Source of the DNA: an archaeon
Lineage (GTDB): Archaea > Nanobdellota > Nanobdellia > Pacearchaeales > GW2011-AR1
Assembly (NCBI GenBank): GCA_043822125.1
Contig: JBDRCB010000006.1
Location: 123,520-187,519, forward strand
Length of the DNA: 64,000 bases
Reading direction: 5' to 3'
Each line of letters begins with the position of its first letter. Positions within the stretch are counted from its first letter, which is position 1. The notes beneath the pieces were generated by a model. It had not been told where the DNA came from. It saw only the letters and a program-made list of their open reading frames with translations, and ran no database searches. A program made the translations under genes and the position numbers. This document shows positions 1 to 64,000 of this stretch, in pieces.

Positions 1-654
1 CATTTTCAAAAGATAAATCAGGCAAACTTGCAACAGAATAAAGAGTGTTGATTGATTCAGGGATATCGTCGCCGAGAGTTTGTCTGCAGTTAGTGATATT
101 ATACATTATATTGTTTTTATTTGAAGAATGTTCAAATCCCAATACATGTAAAAGCTCGTGCATTGCTATGTTCGGAAAACCGCAGTTGGATTCTCTTATA
201 AGCAGAATCTTTCCGTGAAGGATTACATTAAACAGACTCGTTCCGATAATTTCAGACGGCCCTCCTTCGCCTGCAATAAACAATCCTCCTTCACTTCTGC
301 TTTTGCTATCGCATGTGACAGAAATTTCCTCGTTGGAATCAGCAGAATAAAAATCAAGAATTGTTTTTTCCGCCAAAATGCTGAAAGCACTTTCCATTTC
401 ATTTTTTTTCTGCAGAGGACAGTCATAAATTTTATAGGAAATAGAAGGATAAGGATATCTCATATTTGGATAAAACTGCATTTTTTCCGACGACAAATTG
501 CCGATGCTGAAATTGGAATTCTCATCAAAGACATAAAATTCAAATTTTCCAAACGGAGCAAACAGGTAAATTGTCAGCAATATCACCACAGCCAAAACAA
601 AAAACAAACTGAGCAATAATTTCACTTTGCTGTTGCCCTCTTCCTCATATTCCA
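1..654 (-). CDS. Membrane-anchored metzincin-type zinc metalloprotease (partial; C-terminus lies beyond the window start)
   Basis: Hand translation of the minus strand gives an uninterrupted ORF starting at ATG 654-652: MEYEEEGNSKVKLLLSLFFVLAVVILLTIYLFAPFGKF.... It contains HELLHVLGFEH (HExxHxxGxxH) followed by an IMY Met-turn. It has an N-terminal TM/signal anchor. It is absent from the ORF track because it has no in-window stop. Confidence 0.6.
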
Positions 655-725
655 TATACTAGCATCCAAAAGAAATTTTTAAAAGTATTGAAAAAATAAA
701 AAATAAAAAATTAATAAAAATCTGT

Positions 726-869
726 CTATTCTTCAGTAGATTCATCAGAATCTTCTTCTAAATCATCTGATTTATCTTCTTCTAAATCATCTGATTTGTC
801 TTGTTCTGTCTCTTCTTCAGGGTTTTCAGTATCTTCCTGAACTTCTTCTTCATTTATATTTTCTTCCAT
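726..869 (-). CDS. Small (47 aa) highly acidic protein with a tandem KSDDLEED repeat (hypothetical)
   Basis: Hand-translated minus-strand ORF MEENINEEEVQEDTENPEEETEQDKSDDLEEDKSDDLEEDSDESTEE. It is below the 60-aa cutoff of the ORF track. It may be spurious. Confidence 0.2.
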   Translation of the reverse strand: MEENINEEEVQEDTENPEEETEQDKSDDLEEDKSDDLEEDSDESTEE

Positions 870-921
870 AAAAGACTAAATAAAAAGCGCTTTTAAACTT
901 TTTTATTTAATTAAAATAGAA

Positions 922-1710
922 TTAATTTTCCCCTTTGCGTAGTCTTATTAACTCCTGCTGTTCTTCAACTATTCTCTTTTTAATCTCATTAATCTTATCC
1001 TTATTTTTAATGCTATTGACTTCCTCCTGTGCCTCTCTCAATCTCCTCTCAGCCTCCTCAAGATCCTTGCTCCTCTGAACATCCTCTTCTTTCTCTCTTC
1101 TCAAATCACTCATTTTCTTGACTTTAATCTCCCTTGGCTGTTTTTCCACTTTAATATATTTTTTTGTTTTAAATATAAAAAAAACTAAAAAGAGAAAGAA
1201 CACAACTCCAAAAATATAATATTTATATTTCAAAATACCCTCTGTTCCTGATATAAAATATCCTGATAAAACAGAACTCTTTTCTTCAGATATATTTTCT
1301 TCTAATAGAATATCAACTGTTTCATTTAACAACTCAGTTAAATTAGTCTCATTAACAACCAGTTCTGGAGTTTCAATTAACTTAAACCACGAAGGAGCAA
1401 ATTCAAGATATAAATTCTCTCCTGCAAGATAATTCTCAATAAACTTTTTGGGTCCAAAAATAGTTTCTTCATCTTCCCTTAAACACAAAATAATATCAAA
1501 AGTCGGTTTAGCAGAATTATACTCAAAAAAAACATCCCCATACTCATCAGTAACACCAGAGAATCTTTCAAGAACAGTACTAGAAGAATCAATAATTGTC
1601 ATCTGAATTTCATGTCCTGGGATTGATTTAACATTTATATTTGTAATAGTAGAAGAGACAACCTGCACCGCTAACATCATAAAGATAAAACACATCACTG
1701 CTTTTTTCAT
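922..1710 (-). CDS. Secreted or membrane protein with a C-terminal TM helix and a cytoplasmic K/E-rich coiled-coil tail (hypothetical)
   Basis: ORF 922..1806. The likely start is the internal MKKAVMCFIFMMLAVQVVSS signal peptide. There is a TM segment YIFGVVFFLFLVFFIF followed by a charged coiled-coil. Confidence 0.4.
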   Translation of the reverse strand: MKKAVMCFIFMMLAVQVVSSTITNINVKSIPGHEIQMTIIDSSSTVLERFSGVTDEYGDVFFEYNSAKPTFDIILCLREDEETIFGPKKFIENYLAGENLYLEFAPSWFKLIETPELVVNETNLTELLNETVDILLEENISEEKSSVLSGYFISGTEGILKYKYYIFGVVFFLFLVFFIFKTKKYIKVEKQPREIKVKKMSDLRREKEEDVQRSKDLEEAERRLREAQEEVNSIKNKDKINEIKKRIVEEQQELIRLRKGEN

Positions 1711-1791
1711 AAGAATATTAAAAAATTTCAATTTATAAATTTTTGTAAAGTGCAGGATTATATTTTTAAAGGGCAATTTCATCTTTTTTGG

Positions 1792-2142
1792 ATGAGGGGG
1801 GTGCATATATTAGCTGATTTTGAAGAATGTAAAAACAAAGAGATTTTAATAGACTCAAAAAAACTGGAAAAATCTGTAGAAAAATTAATATTAAAAAACA
1901 GATTAAGTATCGTCGGGAAATGCTTCTATAAATTCGAGAAAGCAGGAGTGACTGGAATCTTCTTGATTGCAGAATCCCATGTCTCTGTCCACACATGGCC
2001 TGAGAAAAACAATTCTTTGAACATGGACATATTCACCTGCAACTATCAGGGAGACAACAGGGAAAAAACACTCGCGCTCTTCAACGACTTAAAGAAACTA
2101 TTCGAGCCTGAAAAAATCACAAAAAAAATAATTGAAAGATAA
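1792..2142 (+). CDS. speH: Pyruvoyl-dependent S-adenosylmethionine decarboxylase proenzyme (SpeH/AdoMetDC class 1). An archaeal pyruvoyl arginine decarboxylase is the alternative
   Basis: Self-processing site motif ESHVSVHTWPE. The size is ~115 aa from the internal Met MRGVHILADFEEC typical of this family. Confidence 0.65.
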   Translation: MRGVHILADFEECKNKEILIDSKKLEKSVEKLILKNRLSIVGKCFYKFEKAGVTGIFLIAESHVSVHTWPEKNNSLNMDIFTCNYQGDNREKTLALFNDLKKLFEPEKITKKIIER

Positions 2143-2181
2143 TTCTAAATAAGTTTTTATATTCATAAAAATTAATATTAT

Positions 2182-3234
2182 ATGCGAGTTTCAAATAAAA
2201 AAAGGGTGTTGTACTTTCTTGGGTTCCTGTTGTCTTTTTATTTATTTATTTTTTCAATTGTAGCAATAAAATATTCTTTCAGTGAAATTGGAGAATCTCT
2301 TCTGACGATAACTCGCGGAGACATCAGTGAAATTAATGCCTTCGGCATCGGCTGGCTTTTAACTTTAGTATTGCAGTCAAGCGGTGCTACGACTTCTACT
2401 CTAATCGCTCTGAATTATGCTGGGATTATTGGTCCTGTAATTCTTATCTTCATGGTTTTAGGAACAAGAATAGGAACAACAATAACTTCTCTTTTTGTCG
2501 CCCTGCTTGTTTCTGCAAAAAGACGTGACTTCAGGCATGGATTTGAAATAGGACTTGCAAACCTCGTCTATGCTGTTCCCGTCGCTGTTGTAATGTTCTT
2601 GGCAGAATACTTTTTCTCCTTTTTCTCTAAAACAGGAAATTACTTTGTTAGTTTTGAGGCCCCATTTAAATTAAATTTTATTGATAGCATCACCTTTCCA
2701 ATAATAAAATTAATTGATATCATTCTTCCAAATTATTTATTTGCTTTGCTCGGAGTTTTGCTTTTAATTGTCAGCCTCAAAAAGATGCCCTCTTTTATGG
2801 TTAAACTCTGGGGCGAAGATTATCTCAGAGAAAAAATCAATAAATATATGGGAAAAAAGAATTTTTCTTTTATAATTGGGTTTCTAATTGCAGTTGTCCT
2901 GACATCAACAAGCATAACAATCACTCTTCTGGTTCCGCTTGCAGTTTCAAGAATAATTAATTTAAAAAAAGCAATTCCTTATATTATTGGGACAAATCTT
3001 GGGGGAGTTGTGGACGCAGTTATCGGAGGACTCATCGTCGGAAAAACAGCAATTCCAGCAGTATTCACCTATGTCTGCTTCAGCTTAATCGGACTGCTCT
3101 GGCTCTTCAACACAGATTTAATGTTCAAAACAACAAAATACATCTCCAAAAAAACATTCCATATTTCAAAGAAAAGAGCGATTTTATTTGTGTTATTGTT
3201 TGTTTTAATCGCAGTTGTCTTGAGTTTTGTATAA
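2182..3234 (+). CDS. Na+/phosphate cotransporter (NptA/Na_Pi_cotrans)-family membrane protein
   Basis: Multi-TM protein with LVLQSSGATTSTLIALNYAG resembling the QSSSATT signature of Na/Pi cotransporter type II-related proteins. Confidence 0.45.
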   Translation: MRVSNKKRVLYFLGFLLSFYLFIFSIVAIKYSFSEIGESLLTITRGDISEINAFGIGWLLTLVLQSSGATTSTLIALNYAGIIGPVILIFMVLGTRIGTTITSLFVALLVSAKRRDFRHGFEIGLANLVYAVPVAVVMFLAEYFFSFFSKTGNYFVSFEAPFKLNFIDSITFPIIKLIDIILPNYLFALLGVLLLIVSLKKMPSFMVKLWGEDYLREKINKYMGKKNFSFIIGFLIAVVLTSTSITITLLVPLAVSRIINLKKAIPYIIGTNLGGVVDAVIGGLIVGKTAIPAVFTYVCFSLIGLLWLFNTDLMFKTTKYISKKTFHISKKRAILFVLLFVLIAVVLSFV

Positions 3235-3810
3235 TTAAGAAATAAAAAGCAAAATTCCTTTTGATGCGAGAATTGACACCATCAAAGTGAAAGTTAAATC
3301 TCCTAAAATAATTGGAACATATAATTTTTTCTTTGGATATTCTATAAATGCAAGAAATATAAGAATAAAATCATTTGGGAAAGGAGTGAAACCCATGTAA
3401 ATATAAGTAACAAAAGGTATTATTTTCCTAACCCATTTCTTTTTTATTTTTTTAGAAAAATTATTTATCTTCTCATCCCATTCTCCTTTAACAAGCTCCC
3501 TCCCTTTAGAACTTATAAAGAGTATTAATCCATCTCCAATTGCAAGCGCTGTTCCTGCTACAATCCCTAATAGAATTGGATTTAAACCTCCAACAGCGAG
3601 GGTGATTAAAGTTGCAATAAAAGAAATTGAACTCCATGTTGAAAAACCTCCAAAAAAAGAAACAACAAAAGCAAGAATATACGAATTCCTTACTCCAATG
3701 CTACTGACCATTTTTTCTGGACCTAAAAAATAAACAAGTGTGCCGAGAGTGATTAAGAAAAGAATCAAAATAAAAAAGAAGATTACATTCTTGTAATATT
3801 TTTTTAGCAT
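3235..3810 (-). CDS. Integral membrane protein (possibly DedA/VTT-like)
   Basis: 191 aa, 4-5 predicted TM helices. No confident family assignment. Confidence 0.35.
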   Translation of the reverse strand: MLKKYYKNVIFFFILILFLITLGTLVYFLGPEKMVSSIGVRNSYILAFVVSFFGGFSTWSSISFIATLITLAVGGLNPILLGIVAGTALAIGDGLILFISSKGRELVKGEWDEKINNFSKKIKKKWVRKIIPFVTYIYMGFTPFPNDFILIFLAFIEYPKKKLYVPIILGDLTFTLMVSILASKGILLFIS

Positions 3811-3886
3811 ATAATTTTACAGATTGAATTTATATAAAACTAACTGAACAGGCGCCCAGGCAGATAGTGTAGGAAGAATTTTAAGA

Positions 3887-4192
3887 TTATTTTTTAGGTT
3901 TCCACTGAAGGACTCTTTCAACAAATATATACAAAAATAGCACTATCAATAATAAACTAAAAAGAGCACTTAAAAAAGAACCTATCCTTATGTTTGCTGA
4001 ACCAATAGAGAGTATAATATCTTCCCATCTTGTAACCTTACTGGAGATTATTGGTCTGACAAGGGGTAAAATTATATCATTAACAATAGATTGTATAAAA
4101 TTTAAAGCAACAATAGCTATGATAAATGATACTGAAATTGCTATAATTCTATATTCTTTAAGAAATCCTACGAATCTTTTGAAAGCTGCCAT
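3887..4192 (-). CDS. mscL: Large-conductance mechanosensitive channel MscL-like
   Basis: 101 aa. FKRFVGFLKEYRIIAISVSFIIAIVA...IVNDIILPLV resembles the MscL N-terminus and TM1 (FKEFxxRGNVVDLAVGVIIG...DIIMP), with two TM helices. Confidence 0.5.
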   Translation of the reverse strand: MAAFKRFVGFLKEYRIIAISVSFIIAIVALNFIQSIVNDIILPLVRPIISSKVTRWEDIILSIGSANIRIGSFLSALFSLLLIVLFLYIFVERVLQWKPKK

Positions 4193-4287
4193 TGGTATTT
4201 ATTATTACTTATTATTTTATAAATCTTCCTTAGAATTTAAACACCCACGCTGTAAGACAAGTATAAATTAAAACACTTGTTTTAATA

Positions 4288-5112
4288 TTAACTAAACCCT
4301 TTACTTATTTTCTCACCCCAAAATGAGGGTAAAGGATTAACAATAAAACCCTTGAAATCATCAGAATAAATGTGAGTCACTCCCCTCACTCCTTTAAATT
4401 TATTAAAAGATGAATTTGCCTCTCTATAAATTTTTTGAATTATTTTTCTTTCAAATTCTTCCTGCAAAAGTGAAGAGGGTTTCAATATAAGAAAGTCTGC
4501 CTGCCTTAAAATATTTATATCAAGGTTTGAAGAATTTTGCGAAATAAAAAGTATACTCAAATTCTTGTGTCTTGCAATCAAAATCAGTTCACTTAAAAGC
4601 TTGTTTGCATTGCTCATCGAACTTCTTGAACTGAATAGAATACCCCCTTCATCAATTAAAACAAAAGAATTATTATTCAACTGATTAATTTCCTGAACAA
4701 CATTTATCCACATTGGCATTTCCTCTTTTTTAAATCCAATCGCATAGCACCTTTTTTTGTTTATTGAATACAAGTTCTCAATGAACCTAATACCAAAGGC
4801 CGTCTTTCCTGTTCCTCGCGCCCCAATAATAATTCCAATCTTACTATCAGCATTAAACACTTTTTTCTCCCATTCATTGTAATCTCCAACATCTGCCTGC
4901 AAAGTTTTAAAAGACTCATATTTAGCTAGAATCATCCCCCTTTTCTTTAAAACTTTTTTCTCTTCTGATTTTTTATCTGAGTATATCTTGATTTTCTTAG
5001 CCCCGCGCCAAAGATAAATAGGGGTTTTAGCCAGGAATATCAGAGACTTACCTGTAAAAGTTTCTTTAAATTGTTTTTTGAATTTTTTTTTAGATTTAGG
5101 CATAAAATACAA
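4288..5112 (-). CDS. P-loop NTPase (Walker A GARGTGKT, Walker B FVLIDE). Possibly Zot/packaging-ATPase-like
   Basis: Motifs read from the translation. The family is uncertain. Confidence 0.45.
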   Translation of the reverse strand: MYFMPKSKKKFKKQFKETFTGKSLIFLAKTPIYLWRGAKKIKIYSDKKSEEKKVLKKRGMILAKYESFKTLQADVGDYNEWEKKVFNADSKIGIIIGARGTGKTAFGIRFIENLYSINKKRCYAIGFKKEEMPMWINVVQEINQLNNNSFVLIDEGGILFSSRSSMSNANKLLSELILIARHKNLSILFISQNSSNLDINILRQADFLILKPSSLLQEEFERKIIQKIYREANSSFNKFKGVRGVTHIYSDDFKGFIVNPLPSFWGEKISKGFS

Positions 5113-5263
5113 AGGAACAGAAAGTTTAAATAAATTTGTCTTAAATTATTTAGTCATAGTCATCGAACCACAAATCAAGATGCTGGGCGTTATCACTTCT
5201 ACCAGACCCCCGCTCCGAACATTTAGATTTAAGAAAATAAGAGCTTAATAAACAACCACAACA

Positions 5264-6292
5264 ATGCTTTTAAACCCCAAAATAATTATATTATTTAATA
5301 TGAAAAAAATACTAATATCTAGTATGATTTTTGTATTAATATTCGCTATGAGTGGTTTTGTTCTGGCTGAAGAAGTAACCGAACCAGAGGAAATTAAACA
5401 ACCATTTCTTGAAGTAATATGGGATGCATTGATGAGTTTACAAGGACAGATAAATTCGTTATTTGGAATATTTGTTAAGACAGAAGATACTGATGATTGG
5501 GATAAGAATATGTATGATGATATAACAGAATGCAGTTGTCAAATAACTCAGGAAGATTATGACTCAATTATTGCAAGATTAAATGCTTTAGAAGGTGTGT
5601 GTATACCTGAAGAAGAAGTTTGCGATGATGGAATAGATAATGATTGTGATGGAGAAATAGATGAGGGTTGTGTTTGTGATTCCTGCATAACTGATAATGA
5701 TTGTATAAATCTTCCAGGAGGAGCTTGTACTTTCCTAGGTGAAGGCAGTTATTGTACACAGGCTTGTGAGGATGATGGAACCTGCCCAGAAGGCTATACA
5801 TGTGAGGATCAGCCGGGAGGAGAGGCGCAGTGTATCCCAATAACACAAAGTTGTTCATGTACAATTGAAACTATAGGCATAACTCAGTCTTGTGAAAACA
5901 TAAACATGTATGGTATTTGTACTGGAACACAAACCTGCAATGAGGCTGGCTGGACTGCATGTGATGCTATAATTCCTGAACTAGAAACCTGTGACGGATT
6001 AGATAATGATTGTGATGGACAAATTGATGAAGAAGAAGTATGCGGCGAATGTTCTATTGCATTAGATTGTGATGATGGATTATACTGCAATGGTGTAGAA
6101 GTTTGCTTTGAGGGTTCGTGTGTTAGCTTAGGCGATTCTCCCTGCCCAGGCCCTGATGGCGATATTGATTGTAGTGAGTCCTGTGATGAAAGTTCAGATG
6201 ATTGCACTGCAAATGATCCTGATAGTTCGTTCTGTTCATATAGTGGATTAGATGATGGAATGTGTACTTCAGGAACATGTATGTCTATTTAA
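5264..6292 (+). CDS. Secreted Cys-rich protein with repeated CxDGxDNDCDGxIDE putative metal-binding (MopE-like) motifs
   Basis: N-terminal signal or TM segment. Motifs CDDGIDNDCDGEIDEG and CDGLDNDCDGQIDEE. About 45 Cys. Confidence 0.55.
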   Translation: MLLNPKIIILFNMKKILISSMIFVLIFAMSGFVLAEEVTEPEEIKQPFLEVIWDALMSLQGQINSLFGIFVKTEDTDDWDKNMYDDITECSCQITQEDYDSIIARLNALEGVCIPEEEVCDDGIDNDCDGEIDEGCVCDSCITDNDCINLPGGACTFLGEGSYCTQACEDDGTCPEGYTCEDQPGGEAQCIPITQSCSCTIETIGITQSCENINMYGICTGTQTCNEAGWTACDAIIPELETCDGLDNDCDGQIDEEEVCGECSIALDCDDGLYCNGVEVCFEGSCVSLGDSPCPGPDGDIDCSESCDESSDDCTANDPDSSFCSYSGLDDGMCTSGTCMSI

Positions 6293-6390
6293 TTTCTTTT
6301 TTCTTTCATTTTTCATTACCTAAATATTTTTAATATATGATTTTTTAATTATTTTAATATATAGCTGAAAGGGGGTTTAAATAAAATAGC

Positions 6391-7137
6391 ATGAAAAAAA
6401 CAATAATAGCATTATGTATGATTTCTATATTAATAGTTTCTGTTGGGATTGTAATGGCTGTTTCTGCAAAGAATCAGAAAGTAGAATCTAGTTTGCCAGA
6501 AGATTTATCATACACTACTTATCATGGAAAAGGTATTTGGAGTACAACACATATTTTAAGAAAAGATGATGTAAAACCAGAGAAAGAAGTTTCTAAAAAA
6601 CCAGCCACAACAGGTCCAAAGTGTTATAAATTAATGGGTGTTAAATGGTCAGATACACCAGATTATGTAGCTCAGACACAAGATTTACTTGATATAGCAG
6701 AAATTTCTATAGGAACCTGGGATGGTGCAACTAATTTTGATTTACTTGGTGATGAGGTAGTTGATGAACTTGCAGGATTTGGAGATATTAATAATCCTAT
6801 AATGGATGAAAAAAATTCGTATTCGTATGGAGATTATCCTTTAGATGGAGTCATAGCAGTTTGTCGAACATGGTGGAATGCGGATAGAGAAATTATTGAA
6901 TACGATATAATGTTTGACACAGATTTCACTTGGGGAGATGCAACAGAAAGTGATTCGGTAATGGACCTCCAAAACATTGCAACTCATGAAATAGGTCATG
7001 CATTCGGTTTATCAGATTTATACACAAAAAAATGTGTAGACCAAACAATGTATGGATACAGCGACTATGGAGAAACGAATAAGCAAACATTAGGAACAGG
7101 CGACATCAACGGAATCCGGGCACTCTACGGAATATAA
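6391..7137 (+). CDS. Secreted metzincin (snapalysin/M7-like or matrixin-like) zinc metalloprotease
   Basis: Signal peptide. HEIGHAFGLSDLY (HExxHxxGxxD) followed by a Met-turn (QTMYGY). Confidence 0.6.
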   Translation: MKKTIIALCMISILIVSVGIVMAVSAKNQKVESSLPEDLSYTTYHGKGIWSTTHILRKDDVKPEKEVSKKPATTGPKCYKLMGVKWSDTPDYVAQTQDLLDIAEISIGTWDGATNFDLLGDEVVDELAGFGDINNPIMDEKNSYSYGDYPLDGVIAVCRTWWNADREIIEYDIMFDTDFTWGDATESDSVMDLQNIATHEIGHAFGLSDLYTKKCVDQTMYGYSDYGETNKQTLGTGDINGIRALYGI

Positions 7138-7195
7138 AATCAATTTATTTTTTTATTTTAATTTTTCTTTTATTTTTTAAGAAGTATTAATTAGA

Positions 7196-8584
7196 TTAAC
7201 TATTTATATAAATCACCAAAGGATAATCCCTCACAATTAAATCATTAATTGTATTTTCTTCAACTATTAAATTTTGTTCATAACCTTCAAGAACATCAAC
7301 AGCAACAGATTGTTTTCCATTTAACTCGCTGGATGTTAGGTCGGCATTTACTCCTGCATCATCATCAACAGCTACGCCGTCTGTCCATAATACAATTAGC
7401 TTGTCTCCGTTTGATAAAGAGAAAGTGTAATATTCGATGTTTGTTGCTTGGCTTTGTATTTCTATTTCTAGGTTTGTTGGAGTTGCCCCTGCCATGATTG
7501 TTGCTAAGTTTTTAACAACTTTCATCTTTGGTAAATTATCTCCAGATTCAAGTTCACCCATTCCTGCAATTAAACCCAAACCTAAGTTAATAATAATTCC
7601 TCTTGCATAATATTTTGCAGCTGTAATCTCAGTATATATCCAGGATTCATCTGGGTGTGGATTTCTTGCAGTCCGCCAGCACATTTCATCAACCAGATAT
7701 TCTCCAGTAAAACCATTAGAAGAAGATGTGCTTTTTATTCCCTGAATAAAAGAAGGATAATCATAATAATACTGTTTGAGGGCCTCATAATCTGGTGAAG
7801 TTCCATACATAGAATGGAAAGAAATTCCATCTGCTAAAGTCATTATTTCAGATTCTATAAGACCAAGAAAATATTCTTCAGGCTCTGTCTGACGCAAATC
7901 TGAAACAGCCCCAATAATTATCTTGGCTTCTGGGTCTTCTTGTTGAATAACAGGAACAACTCTCTTAACCAAATTAATATAATCATCTATTTTCACATTC
8001 TGTTGAGTGCCTTCACAATGATTCGGTTCATTTAATATTTCATAATAATCCACATATCCTTTTAGATTACTGACAATAAACTGCACATAATCAAGATAAT
8101 TTTGTATTTCTTCTTCTGTTTTAAATTTAGAATATTCTTCTCCTTCAGTTTCAGTGTCAATTGTTTCATCCCAAAAAATTAAAGTATACACTATTTTTAT
8201 GCCTTTTTCATCTAATTTTTTAATCGCTTCTATTTGATTTGGATCAATAAAATGTGTAGAGTATACTCCTTTGTCTTCTGCTTCATCCCAATCAAACCAA
8301 TCAAAACTTAAACGAATTCTGGTTAGTCCTAATTCATTAACTTCATCGAGAAAATAATTTAGGTGTCTTTCAGAATAAATATCTGCTTGCAACATACGCC
8401 CCATATGATTATCTTCTAATTCTTCAGATGTTTTTGCTTGGAATTGAGTTATCTCTAATGTGTTTTCTTTTTGGAACCATTCTTCATCTTCTACAACAAA
8501 CTTATCTCCACTAAAATAAATATATCCAACTACACCTACAATAATAACTAATGCTATAATTACAAATATCACACTCTTTTTCAT
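7196..8584 (-). CDS. Glycoside hydrolase family 5-like (cellulase superfamily), membrane-anchored or secreted
   Basis: N-terminal TM segment. EILNEPNH (GH5 NEP acid/base motif). Candidate nucleophile region GELESG. Confidence 0.5.
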   Translation of the reverse strand: MKKSVIFVIIALVIIVGVVGYIYFSGDKFVVEDEEWFQKENTLEITQFQAKTSEELEDNHMGRMLQADIYSERHLNYFLDEVNELGLTRIRLSFDWFDWDEAEDKGVYSTHFIDPNQIEAIKKLDEKGIKIVYTLIFWDETIDTETEGEEYSKFKTEEEIQNYLDYVQFIVSNLKGYVDYYEILNEPNHCEGTQQNVKIDDYINLVKRVVPVIQQEDPEAKIIIGAVSDLRQTEPEEYFLGLIESEIMTLADGISFHSMYGTSPDYEALKQYYYDYPSFIQGIKSTSSSNGFTGEYLVDEMCWRTARNPHPDESWIYTEITAAKYYARGIIINLGLGLIAGMGELESGDNLPKMKVVKNLATIMAGATPTNLEIEIQSQATNIEYYTFSLSNGDKLIVLWTDGVAVDDDAGVNADLTSSELNGKQSVAVDVLEGYEQNLIVEENTINDLIVRDYPLVIYINS

Positions 8585-8589
8585 TTTAA

Positions 8590-10140
8590 CTATCTAATAC
8601 AAACACCATCTTGACAACCATTTGGGCAGGAATATGAAATTGAACTAACCCCATTATTATCCCCGCAAAAACCTTCTGCTAATTTTTTATCATCTATACA
8701 AGTGTCAATATGATACTGAGTAAAACCAGTGGTTTGGTGTTTTCCAACTACAGTTCCTTTAACATAATAATCCCTTCCTCCATCAGAATCTGCGCATTCT
8801 CCTTCAAACTCTTCTTTTGTTACCCACTCAGAAGGTGCCCCCTGCACACACTCGCCATTTTGGCAGACACATTCCCCATTTTGACAAACATGCGCATAGT
8901 CGCAACCATTTCTTTTTCCTTCACAATCTGAACATGAACAATCTTCATTTGGCTGATCACAAATAGAGTCTGAATTACAAATTATACATGCACCATCTTC
9001 GCAACCATATGGACAAACATACTCCTCAGAATATCTTTCATTACGCGTTACCATACTCATGGTTGTTGGACACACCCACTCTGTTAATGTGTCTCCATCA
9101 CAGGAGTCTCTCTCTATTCCCTCTTCAGCCTCTCCTGTTTTAATAGTTATAATTTTATACTCTACTGTTCCTTTCCTATAATAATAATTTAACATATCGA
9201 GGAACATACCTTCTTCATGAGTGCTTCTTAAATGTGCAATATACTCTGGTGAATAAAGTCCATCAGAATCATCACAACACCATTTTGTTTTATAATTCCA
9301 ATAACTACCACCGCCAGTACAAGGATATGCTTGTGCAGGATATGATGGTAAATCATCACAAGGTTTATCAGGAGTACAGTAACGAGGAGGAGCAGTTAAA
9401 AGTCCACTTTTAATCAGTTCATTACATTCTTCTGCTGTTGTTGCTCCTGCTTCTTGACAACTTGCACTAATAATAAATATTGAATCAGGACTTAAATTTT
9501 CTGGAATATTTATAATTATACCTTCTAATTCTTCCAGCATCTTTATTGCCTCAGCTATTGCATCAGTATAATCTGGTTGACCAAAGTCCTCAAATCTCTG
9601 CTTAAGTATTTCTAATATTTCAGCATGACTCTGAATATGCTCATTTAATTTCATAGCATCCTTTTTCTTTACCCTTTCCGTTGAACCTTCAAACTTTTTC
9701 ATTTGTTTTTGTGCTTCTAATTGTGCTTTTTTTGCCTCTGTTGTTTTATTCTTATTAGCCATTTCATCCATTTCAGCCATTCTTTCCTGCATTATCTCTA
9801 ATCTAACTTTAGATTTACCTAAAGAAGTTGGAGTTAAAGTTGCTTTTGCATTATCTAAAAAAACATCTGCACCATAAAGTACACTATCAGGAGTTATGCC
9901 TGCTTTTGGCATCATATCAGCCAGTTCTTCATCTTCTTCACTTATATTAATTTCTGTCTCATTGGTTGTTTCATTAGTTTCTGTCACATTAATCTCAGCA
10001 GTCTTATTAGCTTCTGTTTCATTAGTAGGAGGAGTTGCATTACCAATTTCTGTCTCATTAGATTCAGCACTTACAAGACTAACAGAAATCAACAATATCG
10101 ATATTGCTACTAAAATAAATACTATGCCCTCTTTTTTCAT
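8590..10140 (-). CDS. Secreted protein with an N-terminal N-glycosylation-sequon-rich Thr/Glu region, a central coiled-coil and a C-terminal Cys-rich domain (hypothetical)
   Basis: Signal peptide MKKEGIVFILVAISILLISVSLVSA. Many N-x-T/S sequons. The C-terminal ~250 aa contain more than 30 Cys. Confidence 0.45.
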   Translation of the reverse strand: MKKEGIVFILVAISILLISVSLVSAESNETEIGNATPPTNETEANKTAEINVTETNETTNETEINISEEDEELADMMPKAGITPDSVLYGADVFLDNAKATLTPTSLGKSKVRLEIMQERMAEMDEMANKNKTTEAKKAQLEAQKQMKKFEGSTERVKKKDAMKLNEHIQSHAEILEILKQRFEDFGQPDYTDAIAEAIKMLEELEGIIINIPENLSPDSIFIISASCQEAGATTAEECNELIKSGLLTAPPRYCTPDKPCDDLPSYPAQAYPCTGGGSYWNYKTKWCCDDSDGLYSPEYIAHLRSTHEEGMFLDMLNYYYRKGTVEYKIITIKTGEAEEGIERDSCDGDTLTEWVCPTTMSMVTRNERYSEEYVCPYGCEDGACIICNSDSICDQPNEDCSCSDCEGKRNGCDYAHVCQNGECVCQNGECVQGAPSEWVTKEEFEGECADSDGGRDYYVKGTVVGKHQTTGFTQYHIDTCIDDKKLAEGFCGDNNGVSSISYSCPNGCQDGVCIR

Positions 10141-10152
10141 AATGTTAACAAC

Positions 10153-10173
10153 AAAAAGAAGTTTAAATAATTA
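10153..10173 (-). promoter_or_regulatory. Shared promoter element AAAAAGAAGTTTAAATAATTA (plus strand; contains a TTTAAATA TATA-like box) upstream of the secreted-protein gene 8590..10140. An identical copy at 14648..14668 lies upstream of 13097..14635
   Basis: 21/21 identical sequences, both ending 20-33 nt upstream of the minus-strand start codons. Confidence 0.45.
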
Positions 10174-10189
10174 TTGGACGCCCACGTCG
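10174..10189 (-). repeat. Duplicated 3'-end fragment of tRNA-Asp (TTGGACGCCCACG.CG), 15/16 identical to 15008..15023
   Basis: Compared by eye with the tRNA-Asp 3' acceptor and trailer sequence. Same orientation. Confidence 0.45.
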
Positions 10190-10277
10190 CACACCTAATT
10201 ATAAAAAAGAGATTTGATATTTAACTTATAACTAATAAGAATAATTGAAGTTCATATAATTTTTGTAAATCTCAAAA

Positions 10278-12407
10278 TTATGCTACAGAAAATCTTAACA
10301 ATCTTTCTGAAAATTTAAATTCTCCAACCCAAAGGTAACTTCCATCATAAGCAAGAGAAGTCGACCAGAATAATTTGCCTTCTTTTGTACTTGGAATTCT
10401 GCCTTTTTCTCCTAAAAATATATCTGCTTGCTCTCCGAGGAGTGCATCTTCAATATCTGTCCAAATATGAACCGCATTAAATCCAGTATCTCCCACAAAT
10501 AAATGTCCATCATAAACTAAAACTCCTTGGGGAAGATTAAACATTCCAGTAAGAACATTTTGTTTTGCATTTGGAAGTTCATTAATTTTGTATATTAAAA
10601 TAGAACCCCCTTGTCCAAGAACAGAATTCACAACAAGATATTCTCCATCACTTGAAATTCTTGAAGGTCCTTCAGCATCCAAACTAAAGAGAGGATTCGA
10701 GATTCCATCAGGAATTCCTTCCCAAACATAAATCTTATTTGCTAAATTATCTGTAAGATAAAAATACTCATCGTCCATAGCAACTCCTTGTAAATCCTGA
10801 AATTCAACATTTCCAATTTTATCTCTAAAAACCAAATCAGGCAACTCCCCATTAAGAGGAAGATTATTCCAAATAAAGACTGTTTTCTTCCCAGCTAAAG
10901 TTAAAACATTGTTATAAATGGCATTATCCCAAGGAGCATCAGTAAGTATGTAAACAAAATCTGGATTAGCCCCACTTTCATCAGGCAAAGATTTCCAAAC
11001 ATATAATTTCCTGTCAAAATCAGAAGAAACAAATAAACTATTTCCATCTGTTGCAGGAACAGGATTGCTAATTATAAATTCTGTTTCAAGGGTGTTTGTG
11101 TAAATATCTGAACTTCCTATTGAAAAATCGGGTTTTTTTGAAACTGTGGGCAAATTACTATATCCGACAATTTTATTTCCATTACAAAGAGAAATGTAAA
11201 GTTTTCCTTTGACATAGACAATACTTGAACCATCCCCACTTTCTTTTCCCCCAAAATCATATATATCACCATTTATTGAAAAATCTGCTTCATCATTTTC
11301 ATCTTCAGGAAAACTATCCCAGACATATAATTTATCACTAACAACTATAAATTTTCCGTCTTCTGTAAATATCGGTCCCCACATTATTTCTCCATCTCTT
11401 TTTTCACTCTGAGCATTTGACATAAAAAAATCATACTGCTGATTATCTTGTGTTGGAAATGTTTTCCAAAAAAAGTTTCCTTGTGAAGACTTAAAAGCAT
11501 TATGGTCTCCTATTACCAAATTTGTGCCGTCACTTCCAATTGTCCTCGGTGTACCAAAATCATCTAATTTTATGACTATATCTGGCTCTTGATTATCTTG
11601 GATGGGGAAAGTATTCCAAATTAAAACTTGTGAAGAAGCAGTACTTGTAACAATCATTTTTTCTCCATTTGTCCAAACTGCCCAAGGCCAGGCAATATTT
11701 CCTTTTATGCTTGGGTCATCTAAACCCTGAAGAACAATATCTGCGGGTTTACCGTTGGTTGTGGGAAAAGTATTCCAAATAAGAATTCTGTGGTTGTAAG
11801 TATCTGCAACTATAAGGTGAATTCCATCAGTTGCAACTGATACGGGCCAGTTTAATTTGTCTAAACCACTTCCCGGATTATTTGTAAAAAAATTATCCTG
11901 CCCAAGAACAATATCTGGTTCTGAGTTCTCTTCAGGAAGAGAATTCCAAATAAGAATTCTATTGTTATTTCTATCTGCTAATATTAAATGTTCTCCATCA
12001 CTTGCAATACCCCCTTGATGATTAAAAAGCAAAGGACCCCCTGCATTGTTAAAATCAATGCCTGAAAGAAGGACATCTGCATATTGTTGATTTGAAAACC
12101 ATCCTGCCGGTTTTGTAACAACAGTTTTGTAGTTTGAATTTAATCTTTCTACAGATACTTCTTGTTGTCCAAGAGAGGGAGAATTATCTAAATTAAATTC
12201 ATCATCTTCGTAAATTCCTAAACAATCTGGTTTGTAACATCCACTATCAATATTTTGTTTTTCAAATTCATCGCAAATACCATCACAACCCCCTTTCTGG
12301 AGGGTTATATTATTTTCTTTTTCTGAATCAGAATTTAAAAGGTAAATACCAACACTTAATATTAAAACTATTGCAATAATTATTCCAATCATCACACTTC
12401 TTCTCAT
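10278..12407 (-). CDS. Secreted beta-propeller repeat protein (NHL/YVTN-like repeats, recurring xIWNxxP motif)
   Basis: Signal peptide. Repeats NNRILIWNSLPEEN, NHRILIWNTFPTTN, SQVLIWNTFPIQDN, TVFIWNNLPLNG, KIYVWEGIPDG. Confidence 0.5.
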   Translation of the reverse strand: MRRSVMIGIIIAIVLILSVGIYLLNSDSEKENNITLQKGGCDGICDEFEKQNIDSGCYKPDCLGIYEDDEFNLDNSPSLGQQEVSVERLNSNYKTVVTKPAGWFSNQQYADVLLSGIDFNNAGGPLLFNHQGGIASDGEHLILADRNNNRILIWNSLPEENSEPDIVLGQDNFFTNNPGSGLDKLNWPVSVATDGIHLIVADTYNHRILIWNTFPTTNGKPADIVLQGLDDPSIKGNIAWPWAVWTNGEKMIVTSTASSQVLIWNTFPIQDNQEPDIVIKLDDFGTPRTIGSDGTNLVIGDHNAFKSSQGNFFWKTFPTQDNQQYDFFMSNAQSEKRDGEIMWGPIFTEDGKFIVVSDKLYVWDSFPEDENDEADFSINGDIYDFGGKESGDGSSIVYVKGKLYISLCNGNKIVGYSNLPTVSKKPDFSIGSSDIYTNTLETEFIISNPVPATDGNSLFVSSDFDRKLYVWKSLPDESGANPDFVYILTDAPWDNAIYNNVLTLAGKKTVFIWNNLPLNGELPDLVFRDKIGNVEFQDLQGVAMDDEYFYLTDNLANKIYVWEGIPDGISNPLFSLDAEGPSRISSDGEYLVVNSVLGQGGSILIYKINELPNAKQNVLTGMFNLPQGVLVYDGHLFVGDTGFNAVHIWTDIEDALLGEQADIFLGEKGRIPSTKEGKLFWSTSLAYDGSYLWVGEFKFSERLLRFSVA

Positions 12408-13090
12408 TCTAAATTTACTACTTTGATAATTTTGGTTTTATCTTTAATAAAAAACTTTAATCCTGAAGCTTGTTTTGGTATTTCAAAGAGATCATAAAAT
12501 GGTTTTTCTAAATTTGGTTGAAAACCTCCAACTCGAGTGTTTGTTGCAAAAAGAATGTAGGTATTATCTTGGTCGTCTTTTAATTCTGAAACAAACTTTA
12601 AATTAAATGGCCCTGTGTTTTGATATGTAGTTTTCCCTAAGTTTGTTATTCCCCCATTCACACGAAGATAAAATCCAGAAGTAGTTATATTCTGTCCGTC
12701 ATTAACAGTTACTTGAGCCTCTTTAGTAATATTATTTATTTTCATTGAGAACACTTCTTCTCCGTAAGTTAAATTAAACGAATCTCCTAAATTGTAATAT
12801 TCATATTGTTGTTCTAGTTTAGGAGCATTAAGCCCACTAATTACTATAAGAGTGAAATAAACCACCGTGAATATAATTACTTTTAATGGTCTGCTAATTC
12901 TAAGATATTTTTTTGGAACAGCTGCAAAAATTCCAGGAATAAAAAAAAGAAGCCCTACCAATATCTGTCCTGCTTTAATTGTTACAATCGCTGAAAAGAT
13001 AGAAAATAATACTGCTAAACCAACAAATACCCAACAAGTCACAACCCAAACACCAATTTCTTTTACTGATTCTTTTTCTTGTTTTTTCAT
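12404..13090 (-). CDS. Membrane-anchored extracellular protein (hypothetical), overlaps the downstream gene by 4 nt
   Basis: Two N-terminal TM helices then a soluble domain. Operonic with 10278..12407. Confidence 0.35.
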   Translation of the reverse strand: MKKQEKESVKEIGVWVVTCWVFVGLAVLFSIFSAIVTIKAGQILVGLLFFIPGIFAAVPKKYLRISRPLKVIIFTVVYFTLIVISGLNAPKLEQQYEYYNLGDSFNLTYGEEVFSMKINNITKEAQVTVNDGQNITTSGFYLRVNGGITNLGKTTYQNTGPFNLKFVSELKDDQDNTYILFATNTRVGGFQPNLEKPFYDLFEIPKQASGLKFFIKDKTKIIKVVNLE

Positions 13091-13096
13091 TTAATT

Positions 13097-14635
13097 TTAA
13101 TCAACTACTCCTGGTTCTCCAGGCCCCTCGTCAACTCCTGCTACATCATTACTTCCTGTATCACCAGATGATAAATCTCCACTACTAACAACAGTGTTAT
13201 CAACAACATTATTTCCATCACTTGTTACAACTCCTTGCTTATCTCCATCAACAACATTATTCCCACTATCTCCTCCACCAGTTACAACTCCTTGCTTATC
13301 TCCTTGGATAACCATTCCAGAATCTCCTGTATCATGAGTTCCCTGAGCAAAAGTTCTCACTGCTATTTGATTTTTAATTTCATTCATTTCTTGCTTTATT
13401 TCTCTAGCTTTATTGCTTACTTCCAACCCTCCTTCTTCAACACCCCATTCGCCTTCATCTACTGTCCAATTACTTTCATCAATTGTATGTTGTGCAGACT
13501 TATTTTCAAATTCATCAATAACGTTTTCAACTTCTTTTCCAATAATATAATTTATTAAGCCCTCTTCGTTTTTAATTATTGTAATCTCTCCACATTTTTC
13601 CTCTAAAAAATTATCGTTTTCATCAAAACATTGTGGGATTGATTCTTTCATTGTTGGTATTTGCTCATCACATTCTCTTTCATGCCCGATATAATTTCCA
13701 TATTCATCCCAATCAGCACTTGTTTCTTTTAGATGTTCATATTGTTTGCATTCTGGCTTATCATTTTCATCCCAGCATTCTTCTGGAACTCCACATGAAT
13801 GTTCTATTTTATAGCCAATCATCTTGCTCTCTTTTTCTCTGAATAGATTAATTAAGAAATCTGGAACAAAACTTTCTGCAAAACCATCTCCTTTTTCTGG
13901 TTCCATTGATTTTAATTCATTGCAGGAACTCTCATCATCATTATACTCGCATTTGAGTGCAAGAGCAACCATTTTTTCACACTTTGCTTTTTGTTCTTCG
14001 TCAACATTATTTTCACAATTACAAGTTCCAGGATCATCTATGCAACTCCTAATTTCTAACATTAATTTAACAAACATTCTTTCCTGAAGGTCTTTTAATT
14101 TTTCTAAATCATCTTTAAGTGGTTCAGGGGCAGTTTTAGGATTACATTCTTCATCTTTTAACATTAAAGCAAAATCTTCTTTTGCTAATTCACTGCAATA
14201 TTCATAGGTTTTTTCAGTAAGAACTGCTGTAAGTTGAGTTTTTTCTTCTTCTAAAATATAATCGTCAAATTCGTCTGAAAGATTTTCCTCTTGATTTATT
14301 TTATCAACAATTTCATCAACATTTGTTTTAACCTCTTCAGAATTGTCTAAAGAAACTTTTTCTTGCACAATCTGGAGTTTCTCTTTTGCTTTTACCAGAT
14401 TTTGAATTGCTTTATCTTCTTCTTGATTTTGGATATTTATAATAGCGGAATTAATTTCTTTTTCTCTAATCTCTAACGCCAACCTAACTTCGTTATCTCC
14501 TCCAGAAAAAAATAACTTAACATTATCTACAAATCTGCCAAAACCAGAATATGTTCGAGCTTGTTCTTGAGCCAAAATCAAGGGTGAAACCAATAAGATT
14601 CCTAATAAAATTAAAACTATCATCTCTTTTTTCAT
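13097..14635 (-). CDS. Secreted acidic coiled-coil and Cys-containing protein with C-terminal GDKQGVVT/NNVVD repeats (hypothetical surface protein)
   Basis: Signal peptide MKKEMIVLILLGILLVSPLILA, paralogous to the signal peptide of 8590..10140. C-terminal Gly/Asp-rich repeats. Confidence 0.4.
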   Translation of the reverse strand: MKKEMIVLILLGILLVSPLILAQEQARTYSGFGRFVDNVKLFFSGGDNEVRLALEIREKEINSAIINIQNQEEDKAIQNLVKAKEKLQIVQEKVSLDNSEEVKTNVDEIVDKINQEENLSDEFDDYILEEEKTQLTAVLTEKTYEYCSELAKEDFALMLKDEECNPKTAPEPLKDDLEKLKDLQERMFVKLMLEIRSCIDDPGTCNCENNVDEEQKAKCEKMVALALKCEYNDDESSCNELKSMEPEKGDGFAESFVPDFLINLFREKESKMIGYKIEHSCGVPEECWDENDKPECKQYEHLKETSADWDEYGNYIGHERECDEQIPTMKESIPQCFDENDNFLEEKCGEITIIKNEEGLINYIIGKEVENVIDEFENKSAQHTIDESNWTVDEGEWGVEEGGLEVSNKAREIKQEMNEIKNQIAVRTFAQGTHDTGDSGMVIQGDKQGVVTGGGDSGNNVVDGDKQGVVTSDGNNVVDNTVVSSGDLSSGDTGSNDVAGVDEGPGEPGVVD

Positions 14636-14694
14636 AAAAATAACAATAAAAAGAAGTTTAAATAATTAACTCCCAATCAAGAGAGTAGAAGGAG

Positions 14695-14946
14695 TTAATT
14701 CTTTTTCTTAGGTTCTAAAAAACCGCAGATTAAAAATATCCATCCTAAACATCCAGAGATTAAAGCAGGAATAACATAAAGGTATCTATGAATAAAACAA
14801 GCAATCATCTGTTCATCATTTAAAATAAGAGCATTACAATAACCAAAACCAAAAGGAGAAATTCTTGCATTCCAAAACATATAACTGCTAAAAATTATAA
14901 AACCAATCCCAAGAACAAACCATTGATTTCTATTCATAATTAACAC
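14695..14946 (-). CDS. Small membrane protein (hypothetical)
   Basis: 83 aa, 2-3 TM helices. Confidence 0.3.
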   Translation of the reverse strand: MLIMNRNQWFVLGIGFIIFSSYMFWNARISPFGFGYCNALILNDEQMIACFIHRYLYVIPALISGCLGWIFLICGFLEPKKKN

Positions 14947-15012
14947 AAGAAATCAGAGTTTATAATATTTTTTATAATATTTTCAAGTATCGGAAACTTA
15001 ACTTTTTTTGGA

Positions 15013-15084
15013 CGCCCACGCCGGGAGTCGAACCCGGGTTGCATCCGCGACAGGGATGTGTCATAGCCGTTAGACCACGTAGGC
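15013..15084 (-). tRNA. tRNA-Asp (anticodon GTC)
   Basis: Hand-folded cloverleaf on the minus strand. Acceptor stem GCCTACG/CGTGGGC with one G.U pair. Anticodon stem CATCC/GGATG with loop CTGTCGC. T-arm CCGGG-TTCGACT-CCCGG. Discriminator G. No encoded CCA. Confidence 0.8.
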
Positions 15085-15120
15085 ACGAGATATTAAGAAA
15101 AAATTTATTTTTAAAACTTG

Positions 15121-15372
15121 CTACTTCTTGAACTTCATAACTTTGACATTTCCCATAAGAGGAAATTTAGGAAGAATTTTCTTGTACAAGTCATCAACTT
15201 CCCTAGGAGTCAGCTCAACAATTCCAGAGCCATTATTTCCCCTGAAGCAGATTGCTATTGAAGCTGAATCTGCATTCAAAAAATCCTCCTTAATTAAAAT
15301 CTCCTTAATCTCCCCAGAAGTTTCAAGCCGAACAATTCCGTCATCATTTTGCTTTTTTGTCTTTACATTCAT
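15121..15372 (-). CDS. Hypothetical small protein
   Basis: 83-aa ORF with no recognisable motifs. Confidence 0.25.
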   Translation of the reverse strand: MNVKTKKQNDDGIVRLETSGEIKEILIKEDFLNADSASIAICFRGNNGSGIVELTPREVDDLYKKILPKFPLMGNVKVMKFKK

Positions 15373-15447
15373 AAAAAGAACAGCATATTGATATTTATAA
15401 GAATTTATAGACGGAGAAATATATAATAAAACACCTCTTTAATAGGA

Positions 15448-16743
15448 TTACTTCCTCTTTTTTATAACTTTAAACCCAGTATATTTCCAGAGGGCCTTTG
15501 GAATTTTTATTGAACCATCTTTCTGCTGGTTGTTCTCAAGAATCGCAACCATGATTCTTGACGTCGCCAGAGCAGTATCATTCAAGGTATGCAAAATCTT
15601 TCTATTTCCATTTTTATCAACACATTTTATATTTAATTTTCTCGCCTGATAATCTGTGCAATTAGACAGAGACATAACTTCGCCATAATTATTTGTAGTA
15701 GGTCTCCAAACTTCTAAATCAGCAGATTGATATTTCCAATCAGCCATATCTCCTGTGCATAACTGCAAGACCCTATAAGGCAATTCAAGTTTTTTCAAAA
15801 TCTCTTCGGAGTTTTTCAACAACTCATCATAAAGTTTTTCTGAATCTTCTGGCTTGCAAAAAATAAACTGCTCAACCTTGTTAAACTGATGCGTCCTCCA
15901 CAAACCTTTTTCATTTATTCCGTGCGCCCCGATTTCTTTCCTGAAACACATTGAATAAGAAAAATATTTTTTAGGTAGTTCAGATTCAGAAAGAGTATCG
16001 CCAGTGTGCATCGCCAGCAAAGACTGCTCAGCAGTTCCTATAAGATTCAAATCATCGTCTTTAATAGAATAAACAGACTCCTCGATGGCTTTTTTATCCA
16101 TCGATGCATAAATTGAATTTTCATTTAACAGCAAAGGAGTTTCAATATATTCATAGCCCTTGCTCTTCATAAAATCAACTCCGAATTTTACCAAGGCTTG
16201 ATTCAGCAGCGCAAGTTCATTTTTCAGATAATAAAAACCCTTGCCAGAAACCCTCGCTGATGCTTCAAAATCTCCAAGATTCAACTCTTCAATCAATTCA
16301 ACATGATTTTTAATAGGAAAGGTAAATTTTGGAATTTTCCCAACTTTCTTTACCTCAACATTCTCAGAATCATCCTTGCCGATTGGAACTGACTTATAAA
16401 TCATATTTGGAATTTTATACATAACCTGTTTTATTTCCTCTTCAAGTTTTTTTCTTTTTTCTTCTAATTTAGAAATCTTCCCAGGAATTTCCTTCGCGGT
16501 TTTAATTAATCTAGAGGCATCTTTTTTCTGCTTCTTCGCCTGGTTAATCTCCTGCGAAATTTTGTTTCTTTCTGAACGCAGTTTATCTTCGCTGTATTTT
16601 ATCTCCCGCCACTCGCTGTCCAGTTTCAGCACTTTATCAACTAAGGGAATTTTAGAGTCCTGAAATTTTTTTCTTATATTCTCCTTGACAAGCTCAGGGT
16701 TTTCCCTTATTAACTTAATATCAATCATAAAAAAATTATACAA
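15448..16743 (-). CDS. serS: Seryl-tRNA synthetase
   Basis: N-terminal coiled-coil tRNA-binding arm (MIDIKLIRENPELVKENIRKK). Class II aaRS core with typical SerRS length (431 aa) and motifs. Confidence 0.9.
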   Translation of the reverse strand: MYNFFMIDIKLIRENPELVKENIRKKFQDSKIPLVDKVLKLDSEWREIKYSEDKLRSERNKISQEINQAKKQKKDASRLIKTAKEIPGKISKLEEKRKKLEEEIKQVMYKIPNMIYKSVPIGKDDSENVEVKKVGKIPKFTFPIKNHVELIEELNLGDFEASARVSGKGFYYLKNELALLNQALVKFGVDFMKSKGYEYIETPLLLNENSIYASMDKKAIEESVYSIKDDDLNLIGTAEQSLLAMHTGDTLSESELPKKYFSYSMCFRKEIGAHGINEKGLWRTHQFNKVEQFIFCKPEDSEKLYDELLKNSEEILKKLELPYRVLQLCTGDMADWKYQSADLEVWRPTTNNYGEVMSLSNCTDYQARKLNIKCVDKNGNRKILHTLNDTALATSRIMVAILENNQQKDGSIKIPKALWKYTGFKVIKKRK

Positions 16744-16798
16744 ACATTATATTTAAATTTATTGAAAGATTTAAAAATACCATTAACCAAATTATTTC

Positions 16799-17440
16799 AT
16801 GGAAGGGGTGATTAATCTATATAAAGAATTTCTCTCATTTTTCCCGCCGTATGTCGGAGTGTTGTTGAACTTATTGATTTTGACATTAATTATTGTAGTA
16901 TATTCTGTTTTTGTGTGGAAGTTTTATAGGATTATTTCCAAGAAAAACACAATAGAGTTGAATTTAAACCAGTACAACATAAATCAGAACTCTTTTTTCT
17001 CAAGATTATTTTCAGGGGCATTTTATTTTTTAGAGAATATAATAATCGCTCCTCTGCTAATTTTCATCGCATTTGCTGTTTTCACATTTTTCCTGATAGC
17101 TCTCTCAGAAAATCAGGATGTTTCGCAGATCCTTGTGGTGTCGGCAGTAGTTATCGCTGCAATAAGAATGACATCGTATTACAAAGAGGATTTGTCAAAA
17201 GACCTCGCAAAAATGTTTCCGTTCCTGCTCCTGACTATTGCTGTCCTCAATCCTGCAAATTTTTCACAAGCCCAATATTTTGAAAAAATAATCTTCAACC
17301 TTAGCCAGCTCCCGAACTTCTTCGGAGAAATAATATACTATCTCGGGTTTATAATATTCCTGGAAATCATCATGAGATTCTTTGATTTTTTATTCTCTCT
17401 TTTTGGAATAGAAGAAGTTGGTGAGGAGAAAAAGAATTAA
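16799..17440 (+). CDS. Integral membrane protein (hypothetical)
   Basis: 213 aa, ~5 TM helices. Confidence 0.35.
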   Translation: MEGVINLYKEFLSFFPPYVGVLLNLLILTLIIVVYSVFVWKFYRIISKKNTIELNLNQYNINQNSFFSRLFSGAFYFLENIIIAPLLIFIAFAVFTFFLIALSENQDVSQILVVSAVVIAAIRMTSYYKEDLSKDLAKMFPFLLLTIAVLNPANFSQAQYFEKIIFNLSQLPNFFGEIIYYLGFIIFLEIIMRFFDFLFSLFGIEEVGEEKKN

Positions 17441-19149
17441 TTCCTATTAACATCAGGGTGCTCATGACCTTTACCCAGTATCTCCTTTAAATTCTTAATG
17501 TGCTTTTTTCTTTCTCTTTCATATTCTTCTCCGTCGGTTTTTAGCTCTTTTATCATCTTGGAAATATATTCTCCTCCCAAAAAATGAGGAGTCAAAACAT
17601 AATCTGCTCCTTCCTCGTAAAGTGCGAGTGCGTCTTTTATTTGGTGTGCCCTCGCTATCACAATTGTTTTTGGATTAATTCTTTTTATTTTTTCAACAAG
17701 GAGAAGATTTATCTCAAATTCAGGAATAGTGGAAACAATTATTTTCACATTTTCAATAGGAAGTTCTGATATAAATTCATCGTCATAAGCATCTCCGTAA
17801 ACGCAGGAAATACCAAGCTTAGAAAGGTCCTCAATAGTTTCAGGATTAAAATCAACAACTAAATATCTTTTCTTAATCATTTTCAAAGAATTAAGTATTC
17901 CAAAACCTATTCTGTTGTATCCGAATAAAATTGAATCATATCTTTCAATATTCCCTTTCTTTTTGTTAAGCTTCTTTCTTTCAAAAATAGAAAGGTGTGA
18001 GGAGATTAAAGAATAAATTTTATTTGAATATAAAACCAAATATGTAGAGCCGCCTATTGTGATAAGAGAGATAAAAGTCATAAATGAAAGCACTTCCTGG
18101 CTTATGTGCCCGACGCTGACACCCAATGCAATAAATATAAGTGAAAACTCTCCTATTTGTGCAACAGTCAGTCCTGCCAAAAAACCAGTTCTCTTCGCAT
18201 AACCCATAAGCCCCATAATTATCATAACAACAAGAGGGTTTCCTATTAAAATCAATAGTGAAAACACAAAAATTTCAGCTCCCCTGCTAGATATATCCCC
18301 TAAAACCATCTGAGAGCCGAGGAGTATAAAAAACAGCACAATGAAAAAATCCCTGAGTGGTTTTGTCTTGGAGGAAATCTCTCTTGAATAAGGAGAAATT
18401 GAAAGGGTCACACCTGCTAGAAGGGCTCCGATTTCAATTGAAAATCCTAAATAATGAAACAAACTCGCAAGAGCGAGGCACCACCCAACAGAAAATAAAA
18501 ATAAAAATTCCTGCGAAACAGATATAACTTTCGTTAACCTCGGAAAAAATAAATAACTCACTAACGCAACAAAAATCAAAGCGAGCACACCCTTAAGTAT
18601 TGTCTGCGTGATTAAACCTGAAATAGCAATTTCATTTGAAAGAGAAGAAATAGTCATTAAAGCAAAAATTGCAACCAAATCCTGAATAATTAAAAATCCT
18701 ATTGCTATTTTTCCGTGGAGAGAATCAATCTGTCTTATGTCAGTGAGAATTTTCATGATGATAATTGTGCTGCTGAAGGTTAATGCAAGTGCAATATAAA
18801 TTGAGGTGATTGCAGTAAAACCAAATGCCTTTGCTATGAAAAAACCAATAACTGCTGTAAAAAAAATCTGTCCAAGTCCTGTCAGCAGGGAAATTTTCCC
18901 GACATCTTTTATAACACGCGGATTTAAATGAAGCCCGACCATAAAAAGCAGGAGAGCAACACCCAGTTTTGAAAATGTTTCAAAAACATTATTGCCTACC
19001 CCGATGATATTAAACAGATAAGGGCCTGCAATAATTCCTGTTATAATATATCCAATAAGAAGAGGTTGTTTTAAAATCCTCATCAGTCCTGAAATAAAAA
19101 CAGCGAGGATAATTATGATGCTGAGATTAATAAAAATATCACCTGCCAT
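17437..19149 (-). CDS. CPA2-family monovalent cation/H+ antiporter (Kef-type) with C-terminal RCK/TrkA-N domain
   Basis: About 12 TM helices plus a C-terminal Rossmann-like RCK domain (YLVVDFNPETIEDLSKLGISCVYGDA). Confidence 0.8.
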   Translation of the reverse strand: MAGDIFINLSIIIILAVFISGLMRILKQPLLIGYIITGIIAGPYLFNIIGVGNNVFETFSKLGVALLLFMVGLHLNPRVIKDVGKISLLTGLGQIFFTAVIGFFIAKAFGFTAITSIYIALALTFSSTIIIMKILTDIRQIDSLHGKIAIGFLIIQDLVAIFALMTISSLSNEIAISGLITQTILKGVLALIFVALVSYLFFPRLTKVISVSQEFLFLFSVGWCLALASLFHYLGFSIEIGALLAGVTLSISPYSREISSKTKPLRDFFIVLFFILLGSQMVLGDISSRGAEIFVFSLLILIGNPLVVMIIMGLMGYAKRTGFLAGLTVAQIGEFSLIFIALGVSVGHISQEVLSFMTFISLITIGGSTYLVLYSNKIYSLISSHLSIFERKKLNKKKGNIERYDSILFGYNRIGFGILNSLKMIKKRYLVVDFNPETIEDLSKLGISCVYGDAYDDEFISELPIENVKIIVSTIPEFEINLLLVEKIKRINPKTIVIARAHQIKDALALYEEGADYVLTPHFLGGEYISKMIKELKTDGEEYERERKKHIKNLKEILGKGHEHPDVNRN

Positions 19150-19193
19150 TTTAACTTACAATAAGATATACTATATAAGCGTTATGATATAAA

Positions 19194-19364
19194 TTATTTT
19201 TTTCTCCTCAATCTCTTGAGCTTTCTAACTTTAGAATCTTTGCTCTTGTTGCTGGGACTTCTTCCTTTGAAATTCTTTTTAGAAGTAGTTTTACTTTTTT
19301 TTCTTTTGCAGGAATGTTTTTTTTTCACGCTCTTTTTTGTAGATTTTTTTAATGCCACGATCAT
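19194..19364 (-). CDS. Unannotated 56-aa extremely basic (Lys/Arg-rich) small protein, hypothetical
   Basis: Hand translation gives MIVALKKSTKKSVKKKHSCKRKKSKTTSKKNFKGRSPSNKSKDSKVRKLKRLRRKK. It lies immediately upstream of the antiporter gene. It may be spurious in AT-rich DNA. Confidence 0.2.
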   Translation of the reverse strand: MIVALKKSTKKSVKKKHSCKRKKSKTTSKKNFKGRSPSNKSKDSKVRKLKRLRRKK

Positions 19365-19699
19365 GCGCTGACAATCTGGACTCAGTGAAAGAGTTCCTCA
19401 AACATCTACTAACCCATCTAAATCTTCTAGTATGTTTTAAAGGTTATCTCTTCGTCGCATAGTAAGCTTATCAAATACAGATTTAATGTAGGGAGTTATA
19501 GTCCAGACCCTGCATTCGTGATGGCATTTGAAAGAGGCTGTATGCAGACATCCTTTCCAAGACAACTGAAATGTCCTCGTCAGCTAAAAAAACAAGGAAT
19601 CTAAAATTTTTAAAATTAACTTACCACTAAAGAATTATTGCATTTGCCTTCCAAACAAAAAATCATAAATAATATAAACAATTTTCCCTCTTTAATTTT

Positions 19700-22351
19700 A
19701 TGAAAAAAGAGAATCTTCGCGGGCTTGACAAAAAAGAAGCTGAAAAAATTCTGCAAGAGCACGGCTACAATGAAATAAGAGATATAAATAAAATCTCGCC
19801 ATTTAAAATTCTCTTAAGGCAGATAAAAAATAATTTTATTATATATTTCCTGGCTGTAGCAGTAATAATTTCTTTTTTAGTTGAAAAATATGCAACAGGA
19901 TATGCAATCATAGCTGTTATTGTTCTGGTGGTTTCAATAGGATTTGTTCAGGAATACAAAGCTGAGAGAGCAATAAGTGCATTGAAAGAAATGATTGTCC
20001 CTGTTTCAATTGCAATAAGAGACAGAAAAGAAACAGAAGTTCTGACAAGGGAATTAGTCCCAGGAGACATACTTATCTTAAGAAATGGAGAGAAAGTTCC
20101 AGCAGACTGTATAATTTTAGAAGAGACAGGACTGCTTGTAAATGAATCAATCCTCACAGGAGAATCAAAAGAAGTAAGAAAATTCGCAGTTAAAAAAGAG
20201 CAGGATTACAAAGAAAAAAACCAGCTTTTTACAGGCTCTTTTATTGTGAATGGAAAATGCACTGCGAAAATAATAAATACAGGCATGTTAACAAAGTTCG
20301 GAAAAATAGCAGGTATGATTTCAACTGCTGAAAAAGAGCTCCTTCTCCAGAAAAAAATAAACAAAATCTCAAAATACATGGCAGCCATAGGAATTTCTTT
20401 ATCTGTGCTGACAGGAATTTTAATTCTTCTTCAGTCAAAAATCATAACATCAGAAGTTTTAGTAAGTATCTTAATACTCACTATTGCAATAGCAGTTTCA
20501 TCTTTTCCAGAAGGATTCCCAGTGGCTTTAATCACTTCTTTATCAATCGGCACATACAGGATGGCAAAGAAAAATGCAATTGTAAACAGAATGTCAATAA
20601 TTGAAACCCTCGGAGAAACAACTGTAATCTGCTCTGACAAAACCGGAACTATCACAACAGGCGAGATGACAACAAAAGAAATTTATACAGGACAAAGAAA
20701 ATACTCTGTAAGCGGAATTGGATATAAAGCAGATGGGGATTTTTTTCTTGATAATAAAAAAATAAAAATAGATAAAGAAAAAAATCTTCAGCTCCTTTTA
20801 AAAACAGCTGTTTTATGCAATGACGCAGAAATCAGCAGAACAGGAGAAGACAATATCCACTATGTAATCGGTGCTCCAACAGAAGGTGCTTTATTAATCG
20901 CAGGTGCAAAGGCAAAATTATTTCGAGGAGAAATCAAACATTCAAGAGAAAAAGAAATTCCATTCAGCTCTGAAAGAAAAATAATGACTGTGCTGTGCAA
21001 AGAAGGGAAAAATGAGACAATCTACTCAAAAGGTGCTTTTGAAATTCTCATTGAAAAATGCAAACACATACAAAAAGAAAACGGAGTTTTCAAAATGCTA
21101 AAAAAAGACAGAGAAATTTTTGAAGATATAAACAGACAGATGACTTCCCGTTCATTAAGAGTAATTGCGTTTGCATACAGAAACCTGAAGGAATCGCATA
21201 GAGAGAAAAATCTTGAAGAAGAATTAATTTTTATCGGGATAGTAGGAATAGAAGACCCCCCTAGGAAAGAAGTAAAAATGGCAATAGAAATCTGCAGAAA
21301 GGCTGGAATAAAGGTAAAAATGATTACAGGAGATAATAAAGAAACAGCAATAGCAATAGCAAAGCAAATTAATCTAGACAAGGGAAAAATCATAGATGGA
21401 AAAGAAATTGATTCTATGACTGACGAGCAGCTGGCAAAAGCAGTAAAAGAGATTGTAATTTACGCCAGAGTAAATCCGGAGCACAAGCTTAGAATTGTGA
21501 AAGCATTCAAGGAAAACGGCGAGATAATAACCATGACTGGCGACGGTGTCAACGATGCTCCTGCACTTAAAGAAGCACACATTGGAATCGCGATGGGAAA
21601 AAACGGAACAGATGTTTCAAGGTCTGTTGCTGATTTGACATTAAAAGATGATAACTTCGCAACAATTGTCGATGCTATCAGGGAAGGTAGGACAATTTTC
21701 AACAACATCAGAAAATTCATAACATATCAAATATCATGCAATTATGCTGAACTAATGATAATTATTACAGGAGTCGCTTTAGCTCCTTTATTCGGGTGGC
21801 CAATCCCCCTCCTGCTCGCACTTCAAATACTTTTTATGAATCTAGTCACAGACAATCTTCCTGCAATAACTCTTGGTTTAAATCCTTCTTCAGAAGATAT
21901 AATGGAGGAAAAACCCAGAAAAAAATCAGAACTACTAAATAAAAAATTATTTAAAATCATAATTTTCACAGGAACAATAATGTCTCTGCTCACACTTGCT
22001 GTATTTTATATTTCTTTCAACAGACTCGGCGACAATGTGGAACATGCAAGGACAACAGCACTCACTGCACTGATTTTTCTTGAAATAGGAGGAGCATTCA
22101 CATTCAGGTCATTCAGAAAAGGCGTCTTCAATAGGTCTCCTTTCATAAACAAGTATTTATTCTTCGCATCATTAATTTCAATCTTAGCAACAATAATAAT
22201 TATATTCACCCCACTGAACAGGATTTTCGAAACAGCACACATAACTGCAGTCGGCTGGGCTGTCGCAATATCTCTCTCATTATTTTTTGTATTTGTGTTT
22301 GATGTTCTGAAAAAAATAAACAACAAAAAACACTTTTGGAGAGATGAATGA
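19700..22351 (+). CDS. P-type cation-transporting ATPase (type II-like, Ca2+/Mg2+ class)
   Basis: DKTGTIT phosphorylation motif, TGDGVNDAPAL hinge motif, PEGFP in TM4, 10 TM helices. Confidence 0.9.
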   Translation: MKKENLRGLDKKEAEKILQEHGYNEIRDINKISPFKILLRQIKNNFIIYFLAVAVIISFLVEKYATGYAIIAVIVLVVSIGFVQEYKAERAISALKEMIVPVSIAIRDRKETEVLTRELVPGDILILRNGEKVPADCIILEETGLLVNESILTGESKEVRKFAVKKEQDYKEKNQLFTGSFIVNGKCTAKIINTGMLTKFGKIAGMISTAEKELLLQKKINKISKYMAAIGISLSVLTGILILLQSKIITSEVLVSILILTIAIAVSSFPEGFPVALITSLSIGTYRMAKKNAIVNRMSIIETLGETTVICSDKTGTITTGEMTTKEIYTGQRKYSVSGIGYKADGDFFLDNKKIKIDKEKNLQLLLKTAVLCNDAEISRTGEDNIHYVIGAPTEGALLIAGAKAKLFRGEIKHSREKEIPFSSERKIMTVLCKEGKNETIYSKGAFEILIEKCKHIQKENGVFKMLKKDREIFEDINRQMTSRSLRVIAFAYRNLKESHREKNLEEELIFIGIVGIEDPPRKEVKMAIEICRKAGIKVKMITGDNKETAIAIAKQINLDKGKIIDGKEIDSMTDEQLAKAVKEIVIYARVNPEHKLRIVKAFKENGEIITMTGDGVNDAPALKEAHIGIAMGKNGTDVSRSVADLTLKDDNFATIVDAIREGRTIFNNIRKFITYQISCNYAELMIIITGVALAPLFGWPIPLLLALQILFMNLVTDNLPAITLGLNPSSEDIMEEKPRKKSELLNKKLFKIIIFTGTIMSLLTLAVFYISFNRLGDNVEHARTTALTALIFLEIGGAFTFRSFRKGVFNRSPFINKYLFFASLISILATIIIIFTPLNRIFETAHITAVGWAVAISLSLFFVFVFDVLKKINNKKHFWRDE

Positions 22352-22420
22352 GTTTTTGGTTGGGAAAAAGAAAAGGCTTTGAAATTTATTATAGATTCAT
22401 AACTATTAGCACCCTTTAAC

Positions 22421-22440
22421 TTAACAAAGCCAAAACCCAG
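22421..22440. repeat. Left copy of a ~21-bp direct repeat TTAACAAAGCC(C)AAAACCCAG. It forms a perfect 9-bp hairpin (AACAAAGCC-loop-GGCTTTGTT) directly after the ATPase gene
   Basis: 20/21 identity with 31470..31490. The hairpin was verified by eye. Confidence 0.6.
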
Positions 22441-22611
22441 GCTTTGTTAAATAAGTCCTAATTTTAGTTTACTTTTTTAACAGAATTTCTAAGCACTTAG
22501 AATAAAATTAAATCCAAGAAGAACCAATATAGCGACATACCAATATTTATTCACAAAATCAAACCATTCCATAAAAGAAATTATACTTACTTATTAAAAA
22601 ATGTTTCTATT

Positions 22612-22761
22612 TTATATTTTCTTTTCATCCTTACATTTAGGACATTTCTTCGCTTTACCTTTCTTGTAAGGAAAGTGTCCGTGCTTGTCATAGAACTCTA
22701 AGTCATCTGTGCATCTCTTAATTAATTCTGGTGTTACTTTCTGAAATTTTTGTTTAGTCAT
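22612..22761 (-). CDS. 49-aa zinc-ribbon-like protein translationally coupled (ATGA overlap) to the upstream nuclease gene
   Basis: Hand translation gives MTKQKFQKVTPELIKRCTDDLEFYDKHGHFPYKKGKAKKCPKCKDEKKI (C...H.H...CxxC). It is below the ORF-track size cutoff. Confidence 0.3.
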   Translation of the reverse strand: MTKQKFQKVTPELIKRCTDDLEFYDKHGHFPYKKGKAKKCPKCKDEKKI

Positions 22762-24224
22762 TTAGCAATCTCCCTCAAAGCATTAACAATTTCAACTTCT
22801 GCCAGAGTATCTAAACAGCAATATTTCTCTAAAGCATCTCTAACTTTTTGTCGGTCTTCTTCTGAAACATCATTATAAGTAACTCGTGCAAATTCAAAAC
22901 TCGCAACATCACCTTTGGAAATATCCATTCCATCGTATTTTAAATCTGAGTGCAAAGGCAGAACTTTCTTTATACTAACCGAACCTTTTTGTTTGGAATC
23001 ATAATAATAGAATTTATCAAAAACTTCCATCAAATCTTTTATTCTTGGTAATAAGTTATCTTCTATTAATTCCTTATATTCTGGGAAAAATTCAGCAAGT
23101 TCTTTCAAAACCATCTTTTCAAACCTTTGATTATAAACCAAAATGTCTCCCTTATCGCCAAGATTATCTTTCAATGATTGAATTAATGTAGGTCTTGGGT
23201 CTTTTGTCCCTTCTGCCAAGAAAGAAATGTGTTTTAATTCTCCATTTGGTTTATCTTGAATATGCAAACTAAACTGAAAAGGAATCTGTTGATAAGGTCT
23301 TGAATTATCAAATCTTGGAACTGCTGAGCTAATTGTTTCAAAATCAAAATAATAAATTGGATATTGTAAGTTATCCAAAAACTCTTTTATTTGTTTTTTG
23401 TCAATATGCTTTTCTCCATTTTCTGCAACATATTTCTGAATACTTTGTTTATCATTAAGTTTAAACCAATTTGGAATATCAACCATTTTAATTATTCCTT
23501 CTTTGTAAAGTGGAACTGCTTTTTTCTTTAAAATTCTAACAAACTCAAAAATATTATTTTCTGGTAGAGATTCCATAAATTCATCTTTGGCGATATTGTC
23601 ATATTCAATAGTTAATAAATCATCAACTTGAAACTCTGGACATTCTCCATTAATACAATCTAACATAGTCATTGCTCTTGACTCTACTTTTTCAATAGAT
23701 TCAACTTTCTCTGTAACTTCTGTCTGCATTAAAAGTTCTTTAGAATTAATTTCTCCTTGTTTCACATAATCAGGATTTACATGGAGAACAAAACATTTTC
23801 TTATTTTCAAACCTGATTTTTCATAAACATATTTTTGGAAAGCCAAATCTTCTAAGTGAATTTTCTTAGCTTTTGTTGAACTCTTAACTTCAATAATATC
23901 CCATTTATCATTTTCAACAGGCAAGAGAATATCTCCTCTTGAATATAAATCTTCATGTAGAAAACTCGCCTGAAATAAAGGAACTCTTTTTTGTGTATGT
24001 TCTTTAGTCTTTTCTACTTGTTCGTCAAATTTAAATTTAGATAAATCAACAATATCGGGAAAAAGCTGTTTAGCATATTCTTCAATTACATAACCTTCTT
24101 CAAATCGTGCCTTGTCTAACTCTGTTAGCTCAGGTATTCTTTCTTTGTCGTTTTTGTTAATCCAAAGCCACCTCAAACATTGAATCCCACAAATGTAGTC
24201 GGATTTTGTTAGCATTTTAATCAC
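22758..24224 (-). CDS. RecB/Cas4-family PD-(D/E)xK nuclease domain protein (N-terminal nuclease plus ~300-aa uncharacterised C-terminal region, DUF2779-like)
   Basis: GDILLPVENDKWDIIEVKSS (D...EVK) and FQKYVYE (QxxxY) motifs. N-terminal CGIQC and C-terminal CC cysteines. It overlaps the specificity-subunit gene by 8 nt. Confidence 0.5.
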   Translation of the reverse strand: MIKMLTKSDYICGIQCLRWLWINKNDKERIPELTELDKARFEEGYVIEEYAKQLFPDIVDLSKFKFDEQVEKTKEHTQKRVPLFQASFLHEDLYSRGDILLPVENDKWDIIEVKSSTKAKKIHLEDLAFQKYVYEKSGLKIRKCFVLHVNPDYVKQGEINSKELLMQTEVTEKVESIEKVESRAMTMLDCINGECPEFQVDDLLTIEYDNIAKDEFMESLPENNIFEFVRILKKKAVPLYKEGIIKMVDIPNWFKLNDKQSIQKYVAENGEKHIDKKQIKEFLDNLQYPIYYFDFETISSAVPRFDNSRPYQQIPFQFSLHIQDKPNGELKHISFLAEGTKDPRPTLIQSLKDNLGDKGDILVYNQRFEKMVLKELAEFFPEYKELIEDNLLPRIKDLMEVFDKFYYYDSKQKGSVSIKKVLPLHSDLKYDGMDISKGDVASFEFARVTYNDVSEEDRQKVRDALEKYCCLDTLAEVEIVNALREIAK

Positions 24225-25317
24225 TTAGAATCTCAACTTTTAAATTTATTATTCTTTGGTAATTTTCTCTAATCCTTTCTTTAATTTCCTCAACTAAATT
24301 ATATTTTTCTGCAATTTCTTTTTGTTTTTCTAAATCAAACTCTCCCTTCTCATCAATTGGAACATTTATATTTAAGATGTACAATTTTTCATCTCCAACT
24401 TTATTTTTCCAATTAAATCCTTTTTCTTTAAAGAGGATTTTTAGTTTCCATAATAAAAATTCATAGTCTAAATGATTTGATTTTTTAACTAATAATTTTG
24501 CATCAGAATTAATACTAAATTTGTGTTTTGGTCTATAGAAGATTGTTCCAGCATAAACCCCATTTGTTGTTATTTGAACACATTCTATATTGTAATCAAA
24601 AGAATTTATACTCCCGAGAATCCCATTATTTTTTGTATTTGAAGAATAAACTGGGAATTCTCCCTCATTCACATTAACATATTTTTTTGTATATTTTGAA
24701 TTTCCCTTTTTCAGTTCAAAAATTTTATCAAAGGAAAAATTTTCTTTATTTCCCTCTAAAATTATTTCTACATTTAAATTTTCTATTCTATCATAATCTA
24801 ATTTTAATTTATCTTTTATAGATTCTATTTTATTGAATTTGCTTACTATCTCCTTTTGCTTTTCCAAATCAAATTTTCCATCTTTTCTTAATGGGATTTT
24901 TATTTCTAAATTTCTTAGTTTTCCTTTGTATAGTTTATTATTCTTATTAAGTCCCAATGAAGGAAGTATGTTATTTATTTCAATTGCTACAAAAGGGAGA
25001 TAAATTTCATCAGATTTTGTTATAATTATATTTAAGACATCATTGGCATAGAAAGTTTCATCTCTAAAGAAAGCCGAATAATCTGTAGCATCCGCATTAA
25101 TAGTTATACATTCTCCAGAAAATTTTTTAGATTTTGGAACAATTTCCTTTATTTTATCCGAAACAAAACCTAATGATTCTCCTTTGTATTTTGATGAACT
25201 ATATACTGGAATATTTCCTTCTGCTTTATTTATGTCTTCTTTCCTTATTCTTTCTCCGTTGTCTACCTGAAAATACTTCTCGTCTCCTAAACTAATTTTT
25301 GTAAAAGAAGTCTCCAT
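24217..25317 (-). CDS. hsdS: Restriction-modification specificity (S) subunit with two target-recognition domains
   Basis: Duplicated conserved regions GKFDLEKQKEIVSKFNKIESIKDKLKLDYDRIENL and GEFDLEKQKEIAEKYNLVEEIKERIRENYQRIINL separate two variable domains. It overlaps the upstream methyltransferase gene. Confidence 0.75.
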   Translation of the reverse strand: METSFTKISLGDEKYFQVDNGERIRKEDINKAEGNIPVYSSSKYKGESLGFVSDKIKEIVPKSKKFSGECITINADATDYSAFFRDETFYANDVLNIIITKSDEIYLPFVAIEINNILPSLGLNKNNKLYKGKLRNLEIKIPLRKDGKFDLEKQKEIVSKFNKIESIKDKLKLDYDRIENLNVEIILEGNKENFSFDKIFELKKGNSKYTKKYVNVNEGEFPVYSSNTKNNGILGSINSFDYNIECVQITTNGVYAGTIFYRPKHKFSINSDAKLLVKKSNHLDYEFLLWKLKILFKEKGFNWKNKVGDEKLYILNINVPIDEKGEFDLEKQKEIAEKYNLVEEIKERIRENYQRIINLKVEILSD

Positions 25318-27497
25318 TATAATTCCTCCAAAATTTTACTTAGTTCCTCAAAATCATTTTGTATATTTTTTATTTCTTCTTTAAATTCTTCAATAGTTAT
25401 TACTTCCTCTTTTTTAGTTATCCCAATCTTTTCTTTCTCTTCTTTTTTCCACCATCTTTCAATAATCCAGTGTTTTTCTTCATCAAATTTATCAAAAGGA
25501 ATCATTTTACAACGAGGGTCATCAGAATCAAATGTTTTAGGGCTTCCTTTAGACTGATTAAATAAATTCTTTGCTTTATCTAAATCATTTTCTTCTATTT
25601 CAAATCTATCAACATTCAATTTTTCTCCAATATTGGAAACTAAATAAGTGAATACAGGGAAATCTTGAATTTCTTTTTCATCATTCTTTTTTGTTATTAC
25701 CAAAATATATGTTTTTTGAGGGGTATTGAAAAATGTTTTCATAGGAAGAGAGATAACTGCATTAACATAACAATATTTTTTTACTTCATCTCTCATCTTC
25801 TGATTAACAGGCAGATTAAAAATGCTATCAGGAAGTATAATAAAAGCAGTACCTTCTTTCTTTAGGTTTGATAAAATCCATTTTAAACTTAATCCTTGAA
25901 CCCCTGCACCACTATTTGAATAAAAATCCTCCAAACCTTCTTCTTCAATTTCTTTTCTTATTGTACTCATACCGCTTGTTATATAAGGCGGATTTGTCAA
26001 AATTAAATCTGGTTTATCTTCTTCGTCATCAAACATCTCTCTAAATGTTCCCAAATTTGAATCAGATAAAAAGTGAAAAGTTTCATTAATTAATTCGGAA
26101 AATTTATTGGTAAGGGTGGGATTTTTTTCAACCAAATCTGAAAGATAAATTAGCATATTTGCTTTTGCCAAAATTATTGTTCTTCTTTGTTCATCATTAT
26201 CTTCTCTTCCACTATCATAACCCAACAATTTAACACTGGAATTAATCTTGCCTCCTTTAGGTGTAAACTTATTTTTTATACTTGAAGAGATTTGGAAAGG
26301 CTCCAACACGAATCCTCCCACCCCACAAAAAGGGTCGCAGATAAATTTGGACTTGTCAATATCTGCCATCTCAACGATAGATTTAACCACTTTTCTTGGA
26401 GTGAAGAATTGCCCCAATTTACTTTTATCTTTACTCTGTTTCAAAAATGTTTCAAAAAGTTTTGTTTTAAACTCTTTTTTTATGTGTCTCAAATCTCCGA
26501 ATTTCTGATATTTTTCAATTGTATCTTTAAATAATGTTGCTTGAGACAGCACAGGGGTTCCATCTTTATTAACAAATATTGTTCCATTTATTATTCCTGT
26601 TTGGTCATTTCCAGCAGGAAATAATTCTTTTATTTTCTTTCTACACTTTGTAGCATAATGTTCAAGAACTTCTTTGTTGGGATAGCCTTCATTATACATT
26701 TTTATAAGATGATTAAAACTATAATCTCTTTGCAAAACACCCAAATCACTCAAAAACTTAAATATGAAAACCTCAACAACATTATAAAGACAAGCAGTTG
26801 GATTATCCTTTGTACTTATATAGATGCTTTGCCAAACATTTTTTGCGAGAGGTGTGGGGTCTGTCTTTTCCGTAGCTTTTAAAATTGAATTGTCTTTATC
26901 TGTTTCAAGAAGAACCCTTTCAATAGTTTGATATGTTTCTTTTGTGTCGTCATCAAATTTATTAATATCTTTTTGATTCTTTTCTTTCAAATAGAATTTC
27001 TTTTGTAGTTTCTGTTTATCATCATTTAGTATAAAAGAATAGCTTCTTTTTCTTCCAAATTCATCTTTATAAGAATTTGTTTTATCTTCATCATTTGGAT
27101 TTATCCAATGAGTAACAATACCGTCGGTGATTACCCCCATTTTTGCATTTAACACTTGGCACACATCGTTACATTGTTCAATGGCTTTTTTCTTTTGTTT
27201 GTCTGTTTGAAATTCCTTTGGTTTTTTCCATTCTATAGAAACTAAAACTTGAGGAACTTTTTTATTTCTCCTATCCACTACTAAACCATCTGCTCTCCTT
27301 TTTTCATAGTCCCCATAACTCTTTTTTTCAATAACCCTGCTTGATTTGTATTGTTTTATTGTTGTAGAATGTAACGGAAAGAATTCATACTCTCCAACAA
27401 AGATTCCTTGCTTATCTAATCCTCTTGAAATCTGCTCTTCACTTGCCATATATTTAACAGGTTTTTTCCCTTTATAGATTTTTCCCTTGCGATTCAT
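25317..27497 (-). CDS. N6-adenine DNA methyltransferase (gamma class) with a ~230-aa N-terminal extension that may be a PD-(D/E)xK endonuclease. Candidate BcgI-like Type IIB restriction-modification A subunit, or an HsdM-like protein
   Basis: QFFTPRKVV (motif X), DPFCGVGGFV (motif I FxGxG), LILTNPPY (motif IV). The N-terminus has D-x(n)-E-x-K (LVVD...VSIEWKK). There is no helicase-type HsdR anywhere in the operon. Confidence 0.7.
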   Translation of the reverse strand: MNRKGKIYKGKKPVKYMASEEQISRGLDKQGIFVGEYEFFPLHSTTIKQYKSSRVIEKKSYGDYEKRRADGLVVDRRNKKVPQVLVSIEWKKPKEFQTDKQKKKAIEQCNDVCQVLNAKMGVITDGIVTHWINPNDEDKTNSYKDEFGRKRSYSFILNDDKQKLQKKFYLKEKNQKDINKFDDDTKETYQTIERVLLETDKDNSILKATEKTDPTPLAKNVWQSIYISTKDNPTACLYNVVEVFIFKFLSDLGVLQRDYSFNHLIKMYNEGYPNKEVLEHYATKCRKKIKELFPAGNDQTGIINGTIFVNKDGTPVLSQATLFKDTIEKYQKFGDLRHIKKEFKTKLFETFLKQSKDKSKLGQFFTPRKVVKSIVEMADIDKSKFICDPFCGVGGFVLEPFQISSSIKNKFTPKGGKINSSVKLLGYDSGREDNDEQRRTIILAKANMLIYLSDLVEKNPTLTNKFSELINETFHFLSDSNLGTFREMFDDEEDKPDLILTNPPYITSGMSTIRKEIEEEGLEDFYSNSGAGVQGLSLKWILSNLKKEGTAFIILPDSIFNLPVNQKMRDEVKKYCYVNAVISLPMKTFFNTPQKTYILVITKKNDEKEIQDFPVFTYLVSNIGEKLNVDRFEIEENDLDKAKNLFNQSKGSPKTFDSDDPRCKMIPFDKFDEEKHWIIERWWKKEEKEKIGITKKEEVITIEEFKEEIKNIQNDFEELSKILEEL

Positions 27498-28762
27498 CTT
27501 ATCACCTCTTTCTCAACAACAAACTCTCCCCTAACTCCGAGTTCATTTATTTCCTGAATAATTACGCAAATGTTATGGCAAAGAATTTTTAAGAGAAGTT
27601 CGTTGATTTGTGCTGTCTTAGTTTTAGAACGAAGATTATCTTTAAACTTCGTCTTAATCATGTGGAACACCGTCTCAACATTACTCCTCTTATGATAATG
27701 TTCTAAAAACTCATCATGCTTGTAAATAAAATAATGATACATTTTTTTCCATATTCCACAACTTGCTCTTTTGCCACGAACATTTTTCTTAAAGGGAATG
27801 AAGGGGACAGCACCAACATCCTCAATCGCTTGTAAGTTCTTACGAGAACTGTAAGCCTTGTCTCCACTTACTTCGCCCACCCTAAAAGTCTTAGCTGTCT
27901 CCTCAACTAAGCGAGGCAATGAAGGACTATCATTCACCTCTCCTTCAGTAATTTCACATCCAGTTATAATGTTAGTTTTTGTTCCTGAAATTAAATGTGC
28001 CTTTAACCAAACTCTATATTTTCTTTCCTTTCCCCATTTTGTATCAAACCATCTCGCAAATCTTGAAGTAGAAAAACCTGAACTGTCAACTGCAAAATTT
28101 GTTTCAAATTCTTTTAATGGACTTGCACTAATAGAGATTAATTGTTTTAGAATTTCTGTTAAATCTTCTCTTTGCATAAAATAACAAATATTAGCATAGG
28201 TGCAAGTTGTTTCAACAAGATTCATTTCTTTTGCTATCTTGAAATCAGAGATAAATCTTCTTAGACTAAAAGTGGAATAAACTTTCAATGCAGAGGCAAA
28301 CAACATATCTGAAATTGGAAGTGTTGGTCTTCCAAATTTATATTCTGGTTGTTCAATATTACCACATAAATCTTTGAGCAATTTCATAAAAATTAATTTC
28401 TCATTTGTCTGTGCATTATTGTAAGCCTTCCAATCCTGTTGATAAGAAATTTTAACTCCTTTTGTTTCTGTTACTTGTCCTTCTTCATTTATCTGTCTCT
28501 TTACATAAAATTCTACTGCGTAAATATGCTTACACTTTTTATGCCTCATAGCACAATCAGGACAAGAACAAACTGGTCTGTCTTTCATAAGTTTCACTAC
28601 ATATTGTTTTGAAGTATTTGTTTGGGAAGTGACTCTCCAACCTTGAGAAACTTTTACTATTCTTGTTGATTTAGCCAAAAGCTTTCCTCGTTCTTCTCTT
28701 GTGAGATTCTTCCAATCTGTTTTTAATGTTTGTTCCATTTTATATAATTCGGTACCATACAT
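27494..28762 (-). mobile_element. IS4/IS5-superfamily DDE transposase with N-terminal SWIM-type zinc finger (insertion-sequence transposase gene)
   Basis: CSCPDCAMRHKKCKHIYAV (SWIM CxCxnCxH). DDE residues in VDSSGFS / GDKAYSS / Y-x2-R-x3-E-x6-K (YHKRSNVETVFHMIK, the YREK signature). Terminal inverted repeats were not identified by eye. Confidence 0.7.
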
Positions 28763-28795
28763 ACTTTATATACTTTTCGGTACCACAAAATATAC
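28749..28795. repeat. Two tandem imperfect copies of a TCGGTACCA(N)A..TAT.ACTTT element spanning the transposase start codon and the upstream region of gene 28819..29403. A third copy lies at 30912..30930
   Basis: TCGGTACCATACATACTTTATATACTTT / TCGGTACCACAAAATATACTTTAG. The third copy is GTCGGTACCATAATTTATAT immediately before the ATG of the HEPN gene. Confidence 0.45.
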
Positions 28796-28818
28796 TTTAG
28801 AAAGGTTTATATAGTTAA

Positions 28819-29403
28819 ATGGTTTTACTAAAACCATTAAGAAAAATGGTAGTAAAACCTAAGACAGAATTAAATGAGAAGGAGATATTCAGTTTATCTC
28901 GTGATGATAGAGAATTATATATCCAGAGATATATTTTAAGTTTATTAGAATCTAACAAGACCTCTGGACTAACCTTGAATACTCTCAATCGCTTGGTTAC
29001 TTTTGTTAGTAAACCTACTTTACTTAAACACCTGAATACATTAATGGCTAAAAGACAAATATACAAGGTTAAAAGAGGAAATGCGGTTGAATATTATCCA
29101 AATCATAGACCATTGCATCCTTTAATAAGCAAAATCATAACTCTTCAAAAAAAGAAATATAAATTCCAATTAATTGAATACGAAGATGGATTACAATTAT
29201 ATATACAAGAAATTAATAGAAATGTTTATGGAAAAGAAGAGGTTGCTGGAGGAATTTTGATACCCTTTACAGATTTAAACCAAATAACTACTTATCTCCA
29301 AAAAATAGAAAAAGAAAAATTAAAAATAATTGAAAATTTTAAACAGCAAAAAATAAAAGAGATAGAATCTAAAATAGATGGGGAAGAATACAATGAGTAC
29401 TAA
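28819..29403 (+). CDS. Winged-helix DNA-binding protein (putative regulator)
   Basis: wHTH-like segment YILSLLESNKTSGLTLNTLNRLVTFVSKPTLLKHLNTLMAKRQIYKVKRGNAVEYY. Its 3' end overlaps the next gene by 26 nt. Confidence 0.4.
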   Translation: MVLLKPLRKMVVKPKTELNEKEIFSLSRDDRELYIQRYILSLLESNKTSGLTLNTLNRLVTFVSKPTLLKHLNTLMAKRQIYKVKRGNAVEYYPNHRPLHPLISKIITLQKKKYKFQLIEYEDGLQLYIQEINRNVYGKEEVAGGILIPFTDLNQITTYLQKIEKEKLKIIENFKQQKIKEIESKIDGEEYNEY

Positions 29404-30715
29404 TCTAAAAAATTCAGTTTATGCAGTAAGTCAGGAATCAGATTACCTCACAAAAAAAGTCAGATACGAAAATAAGGTCAATGGAAAATTATTAATTATG
29501 CCCCTATTTTCTCCTTATATAAGAAGTTCTTTTGATTTGAAGATTCTTACCAAGTATATTTCAGATTATAATTATTCTCATAATTTAAGGGGGATTGTTG
29601 TGCCTATAGATAGAGCTGATTTATTAGATAAGGTTCCAGAAACTATGAAAAATACTTCTCTTGTGATTATAGATACACTTCCAGAAGTTTTTTATTATGG
29701 TTCTCTGAAAAAAGAAATTTATCAAAGGTATTCAAAAATTTCTGGATTACCTAAAGAAATAGTAAAGTTATTACAAACGCCAAATAATACACAAAATTGG
29801 GCTTCAAAAGAAGACCAATATTCAGAGATGATTGATTCAATTTTATTAGAAGATGATGTTAGGGTTAAACTAACTACGGCTGTAATAAATGCACAATTAG
29901 AAAAAGATGTGGATATAGTAATACCTTTCTCTCCTTTAATATTAAATGATTCAGTAAGTTTTCTTGCAACCCAAAGATTTTATGAACAGGCTCAAAGATT
30001 ATTTTTAGGAACTATAACAGATATAGACGAAGAACTTGGAAAGAGAATAGCATTACCTTTATTCCTTCATGAATCCATTCTATTTAATACAAAATTAATA
30101 AATCAAATTATTAATTATATTAATACCAATGAACATGCCTCAATTGTATTAAAAATATACTTTTCTGGAAATAAAAATGTTAAAGATTTAGATTTTGACC
30201 AAGTTATAAATTTATCAAATTTACTAAAAGCTATAGGGATTTATTCCAAATTTAATTCCTGCCCCGTACACTTACTTTGTGATTTATCTCTTGGATTAAT
30301 TTCTCTAATGTATGGATTTGATAGTTATTCCCAACCATTTAATGATAAGCAAATTGAAACAGAAGGAGCTCCAGATATAACAAAATTAAAATTAAGGAAT
30401 CCTACAATTGATTATGGAAAAATCTATAGTATGGATTTAAGGAAAAAAATTTACCACAAAAATTATGTCGCTCATATAAAATATAATAAAAATATCCTTC
30501 CATGTCCTGCAAATAAATATTGCAACAAACACATAAGTGGTTTAGATGTTTTAAATATGAAAAGACATACCTTTTGGGAACATGCAAGACTTCATAATTT
30601 AGAGAGTAAAAATTATGAGATAGATGAGATATTAGATTCAATACGGGAAAAAACTATTAGAGTCTTTAAAAGTAGATTTAATAACTTTTTTAATCAAGCA
30701 ATACTCCCAAATTAA
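29378..30715 (+). CDS. Uncharacterised 445-aa protein (no recognisable catalytic motif; C-terminal Cys/His cluster CPANKYCNKH...H...H)
   Basis: Long ORF in a low-GC genome, coupled to the upstream wHTH gene. Internal repeat-like PLFSPYI / PFSPLIL segments. Confidence 0.45.
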   Translation: MGKNTMSTNLKNSVYAVSQESDYLTKKVRYENKVNGKLLIMPLFSPYIRSSFDLKILTKYISDYNYSHNLRGIVVPIDRADLLDKVPETMKNTSLVIIDTLPEVFYYGSLKKEIYQRYSKISGLPKEIVKLLQTPNNTQNWASKEDQYSEMIDSILLEDDVRVKLTTAVINAQLEKDVDIVIPFSPLILNDSVSFLATQRFYEQAQRLFLGTITDIDEELGKRIALPLFLHESILFNTKLINQIINYINTNEHASIVLKIYFSGNKNVKDLDFDQVINLSNLLKAIGIYSKFNSCPVHLLCDLSLGLISLMYGFDSYSQPFNDKQIETEGAPDITKLKLRNPTIDYGKIYSMDLRKKIYHKNYVAHIKYNKNILPCPANKYCNKHISGLDVLNMKRHTFWEHARLHNLESKNYEIDEILDSIREKTIRVFKSRFNNFFNQAILPN

Positions 30716-30930
30716 TTCTTTGATTTTTCAATAATAATTTTTCCTTTCTCAGCCCTTACATGAAGCCTCTTACCTAAAAGACCAGAAATTTTTACAATTT
30801 CTTTTGGTATTGATGGAATCATATATTTTTTGTATTCTTTATCACCAACCTTTTTATTAGATACTTCTGCAATTTTCATTAATTAAATTAGAATAATAAT
30901 ATTTATAAATATGTCGGTACCATAATTTAT

Positions 30931-31446
30931 ATGGAAAGAACTAATGAAATGTTAAAGTTGGGCGAAGCATTTGTTAATGAGGGGATTAAAAGGTTGAAGG
31001 AATATAAAATAGAAAGACCAAATTTTATATATGACCGACACAAAATGATTATAAAAAAGAGATTTGCTGTTGTTGAGTTTATTAATGGATTAGAATTAAT
31101 TCTAAAGGCGGTTATGATAAGAAAAGGGTATAATATCTATATCTTAAAAAGGAAATTATTCAAAAAGAATGAGAAGATGTCTAACATGATTAATCCAAAA
31201 AGAACTATAGATTTATTGGATGTAATTGAATTTTTTAGAAAAAATTATCGTGATTTACCTTTCAATGGGATTGATGAACTAAGAGAAATAAGAAACCAAA
31301 TTGTCCATAAGGGAACTGAAATAGGGACAAAAAAGAGAGAATATTTTATTGATTCAATAAATTGTATAATTGGTATATATAGCCAAGAAGGAATTAAACA
31401 CAGAAAATTCTTAACACAGCTGGAGGGGTCAAAAGAACTTATTTGA
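30931..31446 (+). CDS. HEPN-domain protein (canonical R-x4-H motif)
   Basis: LREIRNQIVHKG near the C-terminus, all-helical composition, 171 aa. Confidence 0.5.
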   Translation: MERTNEMLKLGEAFVNEGIKRLKEYKIERPNFIYDRHKMIIKKRFAVVEFINGLELILKAVMIRKGYNIYILKRKLFKKNEKMSNMINPKRTIDLLDVIEFFRKNYRDLPFNGIDELREIRNQIVHKGTEIGTKKREYFIDSINCIIGIYSQEGIKHRKFLTQLEGSKELI

Positions 31447-31469
31447 CTTTTTTAACAAGGGCTACTTAT

Positions 31470-31490
31470 TTAACAAAGCCCAAAACCCAG
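31470..31490. repeat. Right copy of the ~21-bp direct repeat bracketing the 22.4-31.5 kb island (no complementary hairpin half here)
   Basis: TTAACAAAGCCCAAAACCCAG, 35 nt upstream of rps10. Confidence 0.6.
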
Positions 31491-31524
31491 AAACCTTTAA
31501 AAACCAGAATAAAATATTTCTTAT

Positions 31525-31833
31525 ATGCCGAAAGTAAGAATAAAATTAAACAGCACAGACATTAGCATGCTTAATTCTATTTGCGAATCTATCAAGGAAA
31601 TAGCGAAAAAATCAGGAATAACTATCAGCGGTCCTGTTCCACTTCCGACAAAAAAACTCAAAGTCACGACGAGAAAATCACCTTGTGGAGACGGCACAGC
31701 GACTTTTGACAGATTTGAAATGCGGATTCACAAGCGTCTGATTGACCTGCCTGCAAATGAAAAAGTCCTGCACCACATTATGAGAATGAGAATCCCGAAA
31801 AATGTCAATATTAAAATTGAAATGAAAGATTAA
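31525..31833 (+). CDS. rps10: 30S ribosomal protein S10 (uS10)
   Basis: KVRIKLNSTDISMLNSICESIKEIAKKSGITISGPVPLPTKKLKVTTRKSPCGDGTATFDRFEMRIHKRLIDL matches the archaeal uS10 pattern. Confidence 0.9.
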   Translation: MPKVRIKLNSTDISMLNSICESIKEIAKKSGITISGPVPLPTKKLKVTTRKSPCGDGTATFDRFEMRIHKRLIDLPANEKVLHHIMRMRIPKNVNIKIEMKD

Positions 31834-31888
31834 ATGTATACTTTCTATAAACTAAATTATTAAAAAAGGTGTATTTTTTAATTATCTC

Positions 31889-32266
31889 ATGGGTTTAGAT
31901 GGGCTAATATTAGAATGGCCAGAAGATGAAACAAGAGCAGAGCAATTAAGACTAAAGAAAATAGAATATGCTAGAAGGATAAAAAGAAACAAAAGAATTC
32001 TATCAGAAGATACAAATTGCCATCCTGAATTAATCAAGAAGATTTTAAAGGGGTCTCAAAATTACATAAACCTTATTATCCTATCAACATTGCAACGCAG
32101 AAAAAAAATAGATACTTATAATTTTTCATTAGAACTTGCAGAGAGAGGCTTAATTATTAACAGTGAATCAATTGAAAAATACGACGAAGCATGTGATATT
32201 GTTCGAGACTACTGTGAAACTGGCGGGAGAAATGTAAGAGGTGGAACAGGGCTCCCAAAACTGTGA
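31889..32266 (+). CDS. Hypothetical protein
   Basis: 125-aa ORF with no assignable motif. Confidence 0.3.
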   Translation: MGLDGLILEWPEDETRAEQLRLKKIEYARRIKRNKRILSEDTNCHPELIKKILKGSQNYINLIILSTLQRRKKIDTYNFSLELAERGLIINSESIEKYDEACDIVRDYCETGGRNVRGGTGLPKL

Positions 32267-32324
32267 TAAAAATTTATTCAATAAAAACACAAAATCTTAA
32301 ATACTCTTTTTTCTAAATTATTTT

Positions 32325-32624
32325 ATGGAGCGGGATATAGGAAAAATAAAAAAGAACGACACATCAGATATTGTAATTCGTATTGATGATTTCGGAGGGA
32401 AAACAGGGCTGACAATTCGCGAATTTGTAACAAGTGATAGATATACTGGCTTCACAAAAGCAGGTGTAAGAATTTCAGCAGATGATTTTTTAAAATTCAG
32501 AGAAATGATTAATTCAATCTCCCTTGAAGATTTAAAAGATTCAGGAGAAAAAAAGCCTGAAAAACCAAAGCCGAAAAACCAAAAAAGCCTGAATAACTCT
32601 AGTGAAGACTTGCCTGATTACTGA
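32325..32624 (+). CDS. Possible PC4/YdbC-like ssDNA-binding transcriptional-coactivator-fold protein with a Lys/Pro-rich tail
   Basis: IVIRIDDFGGKTGLTIREFVTSDRYTGFTKAGVRISADDFLKFREMI resembles the PC4-like beta-sheet ssDNA-binding fold. The assignment is weak. Confidence 0.3.
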   Translation: MERDIGKIKKNDTSDIVIRIDDFGGKTGLTIREFVTSDRYTGFTKAGVRISADDFLKFREMINSISLEDLKDSGEKKPEKPKPKNQKSLNNSSEDLPDY

Positions 32625-32634
32625 TTCTAGAGTC

Positions 32635-33501
32635 TTAATTTATTTGTTGTTGGGATGGATTTGAAAAGATTTTTTCTAAAATTCTTGATTTCTCCTCACG
32701 GGTCCAGACAGTAATTTTAGCGTCTGGTTCATTAAAAGAAATGTCCCATGCTCTTTCAGGACTTAAATTTAATCTGTAAACATCAACCTTTCTTTTATCA
32801 AATCTCTCCAATGAACTTTCAATCTCTCTTTCATCATAAAAAGATTTGAAAACAACTCTGTCAAACCCCCTGTATGCTAAAAGATTATTTGTGCAGTCGT
32901 TGCATGGAAAAATAGTTGCATAAACAGTAAAACGGTTTAAGTTTAGTCTTGTTATATGCGAGGCAGCATTTTGCTCTGAATGAGTTCCCCAGCATTTTCC
33001 TGTTCCATGAGTAATTCCATATTTCTCTCCTGTTGCTCTTTCTTTTCTGCAGTAGCCTAAATCCAAACAGCTCTCTAAACCAGGAGCAGCACCATTATAC
33101 CCGCTTCCAAGTTCAAGATTAGTCTTACTATCAACAATAACAGTTCCTGCATGAACATTCAAACAAGAAGACCTTCTCGAAGTATCAATTGCCTTTAACA
33201 TAAAATATTCGTCCCACGACGGACGAATATCATTTCTTTCTTTTAAATTTACCATCCCAAAATCAGTAACAAGAGTTTCCCCATCTCTCTGAAAAACCTC
33301 TGTGTGTTCATAATCTCCTAAAATAACATCACCACATTTTAATGCATATTTTGTTTTCAGTCTAGGTTCAAAAGATATCCCCACAGATTCTTCTTTTAAT
33401 TTAATAATCTCAATCCTGCCTTTTAATTTTTTATTAGACTTCTTTAAATGTTTTAAAACAGAATCTAACTTTTTATATATGTTAATCATACATAAATACA
33501 A
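32635..33501 (-). CDS. dCMP deaminase (CDA-fold, ComEB-like) with a ~95-aa N-terminal extension of unknown function
   Basis: RPSWDEYFMLKA...HAGTVIV, zinc ligands HSE...PCNDC. Confidence 0.7.
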   Translation of the reverse strand: MYLCMINIYKKLDSVLKHLKKSNKKLKGRIEIIKLKEESVGISFEPRLKTKYALKCGDVILGDYEHTEVFQRDGETLVTDFGMVNLKERNDIRPSWDEYFMLKAIDTSRRSSCLNVHAGTVIVDSKTNLELGSGYNGAAPGLESCLDLGYCRKERATGEKYGITHGTGKCWGTHSEQNAASHITRLNLNRFTVYATIFPCNDCTNNLLAYRGFDRVVFKSFYDEREIESSLERFDKRKVDVYRLNLSPERAWDISFNEPDAKITVWTREEKSRILEKIFSNPSQQQIN

Positions 33502-33540
33502 TAAAGTAATTTTTAAATACTATTATAATAAAAAAGATAA

Positions 33541-33990
33541 ATGAGACAATATAATTTAACTCCTCCGCAGAGAAAGAATTATTGTGTTCCTTCATGTTTA
33601 CAGGCAATTTTAAGAAAACATAATGCAGAAGTCTCGCAGGACAAAATCGCAAATGTTTTGATAAAAAAAGAAAATGGTTTTATTCCAGAAGGCAAGATGC
33701 TTGAAGAATTTTTAAAACAAAAAGAGTTATTATATAATTTTTATTGGTATAATAAAACACCTTTTAATGAGCCAGATAGTTTATTAGAATTCAATCCTAA
33801 TAAGGACATATTAATAGGCTTAGATGAACACTGTTTCTTGTGTTTAGATTACCAAGAAAATAGGATTATTTTATTAAATCCTAATGATATTTCAATGAAA
33901 GAGATAAATCATCATGACATTTTAAAAAGGATGCATGAGGCAAAATCTGGATTTTTTGGATTGATGAGTAGAATAAAAAATCAATTATGA
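33541..33990 (+). CDS. Peptidase C39-like / papain-fold cysteine peptidase domain protein
   Basis: QRKNYCVPSCLQAIL matches the N-x-C-G/V-P-A/S-[SC] catalytic-Cys motif of C39-like domains. A downstream His is present (GLDEHCF). Confidence 0.35.
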   Translation: MRQYNLTPPQRKNYCVPSCLQAILRKHNAEVSQDKIANVLIKKENGFIPEGKMLEEFLKQKELLYNFYWYNKTPFNEPDSLLEFNPNKDILIGLDEHCFLCLDYQENRIILLNPNDISMKEINHHDILKRMHEAKSGFFGLMSRIKNQL

Positions 33991-34034
33991 TTAATCACAA
34001 TTATCTTTAAAAACAAAAATCTAATTTTATTAAA

Positions 34035-34910
34035 ATGGTAGAAGTAAGAAAAGAAGATTTAGAAAGAGTTAAGGAGCAGATTTATTCTATAAGAGAAAAG
34101 ATTGCTGAAATACAAGGACCAAATTCTGTAGGAGAGAAAGATTTTGTTTATATTGAAGCCAGAGATTTAGATGATTTATATTTCCAGTCAGTAATGGGGG
34201 CACTAAAGCATGGAGAATTAAATCCTGTTGAAGAAGGAAGTCATGCTGGCTCAATTAGATTAGAATTCCCTGGATTTGGTTGTTGTGTTAAAAATCCTAC
34301 TACAAGACCTTTAGCTCCAAGTACTAGAGAAGGTATACCTGTAGCAACAGATGATGAAGCAATTCATAAATATTTTCAGAATTATTTATTAGATGGAAGA
34401 TTAGAACCTAATGAGCATTATAGATATAGTACTTGGATTTCAGGTATTCAAAATCCTAATATTCCATTAGAACATAAAGGAATTCCAAGAGGAACAAGAC
34501 TTAATCAATTAGAATGGTGTGTTAAACATTTTACAGAAAAAGGTTATGGAACAAATCATTGTGCAATAACCGTCGGATGTGCAGAAGGATTACAAAGGTA
34601 TGATTGGCCTTATAAAAATGAATCTGAAAGAGGAACTACAGAATGTTTAAGAGGGATTTCATTAAAAATAAGAAAAGAAAATCAACTAGATGTAAGCACT
34701 TTCTGGAGATCATGGGATTTATATAACGGCTTTCCAGAAAATCTTGGAGGATTTGCTCATTTAATAGAATATACTGCTAATCTAATAAATGCAACAAAAA
34801 AAGAAGAACAATCTGAAGTTAAACCAGGACGACTTTATGCTTATAGCGACGGACTTCATATTTATTCCCACAGCCTTGATTTAGCTAAACTTTGGGCTAA
34901 TATAAATTAA
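34035..34910 (+). CDS. thyA: Thymidylate synthase (ThyA-family, divergent, with ~60-aa N-terminal extension). dUMP/dCMP hydroxymethylase-type activity cannot be excluded
   Basis: The catalytic Cys context NHCAITV corresponds to PCH. RSWDLYNGFPENLGGFAHLIEYTANL corresponds to [30 protein letters not shown] corresponds to GDTHLY. Confidence 0.65.
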   Translation: MVEVRKEDLERVKEQIYSIREKIAEIQGPNSVGEKDFVYIEARDLDDLYFQSVMGALKHGELNPVEEGSHAGSIRLEFPGFGCCVKNPTTRPLAPSTREGIPVATDDEAIHKYFQNYLLDGRLEPNEHYRYSTWISGIQNPNIPLEHKGIPRGTRLNQLEWCVKHFTEKGYGTNHCAITVGCAEGLQRYDWPYKNESERGTTECLRGISLKIRKENQLDVSTFWRSWDLYNGFPENLGGFAHLIEYTANLINATKKEEQSEVKPGRLYAYSDGLHIYSHSLDLAKLWANIN

Positions 34911-34913
34911 CCT

Positions 34914-35450
34914 TCAAACCTGAAACTCTCTCTCGCCCTGAGTAGAAACTCTTCCACCCTGCCACTGTCCACGGTATTCTGAAAAATTTTCTCCTGTTTT
35001 AAAAAAAAGAATATGAACAAATCTTGCTCCAATTTCAATTTTAAAATTATTTTTTCCCAAATTAGCCATCCCAAAAGTCAGCTCCCCTGAATATCCTGGT
35101 GAAGCTGTTGCAGTAAATAAACCAACACCGCATCTCTGCAAAGTTGAACGCGGACGAAAAATAGCAGCAATATCCGACGGTAAATTGACTTTTTCTATTG
35201 TTTTCACCAGCACAAAATCTCCTGGCTTAAGAATAAAATCTTTCTGCTCCCCAAATTTAGCAACAGAACCAGCCCGCGGGGTGTGCCTTTCAACCTCTCC
35301 TAAAAATGCCTCACCGCCCTCAATAACAAAAACTTCTCCTAATCTCAAATCAAAACCCGAACCTTCTGGATTTTCTAATTCACGCTGTGATAAATTTTCA
35401 ACAAGTTTATTTTCTCTTACTAACCTCAACAGCTCTTTTGTTCCTAGCAT
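34914..35450 (-). CDS. dcd: dCTP deaminase (dUTPase superfamily)
   Basis: LKPGDFVLVKTIEKVNLPSDIAAIFRPRSTLQRCGVGL...ASPGYSGELTFGMANLG is typical of Dcd. Confidence 0.85.
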   Translation of the reverse strand: MLGTKELLRLVRENKLVENLSQRELENPEGSGFDLRLGEVFVIEGGEAFLGEVERHTPRAGSVAKFGEQKDFILKPGDFVLVKTIEKVNLPSDIAAIFRPRSTLQRCGVGLFTATASPGYSGELTFGMANLGKNNFKIEIGARFVHILFFKTGENFSEYRGQWQGGRVSTQGEREFQV

Positions 35451-35517
35451 ATTAAAAAAATTTTAATCTATTAATAAAGATTTATGTAATAAAAATAATA
35501 TAAACAAGTTTTTGCAT

Positions 35518-35814
35518 TCAGAACTTTGGCATCAACTCATTATGCCCCACTTGCACAATCAAATCAATTTTTCTCTCAAACTCCCTAGGCAAAATTGGAG
35601 TGTCGCACGCACCAAAACAACTTCCAAGCCAAATCAAAAACTCTGTTTTTCCTTCTGTTTTTCCTTCAAGAAAATCAACAGCAGCAGTTGCATATGGTTT
35701 CAGCCCGTCGGCAAACTGCAGTAAAACAATTTTAGCCCTCTTTTTTTTAATCTCTAAAACTATTTTCTCAAAATCAACTGAATAATTTTTTTCCAAATCT
35801 GACATGGATTTCAT
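35518..35814 (-). pseudogene. Truncated diphthamide synthase Dph2-like fragment (first domain only)
   Basis: KIVLLQFADGLKPYA...GSCFGACD...IDLIVQVGHNEL matches domain 1 of Dph2 (VLIQFPEGLK...CYGACD...DLIIHYGHS). Full-length Dph2 is ~330 aa, but this ORF stops after 98 aa and is followed 68 nt later by the convergent dcd gene. Confidence 0.4.
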
Positions 35815-35838
35815 TAAAAGAACAAGAAAAACTTATTT

Positions 35839-36117
35839 TTAAGAATTACGGCAACCCCTGTCATGCACACTCCACAGTATATTCTTCTCAAGCAGACTAA
35901 ATTTTCCTTCAAGCAAAAATTTATTGGGCTTCTTCCCATAAATTTTAATTAAATTGATTATCTCTCTAATACAGTCACTAAAATTAAGATTTGGAGAATA
36001 AATTGCATATGAAAGAGCCTGTTTGCAAGAATCAATATAAAACCCTTCAGCATAAATATCAAAAAATTCTCTATTCTTAATAACTTCCAGAAGAAATGGA
36101 TTTCTCGAAGAGTTCAT
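35839..36117 (-). CDS. Hypothetical protein
   Basis: 92-aa ORF upstream of the Dph2-like fragment. Confidence 0.25.
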   Translation of the reverse strand: MNSSRNPFLLEVIKNREFFDIYAEGFYIDSCKQALSYAIYSPNLNFSDCIREIINLIKIYGKKPNKFLLEGKFSLLEKNILWSVHDRGCRNS

Positions 36118-36151
36118 AAAAAAAGCTTATCTTAAAACTTTATAAATAAAT

Positions 36152-36850
36152 CTATGCTGAAATAATAATTGTTGAATCCCCTGTAATTTTAAGTTCTTTT
36201 AAATTTCCTTCAAGAAACATCTTCCCTCTTGTGACTTCTAAATCTCCTAAAAAACTCTTTATAGAAACTTCTTCATTCTGTATATTAAAAAACTTTTTTC
36301 CGTCGTCAATCCGCATGACTCCTGATGTAACATAAGCAATCTCTTTAATAAAAGCATTCTCACTAATTTTAAAAGTTTTGTAATTAAATTCTCCTTCAAT
36401 AGAAACTTTCACAGTGTTTCCTGTCCTAGGAAGAACAGGCACCCCATTAACAGAAACTGCAGAAGCCCTCCCTGACAGTTTGGAGATTTTTTCAGAATCA
36501 AAGAAAATCTCCCCGTCATAGCCAGTAAAAACAATGTAATTATCTCCTTGTATTTCAAGTGAGAATTTTTGGTTTCCAACCTGCAGAAATGAATTAGAAC
36601 TTCCTGACAAAACCACTTCTGAGAACTGCCCCTTCAAATTCAATTCGGGAACAGTAAATTCAGCATTTATCCCAACATTTTTTTCAGGTTCAGAATCTCC
36701 TGCAATTTTTCCTGTAAAAGGAAGTCCTCCGTAAAAAGAAGTGTAAATTATCAGCAACAAGACAGTAAGAAAAACAAAAAAAACAAATAACTTAAAACGA
36801 TGTTTTTTAGGAATCGTTCCTCTGAACATTCCAGTTTCATACGCTTCCAC
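36152..36850 (-). CDS. N-terminally membrane-anchored protein (hypothetical)
   Basis: A single TM helix followed by a beta-rich domain. Confidence 0.35.
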   Translation of the reverse strand: MEAYETGMFRGTIPKKHRFKLFVFFVFLTVLLLIIYTSFYGGLPFTGKIAGDSEPEKNVGINAEFTVPELNLKGQFSEVVLSGSSNSFLQVGNQKFSLEIQGDNYIVFTGYDGEIFFDSEKISKLSGRASAVSVNGVPVLPRTGNTVKVSIEGEFNYKTFKISENAFIKEIAYVTSGVMRIDDGKKFFNIQNEEVSIKSFLGDLEVTRGKMFLEGNLKELKITGDSTIIISA

Positions 36851-37440
36851 TATACTTCCCTCCCCATTGCACTGCTTGTTTTTGTAATTCTTCTCTTTTC
36901 ATTAATGCTGTGTTCCAGAAACTTTGAAAACTTTTCAGGTTTATCAATGTTTTTAACCATAGTAGTGCTATCTCTTGCAAATAACCTTACATTCACATTT
37001 CCGAATCTAAATATTCTCTGCCACCAATTCTGGTCAAAGGCAATATAACTTATAGCAAAAAAATCAATCCGTCTGACAGCTTTGCTCGGAGTCAATATTC
37101 CCTGCACATGAACAAGAGAATCCTGATTTATCTCATAAAGACTGTTGTACCGATGGAATTCTGTAAATTTCAAAACAAGTACGCAAAATATAATAGCAGA
37201 ATAAAACGAAATTTTATTTATAGGGTATCCTTCTATTTTAATATAAATCACAACTGAAAGAAGAATAAAAACCATTATATAAAAAGGAAGATAGTACTTT
37301 CTTGAGGTTCTTATTCTCATGATTCCTGTCTCCTCTTTTTTTCCAAGCATTCTTAACAAATACAGAAAGACAATCTTATAAATATTTGTTTTATTTAACA
37401 ACTCTTTTCCTGCGAAAGATAGTTTTATTTTCTCTTTCAA
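36850..37440 (-). CDS. Bacterial PH-domain (bPH_2/YdbS-like, membrane-flanked) protein
   Basis: Two TM helices followed by a domain ending ...QRIFRFGNVNVR, typical of the membrane-flanked PH family. Confidence 0.45.
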   Translation of the reverse strand: MKEKIKLSFAGKELLNKTNIYKIVFLYLLRMLGKKEETGIMRIRTSRKYYLPFYIMVFILLSVVIYIKIEGYPINKISFYSAIIFCVLVLKFTEFHRYNSLYEINQDSLVHVQGILTPSKAVRRIDFFAISYIAFDQNWWQRIFRFGNVNVRLFARDSTTMVKNIDKPEKFSKFLEHSINEKRRITKTSSAMGREV

Positions 37441-38092
37441 ATCTTCTTACCAGTTTCTCAAAAAGAAATATTTCACCCTTCTTGAGGTAAATATAACCGC
37501 AGATTGATACGATAAATGCACCTATGCTGTCAAGTATTAAATCTCTCATAGTATCTATAACTCCAATCCTGGTGTCAAAATATCCGTAAACTAATTCTAA
37601 ATTTCTAGCTTTCTGCATATTGAGTGCGAAAAAATTATCCATATAATATTCAAAAATCTCCCACAACGCCCCAAGTGCAAGTGCAAAGCAGAAAGTAAAA
37701 AATGCTATCACCGCCGGGCTTGCCTTGAATTTTCCGGTTTTATAAAAAACATATAAAATCAAAAACCCTGCAAACCCTAGAGAGATTCCTGCAGAAAGAT
37801 GAAGCATTGAATCCCACCACCAGATTTTATAATAAAAATCTCTCACTTCTCCTAGAAAAATACCTGCATAGATAAACAGAATAATAATCATTTCAATTTC
37901 AGGCGGAAGATTTATTTTGTATTTCTTCTCCACAAAAAAAGGCAGGAAAGTCAGCATAAAAGTAATCAAACTTACAAAAATAATCATCCATTCTCTCTCA
38001 TAAGCTCCAAAAAAAATCGCTATAATGAGAGTGATTCTTATAAATAAATTAAAGAAGAAATATATTTTGCTGAGAATATCTTTATCAACCAT
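37391..38092 (-). CDS. Polytopic membrane protein (hypothetical)
   Basis: 233 aa, ~6 TM helices. Confidence 0.35.
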   Translation of the reverse strand: MVDKDILSKIYFFFNLFIRITLIIAIFFGAYEREWMIIFVSLITFMLTFLPFFVEKKYKINLPPEIEMIIILFIYAGIFLGEVRDFYYKIWWWDSMLHLSAGISLGFAGFLILYVFYKTGKFKASPAVIAFFTFCFALALGALWEIFEYYMDNFFALNMQKARNLELVYGYFDTRIGVIDTMRDLILDSIGAFIVSICGYIYLKKGEIFLFEKLVRRFERENKTIFRRKRVVK

Positions 38093-38138
38093 AATAAATA
38101 AAAATTATTAAAATTTATAAAATTATCAGTCTCATTAG

Positions 38139-39941
38139 TTGCGAATCATTAGAAAACCTTTTAACTCCAAATACCTATTCTTGCTCATGACACTAAAAAA
38201 ACTTCGACAGCCTATTGTTACTGTCTGCGGACATGTAGACCATGGAAAAACTTCAATACTGGATAGTATAAGAAGCACCTGCATTCAAGAAAAAGAAGCA
38301 GGAGGAATAACACAGAAAATTTCATTCACACTTTATCCCGCAGAACAGCTGAAAAAAACATGCCCTTTGATAGAAAAATCAGGAATAAAATTAGAAATAC
38401 CTGGATTTTTATTTATTGATACTCCTGGACATGCAGCATTCACAAACCTGAGAAAACGAGGTGGCTCTCTCGCTGATTTAGCAGTTCTTGTCATAGACAT
38501 CAACGAAGGAATAAAACCCCAGACAGCAGAAGTAATCCAGATTTTAAAGAACAACAAGACTCCTTTTCTGATTGCACTAAATAAAATAGACAATATTTCA
38601 GGGTGGAGAAAGCAGGACGAGGATTTAAAAAAAAGTATTGAATCACAGGCGCATAATGTAAAAAATATTTTTCAGGAAAGATATATGACTTTAATCGGCT
38701 CTCTGAATTCGCATGGATTTGACGCTGACTTATTTTATAACATAAAGGATTTCACAAAAAGAATAGCACTGATTCCCTGCTCTGCTAGGACAAAAGAAGG
38801 GATTCAGGAGTTGGTAATGATGCTCTGCGGACTCAGCCAGAAATATCTTGAAAACAAACTGCAGTTGGGCGAAGATGCAAAAGGGGTGGCTCTTGAGATT
38901 AAAAAAAACAAAACAGCAAGTTACATTGAAGCGATAATCTACGACGGAGAGTTGTCAAAAAAAGACGAAATCGCAATTTCAAATTTTGAGGGAGAGCCGA
39001 TTATAACTAAAATAAGAGTCCTCGAAGAAATAGAACCTCTATGCTCAAAATTCAAAACAAAAGATAAAGTCCATGCTGCGACAGGAATAAGAATGCAATT
39101 GACATCAAAAGAGGAAATTCTTCCAGGAATGCCTTTTGAAATTTACAGGGAAAACACAGAAGAACTGAAAAAAAAATTCAAAAAAGAAGTTTCAGAAAAT
39201 GTCAAAACAGAAAAAAAAGGGATTATAGCAAAAGCAGATTCACTTGGAAGCTTAGAAGCCCTTCTGACATTATTAAAGCAGAGCAAAATACCTGTTGTCA
39301 AAGCAGGAATAGGGAGCATAAACAAAACAGATGTGATTTCTGCAAAAGCAAATCTTGAGATAAACGAAACCGACGCTGTAATAGCAGGATTTAATGTTTC
39401 AGTCAATGAAGATGCGCAGATTCTCAATAAAGAACACAGAGGAAAAATAAAAATCCTCGCAGAAGAAGTTATTTATAAATTAATAGAAAATGTAGAAAAA
39501 TTCAGGGAGGAAAAAAAGAGAGAAATAGAAAAGAGAAGACTTATGGCTCTTGCTACTATCTGCAAGTTAAAGATTTTGCATCAGTATGTTTTTAGAAATA
39601 CAAAACCTGCTATTTTCGGTGTGCGGATAGAGGGTGGAAAATTAAAATCTGGGCTGAATTTAATAGATGACAAAGAAGAAAAAATTGGAAGGATAAAAAA
39701 TATCCAGTCTGAAAACAAATCTGTAGAAGAAGCAAATGAAAGAATGGAAGTTGCTGTTTCAGTGCCAGGAGCAAATTTTGAAAGAGAATTAAAAAACAAG
39801 CAGTATTTATTTTCAGATATAACAGAAAGCCAATTCAGAAATTTCAAGAAAAATAAAGATTTGCTGTCAGGAAATGAAATGAAGATTCTGCAGGAGATTG
39901 CAGAAATTAAAAGACAGAAAAATGCAGATTGGGGGATGTGA
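38139..39941 (+). CDS. infB: Translation initiation factor aIF5B (IF2 homologue)
   Basis: G-domain motifs VTVCGHVDHGKTSILD, DTPGHAAF, NKID. 600 aa, with a C-terminal beta-barrel domain. Confidence 0.9.
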   Translation: MRIIRKPFNSKYLFLLMTLKKLRQPIVTVCGHVDHGKTSILDSIRSTCIQEKEAGGITQKISFTLYPAEQLKKTCPLIEKSGIKLEIPGFLFIDTPGHAAFTNLRKRGGSLADLAVLVIDINEGIKPQTAEVIQILKNNKTPFLIALNKIDNISGWRKQDEDLKKSIESQAHNVKNIFQERYMTLIGSLNSHGFDADLFYNIKDFTKRIALIPCSARTKEGIQELVMMLCGLSQKYLENKLQLGEDAKGVALEIKKNKTASYIEAIIYDGELSKKDEIAISNFEGEPIITKIRVLEEIEPLCSKFKTKDKVHAATGIRMQLTSKEEILPGMPFEIYRENTEELKKKFKKEVSENVKTEKKGIIAKADSLGSLEALLTLLKQSKIPVVKAGIGSINKTDVISAKANLEINETDAVIAGFNVSVNEDAQILNKEHRGKIKILAEEVIYKLIENVEKFREEKKREIEKRRLMALATICKLKILHQYVFRNTKPAIFGVRIEGGKLKSGLNLIDDKEEKIGRIKNIQSENKSVEEANERMEVAVSVPGANFERELKNKQYLFSDITESQFRNFKKNKDLLSGNEMKILQEIAEIKRQKNADWGM

Positions 39942-40276
39942 AAATGAAACACTCTATTGCAAGAAATATCAAAAATAGAAATCAGTTAAAATCAATGGTG
40001 GAACTAGGGATTGGTTTTGAAGAATACGACTCTATTGCAAGAAACATCAGAAGAGTATCATTAATCCCATTACATAAAAGAATAAAAATTTTAGAAGATG
40101 GTAATGAAAGGATTTCAGATGAAACAAAATTAAAAATAAAAAATTTATTATTAGATATGGCATATGATAAAAGAGTTTACGACCTCGCAGAAATTAATTA
40201 CTCCAAAGGTCCTCCAAAAGGAGAAGGGTTGTTCATAACTGCTATAGTTGATTATTTTTTAAGAAAGATTAATTAA
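39929..40276 (+). CDS. Hypothetical protein
   Basis: ORF overlapping the infB stop. The likely start is the internal MKHSIARNI. Confidence 0.3.
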   Translation: MGDVKMKHSIARNIKNRNQLKSMVELGIGFEEYDSIARNIRRVSLIPLHKRIKILEDGNERISDETKLKIKNLLLDMAYDKRVYDLAEINYSKGPPKGEGLFITAIVDYFLRKIN

Positions 40277-40341
40277 AATTTAATAATACAAAGTATATCT
40301 CATTACATAAATTCTTAAAAATAGAATTATTATGAATTTGC

Positions 40342-40611
40342 ATGAGTTCAGAAAACATAAATATATATTTTTTTACAGATGAGGAGAGAATAGTAATAAA
40401 TAGAATACCCAATACTGTAATTTTGAAACATTATTTTATTAAATATGGGAGAGGAACAGTAAGTAGTGAAACAATTAGAACACTGGAACCAGAAGGTACC
40501 AGAGATTTTACCAAAATAGATATTGGGACTAAAGTAGAAATTAATTTTAAAAAAGTTCACATAGAAAGAATAGCAAGAAATCTCAAAGAATTAAAATCTT
40601 TCTGTAATTAA
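40342..40611 (+). CDS. Hypothetical protein
   Basis: 89-aa ORF. Confidence 0.25.
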   Translation: MSSENINIYFFTDEERIVINRIPNTVILKHYFIKYGRGTVSSETIRTLEPEGTRDFTKIDIGTKVEINFKKVHIERIARNLKELKSFCN

Positions 40612-40650
40612 TTCCAAAACATTTTTAAGCAGTTTCTTTATCATATAAAT

Positions 40651-41094
40651 ATGCCATTCAAAATAAATATCGGAACAAAAGAAGGAAAAACTTACAAATT
40701 AGAATCAGAAGGAAGCTCACTTATAGACAAAGCTCTGCATGATAAAATCAACGGGAAAGAAATTTCTCCTCTTCTTGCAGGATATGAATTTGAAATAACA
40801 GGTGCGAGCGATAAAGCAGGATTCCCTTCATTAGAAGAAGTTGAAGGTGTGGGGCTGAAAAAAGTTCTGCTGACTTATGGGAAAGCCATGAAAAAACGCC
40901 CAAGAAAAGAAGGAAAGAAAAAACAGCTGTGCAAAAAACCAAAAGGGCTAAGATTGAGGAAAACAGTAAGGGGAAACAGAATTTCAGAAGCAGTCACTCA
41001 GATTAATTTAAAAATTTTAAAAGAAGGAAGCAAAAAATTATCTGAAATTTTTTCTGAGCAAAAAGCAGAAAATAAAGAAACTCCAGAGCAATAA
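40651..41094 (+). CDS. rps6e: 30S ribosomal protein S6e
   Basis: MPFKINIGTKEGKTYKLE...ITGASDKAGFP matches archaeal S6e (..FKLxISDPxTGK...GGxDKxGFPM). Confidence 0.75.
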   Translation: MPFKINIGTKEGKTYKLESEGSSLIDKALHDKINGKEISPLLAGYEFEITGASDKAGFPSLEEVEGVGLKKVLLTYGKAMKKRPRKEGKKKQLCKKPKGLRLRKTVRGNRISEAVTQINLKILKEGSKKLSEIFSEQKAENKETPEQ

Positions 41095-41124
41095 TCCTTA
41101 AAAAATATTTTGTTTTTATTTTAT

Positions 41125-42296
41125 ATGAAATCTCCACTTGCATACCGCATGCGTCCTGAGACTCTCGCAGAATTTGTCGGGCAGGAGCACCTCGTCGGAG
41201 AAAACAAACCTTTGAAAATCGCACTGGAAAAAAATAATCTTTCTTCTTCAATAATTTTTTGGGGTCCTCCTGGATGCGGAAAAACAACTCTCGCGCGTCT
41301 GATTTCAAAACTCACGGATTCTGAGTTTATTGAAATGTCAGCAGTTAAAGCAGGAAAAGCAGATGTAGAAAAAGCAATTCAGCATGCAAAACTTTTTCAT
41401 AAAAAAACAATTCTTTTTCTCGACGAAATTCACAGATTCAACAAAGCACAGCAGGATTATCTTCTGCCGTCAGTTGAAAAGGAACAATCACCTTAATCGG
41501 AGCGACGACAGAAAACCCGTCGTTTGAAGTTATTTCAGCTCTTCTATCTCGTTCGCGGGTTTTTGTCCTTAATCCATTGACAGAGCAGGAGATTGAAAAA
41601 ATAATTTTCCGCGCAGTTGAGAGAGAGAATTTTCAGATTTCAGGAGACAATATAAAATTAATTGCGCAGTTGGCGAACAGTGATGCACGTTCTGCCTTGA
41701 ATATTTTGGAAATTTCAGCATCGTTGTCAGAAAAAGAAATTACGCGCGAAACAATTTTAAATTGCGCGCAAAAATCCCTGCGTTATGATAAAGACGGTGA
41801 AGAGCATTACAATATTATTTCAGCACTTCACAAATCCATGCGGGACTCAGACCCCGACGCTGCTGTTTACTGGACTATGCGCATGATAGAATCAGGAGAG
41901 GATCCTAAATACATTATAAGAAGAATGATTCGTTTTGCATCAGAAGATATAGGGAACGCAGACCATCAGGCACTCACCGTCGCTGTTTCAGCAAAGCAGG
42001 CAGTTGAATTCCTCGGCTATCCTGAATGCGACACAGCATTAATTCAAACAGCAACATACTTAGCAAAAGCACCAAAATCAAATGCCTGCTACAAAGCAGT
42101 TCTCAAAGCAAGAAAAGAAATCAAGGAAACAGGAAATCTCCCTGTTCCACTCCACCTTCGCAACGCACCCACAAAACTAATGCACGAACTCGGATACGGA
42201 AAAAACTACAAATATTTTCACGAAGACAAAACAGCAGTTGAGCAAGAGCATCTGCCTGAGGAATTAAAAGGAAAAAAATATTATGAAGAAAAATGA
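41125..42296 (+). pseudogene. rarA: Replication-associated recombination protein RarA/MgsA (AAA+), interrupted by a frameshift in an A4 run near 41468-41474. Appears as two ORFs 41110..41496 and 41577..42296
   Basis: FWGPPGCGKTTLARLI and ILFLDEIHRFNKAQQDYLLPSVEK are RarA signatures. After a 1-nt shift the next frame continues GTITLIGATTENPSFEV..., the conserved RarA continuation. The C-terminal ORF has the MgsA_C region ESGEDPKYIIRRMIRFASEDIGNAD. Confidence 0.6.
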
Positions 42297-42613
42297 AATT
42301 ATGTTTTGTATGTAAAAGCACTTATCATTATGCACTTAGTTTATGTGAAAAACACTGGAAAGAATCTTATAAATACAGAAGAAAAGAAAGTGGAATCAAA
42401 GAACCATTTGCAAAAGGAGATTTTGTAATTTACAGGCAAAAACAGCCAGGAACTGACGAAGGAATAGTAATTGATTCAAGCAGATGCAATTATTGGGTGA
42501 AAGTGCAATTACTTCTCTCAGAAAAAAAAAGAATTATCCCAGTAACAGAACTGGAGAAGATAGATTCTTTATTTGAAGAGGCCAGCACTCCAGGATTTTT
42601 GCAGAAAAGATAA
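42293..42613 (+). CDS. Hypothetical protein (N-terminal CxxC...C..H)
   Basis: 106-aa ORF overlapping the rarA stop. Confidence 0.3.
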   Translation: MKLCFVCKSTYHYALSLCEKHWKESYKYRRKESGIKEPFAKGDFVIYRQKQPGTDEGIVIDSSRCNYWVKVQLLLSEKKRIIPVTELEKIDSLFEEASTPGFLQKR

Positions 42614-42666
42614 TGGTCTATTCAACACACCCAAACCTTTTTTAATAAGATATTTCTAAATTTTTT

Positions 42667-43866
42667 ATGGAGAATAATCAGAATATACCAGAACTAAATA
42701 TCGGAGTTGTCGGGCATATTGACCACGGAAAGACAACTTTGCTGAAAAGCCTTACAGGAAAAAACACAGACACCCACTCTGAAGAGCTGAAAAGAGGGAT
42801 AACAATAAAACTCGGCTATGCTGACATGACAATTTACCAAAAAGAAAAAGAATTTTCAAATAAAAAAGAAGCAGGGTTCAAACCAGTCAGGTACATTAGC
42901 TTTATAGACGCTCCAGGACATGAAATGCTGATGGCAACAATGCTTTCAGGAGCTGCTATTATCGACGCTGCGATTCTCGTTATTGCTGCAAATGAAGGGA
43001 TAAAACCCCAGACAGCAGAACACTTCATGGCACTGCAGGCAAAAAAAATAAAAAACATAATAATAATCCAAAACAAAATAGATTTAGTTACAAAAGAACA
43101 GGCTCTTAAAAACTACAATGAAATCAAAAAATTTGTAAAAGGAACAACAGCAGAAAATTCACCTGTAATTCCTGTCTCAGCACAGCAGGGAATAAATATT
43201 GACAAACTTTTGGAAGAAATATGCAAAATTGAAATTCCGAAGAGAGATACAAAATCAGAGCCGGTCTTTTTAATAGCAAGGAGTTTTGACATAAACAAAC
43301 CAGGAAAAGAAATAGAAAAACTCAACGGAGTGGTTCTAGGAGGAATTTTAAAAAAAGGAAAATTAAGTGTCGGTGATGAGATTGAAATCAAACCAGGATT
43401 AATTATAAAAAAGCAAAATCAAAAAATATACCAGCCACTCACTACAAAAATTTTATCTCTGCACAAGGGAGCAGATTCAGTAAAAGAAGTTTTCCCAGGT
43501 GCGAGTATTTCAGTTGAGACAGAATTAGACCCTTTTATGACAAAAAGCGACTCGCTAACAGGATGTGTTGTTTCTAAAAAAAATGTCCTTCCTGAAATCA
43601 GCGATAAAATAAGAATAAAAACAGAGTTGTTCGACGAAGTTTTAGGAATTGCTGACAAGAAAAAAGTAGAGCCGATTAAGACAAAAGAAATGCTCATGCT
43701 AAGTGTGAACACAACAATCACCATCGGAACAGTTGAAAAAATAAATAAAAACGAACTTGAATTATTTTTAAATATTCCAATAGTCGCGCTAAAAGGAGAC
43801 AACACAGGAATTGCGAGAAACATCAATACGCATTGGAGATTAATCGGCTGGGGCGAGATTTTGTAA
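42667..43866 (+). CDS. eif2g: Translation initiation factor aIF2 gamma subunit
   Basis: NIGVVGHIDHGKTTL, ELKRGITIKLGYA, FIDAPGHEMLMATMLSGAAIIDAAILVIAANEG are typical of aIF2-gamma. The usual zinc-knuckle Cys cluster after the G2 motif is absent. Confidence 0.85.
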   Translation: MENNQNIPELNIGVVGHIDHGKTTLLKSLTGKNTDTHSEELKRGITIKLGYADMTIYQKEKEFSNKKEAGFKPVRYISFIDAPGHEMLMATMLSGAAIIDAAILVIAANEGIKPQTAEHFMALQAKKIKNIIIIQNKIDLVTKEQALKNYNEIKKFVKGTTAENSPVIPVSAQQGINIDKLLEEICKIEIPKRDTKSEPVFLIARSFDINKPGKEIEKLNGVVLGGILKKGKLSVGDEIEIKPGLIIKKQNQKIYQPLTTKILSLHKGADSVKEVFPGASISVETELDPFMTKSDSLTGCVVSKKNVLPEISDKIRIKTELFDEVLGIADKKKVEPIKTKEMLMLSVNTTITIGTVEKINKNELELFLNIPIVALKGDNTGIARNINTHWRLIGWGEIL

Positions 43867-43903
43867 CAAAAAGATTTATAAATAAATTTTTATTTAATAA
43901 AAT

Positions 43904-44719
43904 ATGAAAAAGAATTTAGCACTTATTTTAATGAGTCTATTCTTAATTGGTTTTGTATCAGCAGGAGTAACTGGTTCCATTACTAATGAAAATTTAGTAA
44001 ATCAAGAGAACAAAAACAGCAACGAAGTTTTGGCTCAGACACCAAATCAGGAAGAAGTCCAGAAAAATATTACTGACAATGTTCAAAATCAAATAAGAGA
44101 GAGAATAAATGAAGCTATTCAAAGCAAAAACAGAATAAGAGTAAATATACAAAATCAATCTGAATGCCCTGAAAACTGCACCTGCACTGGTGTTGCAACA
44201 AAATGTCAGACAGAGAGAGGAAGAGAAATGACAATACAAGCAGGCAAATCAGGAAATGTTATTTTTCAGGTAAAAAATGCAGAAGCGTCAACAGAAGTGG
44301 AATTATATAAAAATGAGGGGAAAATATACGGAGTTTTCAGAAATAATCAGACAAAAAAAATAAACATGATGCCTGACCAAGTGAAGGAAAAAATTCAGGA
44401 AAGATTAAAGATAAGAAACTGCTCCTGTAAAATTGAATTAGATGACGATGGAGAGTATAAGATTCAAGTGCAGAAAAAAATGAGATTGTTTAATTTATTT
44501 CCTGTAAAAGCAAGGGTGCTGACAAATGTAAATGTTGAAACAGGAGAAATAATAAGAGTTAAAAATCCGTGGTGGGGCTTTTTAGCAGGTGATGTTGAAG
44601 AAGAGCCTTTGCTAGGTGCAGATTGCGGAACAGTAAGTCCTGAAAGCAAAGATGAATGTTGCATAGAAAAAGGATATGACTACTGGGATTCTGAAAAAGA
44701 AGAGTGTTTATTTCAATAA
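43904..44719 (+). CDS. Secreted protein (hypothetical; signal peptide, several Cys)
   Basis: N-terminal MKKNLALILMSLFLIGFVSA. No assignable domain. Confidence 0.35.
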   Translation: MKKNLALILMSLFLIGFVSAGVTGSITNENLVNQENKNSNEVLAQTPNQEEVQKNITDNVQNQIRERINEAIQSKNRIRVNIQNQSECPENCTCTGVATKCQTERGREMTIQAGKSGNVIFQVKNAEASTEVELYKNEGKIYGVFRNNQTKKINMMPDQVKEKIQERLKIRNCSCKIELDDDGEYKIQVQKKMRLFNLFPVKARVLTNVNVETGEIIRVKNPWWGFLAGDVEEEPLLGADCGTVSPESKDECCIEKGYDYWDSEKEECLFQ

Positions 44720-44750
44720 ACTTTATAACTCACTTATTTTATAGATTTTA

Positions 44751-45536
44751 ATGGGAATATATTCGCATTCTAAATTAAGCGCTTTTGAGCAGTGTCCTCT
44801 GAAGTTCAAATTAAGATACATAGACAAAATAATTCCTGAATCAGAAAAAACAATTGAATCCCATTTAGGAAGTGTAGTTCATTCTGTTCTTGAAATCCTG
44901 CACACAAAAGCCAAGAAAGGAAAAATATTATCTGTTGAAGAAGTAATAAAACATTATTTCAAAAAATGGGAAGAGTGCTACAAACCAGAAATTGTGATTG
45001 TCAGAAAAGACACAACAGCAGAAGATTATTTTAACAAAGGAATTAAATTTCTGACAGATTATTACAGGAAAAACCACCCGTTCGAAGAAAACACTCTCGC
45101 AGTTGAGAAAAAAATTAAAATTGAATTGGGAGAGCATTCTATTGTAGGATTTATAGACCGCCTGGTGCACAATGCTGAAAAAGATGAATATGAAATACAT
45201 GATTATAAAACAGCAAACAGTATGCCCTTGAGAGAAGCAGTAGAAAACGACAGACAGCTTGCTCTTTATTCCCTTGCTATAAAAGAAATTTTCGGGCAGG
45301 AAAAAAAAGTCTGCCTTGTGTGGCACTATCTCGCGCACAATCAAAAAATCCGCTCCCGAAGGACAGACGAACAGCTGGAAAAACTAAAAAAAGAAGTTCT
45401 GGAATTAATTGAAAAAATAGAATCAACAGATAATTTTCATCCATATATTTCAAAACTCTGCGATTGGTGCGAATATAAATCCATGTGCTATGCATGGACA
45501 AAAAATCACAAGCAAAAAGAGCTGGATATTTGGTGA
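44751..45536 (+). CDS. Cas4-like PD-(D/E)xK exonuclease with Fe-S cluster cysteines (RecB-family nuclease)
   Basis: N-terminal EQCPLKFKLRY. FIDRLVHNAEKDEYEIHDYKT (D...E.K). DRQLALYSLA (QxxxY). C-terminal CDWCEYKSMC. Confidence 0.6.
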   Translation: MGIYSHSKLSAFEQCPLKFKLRYIDKIIPESEKTIESHLGSVVHSVLEILHTKAKKGKILSVEEVIKHYFKKWEECYKPEIVIVRKDTTAEDYFNKGIKFLTDYYRKNHPFEENTLAVEKKIKIELGEHSIVGFIDRLVHNAEKDEYEIHDYKTANSMPLREAVENDRQLALYSLAIKEIFGQEKKVCLVWHYLAHNQKIRSRRTDEQLEKLKKEVLELIEKIESTDNFHPYISKLCDWCEYKSMCYAWTKNHKQKELDIW

Positions 45537-45547
45537 CTAACTGCTAA

Positions 45548-45766
45548 TTAAAAATCAAAGGGGGTGCCCACTCCTTCCCTAATATGTCTTTCAAGTAGTC
45601 CTTTATTGTGAAGGTTAATGTATAATGATTCTATATCTGAAAAAGCCCCGCCTTTACTATAAAAAGATTCCTCAGGATTTTCTGACTGAGATGCTTTCAG
45701 AATTTTTTCTCTAATCATATCTATGTCTTCTAAATAATCTCCAATTGATTTTCCGTATTCAATCAT
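45548..45766 (-). CDS. Hypothetical protein
   Basis: 72-aa ORF. Confidence 0.25.
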   Translation of the reverse strand: MIEYGKSIGDYLEDIDMIREKILKASQSENPEESFYSKGGAFSDIESLYINLHNKGLLERHIREGVGTPFDF

Positions 45767-45798
45767 AATAAATCTTATATTCTCTTAAAAGTATATAA

Positions 45799-48240
45799 TT
45801 AATCACTCCCATTCCCATTTTCATGAACTCTTATTAAATCAGTTACAAAATCTCCCTGCTGAAGTTTCACAATTCTTACACCCTGCGTCGCTCTTCCCAT
45901 AACTCTTATATTTTTCAAAGAGGTTCTTATCACAATTCCCTTCGCAGTTGTTATTATTATATTATCGTCGTCATTAACAGAAGCTGTTGTGACAACATCC
46001 CCTGTTTTCTCTGTAATTTTAAGATTAATCACACCCTTGCCTGCCCTTGCTGTTTTGCGATAATCATTAACTGCAGTTCTTTTTCCGTAGCCGTTTTTTG
46101 TGATTGTTAAAATTGCAAATGTGTCAAGCACCTCCATGCTTACAACCTCATCGTCTTTCTCTAGTTTTATTCCAGTAACACCATAACTCGCCCTTCCCAT
46201 CTCGCGGACATTGTCGCTGTTAAATCTTATTGCCTGCCCTCTCTTTGTAGCCAGCAGAACCTCCTGTCCTTTTTTAATAATTTCAACTCCTATTAGAAAA
46301 TCAGAATTATCATTCGGAAGATTCACTGCTTTTACTCCTGAAGCCCGCGGTTTTGAGAAATTTTTCAAAGAGATTTTTTTTACAATTCCATTCTTCGTCG
46401 CCATGAATAAAGAATCTTCAAAATTTTTTACAGAAATAACACTTGTAATTTTCTCTTCTTTTAGTCCTAGCATATTTACAATCGCCTTACCTTTGCTGTA
46501 TCTTTCTGCTTCTGGAATATCATATGCCTTCAGCCATAAAACTCTTCCTCTCGTCGTGAAAAACATAAGATAATCATGAGTAGAGCACAAAATCAACTGT
46601 TTTGCAAAATCTCCTGTCGCGAGGTTGCTCCCAATAACACCCCTTCCTCCTCTCTTCTGCTCTCTGTAAGTTTTAACATCCATTCTTTTGCAGTATCCTT
46701 TATCAGTAATATTAACTACAATTTCTTTCTGCTGAACAAGGTCCTTCTCTGAAATCTCGCTGATTCTCTGCATAACCTGTGTCTTTCTTTTATCCCCATA
46801 TTTTTTCTTTAACTCACTGACTTCTTTTACAATTATCTTCAAAATTTCATTTACATCCCCTAAAATTTTTTCAAACTCCGTAATCTGCAGTTTCAAATTT
46901 TCTGATTCTTTTTTCAGTTTATCTTGCTCAAGAGAAGTCAATTGCTGAAGTTTTGTGTCCAATACTGCCTGCGCCTGTTTTTTGCTAATCTTGAAATTTT
47001 TTATCAAACCCTCAAGAGCCTCTGTAGCACCCTTGGATTTTCTGATAAGAGAAATAACATCATCAAGATTTTTCAGGGCAATCAAAAGCCCTTCGACAAT
47101 CTCCTGCCTTTCTTTTGATTTTTTCAGTTCATATTTAGTCTTATTTGTAATTATTATTTTTCTGTAATTAACATAAGATTCAAGAACATCAAAAAGTGTA
47201 AGAATTTTCGGCTGTCCATTGAGCAGTGCAAGAAAATTAACACTAAAAGAATCCTGCAGTCTTGTGTACTTATAGAGGGAGTTTATAACAAATTTAGAAT
47301 TCGCCCCTTTTCGCAGTTCAATAACGATTCTTATTTTTCCTTTTGAGGACTCGTCCCTCAAATCAGAAACATCTTTGATTTTTTTCTTCTGAATCAAGTC
47401 TGCAATCTGGGTTACTAAAGTAGATTTATTTAGCAGATAAGGAATCTCTGTAATAATAATTGCTTCTTTTCCTTTCACTGTCTCTGTCATAGTTTTCCCT
47501 CTGATTATTAATCTTCCTCTTCCAGTGCTGTAAAGTTCTTTCATGTCTCCCTGCACAATCCCGCCAGTCGGAAAATCAGGGCCGGTGATAATATTGCAGA
47601 GTTCATCAATAGAAATTTTTTTGTTTTTAACATAAGCAATAATCGCGTCGCAGACTTCCTCTAAATTATGCGGAGGAATATTTGTAGCCATACCAACAGC
47701 AATTCCAGTTGCCCCATTCAGCATCAATGCAGGAAGTTTTCCAGGAAGAAGCTCTGGCTCTTTAAGCGAGTTATCAAAATTAGGCGCGAACTTGACAGTT
47801 TCTTTTTCAATATCTTGCAGTAATTCAGTTGAAATCTGCATTAATCTTGCTTCTGTATATCTATAAGCAGCAGGCGGGTCTCCGTCGATGCTTCCGAAAT
47901 TTCCCTGTCCGAAAACTAAAGGATATCTCAAAGAAAAATCCTGAGCCATTCTCACCATTGCGTCATAAACAGCAGTGTCGCCGTGCGGGTGAAATTTACC
48001 AATAACATCTCCGACAATCCTCGCTGATTTTTTCGTCTGGCTTCCTGGCTTCAAGCCCATTTGATTCATTGAATATAAAATTCTCCTCTGCACAGGTTTC
48101 ATCCCATCTTCAATCGCAGGAATCGCGCGCGAAACAATAACACTCATAGCATAATCTAAATACGATTTCTTCATCTCTTCTGAAACTTCTGCATTCACAA
48201 TATTTTTCTCATCAGTTTTAAATTCTTCTTTAGATGTCAT
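45799..48240 (-). CDS. gyrA: DNA gyrase subunit A
   Basis: [12 protein letters not shown]...[13 protein letters not shown]...AAYRYTE and a C-terminal beta-pinwheel repeat region. 813 aa. Confidence 0.95.
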
Positions 48241-48402
48241 TTTTATAATTCCTCATCATAACAGACAACAATCTCATTCTCGTCGTCAATTTCAAAATTT
48301 ATTTTGTTTCTTGTTTTTTTCAACTCCTGAAGTTTTTCTATAAATTCGTCAATCTCCTCGCTGTTTAAACTAAATTCAAAAACATCAACATCAAATTCTT
48401 CT

Positions 48403-48708
48403 TCATTCATTTTTGCTCTCCAAATACTTCAAAAATTCATCTTCATTTAATTCTTTTTCTTGAACATCTTTTCCTTTCCAACTGCATTTTCTGCACTCCC
48501 ACTCTTTTCCACCACCTTCTTCTGAATCCAAATTACTCAAAATCACCCCAACATCGTCGCTGCTACATTTAGGGCACACTTTTATTTTATAAATCTTCCC
48601 TGTTTTTTTTGATTTATTTTTTATCCCCCCTAATTTTTCATAATCTTTCTTAGAATCATATCCTTCTAAAATCCATCCTGGTGTTGAAAGTTTTGATTTT
48701 TTAGGCAT
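48403..48708 (-). CDS. Zinc-ribbon protein (hypothetical). Start trimmed to the internal Met downstream of the gyrB stop
   Basis: CPKCSS...CRKCSW zinc-ribbon. The track ORF 48403..48771 would overlap gyrB. MPKKSKL at 48708 is the likely start. Confidence 0.3.
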   Translation of the reverse strand: MPKKSKLSTPGWILEGYDSKKDYEKLGGIKNKSKKTGKIYKIKVCPKCSSDDVGVILSNLDSEEGGGKEWECRKCSWKGKDVQEKELNEDEFLKYLESKNE

Positions 48709-48709
48709 T

Positions 48710-50593
48710 TTAAATATCCAAATTCGCCTGTGCGGCATTTTCCTGTATGAATTCTTTTCTTGACTGAACATCGTCGCCCATCAGCATCGAAAAAGTCTGG
48801 TCTGCTAAAATAGAGTCTTCAATATAAATTTTCTTGATTTTTCTCGTCTTAGGATTCATGGTTGTATCCCACAGCTGATTTAAACTCATCTCACCAAGTC
48901 CTTTAAATCGTGTTATATTTGCAGTCCCAAGTTTTTCTGTTATTTTTTTAAGTTCAGCGTCAGAATAAACATAATAATCTTTATTTTTTCTTATTCTATA
49001 TAATGGAGGCAAAGCGACAAATATCTTTCCGTTTTTTATCAACTCGGGCATAAACCTGAAAAAGAAAGTGAGTAATAAAGTTTTAATATGTTCTCCGTCA
49101 ACATCAGCATCTGTCATTATGATTACTTTTCCGTATCGCAGTTTATTTAAATCAAATTGTTCTCCGACACCTGTGCCGGTTGCAGTAATCATATTTGTAA
49201 TCTCTTCGCTGGACAGAGCACGGACAGGATTTGATTTTTCAACATTCAAAATTTTTCCCTTCAAAGGAAGAATCGCCTGAAATTCCCTGTTGCGCGCATT
49301 TTTCGCACTTCCTCCTGCACTCTCACCCTCGACAATATAAAGTTCAGTATCTTCTGCTTTTTTTCTGGAGCAGTCATAAAGTTTTCCAGGAAGCCCTCCA
49401 AGTGAAAATGCATTTTTTCTCCTTACAAGCTCTTTTGCTTTTTTTGCAGCAAGCCTTGCTTTCACAGCTTCATAAGATTTGGAAATAATTTTTTTCGCAA
49501 TCAAAGGATTCTCCTCAAAAAATTCAGCAAGTGCAGAAGTGACTATTGAATCAACAAGCCCTCTCACCTCGCTGTTTCCGAGTTTTGTTTTTGTCTGTCC
49601 TTCAAACTGCGGTTCTGGAATCTTTATGCTGATAATCGCAACTAAACCTTCGCGAACATCGTCTCCTGAAAAAGACTCGCCGTTTTTCAAAGTGCCTTTT
49701 TTCTTTGCATAGTCATTTAAAACTCTTGTCAGAGCAGTCTTAAATCCAGAAACATGCGTCCCGCCTTCAATAGTATTAATAGTATTTACAAATCCATAAA
49801 TCGCATCTTTATATCCTGAATTATACTGAATTGAAATTTCAACAAGAATATTGTCTGATTCTCTTTTAAAATAAATCGGCTTGTGCAGAACTTCTTTTGA
49901 CTTGTTCAGCCACTTCACAAATTCAATCAAACCTCCTGAATAAATAAAATCCTCTTTCTTTCCCTTAATGTTATCTTCAAGATGAATTCGCAGTCCTGCA
50001 TTTAAAAAAGCAATTTCCCTGAATCTTGTTTCCAAAACTTTAAAATCAAAGTCAATTATTGAAAAAATTTCATCGTCAGGCCAGAAAGTTATTTTAGTTC
50101 CTGTTTCATTCTCGTCGCAGTTTCCAACAACAGATAATTTTGTTTTTGCATCTCCTCTTGAATATTCCTGACTATAAATTTTTCCATCTCTTTTTATTTC
50201 AGCAATTAATTTTTTTGAGAGTGCATTTACGCATGAAACACCAACTCCGTGCAGTCCTCCTGAAATAGCATATGATTTTTTGTCGAACTTTCCGCCAGCA
50301 TGCAGTTTTGTCAGTGCAACCTGAACAGCAGGTATTTTAAACTGCTCGTGGGTATCAACAGGAATTCCCCGGCCGTCGTCTTCAACAGTCACAGAGCCAT
50401 CGGAATTTATTAAAACATTTATTCTTTTGCAGTAGCCGGCGAGAGCTTCATCTACAGAATTATCAACAACTTCGTATACAAGGTGGTGCAGTCCTTCTTT
50501 CCCTGTGTTCCCAATATACATTGCAGGGCGCTTTCTGACTGCCTCCAGCCCTTCTAAAACTTTAATTTGAGTTGCGTCATATTTACCAGTCAT
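48710..50593 (-). CDS. gyrB: DNA gyrase subunit B
   Basis: GHKL ATPase motifs (LHHLVYEVVDNSVDE, GLHGVGVS), Toprim (EGESAGGSAK), C-terminal GyrB tail. 627 aa. Confidence 0.95.
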   Translation of the reverse strand: MTGKYDATQIKVLEGLEAVRKRPAMYIGNTGKEGLHHLVYEVVDNSVDEALAGYCKRINVLINSDGSVTVEDDGRGIPVDTHEQFKIPAVQVALTKLHAGGKFDKKSYAISGGLHGVGVSCVNALSKKLIAEIKRDGKIYSQEYSRGDAKTKLSVVGNCDENETGTKITFWPDDEIFSIIDFDFKVLETRFREIAFLNAGLRIHLEDNIKGKKEDFIYSGGLIEFVKWLNKSKEVLHKPIYFKRESDNILVEISIQYNSGYKDAIYGFVNTINTIEGGTHVSGFKTALTRVLNDYAKKKGTLKNGESFSGDDVREGLVAIISIKIPEPQFEGQTKTKLGNSEVRGLVDSIVTSALAEFFEENPLIAKKIISKSYEAVKARLAAKKAKELVRRKNAFSLGGLPGKLYDCSRKKAEDTELYIVEGESAGGSAKNARNREFQAILPLKGKILNVEKSNPVRALSSEEITNMITATGTGVGEQFDLNKLRYGKVIIMTDADVDGEHIKTLLLTFFFRFMPELIKNGKIFVALPPLYRIRKNKDYYVYSDAELKKITEKLGTANITRFKGLGEMSLNQLWDTTMNPKTRKIKKIYIEDSILADQTFSMLMGDDVQSRKEFIQENAAQANLDI

Positions 50594-50759
50594 TTTAGCA
50601 ATTTTTGAATTTATTTTCGGCAGAAATTCTGTCCAATTTACATAAAAAAGTGCTTCATCCTTTATAAACTTTTTCCCTATAAAAAGTGGTTTTATCGTCG
50701 GTAAAATAGAAAAATCTATAAATTAAGTAGATTTAAAAAATAAAGTTCATAAGAGATAC

Positions 50760-51044
50760 ATGGGCTATAAAAAAACTATAATATTCCTGTTTATAATTTT
50801 AATTTTTTTAATAGGATTATTTTTATTTAATCTGCAAAAATACAGCTTAACTGGGAAAACAATTCAGGATAAATATTCATACACAAAAGCGATCTGCAAT
50901 GATTCAAATTACTGCGAAGATTATGAAATTATATGCGAAGAAAACAGTTTAATTAGAATGAACCCAACCGGAGCTGTGATTCAGCACGATGAAAATTGGT
51001 ATGACCCAAGAGATAATGAAACAAAAGAGAAGCTGTGCGAATAA
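50760..51044 (+). CDS. Small membrane-anchored Cys-containing protein (hypothetical)
   Basis: 94 aa, N-terminal TM helix. Confidence 0.3.
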   Translation: MGYKKTIIFLFIILIFLIGLFLFNLQKYSLTGKTIQDKYSYTKAICNDSNYCEDYEIICEENSLIRMNPTGAVIQHDENWYDPRDNETKEKLCE

Positions 51045-51048
51045 ATAA

Positions 51049-51219
51049 TTATTTTTCTAATTTCTTATTTTTAGAAATCCATCGAACCTTTCTCCTTTTC
51101 ATCTGCATATTCTTTCTGCACTTAGCAGAACACAGATGCTGAATCTTTCCGTCGCTTTTCACAAGAGTCAATCCTTTATGAAAATCATAAACTTTCCCGC
51201 AATAAACACATTTAGACAT
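51049..51219 (-). CDS. rpl24e: 50S ribosomal protein L24e
   Basis: Hand translation gives MSKCVYCGKVYDFHKGLTLVKSDGKIQHLCSAKCRKNMQMKRRKVRWISKNKKLEK, the C4 zinc-ribbon L24e pattern. It is missing from the ORF track because it is shorter than 60 aa. Confidence 0.7.
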   Translation of the reverse strand: MSKCVYCGKVYDFHKGLTLVKSDGKIQHLCSAKCRKNMQMKRRKVRWISKNKKLEK

Positions 51220-51220
51220 T

Positions 51221-51511
51221 TTAAGTATAAGCTCCTTTTGAAACTTTTGATTTAATTCTTCTTGCTTCTATTTCAGTTTCTCTCAGCATTAAAAAATCCC
51301 CAACGCGAACAGGTCCTCTTACATTTCTCCTCATCGCTCTCCCTTCGTCTCTTCCTTTCATAACAGTACATTTAACCTGTGTAATCTCTCCTCGAAATCC
51401 AGTCCTTCCTATAATCTCGTCAACTCTTGCAGGAACAGGCTCGCCTAAAATTTTCTCGCTTCCCTTAGAACCTGCTTGTTTTTTCTCCTGTTGTTTTTGA
51501 GTTTTAGCCAT
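51221..51511 (-). CDS. rps28e: 30S ribosomal protein S28e
   Basis: [55 protein letters not shown] matches the S28e core. Confidence 0.8.
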
Positions 51512-51520
51512 TTTAGAAAA

Positions 51521-51823
51521 CTATTTCAATCCAGCAATGTCTTTTTCAGCATCTCCAGCGTCGATAACTGCGACAGACGAAGCTGAAACAGGCAGCCCTG
51601 CTGCAATACCAAGTTTTTGTTTGCTGTCCACTTCTTTGCATGGAACTTTTTTCTCCTTGCATAAAACAGAGATATGTTGAACAATTTCCTTCGGATTAAC
51701 ATCTCCAGCATAAACTACAAATTTCGCAGTCCCTCTTTCTATTGCTTTAGTAACCTCATTAGTTCCTTTTTCTATTTTGCCGGTTCTCTTTGCCTTTTCA
51801 ATTATTTGATATGTGTCAGCCAT
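51521..51823 (-). CDS. rpl7ae: 50S ribosomal protein L7Ae (K-turn binding)
   Basis: KAKRTGKIEKGTNEVTKAIERGTAKFVVYAGDVNPKEIVQHISVLCKEKKVPCKEV matches L7Ae. Confidence 0.85.
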   Translation of the reverse strand: MADTYQIIEKAKRTGKIEKGTNEVTKAIERGTAKFVVYAGDVNPKEIVQHISVLCKEKKVPCKEVDSKQKLGIAAGLPVSASSVAVIDAGDAEKDIAGLK

Positions 51824-51954
51824 TTTATTAACAGAACAAAGTCCTCACAAAAACTTTGCTCATCGGATAAATGATTGAGAAAAATTCAGTTTATAAATTT
51901 TTGGTTGGAGAAAAACATAGAAATTAATTTAAAGATATTTTTCCTTTAGGAGAG

Positions 51955-52362
51955 ATGGGAAAAAATTTGTTTGTTCAAATGAACGAATTAGCAAGAGAGC
52001 AGGAAAAACTTTCAAAAAAAAGAGCAGAAGAATATTTTACAGAAAAGGGGAGAATAGATTGGAAAAAATTAGCAGAATTAAAAAGTAAAACAGAAGATAG
52101 TAATGAATATTCTGAAATAGAAGAGGAGGTATTAAGAAAGGGGGTAGATATAAAAGATCTAAGTTATGTGGGGCTCGGAAATTACTTTCCAACTAGACTT
52201 GGAGAATGGTTAGGGCCTTTTAATGGAGATCTTCCAGTATATTTCGTAACGCAAAAAGGGGTAACAGAGTATTGTAAATATCTCAAACCTCGGATAAAAG
52301 AATATAATCTCTCCCAAGTTATAAGAAATATTAAAGAATCAGAGAGGATAATAGAATCATGA
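51955..52362 (+). CDS. Hypothetical protein
   Basis: 135-aa ORF. Confidence 0.3.
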   Translation: MGKNLFVQMNELAREQEKLSKKRAEEYFTEKGRIDWKKLAELKSKTEDSNEYSEIEEEVLRKGVDIKDLSYVGLGNYFPTRLGEWLGPFNGDLPVYFVTQKGVTEYCKYLKPRIKEYNLSQVIRNIKESERIIES

Positions 52363-52661
52363 AAAAAGAAATTGAGAAACCCTGGTGTGTTTATGACGTA
52401 TTTACTAGACTTTTAGGGGTTGGAAAAGTGATAGAAGATTGTGGTGTATCTGTTTCTATTCTTTATTCAGAAGGTCAACATAACCCTCCTGAAGAGTGGA
52501 ACACTTTGCGTGTAAGAAGATTTGATACATTAGAAGAGGCAATAGATTATTATATCAAAAATCGTTCTGGAGGAGATATTAAATGTGAAGAGAAGGGAGG
52601 TGAGGGGGTAAGAAAAAAAGTAGAAGAAAAATTTCCATCATATTTTCAAAATAAAAAATAA
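52359..52661 (+). CDS. Hypothetical protein (4-nt overlap with the upstream ORF)
   Basis: 100-aa ORF. Confidence 0.3.
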   Translation: MKKEIEKPWCVYDVFTRLLGVGKVIEDCGVSVSILYSEGQHNPPEEWNTLRVRRFDTLEEAIDYYIKNRSGGDIKCEEKGGEGVRKKVEEKFPSYFQNKK

Positions 52662-52997
52662 TCATCTCCAAAAACACACAACTTCTAAGTCTTTTTTCAA
52701 ACTCATTGATTTAAGGACTGTTCTCCTTATATCCCTTGCCAAAGAAACAACAGGTTCATCAATATTTTTTTCAATTTTTTCTTTATACTCCTTATCTAAC
52801 TCACTCTGCATGATTTTTAGTCTATCGTCTTTATAACTTATTTTATATTTTAGAACTTTTTTAGAGCCAAGGAAATTATCAGCGTCATAAAAAACTTTTT
52901 TAATAGAAGGGCAGTACAAAATAAGTTCATTCCAGTTTCCAGAATTAGCACATCTAAATTCAATTTCAGTATCCTCGACTTTAGCAATAATACTCAT
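52662..52997 (-). CDS. Hypothetical protein
   Basis: 111-aa ORF. Confidence 0.3.
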   Translation of the reverse strand: MSIIAKVEDTEIEFRCANSGNWNELILYCPSIKKVFYDADNFLGSKKVLKYKISYKDDRLKIMQSELDKEYKEKIEKNIDEPVVSLARDIRRTVLKSMSLKKDLEVVCFWR

Positions 52998-53076
52998 ATT
53001 ATATCTAAATTAAAATAATTTTTAATGATTTATATGATAAAACATATATTTATTCCAAAACTTAAATTAAATCTTA

Positions 53077-53331
53077 TTATAAAACAGGGTCAATATAAAC
53101 TGCATTTACTAATCCTGTATCTCTCGCTTTTTGCGCAAATTCTTCTGCTTCTTCCTCAGAATAAAATCCATAAAAAAGATGTGTTCTTGCATTATATCTC
53201 CCAGCAAATCTTGGAATTTCAGTCGGAGCATTACCTATTTCTTTTAGAGTTTTCTCAATAATCCTAAATTCTTTATAATCCTGAACCACATGTAATCCTA
53301 AATCAATTGCTATTTGTATAAACCATGTCAT
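53077..53331 (-). CDS. Hypothetical small protein
   Basis: 84-aa ORF. Confidence 0.25.
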   Translation of the reverse strand: MTWFIQIAIDLGLHVVQDYKEFRIIEKTLKEIGNAPTEIPRFAGRYNARTHLFYGFYSEEEAEEFAQKARDTGLVNAVYIDPVL

Positions 53332-53454
53332 GATAACTACTTATGACGACAATATTTAAAGATTATGATGCTGTATCACTTTCACCCAACTTCAACATCA
53401 TCTGTTCTCAATGTTTTTTGCTCTGCAAAAAATATGTCGCAAAAGAAGTTCAAA

Positions 53455-54471
53455 TCAATCCCTCCTCCAACCTATTTGAACTTCGTCAGTCCTCTGACGT
53501 GGTTTTATATCAACTTTATCTAAATTTTTATAAGAAATTCCAATTCCCGCCTTGAACATAACTTCTCCTAAATAAGCAATCATAGCCCCATTATCAACAA
53601 GCAGAGAATTATCAGGAACAAAAAATTTTGTCTTATCTTTAGGGTTATTTTTTCCTCTCTCCTCACACATTATTCTGCACATCTCCTGAAGTCGCGAATT
53701 GCACGCAACACCTCCACCCAAAAGCAGTTCTTTTTTTCCAGTGTGAGCCAGAGCCCTTTCAGCAGTCTCGACAAGCATTGCAAAAACAGTCTCCTGTACA
53801 GAAAATGCTAAATCCTCTATTTCATATTTTTTAGATTCAATTTTTTGCTTCAAATTAGTTAATACTCCTGAAAAAGCAACATCCATGCCTTTAACTTTAT
53901 AAGGGAGTTCAATAAATTTCGCTCCTTTCTCAGCAAGTTTCGCAATTACAGGCCCCCCTGGAAAACCAATACCTGCATATCTTGCAAAATTATCTATAAA
54001 ATTGCCGACGCCAATGTCAAGTGTCTCTCCAAAAATTCTGTACTTGCCGGATTCATATGCAATCACTTGTGTATTTGCCCCAGAAACATAAAGCATAACA
54101 GGATCTTTTGCTCCAAATAAATTCCCAATCTCAAGATGAGCGATGCAGTGATTAACAGGCACCAAAGGGATTTTTAATTTTTTAGAAATCTCTTTTGCAA
54201 ATTTTATCCCCTCAATCAAGCAGGGTGCGAGCCCAGGTCCCTGAGAAAACGCAACAGCATCAATCTCATTTTCATTAACTTCAGCTGTTTTCAATGATTC
54301 AGAATAAACCTCATATTTAATTTCGCTGTGATGCTTCGCAGCGTCGACAGGAATTATCCCTCCTTTTTCTGTTGTATAACTCCTTTTAATATTTGATAAA
54401 ATCTTTCCATTCTTGACAACCCCCACACCAAAAGTATGTGCTGTGCTCTCGATTCCTAAGATTAATACCAT
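53455..54471 (-). CDS. kae1: tRNA N6-adenosine threonylcarbamoyltransferase Kae1 (Kae1/TsaD family), not fused to Bud32
   Basis: MVLILGIESTAHTFGVGVV..., metal-binding HxxxH-type region (HCIAHLEIG), ASKH fold, length 338 aa. Confidence 0.85.
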   Translation of the reverse strand: MVLILGIESTAHTFGVGVVKNGKILSNIKRSYTTEKGGIIPVDAAKHHSEIKYEVYSESLKTAEVNENEIDAVAFSQGPGLAPCLIEGIKFAKEISKKLKIPLVPVNHCIAHLEIGNLFGAKDPVMLYVSGANTQVIAYESGKYRIFGETLDIGVGNFIDNFARYAGIGFPGGPVIAKLAEKGAKFIELPYKVKGMDVAFSGVLTNLKQKIESKKYEIEDLAFSVQETVFAMLVETAERALAHTGKKELLLGGGVACNSRLQEMCRIMCEERGKNNPKDKTKFFVPDNSLLVDNGAMIAYLGEVMFKAGIGISYKNLDKVDIKPRQRTDEVQIGWRRD

Positions 54472-54656
54472 TTACTCATCTCTTTAGCACAAGATTTAAT
54501 TTCTTCAGGAGACAAATAAAACCTCTTCAATTTTTCTAAGATTTTATCATTCTCCTCAAGAACATTCTCACATCTTTGAATAAAATTATCCATAAAAAAC
54601 AGAATAAAAATCAAGTATATAAAATTAATTAAAAAAAATAAAAATAAAAAGAATAT

Positions 54657-54830
54657 TTATCTTTTCTTCTTTTTTACTGTTCTTTTCTTAGTTGCCTTTT
54701 TCTTTGTGGCTTTTTTCTTTTTCTTTCCGCCACGAGCCATTTTAGCTTCGCAGACATTTCCTTTGCCATCTACATAGTAAAGGTGTCCTGGCTTTCTTTT
54801 GACAACATTTTTAACAAGTACTTTTCCCAT
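54657..54830 (-). CDS. Unannotated 57-aa small basic protein with a poly-Lys tail (hypothetical)
   Basis: Hand translation gives MGKVLVKNVVKRKPGHLYYVDGKGNVCEAKMARGGKKKKKATKKKATKKRTVKKKKR. Confidence 0.25.
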   Translation of the reverse strand: MGKVLVKNVVKRKPGHLYYVDGKGNVCEAKMARGGKKKKKATKKKATKKRTVKKKKR

Positions 54831-54919
54831 CGTGTTGTTTGACTTGCGTATTAACGCAGATAAATCAAGTTAGTCCTACCTCCTTTTTATTATTTATAAT
54901 TTCTACAGCAAAAGTATAT

Positions 54920-55288
54920 TTAAATCTTTCTGTTACCGACGAGAAATTCCAAAATTTCCCTATATTCCTCTTTTACAGGAATTTCAATCAATTTTGTGAA
55001 AGAATTTTTCGGGCACACAGAAATGCTGAAGGGCTTCACAAGAGAAATCTCAATAATTTTATTTTTATCATCTATCCAGACAGCAAAAAATGGAAAAAAA
55101 ACAAACAGGGAATGTATTGCATTTTTAACAGGTTTTTTAAAATTAAACAATAATGCCCTTGAATTTCTCCGTCGGCAAAACATCAATCCTGCAAATCTTC
55201 CAAATAAAGAAAGCTGTTTTACTTTTAGGAACTTTCTTCTCCCTCTATACAACAAACCAACCTTTTTTTCCATTTTTTTTCTCCTCAT
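54920..55288 (-). CDS. DUF192 (COG1430) family protein
   Basis: GLMFCRR...LLFNF...AVWIDDKNKIIEI...KLIEIPV pattern typical of DUF192. Confidence 0.45.
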   Translation of the reverse strand: MRRKKMEKKVGLLYRGRRKFLKVKQLSLFGRFAGLMFCRRRNSRALLFNFKKPVKNAIHSLFVFFPFFAVWIDDKNKIIEISLVKPFSISVCPKNSFTKLIEIPVKEEYREILEFLVGNRKI

Positions 55289-55676
55289 ACTCTCTGTAAT
55301 ATTTATTTACATTTCTCTCACAGACAAAATCATGATGCTTAAACCCTCCTCCGAAAGTTTTTGGGATATGCATTAACTCATGGATAATTGTTTTTATCTG
55401 CTCTTCTCTGCTGAATTTGTCAAATCTTTCTGATAAAAATTCCAAGGCATAAAAAGATTTAACTCCGACTGCCTTCTGCATAAGTTTTCCAAGTGCATGA
55501 CAGCGGGCTATTGTCCTTCGGGAAGATGTTCCAAAACTCCTGAAGCACTTGACTCTCTCAACCACAATATGAGGAAACAAAAATTTTGAAATCTCCTCTG
55601 CAATAATCTGAATATCAGAAGCAAATTCATATCTCATAAAAAACAAATAAAAGCAATGTTTAAATATATTATTCAA
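55245..55676 (-). CDS. Putative zinc metallopeptidase (SprT/DUF45-like, HExxH)
   Basis: IIHELMHIPKTFGGGFKHHD. It overlaps the downstream DUF192 gene. The likely start is the internal MRYEF. Confidence 0.4.
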   Translation of the reverse strand: MNNIFKHCFYLFFMRYEFASDIQIIAEEISKFLFPHIVVERVKCFRSFGTSSRRTIARCHALGKLMQKAVGVKSFYALEFLSERFDKFSREEQIKTIIHELMHIPKTFGGGFKHHDFVCERNVNKYYREYEEKKNGKKGWFVV

Positions 55677-55687
55677 ATTTTAATTTT

Positions 55688-56209
55688 ATGATAAACAAAA
55701 TAAAAGAAGGTATATGGCAGATTGAATTCAGTCTGTTCGGCTCTTGTGTTTATATTCTTAAACATAAAGGAAAAATAATTGTGATTGACACAGGGGCAAG
55801 ATGGAACAAAAAAGAATTGCTGGAAAAATTAAAAGAATTAAAAATGTCTCCTCCGCAGGTTGATGTTGTCATACTTACTCATAATCATTTTGACCATACA
55901 GGAAATGTAAATATTTTTAAGAATGCAAAAATTTACGGGGGAAAAGAAGATTTTAAATCAGAAAAAATCTTCGACGCAGATGACTTAAAAATAAATGGAA
56001 TTGAAATAATTAAAACTCCCGGGCATTCAAAAGGAAGCGTCTGCATTTATCTTGAAAAAGAAAAAATACTTTTTTCAGGAGATACAATTTTTCATCATGG
56101 AATGACAGGAAGAACAGATCTTTCTGGAGGTTCTGGAAAAGATATGAAAAACTCCCTAAAAAAAATAGAAGAAATTAATTACAAGTTCCTGTGTCCCGGG
56201 CATATTTAA
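55688..56209 (+). CDS. Metallo-beta-lactamase-fold hydrolase
   Basis: ILTHNHFDHTGN (HxHxDH) and GDTIFHHG. Confidence 0.7.
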   Translation: MINKIKEGIWQIEFSLFGSCVYILKHKGKIIVIDTGARWNKKELLEKLKELKMSPPQVDVVILTHNHFDHTGNVNIFKNAKIYGGKEDFKSEKIFDADDLKINGIEIIKTPGHSKGSVCIYLEKEKILFSGDTIFHHGMTGRTDLSGGSGKDMKNSLKKIEEINYKFLCPGHI

Positions 56210-56415
56210 ATCACTTCTATAATCTTATTTCTCGACGAGAATCCTGATTTTATTTCAACTTCTCTTTCAAAATATTTTTTAAGAATCTTAACAACTTCAG
56301 CATTTGCCCTGTTACTATCAGGTTTCTTAGTTATCCAGATTTCATAAGAAAAATCATCAATTTTCTTTATTTCAACTCTTGAAGAATTTGCGTGAACTTT
56401 TACATTAATTCTCAT
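56206..56415 (-). CDS. DUF167/YggU-like protein
   Basis: MRINVKVHANSSRVEIKK....ITKKPDSNRANAEVVKILKKYF matches the UPF0235 pattern (V.PnAk...i). Confidence 0.45.
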   Translation of the reverse strand: MRINVKVHANSSRVEIKKIDDFSYEIWITKKPDSNRANAEVVKILKKYFEREVEIKSGFSSRNKIIEVI

Positions 56416-57775
56416 TTTTCTTTTTCCTTCTTATTACTAAGACAATAATTACTATGGAAACTAAAAATATCAGCAACGCCAAGAACCATATAGTGAAGGA
56501 TATTTTTTCAATTACAAAAAGATCATAACTGCTCGCACTGACATCTCCATAACTAACTTTTGAATAAAATAAATAATCTCCCATCGGCATATCTTTAGGA
56601 GATTCTAAGAAGATAATTTTGCTGAAAAAATTATATATTGCAAAACTTTCTTTTTTTATGTCATATGTTTTATTGTCAAAATCAAGTATATAATATTCCA
56701 GTTCAACATCAATATTTTTCAAATCACCAAGGTTCAAAACTGTAACATTCGCCAAAATTCTCTCTCCTGGAAGAACATATTTTTTAAGGACACTTGTCTC
56801 TATGTCAAAAAGAGGAGCCTTATCTTTTACATCTAAAATAACTCTCACTGATTTCTGCAAAGTTCCGTAAGCAAAATTAATTTTTCCCACATAAACATCT
56901 GCTTTGTCCCTGTCAGAAAAATAAATATCAAATGAAACTATCTTACTTTCTCCTGCTCTCAAAAAAATCCTATCTGTTTCAGGAAAAACATATTGTTCAA
57001 GAGAAGGAATAGAAATAGTCACAAATATATCCCCTGTCCCATTGTTGGTAATTTTAACTTGTTTTTGATAATGTTCTCCTTTTGTTAATTCAACTAATAA
57101 AATGTCCTTATCTAATGCAAAATCATAAACTAACGAGGGAGTTACTGCTCCTGCTCCCTCTGGTGTTACTGGGCATGTTCCACAATCAGCAGAACAACTA
57201 CTGCAGTCTTCCCCTGCTTCACAAACTCCATTACCACAGATAGGAAGAGTTGAACCTTCTCTCACACTATAAGAAGAAGAAAAATTTTCAGCAGTAAAAA
57301 CTAAAATACCCCATTCATAGCTTATCTGAGTGCAGTCAGAGCAGACAACACCGTCGTGGAGAATCTCAGGAAGTACATAATTTAAATTATAAATGGAAAT
57401 TGTTACAGATTTATTCAAATAAGGAAGCATAAAATTATTTATTGACACAAGATTATTTGATATTGTTAAATATCTATCAAAATCAACAACATTGCTCGCA
57501 TTTGCAACCTTGCTGAAATTAACCACTTCATTAAAAACAACTTTTCCGTAGCTTGTTTTTTCCAAAGTTACATCATTAAAATTCTGGATTTCGTATGTTG
57601 TCTTTCCTGTGAATACACTCGTGGCTCCGTCAAAAGTGCTAACTAAAAAGGAAATCCCAACGCTGATAGAAGAGCCCACGCTCCTCTCAACAACATTTCC
57701 AGACAAAGCTGATACCAAACCAATCAGCAGAACAACCAGCAGACAAACACCTCTTCTCATTAAAAAGAATAACAA
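56405..57775 (-). CDS. Surface protein with C-terminal TM anchor and Cys-rich segment (hypothetical)
   Basis: N-terminal hydrophobic signal (MLFFLMRRGVCLLVVLLIGLVSA). GNGVCEAGEDCSSCSADCGTCP. C-terminal TM helix followed by RRKKKNEN. Confidence 0.4.
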   Translation of the reverse strand: MLFFLMRRGVCLLVVLLIGLVSALSGNVVERSVGSSISVGISFLVSTFDGATSVFTGKTTYEIQNFNDVTLEKTSYGKVVFNEVVNFSKVANASNVVDFDRYLTISNNLVSINNFMLPYLNKSVTISIYNLNYVLPEILHDGVVCSDCTQISYEWGILVFTAENFSSSYSVREGSTLPICGNGVCEAGEDCSSCSADCGTCPVTPEGAGAVTPSLVYDFALDKDILLVELTKGEHYQKQVKITNNGTGDIFVTISIPSLEQYVFPETDRIFLRAGESKIVSFDIYFSDRDKADVYVGKINFAYGTLQKSVRVILDVKDKAPLFDIETSVLKKYVLPGERILANVTVLNLGDLKNIDVELEYYILDFDNKTYDIKKESFAIYNFFSKIIFLESPKDMPMGDYLFYSKVSYGDVSASSYDLFVIEKISFTIWFLALLIFLVSIVIIVLVIRRKKKNEN

Positions 57776-58363
57776 TTATTTCTTTTTATTCTTTTTCTTT
57801 CTTAATAAATTTATCACAAGTAGTATTGAAGCAATCAACCCGACTGTAATATAAATTAAACTGTAATTTCTTGTATGAGGAACACATTGAATTTTGATTC
57901 TCAATGGTGCAGAAACAGACATAGTAGTAGAAGAGCCCCCTGTCCCGCCGATTGCAATCTCCTTGGGAACTTCCATAACTTCAACTTCCCCTTCATAAAC
58001 TTTCTGCGGTTCTGTGCACTCCTGCTTGCATATTAATCTATTAAATAAAAGACAATCTTTTTTGTATATCTTCGGAGTTTTAAAGCAGAACTCCACTGGA
58101 ATCGCATCTTTACTCGCTGTTTCAGCAGGAACATATTTAGTTTCTGATTCAATATAAGTTACAATATTCTGAAGCTCCTGAGAAAGATTTATTTGAACAT
58201 AAGAATCTTTTGTCCACGGATTATAAACTTTATAAGTCAAACAGGTTTTAGTAGATTCAGGAACAAGAGAACTTTCCCTGTCCCACGCCAAGCCGACTCC
58301 TGCTGATATAAACGACAATAAAAATACTATTAACAATGCTGTAATTAAAATATTCTTATTCAT
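57776..58363 (-). CDS. Small surface protein with C-terminal TM anchor (hypothetical)
   Basis: Signal peptide. C-terminal LIYITVGLIASILLVINLLRKKKNKKK. Confidence 0.35.
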   Translation of the reverse strand: MNKNILITALLIVFLLSFISAGVGLAWDRESSLVPESTKTCLTYKVYNPWTKDSYVQINLSQELQNIVTYIESETKYVPAETASKDAIPVEFCFKTPKIYKKDCLLFNRLICKQECTEPQKVYEGEVEVMEVPKEIAIGGTGGSSTTMSVSAPLRIKIQCVPHTRNYSLIYITVGLIASILLVINLLRKKKNKKK

Positions 58364-58399
58364 TTTTTATTATGTCTACGGAATTTGCTGTTTTATTCA

Positions 58400-58996
58400 T
58401 TAAGTCCCACACACCTGTCCTGTTTCCACCCCTTTAAAATATATTTTATTAACATAATCACCACTCGGCTGTGCTGCAGGAATATCAAGCCAGAACCTGT
58501 AAAATGCTGCATATCCTTCTTCTATACTTCCTCCTGCCTTCACATAATCTGTTGTTAATGAAACTTCACTTCCCACTGCAGGGAATGAAATATTAGTATT
58601 AGTTGAATTAGCATAAGTTTCATTATCTAAACCAATAACATCTAAGTCAGGACTGGTTAAACTTGCATTTGCTTTTATGCAAAAATCAACATTTGTGTTG
58701 CTATCAGTTGAAACATTTATGAACATACTCGTTTCAGTTTCAGATTCGTTCCCGTCAAAATTATGAGTTGAATTAATGTTTGTGGCTGGAAGAGTTGAAA
58801 CAGAGCCAAAAGGAATTCCAGAACTCAGGTTTGTGCTTAACTCAATTGAAAGAAATTTTGAAATTGTAACATTAGAATCCGCTGTTCCAGAAGTTGCATG
58901 CCCTGTAATAGAACTGAAATTCTGGAGAACAAGGAGTATAATGCAGGCGAGTATGATAATAATTAAAATTAAATTATACCAGCTCTTTTTTTTCAT
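58400..58996 (-). CDS. Secreted surface glycoprotein candidate, paralogous to the C-terminal domain of 59032..60603
   Basis: Shares DLDV[IL]GL[DS]NET and a C-terminal F.[RK]F.L..P.AQP.G.Y.N...FK.V motif with the neighbouring gene. Many N-x-S/T sequons. Confidence 0.4.
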   Translation of the reverse strand: MKKKSWYNLILIIIILACIILLVLQNFSSITGHATSGTADSNVTISKFLSIELSTNLSSGIPFGSVSTLPATNINSTHNFDGNESETETSMFINVSTDSNTNVDFCIKANASLTSPDLDVIGLDNETYANSTNTNISFPAVGSEVSLTTDYVKAGGSIEEGYAAFYRFWLDIPAAQPSGDYVNKIYFKGVETGQVCGT

Positions 58997-59031
58997 ATCC
59001 TTATAGAGTAATCACTTTTATAAATATTTCT

Positions 59032-60603
59032 CTATAAAGGTGATTGTCCTTCTCTAACTGCCTTAAATTCAAGAGAATTATAATACACTCCAGCAGGCTG
59101 TGCAGAAGGGGCACTTAAGTAAAATTTCAGAAAAACTTGGGCTCCGTCAGAAAGAGAATTTCCAATCAAAAAATAATTTGTAGTCAAAGTAAGATTAATT
59201 GATTCTGCGAGAGTGTTGTCAGTAGTATTATATGAAAAAGTTTCATTGCTTAAACCTAAAACATCTAAATCCTCTGTCATTAAATCTCCGTCTGCTTTAA
59301 TGTATAAATCAACTTTTGTGTTTACTGCTGAAATATTAACATAATAATCTGTTGCTCCGTCGTCGTTGTTTCCTTCTGCAGACATGTTGTAAACAGGAAG
59401 CGACACAAGACTCCATTTTATTGTCTGATGCAATTCGTCTGAAAATTCTATTGAGATTGCAGCCTCGTCAGAAATGTAAAAAGTCACATTAGTAAAATTA
59501 AAATTATTATTTGTATCATTGCAGACAAACTCAGCAAAATGAGAGCCAGGAGTCATTGAAATATTTTGCTCCCAAAAATAAGTGTCATTTAATTTTGTCA
59601 TTGTTATATTTTCAGCACTATCTAAACTATATGAGCACCAGCTTCCTTCCTCATTCAGCGAAACATTAAAATCAATATCAAGTGTGTCGTAAGTGTCATT
59701 CAACGGGCTGATTATTGTAATAAACGGCGGTGTTGTATCAACTACTTCAAAGCTGTCTGACGCAGAATCACTATTTCCAGAAGTGTCATTTGCCCACAAA
59801 TAGATATTATATATTCCCAATACAGTTAAGTTATTTTCACCTAAATCTATCTCCCCTATATCTAAAGAAGATTCATAAAGCAAAGTTCCATTCGGGAAAG
59901 TTACATTAAAAATAATTGTATCAACCCCCTCATTGTCTGTAGCACTCCAGTTTATATTTATTGACTCATAAATATATTCTATTTCTGTGTCATTTTTTCC
60001 TATGCTTAAAACAGGATTTGTACTGTCTATGATTGTCAGTAAACTTGAATTGCCCCATCCACTGTATAATTCTCCGTCATATAATCTTACAGAGCAAATC
60101 CATACATCGCCCAAAGACAGATTTCCTGACGATAAAACTGCTCCAAAATTAATTCCACTAGCATAACTGCTGTTATAGTCAACTGTGAAATTCAAAATGT
60201 CATCCTTAAACCACCGCACAGTTATGTTCAGAACATCACCGTCACTGTCTGTGATTACTGCTGAACAATTTAAGTCGGCATCAGATTCATTTGAGCTGTC
60301 CACAGAAACCAAACTCGGCAATGGAGTAGTTGGTGCATGGTTTGTAATTCCTGCTGCACCGAAAAAAAATCCAAGATAATTCTGGTAAGAAACTGAAGAG
60401 ATATTCCCTGAAATCGTCCCTGTCATAACATGTGTAAAATAATTAGAAGAACTAATATTATCTCCTCCACTCGCTTCAACAACATCAGTAGCATAAGTCT
60501 CACTGCTCGTCGACGCTGCACTCACAGATAAAAATAAAAACATAAATGCAAAAATCAAAATTATAATGTTTCCAACTCCTCTTTTCATAAAATTAACAGA
60601 CAA
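59032..60603 (-). CDS. Large secreted surface glycoprotein candidate (Ig-like repeats likely)
   Basis: Signal peptide MKRGVGNIIILIFAFMFLFLSVSAAS. Very high N-x-S/T density. The C-terminal motif is shared with 58400..58996. Confidence 0.45.
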   Translation of the reverse strand: MSVNFMKRGVGNIIILIFAFMFLFLSVSAASTSSETYATDVVEASGGDNISSSNYFTHVMTGTISGNISSVSYQNYLGFFFGAAGITNHAPTTPLPSLVSVDSSNESDADLNCSAVITDSDGDVLNITVRWFKDDILNFTVDYNSSYASGINFGAVLSSGNLSLGDVWICSVRLYDGELYSGWGNSSLLTIIDSTNPVLSIGKNDTEIEYIYESININWSATDNEGVDTIIFNVTFPNGTLLYESSLDIGEIDLGENNLTVLGIYNIYLWANDTSGNSDSASDSFEVVDTTPPFITIISPLNDTYDTLDIDFNVSLNEEGSWCSYSLDSAENITMTKLNDTYFWEQNISMTPGSHFAEFVCNDTNNNFNFTNVTFYISDEAAISIEFSDELHQTIKWSLVSLPVYNMSAEGNNDDGATDYYVNISAVNTKVDLYIKADGDLMTEDLDVLGLSNETFSYNTTDNTLAESINLTLTTNYFLIGNSLSDGAQVFLKFYLSAPSAQPAGVYYNSLEFKAVREGQSPL

Positions 60604-60641
60604 AAAGAATTATTAAATGTTTTCTAGAGGATTATATTGTA

Positions 60642-60676
60642 AGAAGTTTAATATTTAACTGCTTTTTCGAGGGGGT
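60642..60676. repeat. ~35-bp direct repeat AGAAGTYTARTAWTTAACTGCTTTTTCGAGGG(G)TT. The second copy at 61741..61777 flanks the other side of the HEPN/MNT cassette
   Basis: About 33/37 identity between the two copies. Confidence 0.55.
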
Positions 60677-60697
60677 TAGGTTTTCTGTTTAAAAAAT

Positions 60698-61135
60698 CTA
60701 TTTTGTTGCCAATTTTCTATAGATTTTATCTAAAAACTGCAAGACTTTTCTTGCATAGTCTTCATCAAAAGATTTTCCATAATAGACTATTCCATTTCTA
60801 AAATATCTTAATTGATTTGCAAATTGCACTTCTGCCTCTGAAAAGCTTAATTTTCTAAGACAAGATATTTCTGCTTCATGCGCTCCTTCTCCTGAAGATT
60901 TAAATCCGTCTAATATCATTTTCGCCCTTATCAGTTCCATAATAATATCATAAGAATTTTTAATTATATAATTAGCATTTGAATCATCCACCTTAATCTC
61001 CTTGATTATTTTTGTAAGTACTTTATAAGAATTTTTTGATTCTTCAATAAGAGATGTTGCTCTTGATTTATCTGGAGATTGCTTTCTTATTATCCCTTCA
61101 TTTACAAATTCATCAAAATTTCTTAAAGGTCTCAT
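60698..61135 (-). CDS. HEPN/nucleotidyltransferase-substrate-binding-like domain protein (toxin partner of an MNT-HEPN module)
   Basis: All-helical 145-aa protein immediately downstream of, and overlapping by 4 nt, a minimal nucleotidyltransferase. The R-x4-H-like segment is degenerate (FRNGIVYYG). Confidence 0.5.
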   Translation of the reverse strand: MRPLRNFDEFVNEGIIRKQSPDKSRATSLIEESKNSYKVLTKIIKEIKVDDSNANYIIKNSYDIIMELIRAKMILDGFKSSGEGAHEAEISCLRKLSFSEAEVQFANQLRYFRNGIVYYGKSFDEDYARKVLQFLDKIYRKLATK

Positions 61136-61677
61136 AATTCAATCCCTCCTGCAAGAAGTATTCCAGAAAGAATATTTTCTTTTAATTCTTTTTTGATATC
61201 TTTGAAAGAGAGGTAAAAATTCAAAGATATTCTTCTTTCTAATAATTTATCAAATTTGCTTAAATTAATTTCTTTTTCTTTTGAATTGATTATCGCAATA
61301 TCAATATCAGAAGTTTCTATATCCTCTCCTAAAGAATAAGAGCCAAACAGAATAATTGTAGCTCCGGGAAAAAACTCTTCTAAAAACTCAACTAATCCAG
61401 ATTCATAAATCAACTTTAAATTTTCAGCTCTTTTTAGCCCAATTATTTTAGGATTTTCCCTATTTAATCTAACAGAGAATAAATTCATTAATTTTTCTCT
61501 TTTTATCTTAATAATATCCTCTTTTTCAAGCAAAGGCAGTGCTTTGCTAACTGCAGTAGGTGAAACTTTTAATATTTTTGCAATTCCTCTTTGATTTAAT
61601 AAAGCTCCTGCTTTTATACAAAAAAGCCTGAAAATCTCATTTTGTAATTTTGTAAATTTTAGTTTATACATATTCAT
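61132..61677 (-). CDS. Minimal nucleotidyltransferase (MNT) with N-terminal wHTH (antitoxin-type partner)
   Basis: GSYSLGEDIETSDIDIAI (GS-x9-D-x-D nucleotidyltransferase motif). N-terminal HTH IAKILKVSPTAVSKALPLLEKEDII. Confidence 0.7.
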   Translation of the reverse strand: MNMYKLKFTKLQNEIFRLFCIKAGALLNQRGIAKILKVSPTAVSKALPLLEKEDIIKIKREKLMNLFSVRLNRENPKIIGLKRAENLKLIYESGLVEFLEEFFPGATIILFGSYSLGEDIETSDIDIAIINSKEKEINLSKFDKLLERRISLNFYLSFKDIKKELKENILSGILLAGGIEL

Positions 61678-61720
61678 TTTAGTTTATACATATAAATTAA
61701 AGTTTATAAGTCTTTCCAGA
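61661..61720. promoter_or_regulatory. Three tandem ~20-bp repeats (AGTTTATACATAT...) overlapping the MNT start codon and its upstream region. Candidate autoregulatory operator
   Basis: AGTTTATACATATTCATTTT / AGTTTATACATATAAATTAA / AGTTTATAAGTCTTTCCAGA. Confidence 0.4.
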
Positions 61721-61853
61721 ATTATTTTTTATGTCTCCCTAGAAGTCTAGTAATTAACTGCTTTTTCGAGGGTTGTTAACAATCATAGAAGGAAGTCTCT
61801 TCTTGAGATTTTCTTAGACTATAACTCTCTTTTTTTGTTGAGGTTTATTGAAA

Positions 61854-63284
61854 TTAATTAAAATCTTGTTTAGAATCATAAAAAACCTTCAATAAAACCA
61901 TAGATTCTAAACCATTTCCTTTCCCTAATATCCTTTGTTGTAACATATCATCTTGAGAGTAATTATTTTTAAAAGAGAGTATTACTCTATTACTCAAATT
62001 AATATTTGCATCTAGCCCAATAGAGCCACCCCCATTACTATTAAGTGCTACAGAAGGTTTAAGAGAAACCCTATCATTTAAACGCACATTTTTTCCTGAA
62101 ATTTCAATCCTACAAGTATCTTCTTCTCCAGCCCCTATTATATAATTTGCAGGAAACCCGAAACTAACAGAAAATCTTTTGTTTGCATCCTTAGGATTTG
62201 CTATTACAGTTGCATTATACCACCCACCTTTATCAGTAAGATAATATGCGATGTTAGGAAAGGTATATTCATTATTATTTATCTTAAATGTGCTTAATTC
62301 ATTTGATTTTTCTCCTCCAATTAAATAATTAGCAATTGTCCAAATACTATCCCATGTCGCAACTGAAAAAATATCTGCAAAAAGTGCTTGTTTTAAGTGA
62401 TCTTCTTTTGAAAATTTAATTCCCTTTTTATTTAGCAATCTTACAAATTCTTCAACATCATCAAGTTGTTTAGGCTCTTGAGAAAATAAATTATAAGGAG
62501 TATTTTTTCTAGATAATAAAAATGAATTTGCTTCATAAGGACTAATCTCTGTATCCCAATTTTTAAATAAATTCTCTAAATCAAAACTATCCATTATTAA
62601 CCCCGCTTTTCTCTCATCTAAAAGTTGCTTATCAGTAGGAACATATCTAAAACGTTTTTTAAAATTTTTTGATAAAGAAAGAGGATCTTTTAAGTTAAAT
62701 GTCCATGAGTAATTTCCTCCTCTTTTACCTGCTTCACCATGTGCAAATTCATGGGAGAGTATTTCATTCCCCATAGAAAGATAAGCTAGACTTGAAAATT
62801 TAGCTAATCTCCCAAAGAAAGTTTCATCTAAAAATTTTAGCTTCTCTGATTCTCCTATAGAATCAATTAACCTAACTCCATTATACCACCAATTAGAATT
62901 TGCATCTGAGCTATCAAGAGGAAGCCTAGGATCAAGGGTAATTACATTTTCATTATATTTTTTAGGAGGTGATGGTTTTTTAGAAGACAAAGGAACCTGA
63001 GTTCCCACAAGGTTTTGTAATAGTTTAATTTGTGGCGCAACATCCACCTGCTCTGTCCTAACATTAGCATTCTGCCCAAAATAAATTGGCTCTTCAGCTT
63101 TTGCTACAAGAGGCGATAACATTAATCCGGTAATAGGAATTCCATAAGCTATATATTTCCCAGCTCTTTTTAATCCAGAATAAGCTCTTCCCACCAAAGA
63201 AGTTTTTGTTTCATTTAGAAGAGTTTCATTTTCTCCTTGTTCATAATCTATCTCTGTTAATAAATTTGACATAATCAAAATCAA
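61854..63284 (-). CDS. Secreted putative zinc-dependent peptidase (HExxH) (hypothetical)
   Basis: Signal/TM segment near the N-terminus. SHEFAHGE motif. 476 aa. Confidence 0.4.
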   Translation of the reverse strand: MILIMSNLLTEIDYEQGENETLLNETKTSLVGRAYSGLKRAGKYIAYGIPITGLMLSPLVAKAEEPIYFGQNANVRTEQVDVAPQIKLLQNLVGTQVPLSSKKPSPPKKYNENVITLDPRLPLDSSDANSNWWYNGVRLIDSIGESEKLKFLDETFFGRLAKFSSLAYLSMGNEILSHEFAHGEAGKRGGNYSWTFNLKDPLSLSKNFKKRFRYVPTDKQLLDERKAGLIMDSFDLENLFKNWDTEISPYEANSFLLSRKNTPYNLFSQEPKQLDDVEEFVRLLNKKGIKFSKEDHLKQALFADIFSVATWDSIWTIANYLIGGEKSNELSTFKINNNEYTFPNIAYYLTDKGGWYNATVIANPKDANKRFSVSFGFPANYIIGAGEEDTCRIEISGKNVRLNDRVSLKPSVALNSNGGGSIGLDANINLSNRVILSFKNNYSQDDMLQQRILGKGNGLESMVLLKVFYDSKQDFN

Positions 63285-63353
63285 TTAAAAGACTATATAA
63301 ATATTTCTATTCTAAAGTAGTTACATCTTTACTTTAGATTAAATAAAAAGATA

Positions 63354-64000
63354 TTAAAATTTGGTTTTACATAAAGAATCTTCAGGATGATAATTGCATA
63401 TCGTCTCTTTCAATAATTCTATTTCTTTCCCCTGAGTATTAATTGTCTGATTCATCTGCTCATTCTGAGCAGATAATTCTTGTATAGCTTTTATTCCTGC
63501 TGTTCTCCATATATACTCATAACTTACTCCTTTCATCCCATCATTTTTAGTATCTTCAGGGTTATTAGAATCTGCTTCATATGTGCTAACTGCTAATGCT
63601 AATTCAGGTATTTTTTCAACTTCCTGAGCAGACAAACCAATTATTTTTGGTCCATCTGGATTATCTTTCTTATTGTATTCAATTACATCTAACTGATTTA
63701 TTATATCTATACCACTATAACTTACACTTTCAATATTTGTTTTTAATCTAATATCAGAAGAATCTGCGCAAGCAAAAGCACCAGCAACATTTCTACAATA
63801 ACCAACTTGAGTTCCATCTCCATCTACAAAATTAATATAATATGTTGTTCCTGAACCATCATCTGCACCAGCAGCCAATAGAATACCATAACGATTTTGA
63901 TTATTCCCGTCATTTGAAAGCGTCACCAAGTAATTTCCAACATTCCCATATACATATAACTTATAGAATGAAGAAGGACTCGTCCCAATTCCAACATTGC
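63354..64000 (-). CDS. C-terminal part of a tail-fibre/tailspike-like protein carrying a peptidase S74-type intramolecular chaperone (autoproteolytic) domain. The N-terminus lies beyond the window end
   Basis: SDIRLKTNIESVSYSGIDIINQLDVIEY matches the S-D-x-R-x-K-x-N-I signature of the self-cleaving C-terminal chaperone domain of phage tail fibres and endosialidases. The ORF remains open to position 64000. Confidence 0.5.
   Translation of the reverse strand, partial: NVGIGTSPSSFYKLYVYGNVGNYLVTLSNDGNNQNRYGILLAAGADDGSGTTYYINFVDGDGTQVGYCRNVAGAFACADSSDIRLKTNIESVSYSGIDIINQLDVIEYNKKDNPDGPKIIGLSAQEVEKIPELALAVSTYEADSNNPEDTKNDGMKGVSYEYIWRTAGIKAIQELSAQNEQMNQTINTQGKEIELLKETICNYHPEDSLCKTKF

Follow-up and report, generated by a model that had tools for sequence, protein, structure and literature searches.

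The insertion sequence IS903B makes 9-bp direct repeats (PMC10569121), and in the transporter IS (tIS) passenger genes are integral to the element and move with it (PMC9330008). Furuta, Abe and Kobayashi describe transposon-like mobile restriction-modification units, the genes standing between inverted repeats and being inserted with a short target duplication, as a comparison to the empty site showed (Furuta et al., 2010; PMC2853133), and IS30 and IS911 are known to insert beside their own repeats (PMC9333248).

The island considered here lies between the ATPase and rps10 genes of a DPANN archaeon, in a window of 64,000 nucleotides (the whole stretch of DNA that was analysed), and on the evidence of its sequence it is very probably moved by its own IS903-like transposase, not by an integrase. 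Positions 22440-31480 very probably form one DDE transposon, 9,041 bp long and of IS903 type (IS5 family); as it carries passenger genes, the element is classed as a transporter IS or unit transposon.

Ends and insertion site of the element

Perfect 17-bp terminal inverted repeats, GGCTTTGTTAAATAAGT, complementary at 17/17 positions (22440-22456 vs 31464-31480), bound the element, and a perfect 9-bp target-site duplication, CAAAACCCA, stands directly outside both of them. The window holds only this one pair of full repeats, at the outermost boundaries and with the perfect duplication. Taken as 18 bp, the left repeat is identical at 16/18 positions to the IS903B repeat GGCTTTGTTGAATAAATC, the sequence of which was verified in plasmid Rts1, and the right end at 15/18. 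The ends are asymmetric: the subterminal repeat copy is in tandem at the end nearer to the transposase start, and partial and inverted at the other. The features of the ends and the site are:

22375-22431, no strand: 57 bp of target DNA that may be the relic of an older element; starts GGCTTTG, ends TTAACAAAGCC
22431-22439, no strand: target duplication, left copy CAAAACCCA; identical to 31481-31489
22440-22456, plus: left inverted repeat (IRL) GGCTTTGTTAAATAAGT, left transposon boundary, the end far from the transposase start; 17/17 complementary to 31464-31480
22471-22483, plus: subterminal inverted partial repeat copy ACTTTTTTAACAG, 14 nt inside IRL
31446-31462, minus: inner degenerate tandem repeat copy GCCCTTGTTAAAAAAGT, 14/17 match, 1 nt inside IRR
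31464-31480, minus: right inverted repeat (IRR), transposase-proximal end and right transposon boundary; plus strand ACTTATTTAACAAAGCC
31481-31489, no strand: target duplication, right copy CAAAACCCA
31486-31504, plus: CCCAGAAACCTTTAAAAAC, host sequence conserved upstream of rps10; identical in L081, near-identical in L089

In three relatives (L081, L088 and L089) the ATPase gene is directly followed by rps10, so that they present empty sites, in a comparison that is not at strain level, the ATPases of the closest relatives being 64-68% identical. The conserved sequence CCCAGAAACCTTTAAAAAC, presumably the BRE/TATA promoter of rps10, follows the ATPase stop codon immediately or overlaps it in L081 and L089; in the window, where the insertion left it intact, it runs from the end of the duplication into the right flank. 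On insertion, the spacer between ATPase and rps10 would have been cut with a 9-bp stagger at a point 8 bp upstream of TTTAAAAA, the conserved motif of the presumed rps10 promoter, and gap repair would then have produced the 9-bp duplication. The IS903 target motif WTTYA-N9-TRAAW does not occur at the insertion site. A preliminary description of the window had proposed a horizontally acquired insertion with a flanking target duplication. The duplication is present, but it is the 9 bp of CAAAACCCA and neither 21 bp long nor an att site; the acquisition is borne out by the three relatives and by the composition check, the GC content of the 9-kb element (28.65%, vs 33.1% for the rest) being lower than in every other 9-kb segment (minimum 31.5%). 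The tetranucleotide distance of the element is 0.224, vs a maximum of 0.197 elsewhere.

Transposase, cargo and related elements

Accessory genes lie between the two junctions and housekeeping genes outside them, as previously described and as domain searches confirm, and the cargo is indeed of a defence type. The genes and the control region are:

22612-22761, minus: 49-aa ORF that closes the minus-strand operon
22758-24224, minus: DUF2779 protein, 488 aa, cargo (PF11074, 9.9e-43)
24217-25317, minus: type I restriction-modification specificity subunit, HsdS-like, cargo
25317-27497, minus: N6-adenine DNA methyltransferase, HsdM-like, 726 aa, cargo
27494-28762, minus: transposase, IS5-family, IS903-like DDE enzyme, 422 aa, with an N-terminal SWIM zinc finger
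28748-28784, no strand: putative operators, a pair of TTCGGTACC motifs at a distance of 28 nt in the control region of the divergent transposase and wHTH genes
28819-29403, plus: 194-aa protein read as wHTH, opening a conserved cargo module of two genes
29378-30715, plus: 445-aa protein of a very rare family (10 members in the searched database), cargo
30712-30879, minus: 55-aa ORF, AbrB/SpoVT-like by eye only
30931-31446, plus: DUF3644 protein, 171 aa, with weak HEPN-like signals, cargo

The catalytic triad of the transposase is intact (D226, D301, E363), the Y-2-R-3-E-6-K signature is present, and Pfam matches were obtained to DDE_Tnp_1 (1.9e-24) and SWIM (1.3e-4). By BLASTP, residues 110-397 match residues 25-308 of the IS903B transposase (E 2e-11, 21% identity), the three catalytic residues aligning with the IS903B motifs DSTG, DGAY and RRSIAE; this homologous DDE enzyme, the ~18-bp GGCTTTGTTGAATAAATC-type repeats and the 9-bp duplication are features that the element shares with the IS903 group. 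The enzyme had been assigned to the IS4 family, an assignment that we revise to IS5, IS903-like: the best NCBIfam model is IS5_2 (NF033579, 6.9e-38), at 130.8 bits, which is under the curated cutoff of 140, vs only 40 bits for IS4_1, and the plasmid matches are ISAba13/IS5-type genes. The real start is probably at residue 9 (ATG, 28736-28738), the annotated form having 414 aa. The start of the methyltransferase overlaps the transposase stop (ATGA), the two being translationally coupled, and no internal repeats flanking the transposase gene were found. The transposase is read as the element's own enzyme, not that of an unrelated IS landed in the island, and mobilisation, formerly considered unclear, is therefore attributed to DDE transposition; the earlier statement that tyrosine and serine integrases are absent holds, as no recombinase domain was found in any island ORF of at least 49 aa. 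The transposase would bind the terminal and subterminal repeats and mobilise the whole segment. With its 9,041 bp and about nine ORFs besides the transposase, the element is not a plain IS of a single gene and ~1 kb; it is a cargo-carrying derivative.

Coupled to the transposase is a restriction-modification-like operon of methyltransferase, specificity subunit, DUF2779 nuclease and the 49-aa ORF, for which family searches gave no match. It differs from a full type I system (HsdM, HsdS and the HsdR helicase-nuclease): M and S are present, HsdR is absent from the cargo, and in its place stands the DUF2779 protein with a weak Cas4/RecB-like nuclease signal (Cas4 models ~8e-4). A weak HSDR_N_2 signal (0.0034) was found at the methyltransferase N-terminus. 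The protein read as wHTH has a single, marginal Pfam match, to RNA_pol_Rpc34 (E 0.0093, 15.9 bits vs a cutoff of 28.4), and its partners in L098-L102 are 45-68% identical. The 445-aa protein, modelled as a TIM barrel (pLDDT 67.5), is weakly tRNA-guanine transglycosylase-like (TGT E 9e-5, TM 0.36-0.42). This pair is accompanied by another transposase family in L098 and stands without any transposase in L099; the 55-aa ORF, which has no Pfam match, is kept beside it in L098 (62% identity), and there too the paired operator-like motif is present. A third putative operator motif, GTCGGTACC, lies at 30914-30922.

Four further independent elements were found with the same end architecture, perfect 9-bp duplications and different cargo, their transposases being 48-90% identical:

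L101: transposase 48% identical; 4,525 bp; duplication GTAACAAAG
L104: transposase 90% identical, repeat identical; 5,533 bp; duplication GTTCTCGGT
L105/L106 (one element): transposase 81% identical; 6,311 bp; duplication GCTTTAGTC
L107: transposase 63% identical; 3,925 bp; duplication CTTTCTGTA

The far-end subterminal copy occupies the same position in all four (L104, L105, L107 and L101), and the tandem inner copy at IRR has an equivalent in L104, L105 and L107 and an analogue ~10 nt in at L101; these subterminal repeats are constant in position and vary along with the terminal repeat of the element to which they belong. In L101, too, the far end is followed in order by the transposase (minus strand), the wHTH and 445-aa genes and the near end. 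Transposases 81-92% identical and repeats that are identical or nearly so make up one chassis, on which quite different cargo is found from genome to genome.

The junction repeat and its alternative readings

The direct repeat of 20/21 nucleotides reported at both junctions, TTAACAAAGCCAAAACCCAG (22421-22440) and TTAACAAAGCCCAAAACCCAG (31470-31490), is present, the difference between its copies being a single inserted C. The claim that it is far beyond chance for 64 kb was overstated: a dinucleotide shuffle of the window yields on average 0.71 direct-repeat pairs as good as this one (20 or more matched bases with no more than one mismatch or indel), 55/100 shuffles yield one or more, and the real window has 10. 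The local alignment scores 17.5, a value attained in 2/5000 shuffles and in 0/4935 random segment pairs; the repeat is significant only because it is found in both junction spacers, which are defined independently by the empty sites. Where the preliminary description saw a partial att-type duplication, the right 21-mer consists of the element's own repeat tip (11 nt, the last 11 of IRR), the duplication (9 nt) and a G, and the left copy of the resident tip-like sequence TTAACAAAGC outside the element, the duplication and the G with which the left repeat begins. The hairpin noted at the left copy, in which the resident tip and the left repeat face each other over the duplication, is a perfect palindrome with a stem of 11 bp rather than 9 and an 8-nt loop (-9.9 kcal/mol, z = -4.15); the right copy, as stated before, is without the complementary half. 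The 11-mer arm occurs within the window only at these two repeat sites, and the JGI metagenomes hold no related copies of the 21-mer, the 6 matches being unrelated and of higher GC (38-51%).

The resident tip is matched at 11/11 positions in the reconstructed empty site of the window and at 10/11 in L104, in each case against 0/6000 background windows, and in both the last 1-3 nt of the duplication are shared with it. The resident copy in L104 faces the same (far) end, with 15/17 positions matched and a spacer of 6 nt. Insertion may have been directed next to the resident tip TTAACAAAGC (end-targeted insertion), as is suggested by the same tip-to-tip geometry in the independent element L104. 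This geometry is seen in 2/5 insertions only, repeat-like sequence in the targets of the other three being not significant (P = 0.09, 0.29 and 0.35). The last 11 nt of the putative relic (22421-22431) are the resident inverted-repeat tip, that is, the left hairpin arm; perhaps 22375-22431 is indeed a relic element, a reading drawn from terminal matches of 7 and 11 nt, with flanking 9-mers that match at 5/9 positions.

Site-specific recombination, with the 21-mers as attL and attR of a 21-bp core and the integrase lost or acting in trans, would suit the 20/21 direct repeat at both junctions, the left site with its tyrosine-recombinase core geometry (11-bp inverted arms and an 8-bp spacer, as in Xer sites; PMC2958812) and an island without an integrase gene. 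We regard it as extremely unlikely: the right 11 nt are part of a 17-bp inverted repeat, the partner of which starts exactly after the duplication in the left 21-mer, and an intact DDE transposase matching the ends lies inside the element. The empty sites proposed as a check do have ATPase and rps10 adjacent, but nucleotides 1-16 of the 21-mer, of which a single copy had been expected, are missing from them, and the five homologous elements have inverted repeats and 9-bp duplications of unrelated sequence, and hence no conserved att core. There is no end-encoded recombinase, and the repeat is a tip plus the 9-bp duplication, with terminal inverted repeats present. The least probable of the alternatives takes the left palindrome for a host Xer/dif-like site or transcription terminator and the right copy for a partial duplicate; the arms of 11 bp and spacer of 8 bp resemble Xer-site geometry, and the hairpin lies 3' of the ATPase gene and folds stably, but the right arm is the transposon's own repeat tip, a terminator scan made no call at the hairpin, no T-run follows it, and neither the window nor the metagenomes hold other copies. 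Such a palindrome is absent from the relatives' ATPase-rps10 spacers, and their empty sites accordingly do not show the dif site (11-bp arms, ~6-bp spacer) at which a Xer-exploiting element (IMEX) would sit.

It is also very unlikely that the island is a patchwork in which restriction-modification operon, IS, wHTH pair and HEPN gene inserted separately at a hot spot, the outer repeats belonging to one small component. Cargo modules do occur separately elsewhere (the wHTH and 445-aa pair in L098 and L099), and GC varies from 0.25 to 0.33 among the island genes; against this, the one full repeat pair is outermost and has a perfect duplication, the transposase gene has no internal repeats around it and is translationally coupled to the methyltransferase, and the gene order is common to L101. 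The cargo was probably put together in steps, though within the transposon. A further alternative, which concerns the outside copy only and not the transposon call, is that the left resident tip arose after insertion, for instance by template switching or quasi-palindrome correction copying the left tip over the duplication, so that the hairpin would be secondary and insertion not end-targeted. The abrupt stop of the outside match at 10-11 nt, the perfection of the palindrome and the 3/5 insertions without repeat-like sequence in the target are in its favour. We nevertheless consider it unlikely: L104 has the same arrangement at the same far end, with a 15/17 match (10/11 over the tip), and this together with its different, 6-nt spacer is better explained by a site that was there beforehand than by correction; the GGCTTTG 57 bp upstream in the window, moreover, suggests a relic element.

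Wider reading and comparison with known systems

The cargo of IS903-like elements so far includes restriction-modification sets and HerA-NurA with primase, and the rare wHTH and transglycosylase-like pair also rides on an unrelated transposon. A tentative and somewhat doubtful extension is that DPANN archaea host a large, active IS903-like family with SWIM-finger transposases, serving as interchangeable shuttles for defence and DNA-modification cargo and homing tip-to-tip onto resident copies of their ends. If true, hairpin junctions would result from such homing, which could also give rise to defence islands at fixed sites, and the rare pair would represent a new system of DNA modification or defence carried by transposons.

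The element shares with the enterobacterial IS903 and IS903B its 18-bp repeats starting GGCTTTGTT..AATAA..TC, its 9-bp duplication and a homologous DDE transposase with YREK. IS903, however, is of ~1.06 kb with one gene, whereas the present element has 9.0 kb and ~9 passenger genes; its transposase is only 21% identical and has an extra N-terminal part of 110 residues with the SWIM zinc finger; it resides in a DPANN archaeon, has asymmetric ends with subterminal repeats, and does not show the target motif of IS903. As in IS30 and IS911, it lies tip-to-tip beside a sequence like its own repeat in a fixed orientation, as does L104; those elements are, however, of the copy-out-paste-in type, with repeat-to-repeat junctions 2-3 bp apart, whereas in this IS903-like family the tips are 6-8 bp apart with a normal 9-bp duplication, as judged from two cases. 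In its restriction-modification genes between inverted repeats and its short target duplication the element resembles the mobile units of Furuta et al. (2010), from which it differs in having an identified, intact transposase matched to the ends, in a set with the DUF2779 nuclease instead of HsdR, and in the other cargo that travels along. With tIS and unit transposons it has in common that a single transposase and a single repeat pair enclose the passenger genes.

The insertion between the ATPase and rps10 genes

The window comes from a DPANN archaeon; the nearest homologues of its P-type ATPase, which carry the labels Nanoarchaeota or Pacearchaeota, reach no more than 68% identity, and a scan of genome contigs with the same protein recovered bacterial P-type ATPases only, at 32-37% identity. 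In the contigs of three relatives the ATPase gene is followed directly by rps10, so the check for an empty site proposed in the preliminary description shows a genuine insertion.

Empty ATPase-rps10 sites in relatives
L088: ATPase identity 68%, spacer 86 nt
L089: ATPase identity 66%, spacer 48 nt
L081: ATPase identity 64%, spacer 41 nt

The relatives also share neighbouring genes with the window, encoding a 213-aa protein and a Na+/H+ exchanger on the left and S10 and a 99-aa protein on the right. The motif CCCAGAAACCTTTAAAAAC, located at or over the ATPase stop codon in L081 and L089, comes after the right-hand copy of the repeat in the window (31486-31504) and is probably the rps10 BRE/TATA promoter. 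The proposed check of composition also bore out the island: it has 28.65% GC where the remaining sequence has 33.1%, every other 9-kb window has at least 31.5%, and it is a tetranucleotide outlier as well. The island is real and foreign.

Some other features of these regions were recorded. A recurrent sequence (...AAAAGAAGTTTAAATAA...) lies approximately 25-35 nt upstream of minus-strand start codons (10103-10178, 14598-14673, 5101-5133 and 55635-55667) and looks like the archaeal BRE/TATA promoter consensus of the source genome. Just downstream of the rps10 cluster is a gene for a 288-aa protein with a cytidine/dCMP deaminase domain (32635-33501, minus strand; PF00383, 2e-13; weak MafB19-like signal), which has no counterpart there in L081. 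The P0005 lineage (L082 3360-3830, L083, L084) has a non-coding stretch of ~480 nt after the ATPase in place of rps10, apparently higher in GC than its surroundings, which might be a structured RNA or a relic.

Ends, duplications and transposase of the element

The route to the ends of the element began with relatives of a 445-aa protein encoded in it: one contig, L101, carries a 48%-identical transposase in the same divergent position, and a repeat search found 18-bp inverted repeats (GGCTTTGCCTAATAAGTC) around the whole 4.5-kb unit, closely similar to the right half of a palindrome at the left end of the window element plus the next bases. L101 also has a perfect 9-bp duplication (GTAACAAAG). 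By direct inspection, the window element was found to have inverted repeats perfect over 17 bp, with a perfect duplication directly outside both.

Ends of the window element
22431-22439 and 31481-31489: 9-bp target-site duplication, CAAAACCCA
22440-22456 (GGCTTTGTTAAATAAGT) and 31464-31480: terminal inverted repeats
31446-31462: second repeat copy, at the transposase-start end
22471-22483: inverted partial repeat copy, at the far end

No inverted repeats were found immediately around the transposase gene, which first suggested an orphan transposase; this was discarded, the real repeats being 5-6 kb and 2.7 kb off. A transposase search returned thousands of homologues, some 6,900 loci, and three more independent elements could be read end to end; a scan of viral sequences with the single transposase sequence gave nothing, and an alignment-based scan found L107.

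Further elements readable end to end
L104 7152-12684: transposase 90% identical; repeat identical to that of the window; 5,533 bp; duplication GTTCTCGGT
L105 9728-16038 (= L106 5135-11445): transposase 81%; repeat GGCTTTGTGTATAAAGT; 6,311 bp; duplication GCTTTAGTC
L107 7357-11281: transposase 63%; repeat GGCTTTGTTTAATAAGT; 3,925 bp; duplication CTTTCTGTA

An asymmetric end architecture is common to all five elements: at the transposase-start end a second repeat copy lies 1 nt past the terminal one (in the window, L104, L105 and L107; ~10 nt in L101), and the far end has an inverted partial copy 14 nt inwards. The inner copies co-vary with each element's own terminal repeat, as expected of transposase-binding sites, which they would then represent. 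Just inside the left end of the window element there is also a 27-aa hydrophobic ORF (MEWFDFVNKYWYVAILVLLGFNFILSA; 22489-22572, minus strand).

The terminal repeat shares 16 of 18 positions with that of IS903B (GGCTTTGTTGAATAAATC), whose ends and gene we verified in the sequence of plasmid Rts1 and whose direct repeats are 9 bp (PMC10569121). The window transposase aligns with that of IS903B over the whole catalytic region (E 2e-11, 21% identity), including D226, D301, E363 and the Y-2-R-3-E-6-K signature, and is extended at its N-terminus by a region bearing a SWIM zinc finger. Among NCBIfam models it scores best with IS5_2 (6.9e-38, slightly under the curated cutoff), the IS4 model being far weaker. 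The likeness of repeat, duplication and transposase makes the element an IS903-type (IS5-family) transposon that carries passenger genes, in agreement with how a transporter IS or unit transposon is defined (PMC9330008). The gene had been taken for an IS4-family transposase in an integrase-less island whose mobilisation was unclear; it is the transposase of the IS903-type element itself, and the mechanism is ordinary DDE transposition by an IS903-like enzyme. The IS903 target motif WTTYA-N9-TRAAW was matched at none of the insertion sites.

Origin of the 21-bp direct repeat

Two copies of a 21-mer, one C apart, are indeed present at 22421-22440 (TTAACAAAGCCAAAACCCAG) and 31470-31490 (TTAACAAAGCCCAAAACCCAG). 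That such a repeat is far beyond chance for 64 kb is not tenable for the repeat alone: when the count took in all pairs of direct repeats that matched at 20 or more bases with no more than one mismatch or indel, dinucleotide shuffles of the window held 0.71 pairs on average and at least one pair in 55 of 100 cases, and the real window has ten. What makes the repeat significant is its position: for the two junction spacers, delimited with the help of the relatives, the observed local alignment score was attained by 2 of 5000 shuffles and by none of 4935 random segment pairs. Six matches to the 21-mer in a scan of metagenomes all fell in unrelated coding or higher-GC (38-51%) sequence and were therefore counted as chance, and a scan of viral sequences with the palindrome arms gave only unrelated phage terminator-like hairpins.

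In the right 21-mer, the final 11 nt of the right terminal repeat (TTAACAAAGCC) are followed by the 9-bp duplication and one host G; the left one is made up of TTAACAAAGC, which lies outside the element, the duplication and the first G of the left terminal repeat. Since TTAACAAAGC is an exact copy of the repeat tip, placed tip-to-tip with the left terminal repeat, there is a perfect hairpin on the left and none on the right. The left copy had been assigned to a perfect hairpin, correctly, as it forms the left arm and loop of the palindrome TTAACAAAGCC-AAAACCCA-GGCTTTGTTAA; the stem is 11 bp, rather than 9 bp.

What had been read as a partial att-type duplication is thus a terminal-repeat tip with a 9-bp duplication beside a resident tip, and an att/integrase origin of the island, suggested by the direct repeat, now has hardly any credence. 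An Xer/dif site (IMEX) was raised by the 11-8-11 geometry and dropped, the right arm being the transposon's repeat; this and a host terminator, taken together, have next to no probability. A patchwork of separate insertions is very unlikely. The empty sites, the inverted repeats at the element's ends and the presence of 9-bp duplications in five elements speak against each of these. As to the palindrome, an origin after insertion, through template switching, seems improbable. With the junction freed of its insert (...TTAACAAAGC-CAAAACCCA-GAAACCTTT), the reconstructed empty site matches the repeat tip at 11/11 positions, overlapping the last base of the duplication, a match reached by 0 of 6000 background windows.

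The L104 transposon likewise has a resident sequence at its far end, GGTTTTGTTAAATAAGC, which matches the repeat at 15/17 positions, overlaps the last 3 nt of the duplication and lies ~90 nt from a Glu/Gln-tRNA synthetase gene; by the same background test, the targets of the other three insertions had no significant repeat-like sequence. A resident end-like sequence has been described as a target guide for IS30 and IS911 (PMC9333248), and by analogy we infer that the present transposase could be guided in the same way. The resident tip in the window possibly terminates a 57-bp relic (22375-22431, GGCTTTG...CAAAGCC).

Passenger genes and comparison with known elements

The accessory defence-type genes noted in the preliminary description are present within the transposon, as a restriction-modification-like operon that includes a DUF2779 nuclease-like gene, and as a HEPN-like gene. 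Between the left repeat and the transposase is a minus-strand operon of four ORFs, in which an HsdR subunit is absent.

Operon between left repeat and transposase
Minus strand: 726-aa N6-adenine methyltransferase, start overlapping the transposase stop codon
Minus strand: HsdS-like specificity subunit
Minus strand: DUF2779 protein, weak Cas4-like nuclease signals
Minus strand: 49-aa ORF

The overlap is ATGA (27494-27497), and transposase and operon therefore appear translationally coupled. On the other side of the transposase are a wHTH gene, the 445-aa gene, a 55-aa ORF conserved in the contig L098 and a DUF3644/HEPN-like gene. Cargo of the sister elements was also recorded: two N6/N4 methyltransferases, one a 786-aa fusion with an NmeDI_C domain, in L104; HerA-like and NurA-like genes, an AEP-type primase and a 307-aa protein in L105; and 329-aa and 418-aa proteins without assigned function in L107, a contig classed as 'viral' in IMG/VR.

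Among 5.8 billion clusters the family of the 445-aa protein counts only 10 members, and in every case a homologue of the 194-aa wHTH gene precedes the gene of the family. This module (wHTH of 183-194 aa, larger protein of 435-445 aa) is found repeatedly as cargo of transposons in DPANN contigs.

Module loci
Window 28819-30879
L098 9457-11488
L101 8659-10541
L099 9440-11308

A 52-55-aa ORF follows the module in the window and L098. In L098 the module lies inside a different transposon, with an IS6/IS240-type transposase, 24-bp inverted repeats (8253-8276 and 11540-11563, 22/24 matching) and a 9-bp duplication (GCTTTTTCA). The 445-aa protein (29378-30715) had no Pfam, NCBIfam or PADLOC match, nothing meaningful in a profile search of PDB sequences and nothing under E 0.008 in a BFVD fold search. 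AlphaFold models it as a TIM barrel with moderate quality (pLDDT 67.5), and among solved structures the model comes closest to tRNA-guanine transglycosylases (E 9e-5, TM 0.36-0.42), a weak lead towards a possible DpdA-like enzyme for base exchange in DNA or RNA.

An operator-like motif, (T/G)TCGGTACC (putative operator also written TTCGGTACC), occurs at 28748-28756, 28776-28784 and 30914-30922, in both divergent control regions (transposase/wHTH and 55-aa ORF/HEPN), and the same paired motif flanks the L098 module (9363-9400 and 11497-11534). Such repetition suggests autoregulation, which may also affect transposase expression.

An apparent integrase-less att island has become a fully explained mobile element, and a long att repeat can be mimicked by a repeat tip and duplication beside a resident tip. 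In host-dependent archaeal genomes of ~1 Mb, IS-derived transposons can carry defence genes; one transposase with its ends carries restriction-modification, nuclease/helicase or uncharacterised modules, varying by genome, and a very rare two-gene module is carried by transposons of two unrelated types. Archaeal transposition assays could draw on the 17-bp ends, the subterminal sites and the intact transposase. Compared with known systems, the element is new in degree, not kind: in how large and varied the cargo of a single chassis is in DPANN archaea, in its SWIM-finger transposase, in the apparent tip-to-tip targeting of resident ends, and in the near conservation of the IS903 end sequence across domains, which holds between the enterobacterial IS903 and this DPANN element despite a transposase identity of 21%.

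Follow-up and report, generated by a model that had tools for sequence, protein, structure and literature searches.

A cut-and-paste transposon of a DPANN archaeon carries a predicted BcgI-like restriction-modification module together with a DUF2779 nuclease gene

The four-gene restriction operon at positions 22612-27497 of the window (the 64,000-nucleotide stretch of archaeal contig JBDRCB010000006.1 that was analysed) is cargo of a 9,041-bp cut-and-paste DNA transposon in a DPANN (Pacearchaeota-like) host. The region was identified as a transposon because its terminal inverted repeats (TIRs), its target-site duplication (TSD) and the homology breakpoints coincide. The element as a whole is probably best explained as a transposon carrying a self-contained restriction-modification (RM) system and a DUF2779 gene, possibly an optional accessory. 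The features are listed below by coordinates and strand.

22431-22439, unstranded: TSD copy 1, CAAAACCCA; the same 9-mer flanks the element on both sides
22440-31480, minus: whole transposon, IS5 family with IS903-type ends and cargo
22440-22456, plus: TIR at the operon-downstream end, GGCTTTGTTAAATAAGT, perfect over 17 nt
22612-22761, minus: 49-aa small protein, not a demonstrated zinc ribbon
22758-24215, minus: DUF2779 protein, Cas4/Exo5-like PD-(D/E)xK nuclease plus DEDDy 3'-5' exonuclease (Pfam, AF2, Foldseek)
24217-25317, minus: specificity (S) subunit, 366 aa, two target-recognition domains (TRDs) (Pfam, PADLOC, tblastn)
25317-27497, minus: BcgI-A-like subunit, 726 aa, with a PD-(D/E)xK-type domain, a helical linker and a gamma-class N6-adenine methyltransferase (MTase)
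27494-28762, minus: transposase, 422 aa, N-terminal SWIM zinc finger and DDE_Tnp_1, IS5 family (Pfam)
28819-29403, plus: 194-aa cargo gene, weakly similar to winged-helix/DUF7342-like proteins, missing from L004
29378-30715, plus: 445-aa cargo gene of no recognisable family, missing from L004 and L006
30712-30879, minus: 55-aa AbrB/MazE-like protein (weak MazE_antitoxin match), encoded by one of the backbone genes of this family of elements
30931-31446, plus: 171-aa DUF3644 protein (PF12358 at 3.5e-8), adjoining the upstream element end
31446-31462: degenerate second TIR copy, internal to the transposase-upstream TIR
31464-31480, minus: TIR at the transposase-upstream end, perfect over 17 nt
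31481-31489, unstranded: TSD copy 2, CAAAACCCA, the same 9-mer

The insertion site has a P-type ATPase gene on one side and rpS10 on the other. Homology of the window to two sister loci, L004 and L006, ends precisely at 22440 and 31480, and the GC content is 0.255-0.304 across positions 23001-27000 compared with approximately 0.32-0.36 in the flanks. The closest known counterparts of the ends belong to the IS903 group of the IS5 family. IS903B has the inverted repeat GGCTTTGTTGAATAAATC and 9-bp direct repeats (PMC10569121); the window TIRs, which start GGCTTTGTT.AATAA, are identical to it at 15 of 17 positions, and the TSD is also 9 bp long. Sisters and cousins of the element share its ends and occupy other sites with other duplications. 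L004 has identical TIRs and the TSD CGTTTCTAA, L013 has the same TIRs and the TSD ACAGCTTAC, and L022 and other loci likewise combine these TIRs with differing TSDs. Perfect 9-bp TSDs were found in 22 of 26 bracketed elements (20 of 24 when non-redundant), which range in size from 3.1 to 11.4 kb. While IS903 is about 1 kb long, every complete element found in this family is 3-11 kb and bears cargo. The inverted repeat is doubled at one end; the degenerate second copy was also detected in L004, L006, L022, L061 and L074.

The transposase matched DDE_Tnp_1 at 1.9e-24 and SWIM at 1.3e-4, and scored 130.8 bits against NCBIfam IS5_2, under the cutoff of 140. As in IS903/IS903B, its DDE_Tnp_1 domain has the YREK signature (Y356-R359-E363-K370), which is invariant among homologues, as are C65xC67...C77xH79 and the DDE signature. 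It nevertheless shares just 25-28% identity with bacterial IS5/ISAba13-type enzymes and has the extra N-terminal SWIM zinc finger. Its true start is likely M9, at position 28738; a relative, P0250, is annotated at 414 aa. Metagenomes yielded 429 relatives and the protein database at least 6,896, and the named hosts of the element family are archaea, DPANN for the most part. Besides IS903, the closest known systems are IS-derived transposons of bacteria that carry passenger genes (ISfinder 'tIS', unit transposons). The transposase gene has the orientation of the four-gene operon and its stop overlaps the upstream ATG of the MTase gene (ATGA). The genes for the transposase, the R-M and S subunits, the DUF2779 nuclease and the small protein probably form one five-gene transcription unit. 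The sequence-only reading had overlooked this fifth gene, as well as the inverted repeats and the target duplication, and hence that the operon is carried by a transposon.

Restriction-modification genes make up most of the cargo of the family. When 90 ORFs of 18 elements were surveyed, the matches were N6_Mtase (7), N6_N4_Mtase (5), Eco57I (4), Methylase_S (4), MmeI_Mtase (4), HSDR_N_2 (3) and PDDEXK_1 (3), with one each for C5 MTase, MvaI/BcnI and GmrSD. The transposon would mobilise the entire RM and nuclease package and, by analogy with established RM biology, the RM system may in turn stabilise the element via post-segregational killing.

The four minus-strand ORFs reported before (49, 488, 366 and 726 aa) are present at the coordinates given there, the 488-aa ORF at 22758-24224, and each of the three large proteins has homologues in the thousands and is therefore not a chance ORF. 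The described overlaps of 1, 8 and 4 nt follow from the ORF coordinates, but the 8-nt one is probably not real. The homologue consensus (MLTKS...) supports an ATG at 24215 as the DUF2779 start, which would leave a TAA-A-ATG junction with a 1-nt spacer; this stop-N-ATG arrangement is common to the window, L004 and L006. The other junctions, TAATG at MTase/S and ATGA at DUF2779/49-aa gene, each have a Shine-Dalgarno-like GGAGG or AGGGAG upstream. The MTase start is ambiguous and may be either the upstream ATG or M17 (27449): residues 1-16 lack conservation and have a pLDDT of 33, and homologues begin at the equivalent of M17.

In the 726-aa protein the MTase is identified by motif I (DPFCGVGGF) and motif IV (NPPY, residues 502-505), and the PD-(D/E)xK-type domain spans approximately residues 30-135. 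The D-x(n)-E-x-K pattern noticed earlier in this region corresponds to D70, E89 and K91, invariant in 39 homologues. The profile matches of the N-terminus were all weak and were limited to PD-(D/E)xK families (HSDR_N_2, VRR_NUC, DUF2726 and RE_BsaWI), and the region was modelled as alpha-beta-beta-beta-alpha-beta with a pLDDT of about 90. A profile search of the protein returned no HsdM_N match. Foldseek aligned 690-720 columns with BsaXI, BpuSI and DrdV (about 700 with BsaXI), against 480-570 with HsdM proteins, and phmmer matched RM.BsaXI at 3.4e-7. Sister cargo MTases in L006, L022, L030 and L039 have above-threshold HSDR_N or HSDR_N_2 domains. The S subunit showed two Methylase_S stretches (1.8e-19), a PADLOC Specificity_I match and an internal repeat detected by tblastn. 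No hsdR was found within the element by profile searches, as the sequence-only reading had it. The MTase and S genes also occur as a pair elsewhere: a 76% identical pair stands by itself in a bacterial genome, as a module of two genes, and a 75% identical one lies in a 5.2-kb transposon lacking DUF2779. The MTase family, with more than 3,000 members, includes fusions with one TRD (~900 aa) and two TRDs (~1,100 aa).

From the sequences and models, we strongly infer that the 726-aa and 366-aa proteins constitute a self-contained BcgI-like (Type IIB-like) enzyme; the absence of HsdM_N, the invariant D...ExK, the Foldseek lengths and the stand-alone module bear out the earlier assignment to the BcgI type rather than to classical Type I. 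BcgI-type enzymes are related to HsdM and HsdS, and the relatives of BcgI and BsaXI include single-chain R-M-S fusions such as AloI and CjeI. The layout of the window system is that of BcgI and BsaXI, with a predicted N-terminal PD-(D/E)xK endonuclease and a gamma-class N6-adenine MTase in one chain and a separate HsdS-like two-TRD subunit. In contrast, sequence similarity to BsaXI is limited to the MTase core, the nuclease domain gives no sequence match against the PDB, and double-sided cleavage is putative here. The two-TRD S subunit would direct the fused nuclease and MTase, and the enzyme would methylate host sites and, needing neither helicase nor R subunit, cut unmethylated DNA. Since the MTase has its own predicted nuclease domain and occurs as a stand-alone module, no extra nuclease would be needed.

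The 488-aa protein had been described as a RecB/Cas4-family nuclease. The Cas4-like domain is present, and the D...EVK and QxxxY motifs noted in it (D98, E112-V-K114, Q130xxxY134) are invariant in homologues, but the protein is not a plain nuclease of this kind. It matched PF11074 (DUF2779) at 9.9e-43 and combines a Cas4/Exo5-like domain (residues ~1-210) with a DEDDy 3'-5' exonuclease (residues ~285-488), in which D294, E296, D397, Y468 and D472 are also invariant. The AF2 model (pLDDT 94.5) matched Cas4 (4ic1/8d3l), Exo5 (7lw8), 3'hExo (1zbh) and RNase T (3v9u) in Foldseek. This architecture is that of the known DUF2779 family (PMC3985635; PMC13621843). The window protein shares the two-domain layout, Cas4-like PD-(D/E)xK plus DEDD(h/y), of family F.17 of Majorek et al. 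2014, MMSYN1_0389 of JCVI-syn3.0 and NCBIfam UU173, keeps all catalytic residues and, like them, mostly lacks the Cas4 Fe-S cysteines. It differs from the described members in being transposon cargo abutting an RM operon, a context unmentioned in the DUF2779 papers examined (PMC3985635; PMC13621843).

Cas4-family nucleases are recurrently linked to restriction genes. In the window element, L004 and L006, DUF2779 was retained while the RM genes between it and the transposase were swapped: DUF2779 is 87-90% and the transposase 91-92% identical, compared with 67% or 26% for the intervening MTase and 36% or undetectable identity for S. These three elements share ancestry and were counted as one acquisition. 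In L039 and L047, a 215-aa, four-cysteine solo Cas4 (PDDEXK_1) occupies the same slot, straight after MTase and S. Elsewhere, DUF2779 neighbours include HsdR-S-M, GmrSD, and an HNH plus N6_N4 MTase pair at ~0.8 kb. In a small sample of 10 independent DPANN contexts, 5 have DUF2779 no more than 1 kb from restriction genes, which are of differing types (p ~0.002, if an RM gene is assumed to lie this close by chance with a probability of <= 0.1). Among the other 60 window genes, none matched an RM model at E<=1e-5. The claim that such a configuration is not described was wrong in part: Hudaiberdiev et al. 2017 reported solo-Cas4 adjoining RM genes in several CRISPR-less DPANN genomes and proposed that it serves uncharacterised defence pathways (PMC5704561). 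L039 and L047 are exactly of this kind. Unlike those solo-Cas4 proteins, the window protein has an added DEDDy domain; DUF2779 occurs 0 times in that paper, and the transposons treated there are casposons only, with no IS-type placement.

We tentatively propose, from gene contents and gene order, that DUF2779 may be an optional, exchangeable end-processing accessory beside restriction systems and not a restriction subunit. In bacteria, RecBCD/AddAB act after restriction, and their exonuclease destroys fragments with double-strand ends. DUF2779 would provide a similar second stage, the restriction enzyme making ends that the 3'-5' DEDDy domain and the Cas4/Exo5-like domain, with its 5'-3' or single-strand activity, would degrade or blunt, so that cut invader DNA escapes repair; this step would perhaps also supply nucleotide salvage. 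DUF2779 differs in having no helicase domain, and the relationship is deduced from gene order alone. DPANN archaea would repeatedly set DUF2779 beside restriction systems of several types.

Two other readings of the MTase and S genes were weighed. The least probable is a strong version of the sequence-only reading, in which MTase and S lack a nuclease of their own and DUF2779 does the cutting in a novel composite RM system. Tight gene coupling, the missing hsdR, the weak profile recognition of the MTase N-terminal domain and the recurrence of Cas4-family genes downstream of MTase and S would fit it. However, D70/E89/K91 are invariant across the MTase family, the 75-76% identical pairs have neither DUF2779 nor a Cas4 gene, MTase and S modules also lack DUF2779 in L013, L016-L019, L040 and L049, and such a nuclease is missing from 3 of 8 MTase+S transposons; moreover, DUF2779 also adjoins complete Type I and Type IV systems with their own nucleases, and sits in ribosomal gene clusters. 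It is also very improbable that the pair is an ordinary Type I HsdM-HsdS orphan beside an unrelated nuclease, with hsdR elsewhere. HsdM_N is missing, the ~215 additional N-terminal residues are predicted to fold into a domain whose D...ExK is invariant, single-chain fusions as in this family are typical of Type IIB/IIG, the HSDR_N_2 domains of the sister MTases are strong, and the module travels as just two genes on a transposon and in bacteria.

As for DUF2779 itself, it is doubtful, although less so, that the gene is a hitch-hiker, i.e., a Pacearchaeota housekeeping repair or nucleotide-recycling exonuclease captured from the host chromosome, with no functional tie to RM and with its other restriction neighbours due to variable-gene clustering. 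Homologues (54-84% identity) occur in many DPANN genomes, RM-free loci included, and half of those sampled lie in housekeeping contexts (L001-L003; rpL11/rpL1 and rpS19e/rpL31e clusters). The family is quasi-essential in the minimal Mycoplasma JCVI-syn3.0 (PMC13621843), DUF2779 is carried, among 80 loci, only by the clade whose transposases are at least 91% identical, and the RM module would function as a unit without it. Against this stand the stop-N-ATG junction and the retention of DUF2779 while upstream RM genes were replaced, the parallel acquisition of solo Cas4 in the same slot, the four kinds of restriction genes near it in half of the independent contexts, and the count of 0 RM-like genes among the 60 other window genes. 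It appears improbable that DUF2779 helps the transposon by resecting the donor-site double-strand break after excision, followed by repair from the sister copy, with RM genes as interchangeable cargo. The conserved framework of DUF2779 and transposase in the three sister elements and the IS903-type DDE cut-and-paste enzyme are compatible with such a role, but 77 of 80 transposase loci, including the 84%-identical L022, lack DUF2779 and yet have fresh TSDs, and DUF2779 is widespread at loci with no transposase near it.

The 49-aa protein, taken earlier for a zinc ribbon, is a member of a very small family in which the core is VTPExIKxCTDxLEFYDKHGxFP and CxxC is not conserved. Its gene is specific to the window copy of the element, and in L004 and L006 the slot holds a DUF4268/NucS-like gene. 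The 55-aa protein has counterparts of 65-67% identity in L004 and L006, and many relatives contain it; its L013 counterpart matched MazE at 6.4e-9. The 171-aa DUF3644 protein is 94% identical in L004.

The operon was examined at the level of gene calls, junctions and gene starts. ORF calling, together with family searches for the transposase, gave the following genes:

22612-22761, minus strand, 49-aa gene
22758-24224 as called, minus strand, 488-aa gene (DUF2779 protein)
24217-25317, minus strand, 366-aa gene (specificity subunit, S)
25317-27497, minus strand, 726-aa gene (methyltransferase, MTase)
27494-28762, co-oriented with the other four, transposase gene with a SWIM zinc finger and a DDE_Tnp_1 domain (IS5-family)

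A sequence-only reading of this DNA had described the first four as an operon, and all four were found exactly at its coordinates. That reading overlooked the fifth co-oriented gene, the transposase, the stop of which overlaps the upstream ATG of the MTase gene. The MTase/S junction is TAATG, the 488-aa/49-aa junction is ATGA, and a Shine-Dalgarno-like GGAGG or AGGGAG precedes each of the two, so translational coupling of the packed genes is plausible. Homologues of the 488-aa protein start at its residue 4 (MLTKS...); therefore, the S/DUF2779 junction is TAA-A-ATG, with a one-base spacer common to the window and two sister loci. Since residues 1-16 of the MTase show neither conservation nor structure, its true start may be M17. 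The host is a DPANN archaeon, and close homologues of the window proteins are named Pacearchaeota or Nanoarchaeota in the database records.

The boundaries of the mobile unit were determined by comparison with the contigs encoding the closest DUF2779 homologues, those of the sister elements L004 (87% identity) and L006 (89.5%). Homology with these contigs begins and ends at window positions 31480 and 22440, where a perfect 17-nt inverted repeat, GGCTTTGTTAAATAAGT, was found at both ends, each copy flanked by the same 9-mer, CAAAACCCA. The element is thus 22440-31480. It comprises a DUF3644 gene, an AbrB/MazE-like gene, a 194-aa and a 445-aa gene specific to this copy, the transposase gene and the four genes of the operon. 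Its GC content is 0.255-0.304 over 23001-27000, compared with about 0.32-0.36 in the flanks. In L004, identical inverted repeats lie 8,060 bp apart and the flanking 9-mer is CGTTTCTAA; in the related transposon L013, from a 2-Mb archaeal genome, the repeats carry one substitution, lie 5,214 bp apart and are flanked by ACAGCTTAC. The inverted repeat of IS903B is GGCTTTGTTGAATAAATC and its direct repeat is 9 bp (PMC10569121); the window repeat is identical to the former at 15 of 17 positions and its target-site duplication has the same length. Terminal repeats in the IS903 group are about 18 bp and start with that same sequence. These results demonstrated that the operon is cargo of a DDE transposon whose ends are of the IS903 type, and that this transposon has moved. 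The reconstructed empty site (...TTAACAAAGCCAAAACCCAGAAACC...) is a spacer of 123 bp that separates a P-type ATPase gene from rpS10; to search for this empty site, the neighboring rpS10 protein was matched exactly against the records, and nothing was found.

Two other explanations of the boundaries were rejected. An integrase-generated island with att sites was considered, for which the sole tRNA of the window (15009-15085) is relevant; the flanking repeats are 9-bp duplications beside inverted, not direct, ends. A common terminator or REP-like motif was also discarded as the origin of the boundary hairpin, as the 17-mer and the 20-mer occur solely at the two element ends within the 64-kb window.

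The transposon was inserted 44 nt upstream of the start codon of rpS10 (31525-31833, plus strand), leaving 35 nt between the target duplication and the ATG. Because the insertion is so close, any promoter of rpS10 must either be contained in these few nucleotides or fire outwards from the end of the element. Just outside the element, at 22419-22431 and overlapping the first base of the duplication, is ACTTAACAAAGCC, which equals the terminal sequence of the element, ACTTATTTAACAAAGCC, minus 4 nt and forms a hairpin together with the adjacent terminal repeat. This sequence may have been left behind by an earlier insertion, or it may reflect a preference for repeat-like targets. Upstream of the transposase, the terminal repeat is followed directly on its inner side by another copy of itself, degenerate with 3 mismatches, at 31446-31462. 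The same doubling was found at L004 2562, L006 455, L022 73, L061 7927 and L074 145, and ACTTTTTTAACA is present at both ends of the element in the same orientation. The doubled repeat and ACTTTTTTAACA are possibly extra binding sites for the transposase.

The transposase matched PF01609 (DDE_Tnp_1) with an E-value of 1.9e-24, and residues D226 and D301 as well as Y356, R359, E363 and K370 (YREK) are invariant, a DDE/YREK signature like that of the IS903 group of the IS5 family. It is 25-28% identical to bacterial IS5/ISAba13-type enzymes. The NCBIfam IS5_2 model aligns from residue 110 and gave 130.8 bits, under its cutoff of 140; outside the aligned region is an N-terminal SWIM finger (residues 54-87, CxC...CxH) with C65xC67...C77xH79 invariant. 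A metagenome scan with this protein recovered 429 relatives, from which 80 loci were fetched. Inverted repeats were found on both sides of the transposase in 26 of the 80, and 22 of these 26 bracketed elements (20/24 after removal of duplicates) have a perfect 9-bp target-site duplication, the sequence of which differs between independent contigs. At least 6,896 relatives of the transposase exist, and most clusters were seen on a single contig. While a simple IS of about 1 kb encodes a transposase alone, the window element is 9,041 bp long with about nine genes, and all 24 non-redundant bracketed relatives measure 3.1-11.4 kb. It is therefore a cargo-carrying derivative and not an IS in the strict sense.

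The MTase has an N6_Mtase domain at residues 346-653 with NPPY at 502-505. A Pfam search found no HsdM_N (PF12161), and the score against the TIGR00497 hsdM model was 33.8 bits, with a cutoff of 242. Its N-terminal region of about 215 residues was modeled as a folded alpha-beta-beta-beta-alpha-beta domain (pLDDT about 90) in which D70 opens one strand and E89-x-K91 closes the next, and all 39 homologues compared (53-76% identity) keep D70, E89 and K91. The profile matches of this region were weak and all to PD-(D/E)xK families (HSDR_N_2 in 14 of 39 members, VRR_NUC, DUF2726 and RE_BsaWI); a profile of the domain alone had no match among PDB sequences, and its alignment to a bona fide HSDR_N_2 N-terminus was in register and not significant. 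Foldseek aligned the MTase model over 690-720 columns with the fused nuclease-methyltransferases BsaXI (Type IIB), BpuSI and DrdV, compared with 480-570 columns for Type I HsdM proteins. The context is more persuasive than this domain-level evidence for a nuclease domain. Non-orthologous MTases in the same slot of L006, L022, L030 and L039 have HSDR_N or HSDR_N_2 above threshold. The family includes proteins of about 710 aa whose S is encoded separately, of about 900 aa with one fused target-recognition domain and of about 1,100 aa with two, the same span of architectures as among Type IIB/IIG enzymes. Homologous pairs also stand alone, one, 76% identical, as a module of just two genes in the genome of a bacterium and another, 75% identical, as cargo of the 5.2-kb L013 without a further nuclease. 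The S protein matched Methylase_S in two stretches (1.8e-19) and has an internal repeat and two target-recognition domains, as expected of the separate HsdS-like subunit of a BcgI-like system. Type I systems have an HsdR (SF2 helicase and nuclease) subunit; here, neither the element nor the other 60 genes of the window include an hsdR. Type IIB enzymes cut the two strands on either side of a bipartite site and require AdoMet and Mg2+. Taken together, the conserved residues, the model, the context and the two target-recognition domains support with good confidence the original proposal of a BcgI-like rather than Type I system. We concluded that no additional restriction subunit is needed, and the pair is strongly inferred to be a predicted self-sufficient Type IIB-like enzyme.

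The 488-aa protein had been taken for a RecB/Cas4-family nuclease. The Cas4-like domain was confirmed, but the protein is a full-length member of a known family, PF11074/DUF2779 (145.8 bits against a Pfam gathering score of 23.3; homologue P0001 is annotated as DUF2779 domain-containing), and has an added DEDD exonuclease domain. Its model (pLDDT 94.5) was divided into two halves according to the position of the Pfam domain and the motif locations, and Foldseek retrieved Cas4 (4ic1, 8d3l), Exo5 (7lw8) and, as DEDD exonucleases, 3'hExo and RNase T. In both active sites the residues are invariant, the first site consisting of D98, E112-x-K114 and Q130-x3-Y134 and the second of D294-x-E296, D397 and Y468-x3-D472. 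It differs from CRISPR-associated Cas4 in that the four iron-sulfur cysteines are not conserved, with C16 alone near-invariant; PADLOC Cas4 models matched at only about 8e-4, and the window contains no tandem or CRISPR array and no cas1/cas2. The two-domain architecture is already in the literature: DUF2779 was placed among 3'-5' exonucleases, fused to a PD-(D/E)xK-like DUF83 domain (Majorek et al. 2014, PMC3985635), and a 2026 analysis of JCVI-syn3.0 described the quasi-essential MMSYN1_0389 as Cas4-like plus DEDDh (PMC13621843), neither of them reporting biochemistry. Any functional handle on a family that is quasi-essential in a minimal Mycoplasma cell would be useful. As to a second DUF2779 paralogue in the same genome, P0006, 86% identical to the window protein, was considered, and the window holds no second copy.

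Relatives of the 49-aa protein form nine 50%-identity clusters, its own included, out of 1.8 billion representatives; the core VTPExIKxCTDxLEFYDKHGxFP (residues 3-34) is common to them, their tails vary, and family-model searches gave no match. The label of zinc ribbon could not be kept: there is a single CxxC instead of two conserved knuckles, and it is unique to this copy, being absent from the seven relatives P0242-P0248. This gene is variable cargo and not a conserved fourth component. Its identification with the 80-aa gene downstream of the chromosomal DUF2779 in L007-L012 was rejected, since the two are unrelated. In L004 (9479-10555) and L006 (7526-7900) the slot after DUF2779 holds a gene for a 358-aa protein with a NucS-like N-terminus (NCBIfam NucS, 2.9e-10, below cutoff) and a C-terminal DUF4268, a predicted third nuclease in those operons. 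The overlapping 194-aa (weakly winged-helix/DUF7342-like) and 445-aa genes at 28819-30715 (plus strand) sit between the AbrB-like gene and the transposase and are absent from L004 and L006; the 445-aa protein has no family in Pfam or NCBIfam. The 194-, 445-, 171- and 55-aa proteins had no NCBIfam match, and in Pfam only DUF3644 was found, in the 171-aa protein.

Comparison of the three sister elements showed that the modules are exchanged on a constant backbone. Their transposases are 91-92% and their DUF2779 proteins 87-90% identical. Of the genes in between, the MTase shares 67% or 26% identity, and S either shares 36% or can no longer be recognised. In the comparison with L006, the stop of the transposase gene and the start of DUF2779 are the exact points where homology breaks off. 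In the cousins L039 and L047, a 215-aa four-cysteine solo Cas4 occupies the same slot after a nuclease-MTase and S. No significant similarity between it and the DUF2779 N-terminus was detected by blastp or phmmer, so the two represent independent acquisitions. In other DPANN genomes, DUF2779 was found 36 nt upstream of an hsdR-hsdS-hsdM series, abutting GmrSD, between GmrSD and a C5-MTase/Dam/HNH cluster, or about 0.8 kb from an HNH and N6_N4 MTase pair. Counting independent contexts, DUF2779 has restriction genes at a distance of at most 1 kb in five of ten, and these are of four kinds; in contrast, none of the other 60 window genes matched a restriction-modification model at E<=1e-5. The corresponding p of about 0.002 presumes a restriction background of at most 0.1, an assumed value. 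The recurrent linkage of this nuclease with MTase and S genes, suggested as a check at the outset, was found in part: other homologues lie between rpL11 and rpL1 or beside rpS19e/rpL31e, and three genomes have no restriction neighbour. Gene neighborhoods support a tie that would be real but optional, not obligatory. Nor is the configuration wholly undescribed, as had been thought, since solo Cas4 adjoining restriction-modification genes was remarked in several DPANN genomes (Hudaiberdiev et al. 2017, PMC5704561).

One Pacearchaeota locus (L102, 130-10606) combines a protein-primed-type PolB (DNA_pol_B_2), DUF4238, GmrSD, DUF2779, C5 and Dam-type MTases and HNH_2, and looks like a mobile or defence island. 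In L007-L012 (e.g., L007 7214-10791), a 78%-identical DUF2779 and the 80-aa gene lie between rpL11 and rpL1, within the conserved Spt5-L11-L1-L10-L12 cluster, an unusual place for a nuclease gene.

We propose, tentatively, a reading in two parts, the caution applying to both taken together. Cas4-family exonucleases, DUF2779 or solo Cas4, would constitute a modular second restriction stage in CRISPR-less DPANN archaea, coupled downstream to enzymes of Type IIB-like, Type I or Type IV systems, and would destroy or trim the ends that these enzymes make; and a very large, undescribed family of IS903-ended SWIM-DDE cargo transposons would shuffle restriction packages among archaea. In the mechanism preferred here, DUF2779 would act after restriction cleavage, its 5'-3' or single-strand nuclease and its 3'-5' exonuclease removing overhangs and degrading fragments, as a helicase-less counterpart of RecBCD in its post-restriction role. 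For a Type IIB enzyme, the processed DNA could include the short, prespacer-sized fragment excised around the recognition site. DUF2779 might double as a nucleotide salvage enzyme in an organism unable to make nucleotides, and post-segregational killing by the restriction-modification system may in addition help to keep the transposon stable.

According to the main rival explanation, DUF2779 was captured as a housekeeping nuclease and has nothing to do with restriction. This is a serious if doubtful possibility; the copies in ribosomal clusters and in restriction-free neighborhoods fit it, and the five contexts near restriction genes speak for a tie. A role as a transposon helper is improbable: among the 80 loci, DUF2779 is carried by the closest transposon clade alone, and homologues occur in chromosomal sites. 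Although the genes are packed in one operon, the idea that the nuclease acts as the restriction component is very unlikely, because the restriction-modification module exists without DUF2779 and carries its own predicted nuclease domain. If DUF2779 were a mere hitch-hiker, the locus would be a well-defined example of restriction-modification mobility and otherwise ordinary. The same backbone with swapped restriction modules and DUF2779, solo Cas4 or nothing offers a clean natural experiment, which makes the roles of the solo Cas4 and DUF2779 nucleases directly testable.

Taken singly, the parts of the locus are familiar: an IS5/IS903-type transposon, a BcgI-like restriction-modification system, the DUF2779 family and a solo Cas4 beside restriction genes in DPANN. 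Judging from the searchable literature, what appears to be new is a large family of archaeal SWIM-DDE transposons with IS903-type ends, always with cargo and mostly with restriction genes, the presence of DUF2779 in transposon cargo, and the natural swap experiment itself. DPANN archaea, host-dependent organisms with very small genomes, mostly lack CRISPR; their defence and gene exchange are poorly understood, and the locus bears on both. A simple DDE transposon, with ends nearly those of the bacterial IS903 and thousands of relatives, can serve as the vehicle of their restriction systems. According to Krupovic et al. 2019 (PMC6563490), no passenger-carrying DNA transposon had by then been detected in archaea; since then, the only archaeal cargo DNA transposons found in the literature were the Heimdallarchaeial 'aloposons' (PMC11529989).

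Bacterial plasmid DUF2779 genes (L107-L110) neighbor WYL regulators, AAA ATPases, NERD, PLD-family and PD-(D/E)xK nucleases and a DEAD helicase, with no restriction-modification genes beside them. This is suggestive only, pointing to defence-like operons that would contain DUF2779. Outside the transposon, the window also contains a second, chromosomal solo Cas4-like gene (44751-45536, plus strand, 261 aa) with the RecB motif D...DYK...QLALY and a CxxCxnC cysteine cluster. One window gene matched the PADLOC Cas4 models (best E=2e-12), and it is presumably this one, since it is the sole window ORF matching the RecB-motif scan.

Follow-up and report, generated by a model that had tools for sequence, protein, structure and literature searches.

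Enzymes with the fold of the tRNA/DNA-guanine transglycosylases (TGTs) are known from tRNA modification and, more recently, also from Dpd DNA modification, type IV CBASS and BREX-related capture (BRC) systems. Three Asp residues, namely the general acid/base, the nucleophile and the guanine-reading residue, are invariant in TGTs and DpdA (PMC10164549). HEPN proteins of the DUF3644 family have been described as residents of restriction-modification (R-M) operons (PMC3710099), and a study of Tn3 transposons presents toxin-antitoxin (TA) pairs as integral to transposition modules (PMC7157771). The locus analysed here lies in a 64,000-nt stretch of DNA (hereafter, the window) from the MAG of an uncultured, DPANN-type archaeon with a GC content of ~32%. 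The sequence-only reading of this window had combined a wHTH gene, an overlapping 445-aa ORF and a HEPN gene into one candidate defence or toxin module. All three ORFs are real, each having conserved homologues (Table 1), and the overlap of the first two was borne out (26 nt). However, our analysis suggested that this trio merges two unrelated cargo modules of one transposon and that the upstream pair is a conflict module whose target is the bases of nucleic acids, an explanation to which we assign a probability of about 0.45.

Table 1. Features of the cargo transposon and its surroundings (window coordinates).
Feature	Coordinates	Strand	Remarks
Left 9-bp target-site duplication (TSD), CAAAACCCA	22431..22439	.	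Same 9-mer directly outside both terminal inverted repeats (TIRs)
Cargo transposon, 9,041 bp	22440-31480		DDE transposase, TIRs, TSD
Left TIR, GGCTTTGTTAAATAAGT	22440..22456	+	Perfect 17-nt inverted repeat with 31464-31480
DUF2779 protein with Cas4-like N-terminus (cargo)	22758..24224	-	Pfam DUF2779 E=1e-42
R-M specificity (S) subunit (cargo)	24217..25317	-	Pfam Methylase_S E=1.8e-19; PADLOC Specificity_I
N6-adenine DNA methyltransferase (M; cargo)	25317..27497	-	Pfam N6_Mtase E=2e-29
SWIM zinc finger + DDE_Tnp_1 transposase	27494..28762	-	Pfam DDE_Tnp_1 E=2e-24, SWIM E=1e-4
Two copies of TCGGTACCA, candidate operator	28749..28785	+	Divergent transposase/partner promoter region
Presence/absence cassette, 1,921 bp	28803..30723	+	Partner and TGT-like genes with own TATA-like box
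Partner protein, 194 aa, probable wHTH	28819..29403	+	Directly upstream of every TGT-like gene examined
TGT-superfamily TIM-barrel protein, 445 aa	29378..30715	+	Predicted remnant Zn site C376, C382, H406; without nucleophile Asp
AbrB/SpoVT/MazE-like ORF, 55 aa	30712..30879	-	Convergent with TGT-like gene
Third TCGGTACCA copy	30914..30922	+	Divergent AbrB-like/HEPN promoter region
HEPN protein, 171 aa, contains LREIRNQIVHKG	30931..31446	+	DUF3644 family
Right TIR	31464..31480	-	Homology to L016 ends exactly there
Right 9-bp TSD, CAAAACCCA	31481..31489	.	Matches left 9-mer

The repeat-bounded island with defence genes that had been noticed in the window could be defined more sharply as a cargo transposon carrying the M and S genes, the gene of the DUF2779/Cas4-like nuclease and the HEPN gene. 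All features of a DDE cargo transposon were found, including TIRs matching at 17 of 17 positions, a 9-bp TSD, a transposase and a second copy elsewhere, in locus L016. This sister element had identical TIRs, whereas its TSD (TTAGAAACG), its flanks and its genomic site were different. The transposase was 91% identical to that of L016, 48% to that of L004 and 39% to that of L017, and its stop overlapped the start of the M gene by 4 nt. The M protein had a weak N-terminal HSDR_N-like region (Pfam HSDR_N_2, E=0.0034, below threshold), and the DUF2779 protein, for which PADLOC gave Cas4 matches of ~8e-4, was conserved in L016. In blastn comparisons with L013 and L016, homology ended at 28802 and restarted at 30724, the sister element having 61 bp at this place. 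The TCGGTACCA motif was matched three times in 64 kb, each time within the transposon (0.02 matches expected), and related palindromes occupied the same places in L003 and L029.

The identification of the HEPN protein was upheld. It passed the curated Pfam model of DUF3644 (33.7 bits; cut-off 27.6), the majority of its homologues had a precomputed PF12358 assignment, and R121, N122, Q123 and H126 (RNQIxH, the Rx4H motif) were invariant in 24 homologues; a PDB profile search with the HEPN alignment was uninformative. Taken alone, the HEPN gene of the window is ordinary. It is not the gene next to the pair, as had been supposed, since the minus-strand AbrB/SpoVT-like ORF intervenes. One interpretation is that a wHTH regulator, an effector of 445 aa and a HEPN RNase cooperate as a single three-gene defence or toxin system. 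The genes do neighbour each other in the window, and a distant GC-rich clade has, in one case, a compact operon of four genes that starts with the pair and continues, with translational coupling, to a membrane protein and finally a DUF4145 (HEPN-clan) protein; in L007, the pair is followed by an AIPR/AbiU-like gene. However, the sister transposon in L016 retains a 94% identical HEPN gene and lacks the pair, L015 has a collinear M-S-HEPN operon without the pair (its M protein being 73% identical to that of the window), and in L001, L003, L004 and L029 no HEPN gene accompanies the pair. In the window, moreover, the pair and the HEPN gene are kept apart by a promoter region and an ORF on the opposite strand, and the occurrence of DUF3644 HEPNs in R-M operons is already established (PMC3710099). 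A joint three-gene system is thus improbable. The M and S genes and the HEPN gene share one transposon in both the window and L016, and the HEPN protein, a predicted RNase, belongs with this R-M-type cargo and not with the pair. As for the AIPR-like protein of L007, it appeared truncated, had no clear Rx4-6H motif and was not counted as a HEPN protein.

In Pfam, NCBIfam, PHROGs and PADLOC, no match was found for the partner or for the single 445-aa sequence, and the statement that they do not represent a named system therefore holds for these two proteins. The kinship of the 445-aa protein with TGT emerged solely from a profile of 40 sequences and not from the single-sequence family libraries. 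The profile matched ArcTGT (1iq8) with E=4.9e-10 in an alignment that included the N-terminal TPxxMP motif as well as the Zn region, and a full-length (global) hhalign comparison with an alignment of bacterial Tgt gave Prob 82% and E=1.2e-6 over 342 columns. The AlphaFold model based on 40 sequences reached a pLDDT of 93 and a pTM of 0.92 and superseded a poor first model built from 10 sequences (pLDDT 67). In a Foldseek search with this model, the top PDB match was the TGT 6rkq (E=1e-7, TM 0.55/0.64), and all other matches were generic TIM barrels with E-values of at least 9e-4. The protein has a TGT fold and is not motif-less. Its PLFSPYI and PFSPLIL segments are not repeats, as they had seemed, and align to the TGT TIM-barrel β-strand motifs TPxFMPV and AFDECTP. 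From the alignment, the C-terminal Cys/His cluster is the probable remnant of the TGT zinc site: C376 was present in 26, C382 in 25 and H406 in 27 of the 40 members, with a third Cys in 13. About one third of the members are without the site, and the ligands were lost jointly in the P0007-P0009 subclade. The 445-aa protein represents a new, rare and divergent branch of the TGT superfamily; a single member of 40 matched Pfam TGT, with a value below threshold (E=0.004).

The active site of this branch is altered. The general acid/base Asp is retained as D99, which aligns with D89 of the Escherichia coli (Ec) Tgt in the TDSGG motif (D102 in Zymomonas mobilis, Zm; D95 in ArcTGT and DpdA) and is found in 37 of 40 members. 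The nucleophile column (Ec D264, Zm D280, DpdA D256) corresponds to residue 318 in GFDSYSQP and is occupied by S20/I7/V7/C4/T2, and the guanine-reading column (Ec D143, Zm D156, DpdA D130) corresponds to residue 185, with T15/S9/A7/G4/V3 (n=40 in both cases). The conserved carboxylates are D99, D315 and the family-specific E103, which may cluster in space with D179 and K259. In summary, the fold, the N-terminal lid, the acid/base Asp and usually the putative Zn site are kept, whereas the nucleophile and the guanine-reading Asp are lost. With two of the three catalytic Asp residues gone, the protein may be a non-catalytic binding subunit, by analogy with QTRT2; no canonical TGT was found in the window or in any locus examined. 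A second possibility is a DpdA-like enzyme exchanging bases in DNA, which would introduce 7-deazaguanine or another base into the DNA of the element or the host for self-marking or anti-restriction; the wHTH partner would then provide DNA targeting, and D315 or E103 would serve as the nucleophile. The TGT fold with its putative Zn site and the three conserved carboxylates are consistent with such an activity, DNA is a known substrate of TGT homologues in Dpd and a predicted one in BRC systems, and R-M genes are co-cargo of the pair in the window and L029. Nevertheless, we consider base exchange distinctly unlikely. The two lost residues do not vary in TGT and DpdA, and Cap10 has kept them; the N-terminal β-lid is a feature that DpdA does not have, and no PADLOC match to DpdA was obtained for any of the 40 members. 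In addition, no 7-deazaguanine biosynthesis genes were detected near any copy of the pair, and the Pfam families of DpdB/DpdC, QueC/D/E and FolE were absent among the neighbours in every locus.

The partner protein has a probable wHTH domain followed by a β-rich middle part, which contains a GGILIP motif, and it ends in a coiled-coil-like tail. For the wHTH domain, residues ~36-103 gave sub-threshold matches to Rpc34 (0.004-0.009), MarR_2 (0.0045), SarA/Rot (0.002), ScpB (0.004) and SdpR (0.013), as well as to HTH_20, but no family was matched above threshold, and a profile search of the PDB with the partner alignment gave no sequence match. The true start of the gene is probably the ATG at 28846, because the homologues begin there. 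Partner sequences were 24-68% identical across clades, and the two proteins diverged in step (68/61, 54/48, 45/46 and 25/21% identity for partner and TGT-like protein, respectively). In nine loci, the two genes overlapped or were separated by a gap of at most 13 nt. These gene arrangements indicate that the conserved unit comprises the probable wHTH partner and the TGT-like protein, predicted to be translationally coupled. In the close clade, these are accompanied by the convergent AbrB-like ORF, which the sequence-only reading had overlooked.

The pair is rare. A search of 5.8 billion proteins yielded 10 close homologues and one of 1.84 billion gave 59 clusters, a metagenome scan yielded only two further loci, and no relatives were recovered by pattern scans of GTDB representative genomes and IMG/VR or by tblastn against phages and plasmids. 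The closest named homologue came from a Nanoarchaeota MAG, and the host of the window is thus no haloarchaeon. TIRs and perfect 9-bp TSDs delimit four elements that include the pair (in the window, L003, L004 and L029), and these use two transposase families (SWIM+DDE_Tnp_1 and IS240-like). The elements in L003 and L004 are minimal transposons of 3.3-4.5 kb that carry no substantial cargo besides the pair. A 158-nt terminal inverted repeat in L012 was not counted as a transposon, because it is a copy of part of a flanking gene and may have arisen during assembly. In the GC-rich clade, where the pair is 21% identical to that of the window, it is sited in defence islands, and nucleotide homology between the loci ends at the cassette edges. 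Neighbours in L007, L008 and L010 included SIR2_2, SLFN_AlbA_2, AAA_21, AIPR/AbiU-like and DUF4145/PD-T7-4-like proteins, this defence-island evidence coming from only about two independent GC-rich contexts.

The distribution also bears on the idea that the 445-aa protein has a housekeeping task in tRNA modification, whether as a divergent ArcTGT or as a non-catalytic subunit resembling QTRT2, and is located near insertion sequences by chance. Its best sequence match is indeed ArcTGT. In L001, the pair lies among housekeeping genes (PolB, TIM, AGOG) without a transposase, the neighbours in L001 and L017 include PolB, Trm56, Rpr2 and RNase Z-like genes, and no convincing TIRs were found around the pair in these two loci. 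However, a housekeeping role is very hard to reconcile with an extremely rare and patchy family that occurs four times within TIR- and TSD-bounded transposons and is present or absent between near-identical elements. The catalytic Asp residues are missing, and there are no C1/C2/PUA tRNA-binding domains, because the barrel and the Zn region account for all 445 aa.

Another reading is an addiction module that stabilises the transposon in the manner of a TA system. The TGT-fold protein would be the toxin, damaging, for example, tRNA or DNA bases, and the overlapping upstream wHTH partner or the AbrB-like protein would be the antitoxin and autorepressor. HipBA is an analogue in size, and small proteins of the AbrB/MazE fold are classic antitoxins. 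The AbrB-like ORF of the window gave a weak match to Pfam MazE_antitoxin (E=0.03), and ORFs 52-66% identical to it occupied the same position in L003, L028, L029 and L016 (52-58 aa in the close clade). By gene order the pair resembles such a module, with a small upstream DNA-binding gene closely abutting or overlapping a larger enzyme-fold gene; it is divergent to the transposase, with which it has operator-like motifs in common, and can be the sole substantial cargo. TA pairs in Tn3 transposition modules offer a precedent (PMC7157771). On the other hand, antitoxins are usually smaller than the partner (150-194 aa), and an active site without a nucleophile argues against a potent enzyme. The AbrB-like gene, for its part, faces the pair instead of sharing an operon with it and is still found in L016, where the pair is missing. 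We regard an addiction module as unlikely.

The preferred explanation, two unrelated cargo modules with a base-directed pair, can be outlined as follows. Module A (28803-30879) is a self-contained mobile cassette of the partner, the coupled TGT-fold protein of ~440 aa and, in this clade, the convergent AbrB-like regulator, whose likely operators are the TCGGTACC-type palindromes in promoters shared with the transposase. The partner may tether or regulate the TGT-fold subunit, which may flip out a (possibly modified) base; this base would then be bound or hydrolytically removed and not exchanged by the canonical double displacement. The carrier element might benefit through defence, anti-restriction or addiction. 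Module B consists of the HEPN (DUF3644) protein, a predicted RNase, together with the M and S R-M-type genes. The analysis showed the fold, the replaced active-site residues, the constant pairing, the limits of the cassette, the structure of the transposon and the link between HEPN and R-M genes, whereas we infer the substrate, chemistry and biological role of the pair, our best guess being a mobile module for conflict or addiction that targets nucleic-acid bases. A bolder version, rather unlikely in our view, holds that the pair, with or without the AbrB-like regulator, represents a mobile conflict system that has not been described before and is based on a TGT barrel without covalent Asp catalysis. 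It would hitch-hike as core cargo of archaeal DDE transposons, would have spread to bacterial HEPN-wired defence islands and could be, for example, a hydrolytic glycosylase or sensor that the wHTH partner directs and that acts on 7-deazaguanine or another modified base, either in the nucleic acid of an invader or in that of the host.

A TGT branch with an obligate partner that has given up the nucleophile, with barrel, lid and putative Zn site still in place, would be a fourth, mechanistically different recruitment of the fold. It might bring to light either an unfamiliar chemistry of nucleic-acid bases or a base-modification sensor. The loci also document precisely bounded DPANN cargo transposons, with TIRs, TSDs and presence/absence alleles, that shuffle R-M, HEPN and TGT-like modules, and thereby a concrete route for defence-gene mobility in organisms that are still genetically intractable. 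Compared with the transposons of the Tn3 family that carry TA cargo (PMC7157771), the TIRs, TSD, transposase and accessory cargo by the transposase promoter are alike. Unlike them, the elements described here have SWIM+DDE_Tnp_1 or IS240-like transposases, archaeal hosts and TGT-like cargo with or without R-M and HEPN genes. The HEPN protein shares the threshold-passing model, the Rx4H motif and the R-M neighbours with DUF3644/EC042_2821-type HEPNs, which include the validated defence gene HEC-08. It differs from the reported DUF3644 members in being a stand-alone minimal domain, without wHTH, REase or Zn-ribbon fusions, and in being carried on an archaeal transposon.

With ArcTGT (1iq8) and bacterial Tgt (e.g., 6rkq), the TGT-like family has in common the (β/α)8 barrel, the N-terminal β-lid, the TPxFMP-type motif, the GxDxF strand, a putative C-terminal Zn subdomain, the LHNL-type His helix and the acid/base Asp. 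In contrast to them, it has S/I/V/C/T in place of the nucleophile and T/S/A/G in place of the guanine-reading Asp, lacks C1/C2/PUA, falls below the Pfam TGT threshold, is mobile and has an obligate small partner gene. DpdA, which belongs to the Dpd system and also occurs in phages, is a TGT-superfamily enzyme recruited to genome conflict, with a partner protein, DpdB, and a Zn site such as that predicted for most members of the TGT-like family, but it keeps all three catalytic Asp residues and has no N-terminal lid (PMC10164549); its context also differs, the TGT-like pair having neither DpdB/DpdC nor a preQ0 pathway nearby. QTRT2, the eukaryotic TGT paralogue, is a TGT-fold non-catalytic binding subunit according to a preprint on type IV CBASS (bioRxiv 10.1101/2025.04.06.647259); it pairs with a catalytic TGT paralogue, whereas no second TGT-like gene accompanies the family of the window. 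Cap10 of type IV CBASS belongs to the TGT family but has been adapted to a task in defence that does not involve tRNA, and it binds tightly to a partner encoded in the same operon (bioRxiv 10.1101/2025.04.06.647259). Its nucleophile (D248) and base-reading residues (D73/D122/K154) are preserved, and it has no Zn site (bioRxiv 10.1101/2025.04.06.647259), and type IV CBASS further differs in its CD-NTase and QueC-like Cap9 genes, neither of which accompanies the TGT-like pair.

The single 445-aa sequence returned no matches in Pfam, NCBIfam, PHROGs, or PADLOC. The protein is rare: 10 relatives turned up in 5.8 billion proteins and, in a set of 1.84 billion, 59 clusters (50% identity). An identical database copy, annotated as hypothetical, lies on a 199-kb contig of an archaeon MAG; the closest named homologue came from a Nanoarchaeota MAG, and most relatives had an amino acid composition of the AT-rich type typical of DPANN-like genomes. 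A 40-sequence profile matched archaeosine tRNA-guanine transglycosylase (TGT; PDB 1iq8, E=4.9e-10) across the zinc-site region and, more weakly, at the N-terminal TPxxMP motif. The AlphaFold model built from the same alignment was confident (pLDDT 93, pTM 0.92); its best PDB fold match was the bacterial TGT 6rkq (E=1e-7; TM 0.55/0.64), the remaining matches being generic TIM barrels with E of at least 9e-4, and with an earlier low-confidence model, too, TGT and human QTRT1 had come out on top. Full-length profile-profile alignment with seven bacterial Tgt sequences gave a probability of 82% and E=1.2e-6. By these four lines of predictive evidence (profile, model, fold match, and profile-profile alignment), the protein is assigned to the TGT superfamily. 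The sequence-only reading had seen no recognisable enzymatic motif in it. Its C-terminal Cys/His cluster, noted there, aligned with the TGT zinc ligands, and the segments PLFSPYI and PFSPLIL, described as repeat-like, aligned with the TGT strand motifs TPxFMPV and AFDECTP.

Three concordant alignments set the active-site register, and residues were counted over 40 members. D99, which corresponds to the general acid/base of TGT (D89 in Escherichia coli Tgt, D102 in Zymomonas mobilis Tgt), was conserved in 37 of 40. The position of the nucleophile (residue 318; E. coli D264, Z. mobilis D280, DpdA D256) was occupied by Ser in 20 members, Ile in 7, Val in 7, Cys in 4, and Thr in 2, and that of the guanine-recognition Asp (residue 185; E. 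coli D143, Z. mobilis D156) by Thr in 15, Ser in 9, Ala in 7, and Gly in 4. All three Asp are invariant in TGTs and DpdA, and mutation of D95 or D256 kills DpdA (PMC10164549). With two of them replaced, the family belongs to the TGTs by fold and not by catalytic residues. It has conserved polar residues of its own (E103, 36/40; D179, 32/40; K259, 35/40; D315, 37/40), the position of D315 being conserved in Tgt as well. Against this pattern, a DpdA-like base-exchange enzyme with an alternative nucleophile appears quite unlikely. The Zn ligands were kept in about two-thirds of the 40 members, and one subclade had lost them jointly (C to S, C to S, H to T).

Every TGT-like gene examined was directly preceded by a gene of 150–194 aa, the two either overlapping or lying no more than 13 nt apart. 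The partner proteins were homologous across the family, down to 24–26% identity, and gave only sub-threshold matches, yet consistently to wHTH families. The analysis establishes a TGT-fold protein without the Asp of covalent catalysis, together with an obligate co-translated partner. The wHTH, 445-aa, and HEPN genes lie where the sequence-only reading had placed them; however, the HEPN gene does not directly follow the 445-aa gene, since an overlooked minus-strand ORF, conserved elsewhere, intervenes.

Coordinates of features in the window and in the comparison loci (L)
Locus	Feature	Position	Strand	Details
Window	Partner gene	28819-29403	+	194 aa
Window	TGT-like gene	29378-30715	+	445 aa; 26-nt overlap with partner gene
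Window	AbrB/SpoVT-like ORF	30712-30879	-	55 aa, between 445-aa and HEPN genes
Window	HEPN gene	30931-31446	+	171 aa, carries LREIRNQIVHKG
Window	TCGGTACCA copies	28749-28757, 28777-28785, 30914-30922		all in the island's two divergent promoter regions
L029	Related palindromes, same positions	4042 and 6186
L003	Related palindromes, same positions	~7360-7410 and ~9500
Window	Transposon	22440-31480		9,041 bp; SWIM+DDE_Tnp_1; perfect 17-bp TIR; TSD CAAAACCCA
L016	Transposon	2491-10550		8,060 bp; SWIM+DDE_Tnp_1, 91% identical to window's; TIR identical to window; TSD TTAGAAACG
L004	Transposon	5612-10136		4,525 bp; SWIM+DDE_Tnp_1 family, 48% identical; related 18-bp TIR; TSD GTAACAAAG
L003	Transposon	6253-9563		3,311 bp; IS240-type; 24-bp TIR; TSD GCTTTTTCA
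L029	Transposon	122-6233		~6.1 kb; IS240-type, 58% to L003; ~22-bp TIR; TSD CGATTGGGT
Window	Transposase, M, S, DUF2779 genes	22758-28762	-	successive overlaps of 4, 1, 8 nt
L015	M-S-HEPN operon next to serine recombinase	3980-6055
L016	DUF4268 gene	2539-3615		NucS_C-like nuclease region
L007	Defence-type genes (Prok-E2_E + ThiF, SIR2_2, SLFN_AlbA_2, AAA_21; with L008)	984-2727
L008	Defence-type genes (as for L007)	3531-4793, 12463-13407, 15370-16536
Window	Sub-terminal repeats	22464-22482, 31439-31457		TTT(A/G)ACTTTTTTAACA
Window	Hairpin	22421-22456		AACAAAGCC-AAAACCCA-GGCTTTGTT
L012	Terminal inverted duplication	1-158, 3694-3851		158 nt, 97%
Window	99-aa ORF	32325-32624
Window	dCMP deaminase	32635-33501
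Window	291-aa ORF	34035-34910
Window	dCTP deaminase	34914-35450

The HEPN protein scored above the Pfam DUF3644 threshold, so the family check bore out its identification, as did the motif, with RNQIxH invariant in 24 homologues. DUF3644 overlaps the EC042_2821 HEPN family, described from R-M operons (PMC3710099), and HEC-08, a DUF3644 protein, is a validated defence gene that requires the motif His (bioRxiv 10.1101/2024.01.29.577857). The gene adds a new but unremarkable member to this known family. In L015, it directly follows, on the same strand, genes for an R-M-type methyltransferase (M; 73% identical to that of the window) and a specificity subunit (S), and in L016 it lies in the same transposon type as in the window, with the pair absent. 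Together with the DUF3644/R-M link, this places the HEPN protein with the R-M-type cargo. The conserved unit is the pair, and the three-gene system of wHTH, 445-aa, and HEPN proteins proposed earlier is improbable.

The L015 operon adjoins a large serine recombinase (Resolvase + Recombinase + Zn_ribbon_recom), so mobile elements of another kind carry the R-M/HEPN module as well. The successive gene overlaps in the window make the transposase appear co-transcribed with the R-M-type cargo, and the 4-nt transposase/M overlap recurs in L016. At its N-terminus, the window M gives a weak HSDR_N-like (nuclease) match, and a separate R gene is absent; both features point to an R-M system that is atypical, of the BcgI-like/type IIB kind or otherwise. 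In L016, M and S are fused (1,109 aa), whereas those of the window are separate, with an S region of low similarity, and DUF4268 is an extra cargo gene; the cargo of this transposon family has evidently been shuffled.

In the closer clade (window, L003, L028, and L029), the pair is followed by a convergent 52–58-aa AbrB/SpoVT-like ORF. The 64-kb window contains three copies of the motif TCGGTACCA, where the expected number is 0.02, and the equivalent site in L029 is a perfect palindrome, TTCAGGTACCTGAA. The TCGGTACCA / TCGGTACC palindromes are candidate operators, probably of the AbrB-like protein: in L016, both the motif and the gene for this protein occur although the pair is missing, which makes it the likelier binder.

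The repeat-bounded island recognised earlier proved to be a transposon with TIRs and a TSD, the latter 9 bp long in all five tabulated elements. Its cargo comprises DUF2779, S, M, the pair, AbrB-like, and HEPN genes. L016, from a JGI metagenome, carries DUF4268, DUF2779, fused M-S, AbrB-like, and HEPN genes between different flanks (Na/Pi cotransporter, LemA), and 61 bp replaces window positions 28803-30723, that is, the pair. The other elements carry the pair with small ORFs (L004), with the AbrB-like gene (L003), or with M, S, and the AbrB-like gene (L029, inserted beside a tRNA-Arg gene). A transposase also adjoins the pair in L012 and L017, where element ends were sought and none verified. 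L001 alone has the pair in surroundings that are plainly chromosomal. As an explanation of the pair, a housekeeping tRNA factor is extremely unlikely. A TA-like addiction module, the pair serving the element that bears it, is unlikely but deserves more weight.

Just inside both ends of the window transposon lie sub-terminal repeats in direct, not inverted, orientation; conserved in L016, they are possible binding sites of the transposase. The left flank by chance resembles the TIR end and so forms a hairpin with the TSD and left TIR; a preference for TIR-like target sites may lie behind this. The two ends of the L012 contig are inverted copies of each other and encode a fragment of a Zn-ribbon gene (aIF2-beta-like by eye); this could be an artefact of assembly or else a genuine inverted duplication around an IS240 transposase and the pair. 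In the window (GC ~32%), the genes on either side of the island are of housekeeping type (ribosomal protein S10, SerRS, P-type ATPase, Na/H exchanger, dCMP and dCTP deaminases). Between the deaminases, a 291-aa ORF without a Pfam match shows thymidylate-synthase-like motifs by eye (HCAIT, RSWDLYNGFPEN) and may encode a divergent pyrimidine-modifying enzyme. A 99-aa ORF with a lysine- and proline-rich tail has a sub-threshold match (E=5e-4) to PC4 (ssDNA-binding transcriptional coactivator p15).

A distant clade, whose members share 21% identity with the protein of the window and lie on contigs of 64% GC, kept the partner and TGT-like core, and nucleotide homology between its loci stopped at the cassette edges. 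Downstream of the pair, L008, L009, and L010 encode a translationally coupled membrane protein and then a Zn-ribbon+DUF4145 (PD-T7-4-like) protein, in place of which L007 has an AIPR/AbiU-like gene. Neighbours include SIR2_2, SLFN_AlbA_2, AAA_21, Peptidase_M78, a Prok-E2/ThiF pair, and MTES_1575 with a giant helicase. These loci are dense defence islands, and it is in their context alone that a connection of the pair with HEPN-type effectors finds real support. The pair is established as a discrete mobile cassette co-resident with defence genes.

Our best guess, with a confidence of 0.45 as a whole, is that the partner would tether or regulate the TGT-fold barrel on nucleic acid, that the barrel would flip a base out and then bind or hydrolyse rather than exchange it, and that the element carrying the module would benefit. 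Among known systems, Cap10 of type IV CBASS keeps the nucleophile, unlike the 445-aa family, and lacks the Zn site, the ligands of which most of the family retains; DpdA lacks the N-terminal beta-lid, which the family also retains. With both the beta-lid and the Zn site kept, the family appears to have its origin in a TGT of the tRNA type. Within a known superfamily, the pair forms a branch not described before, and its genetic arrangement is new.
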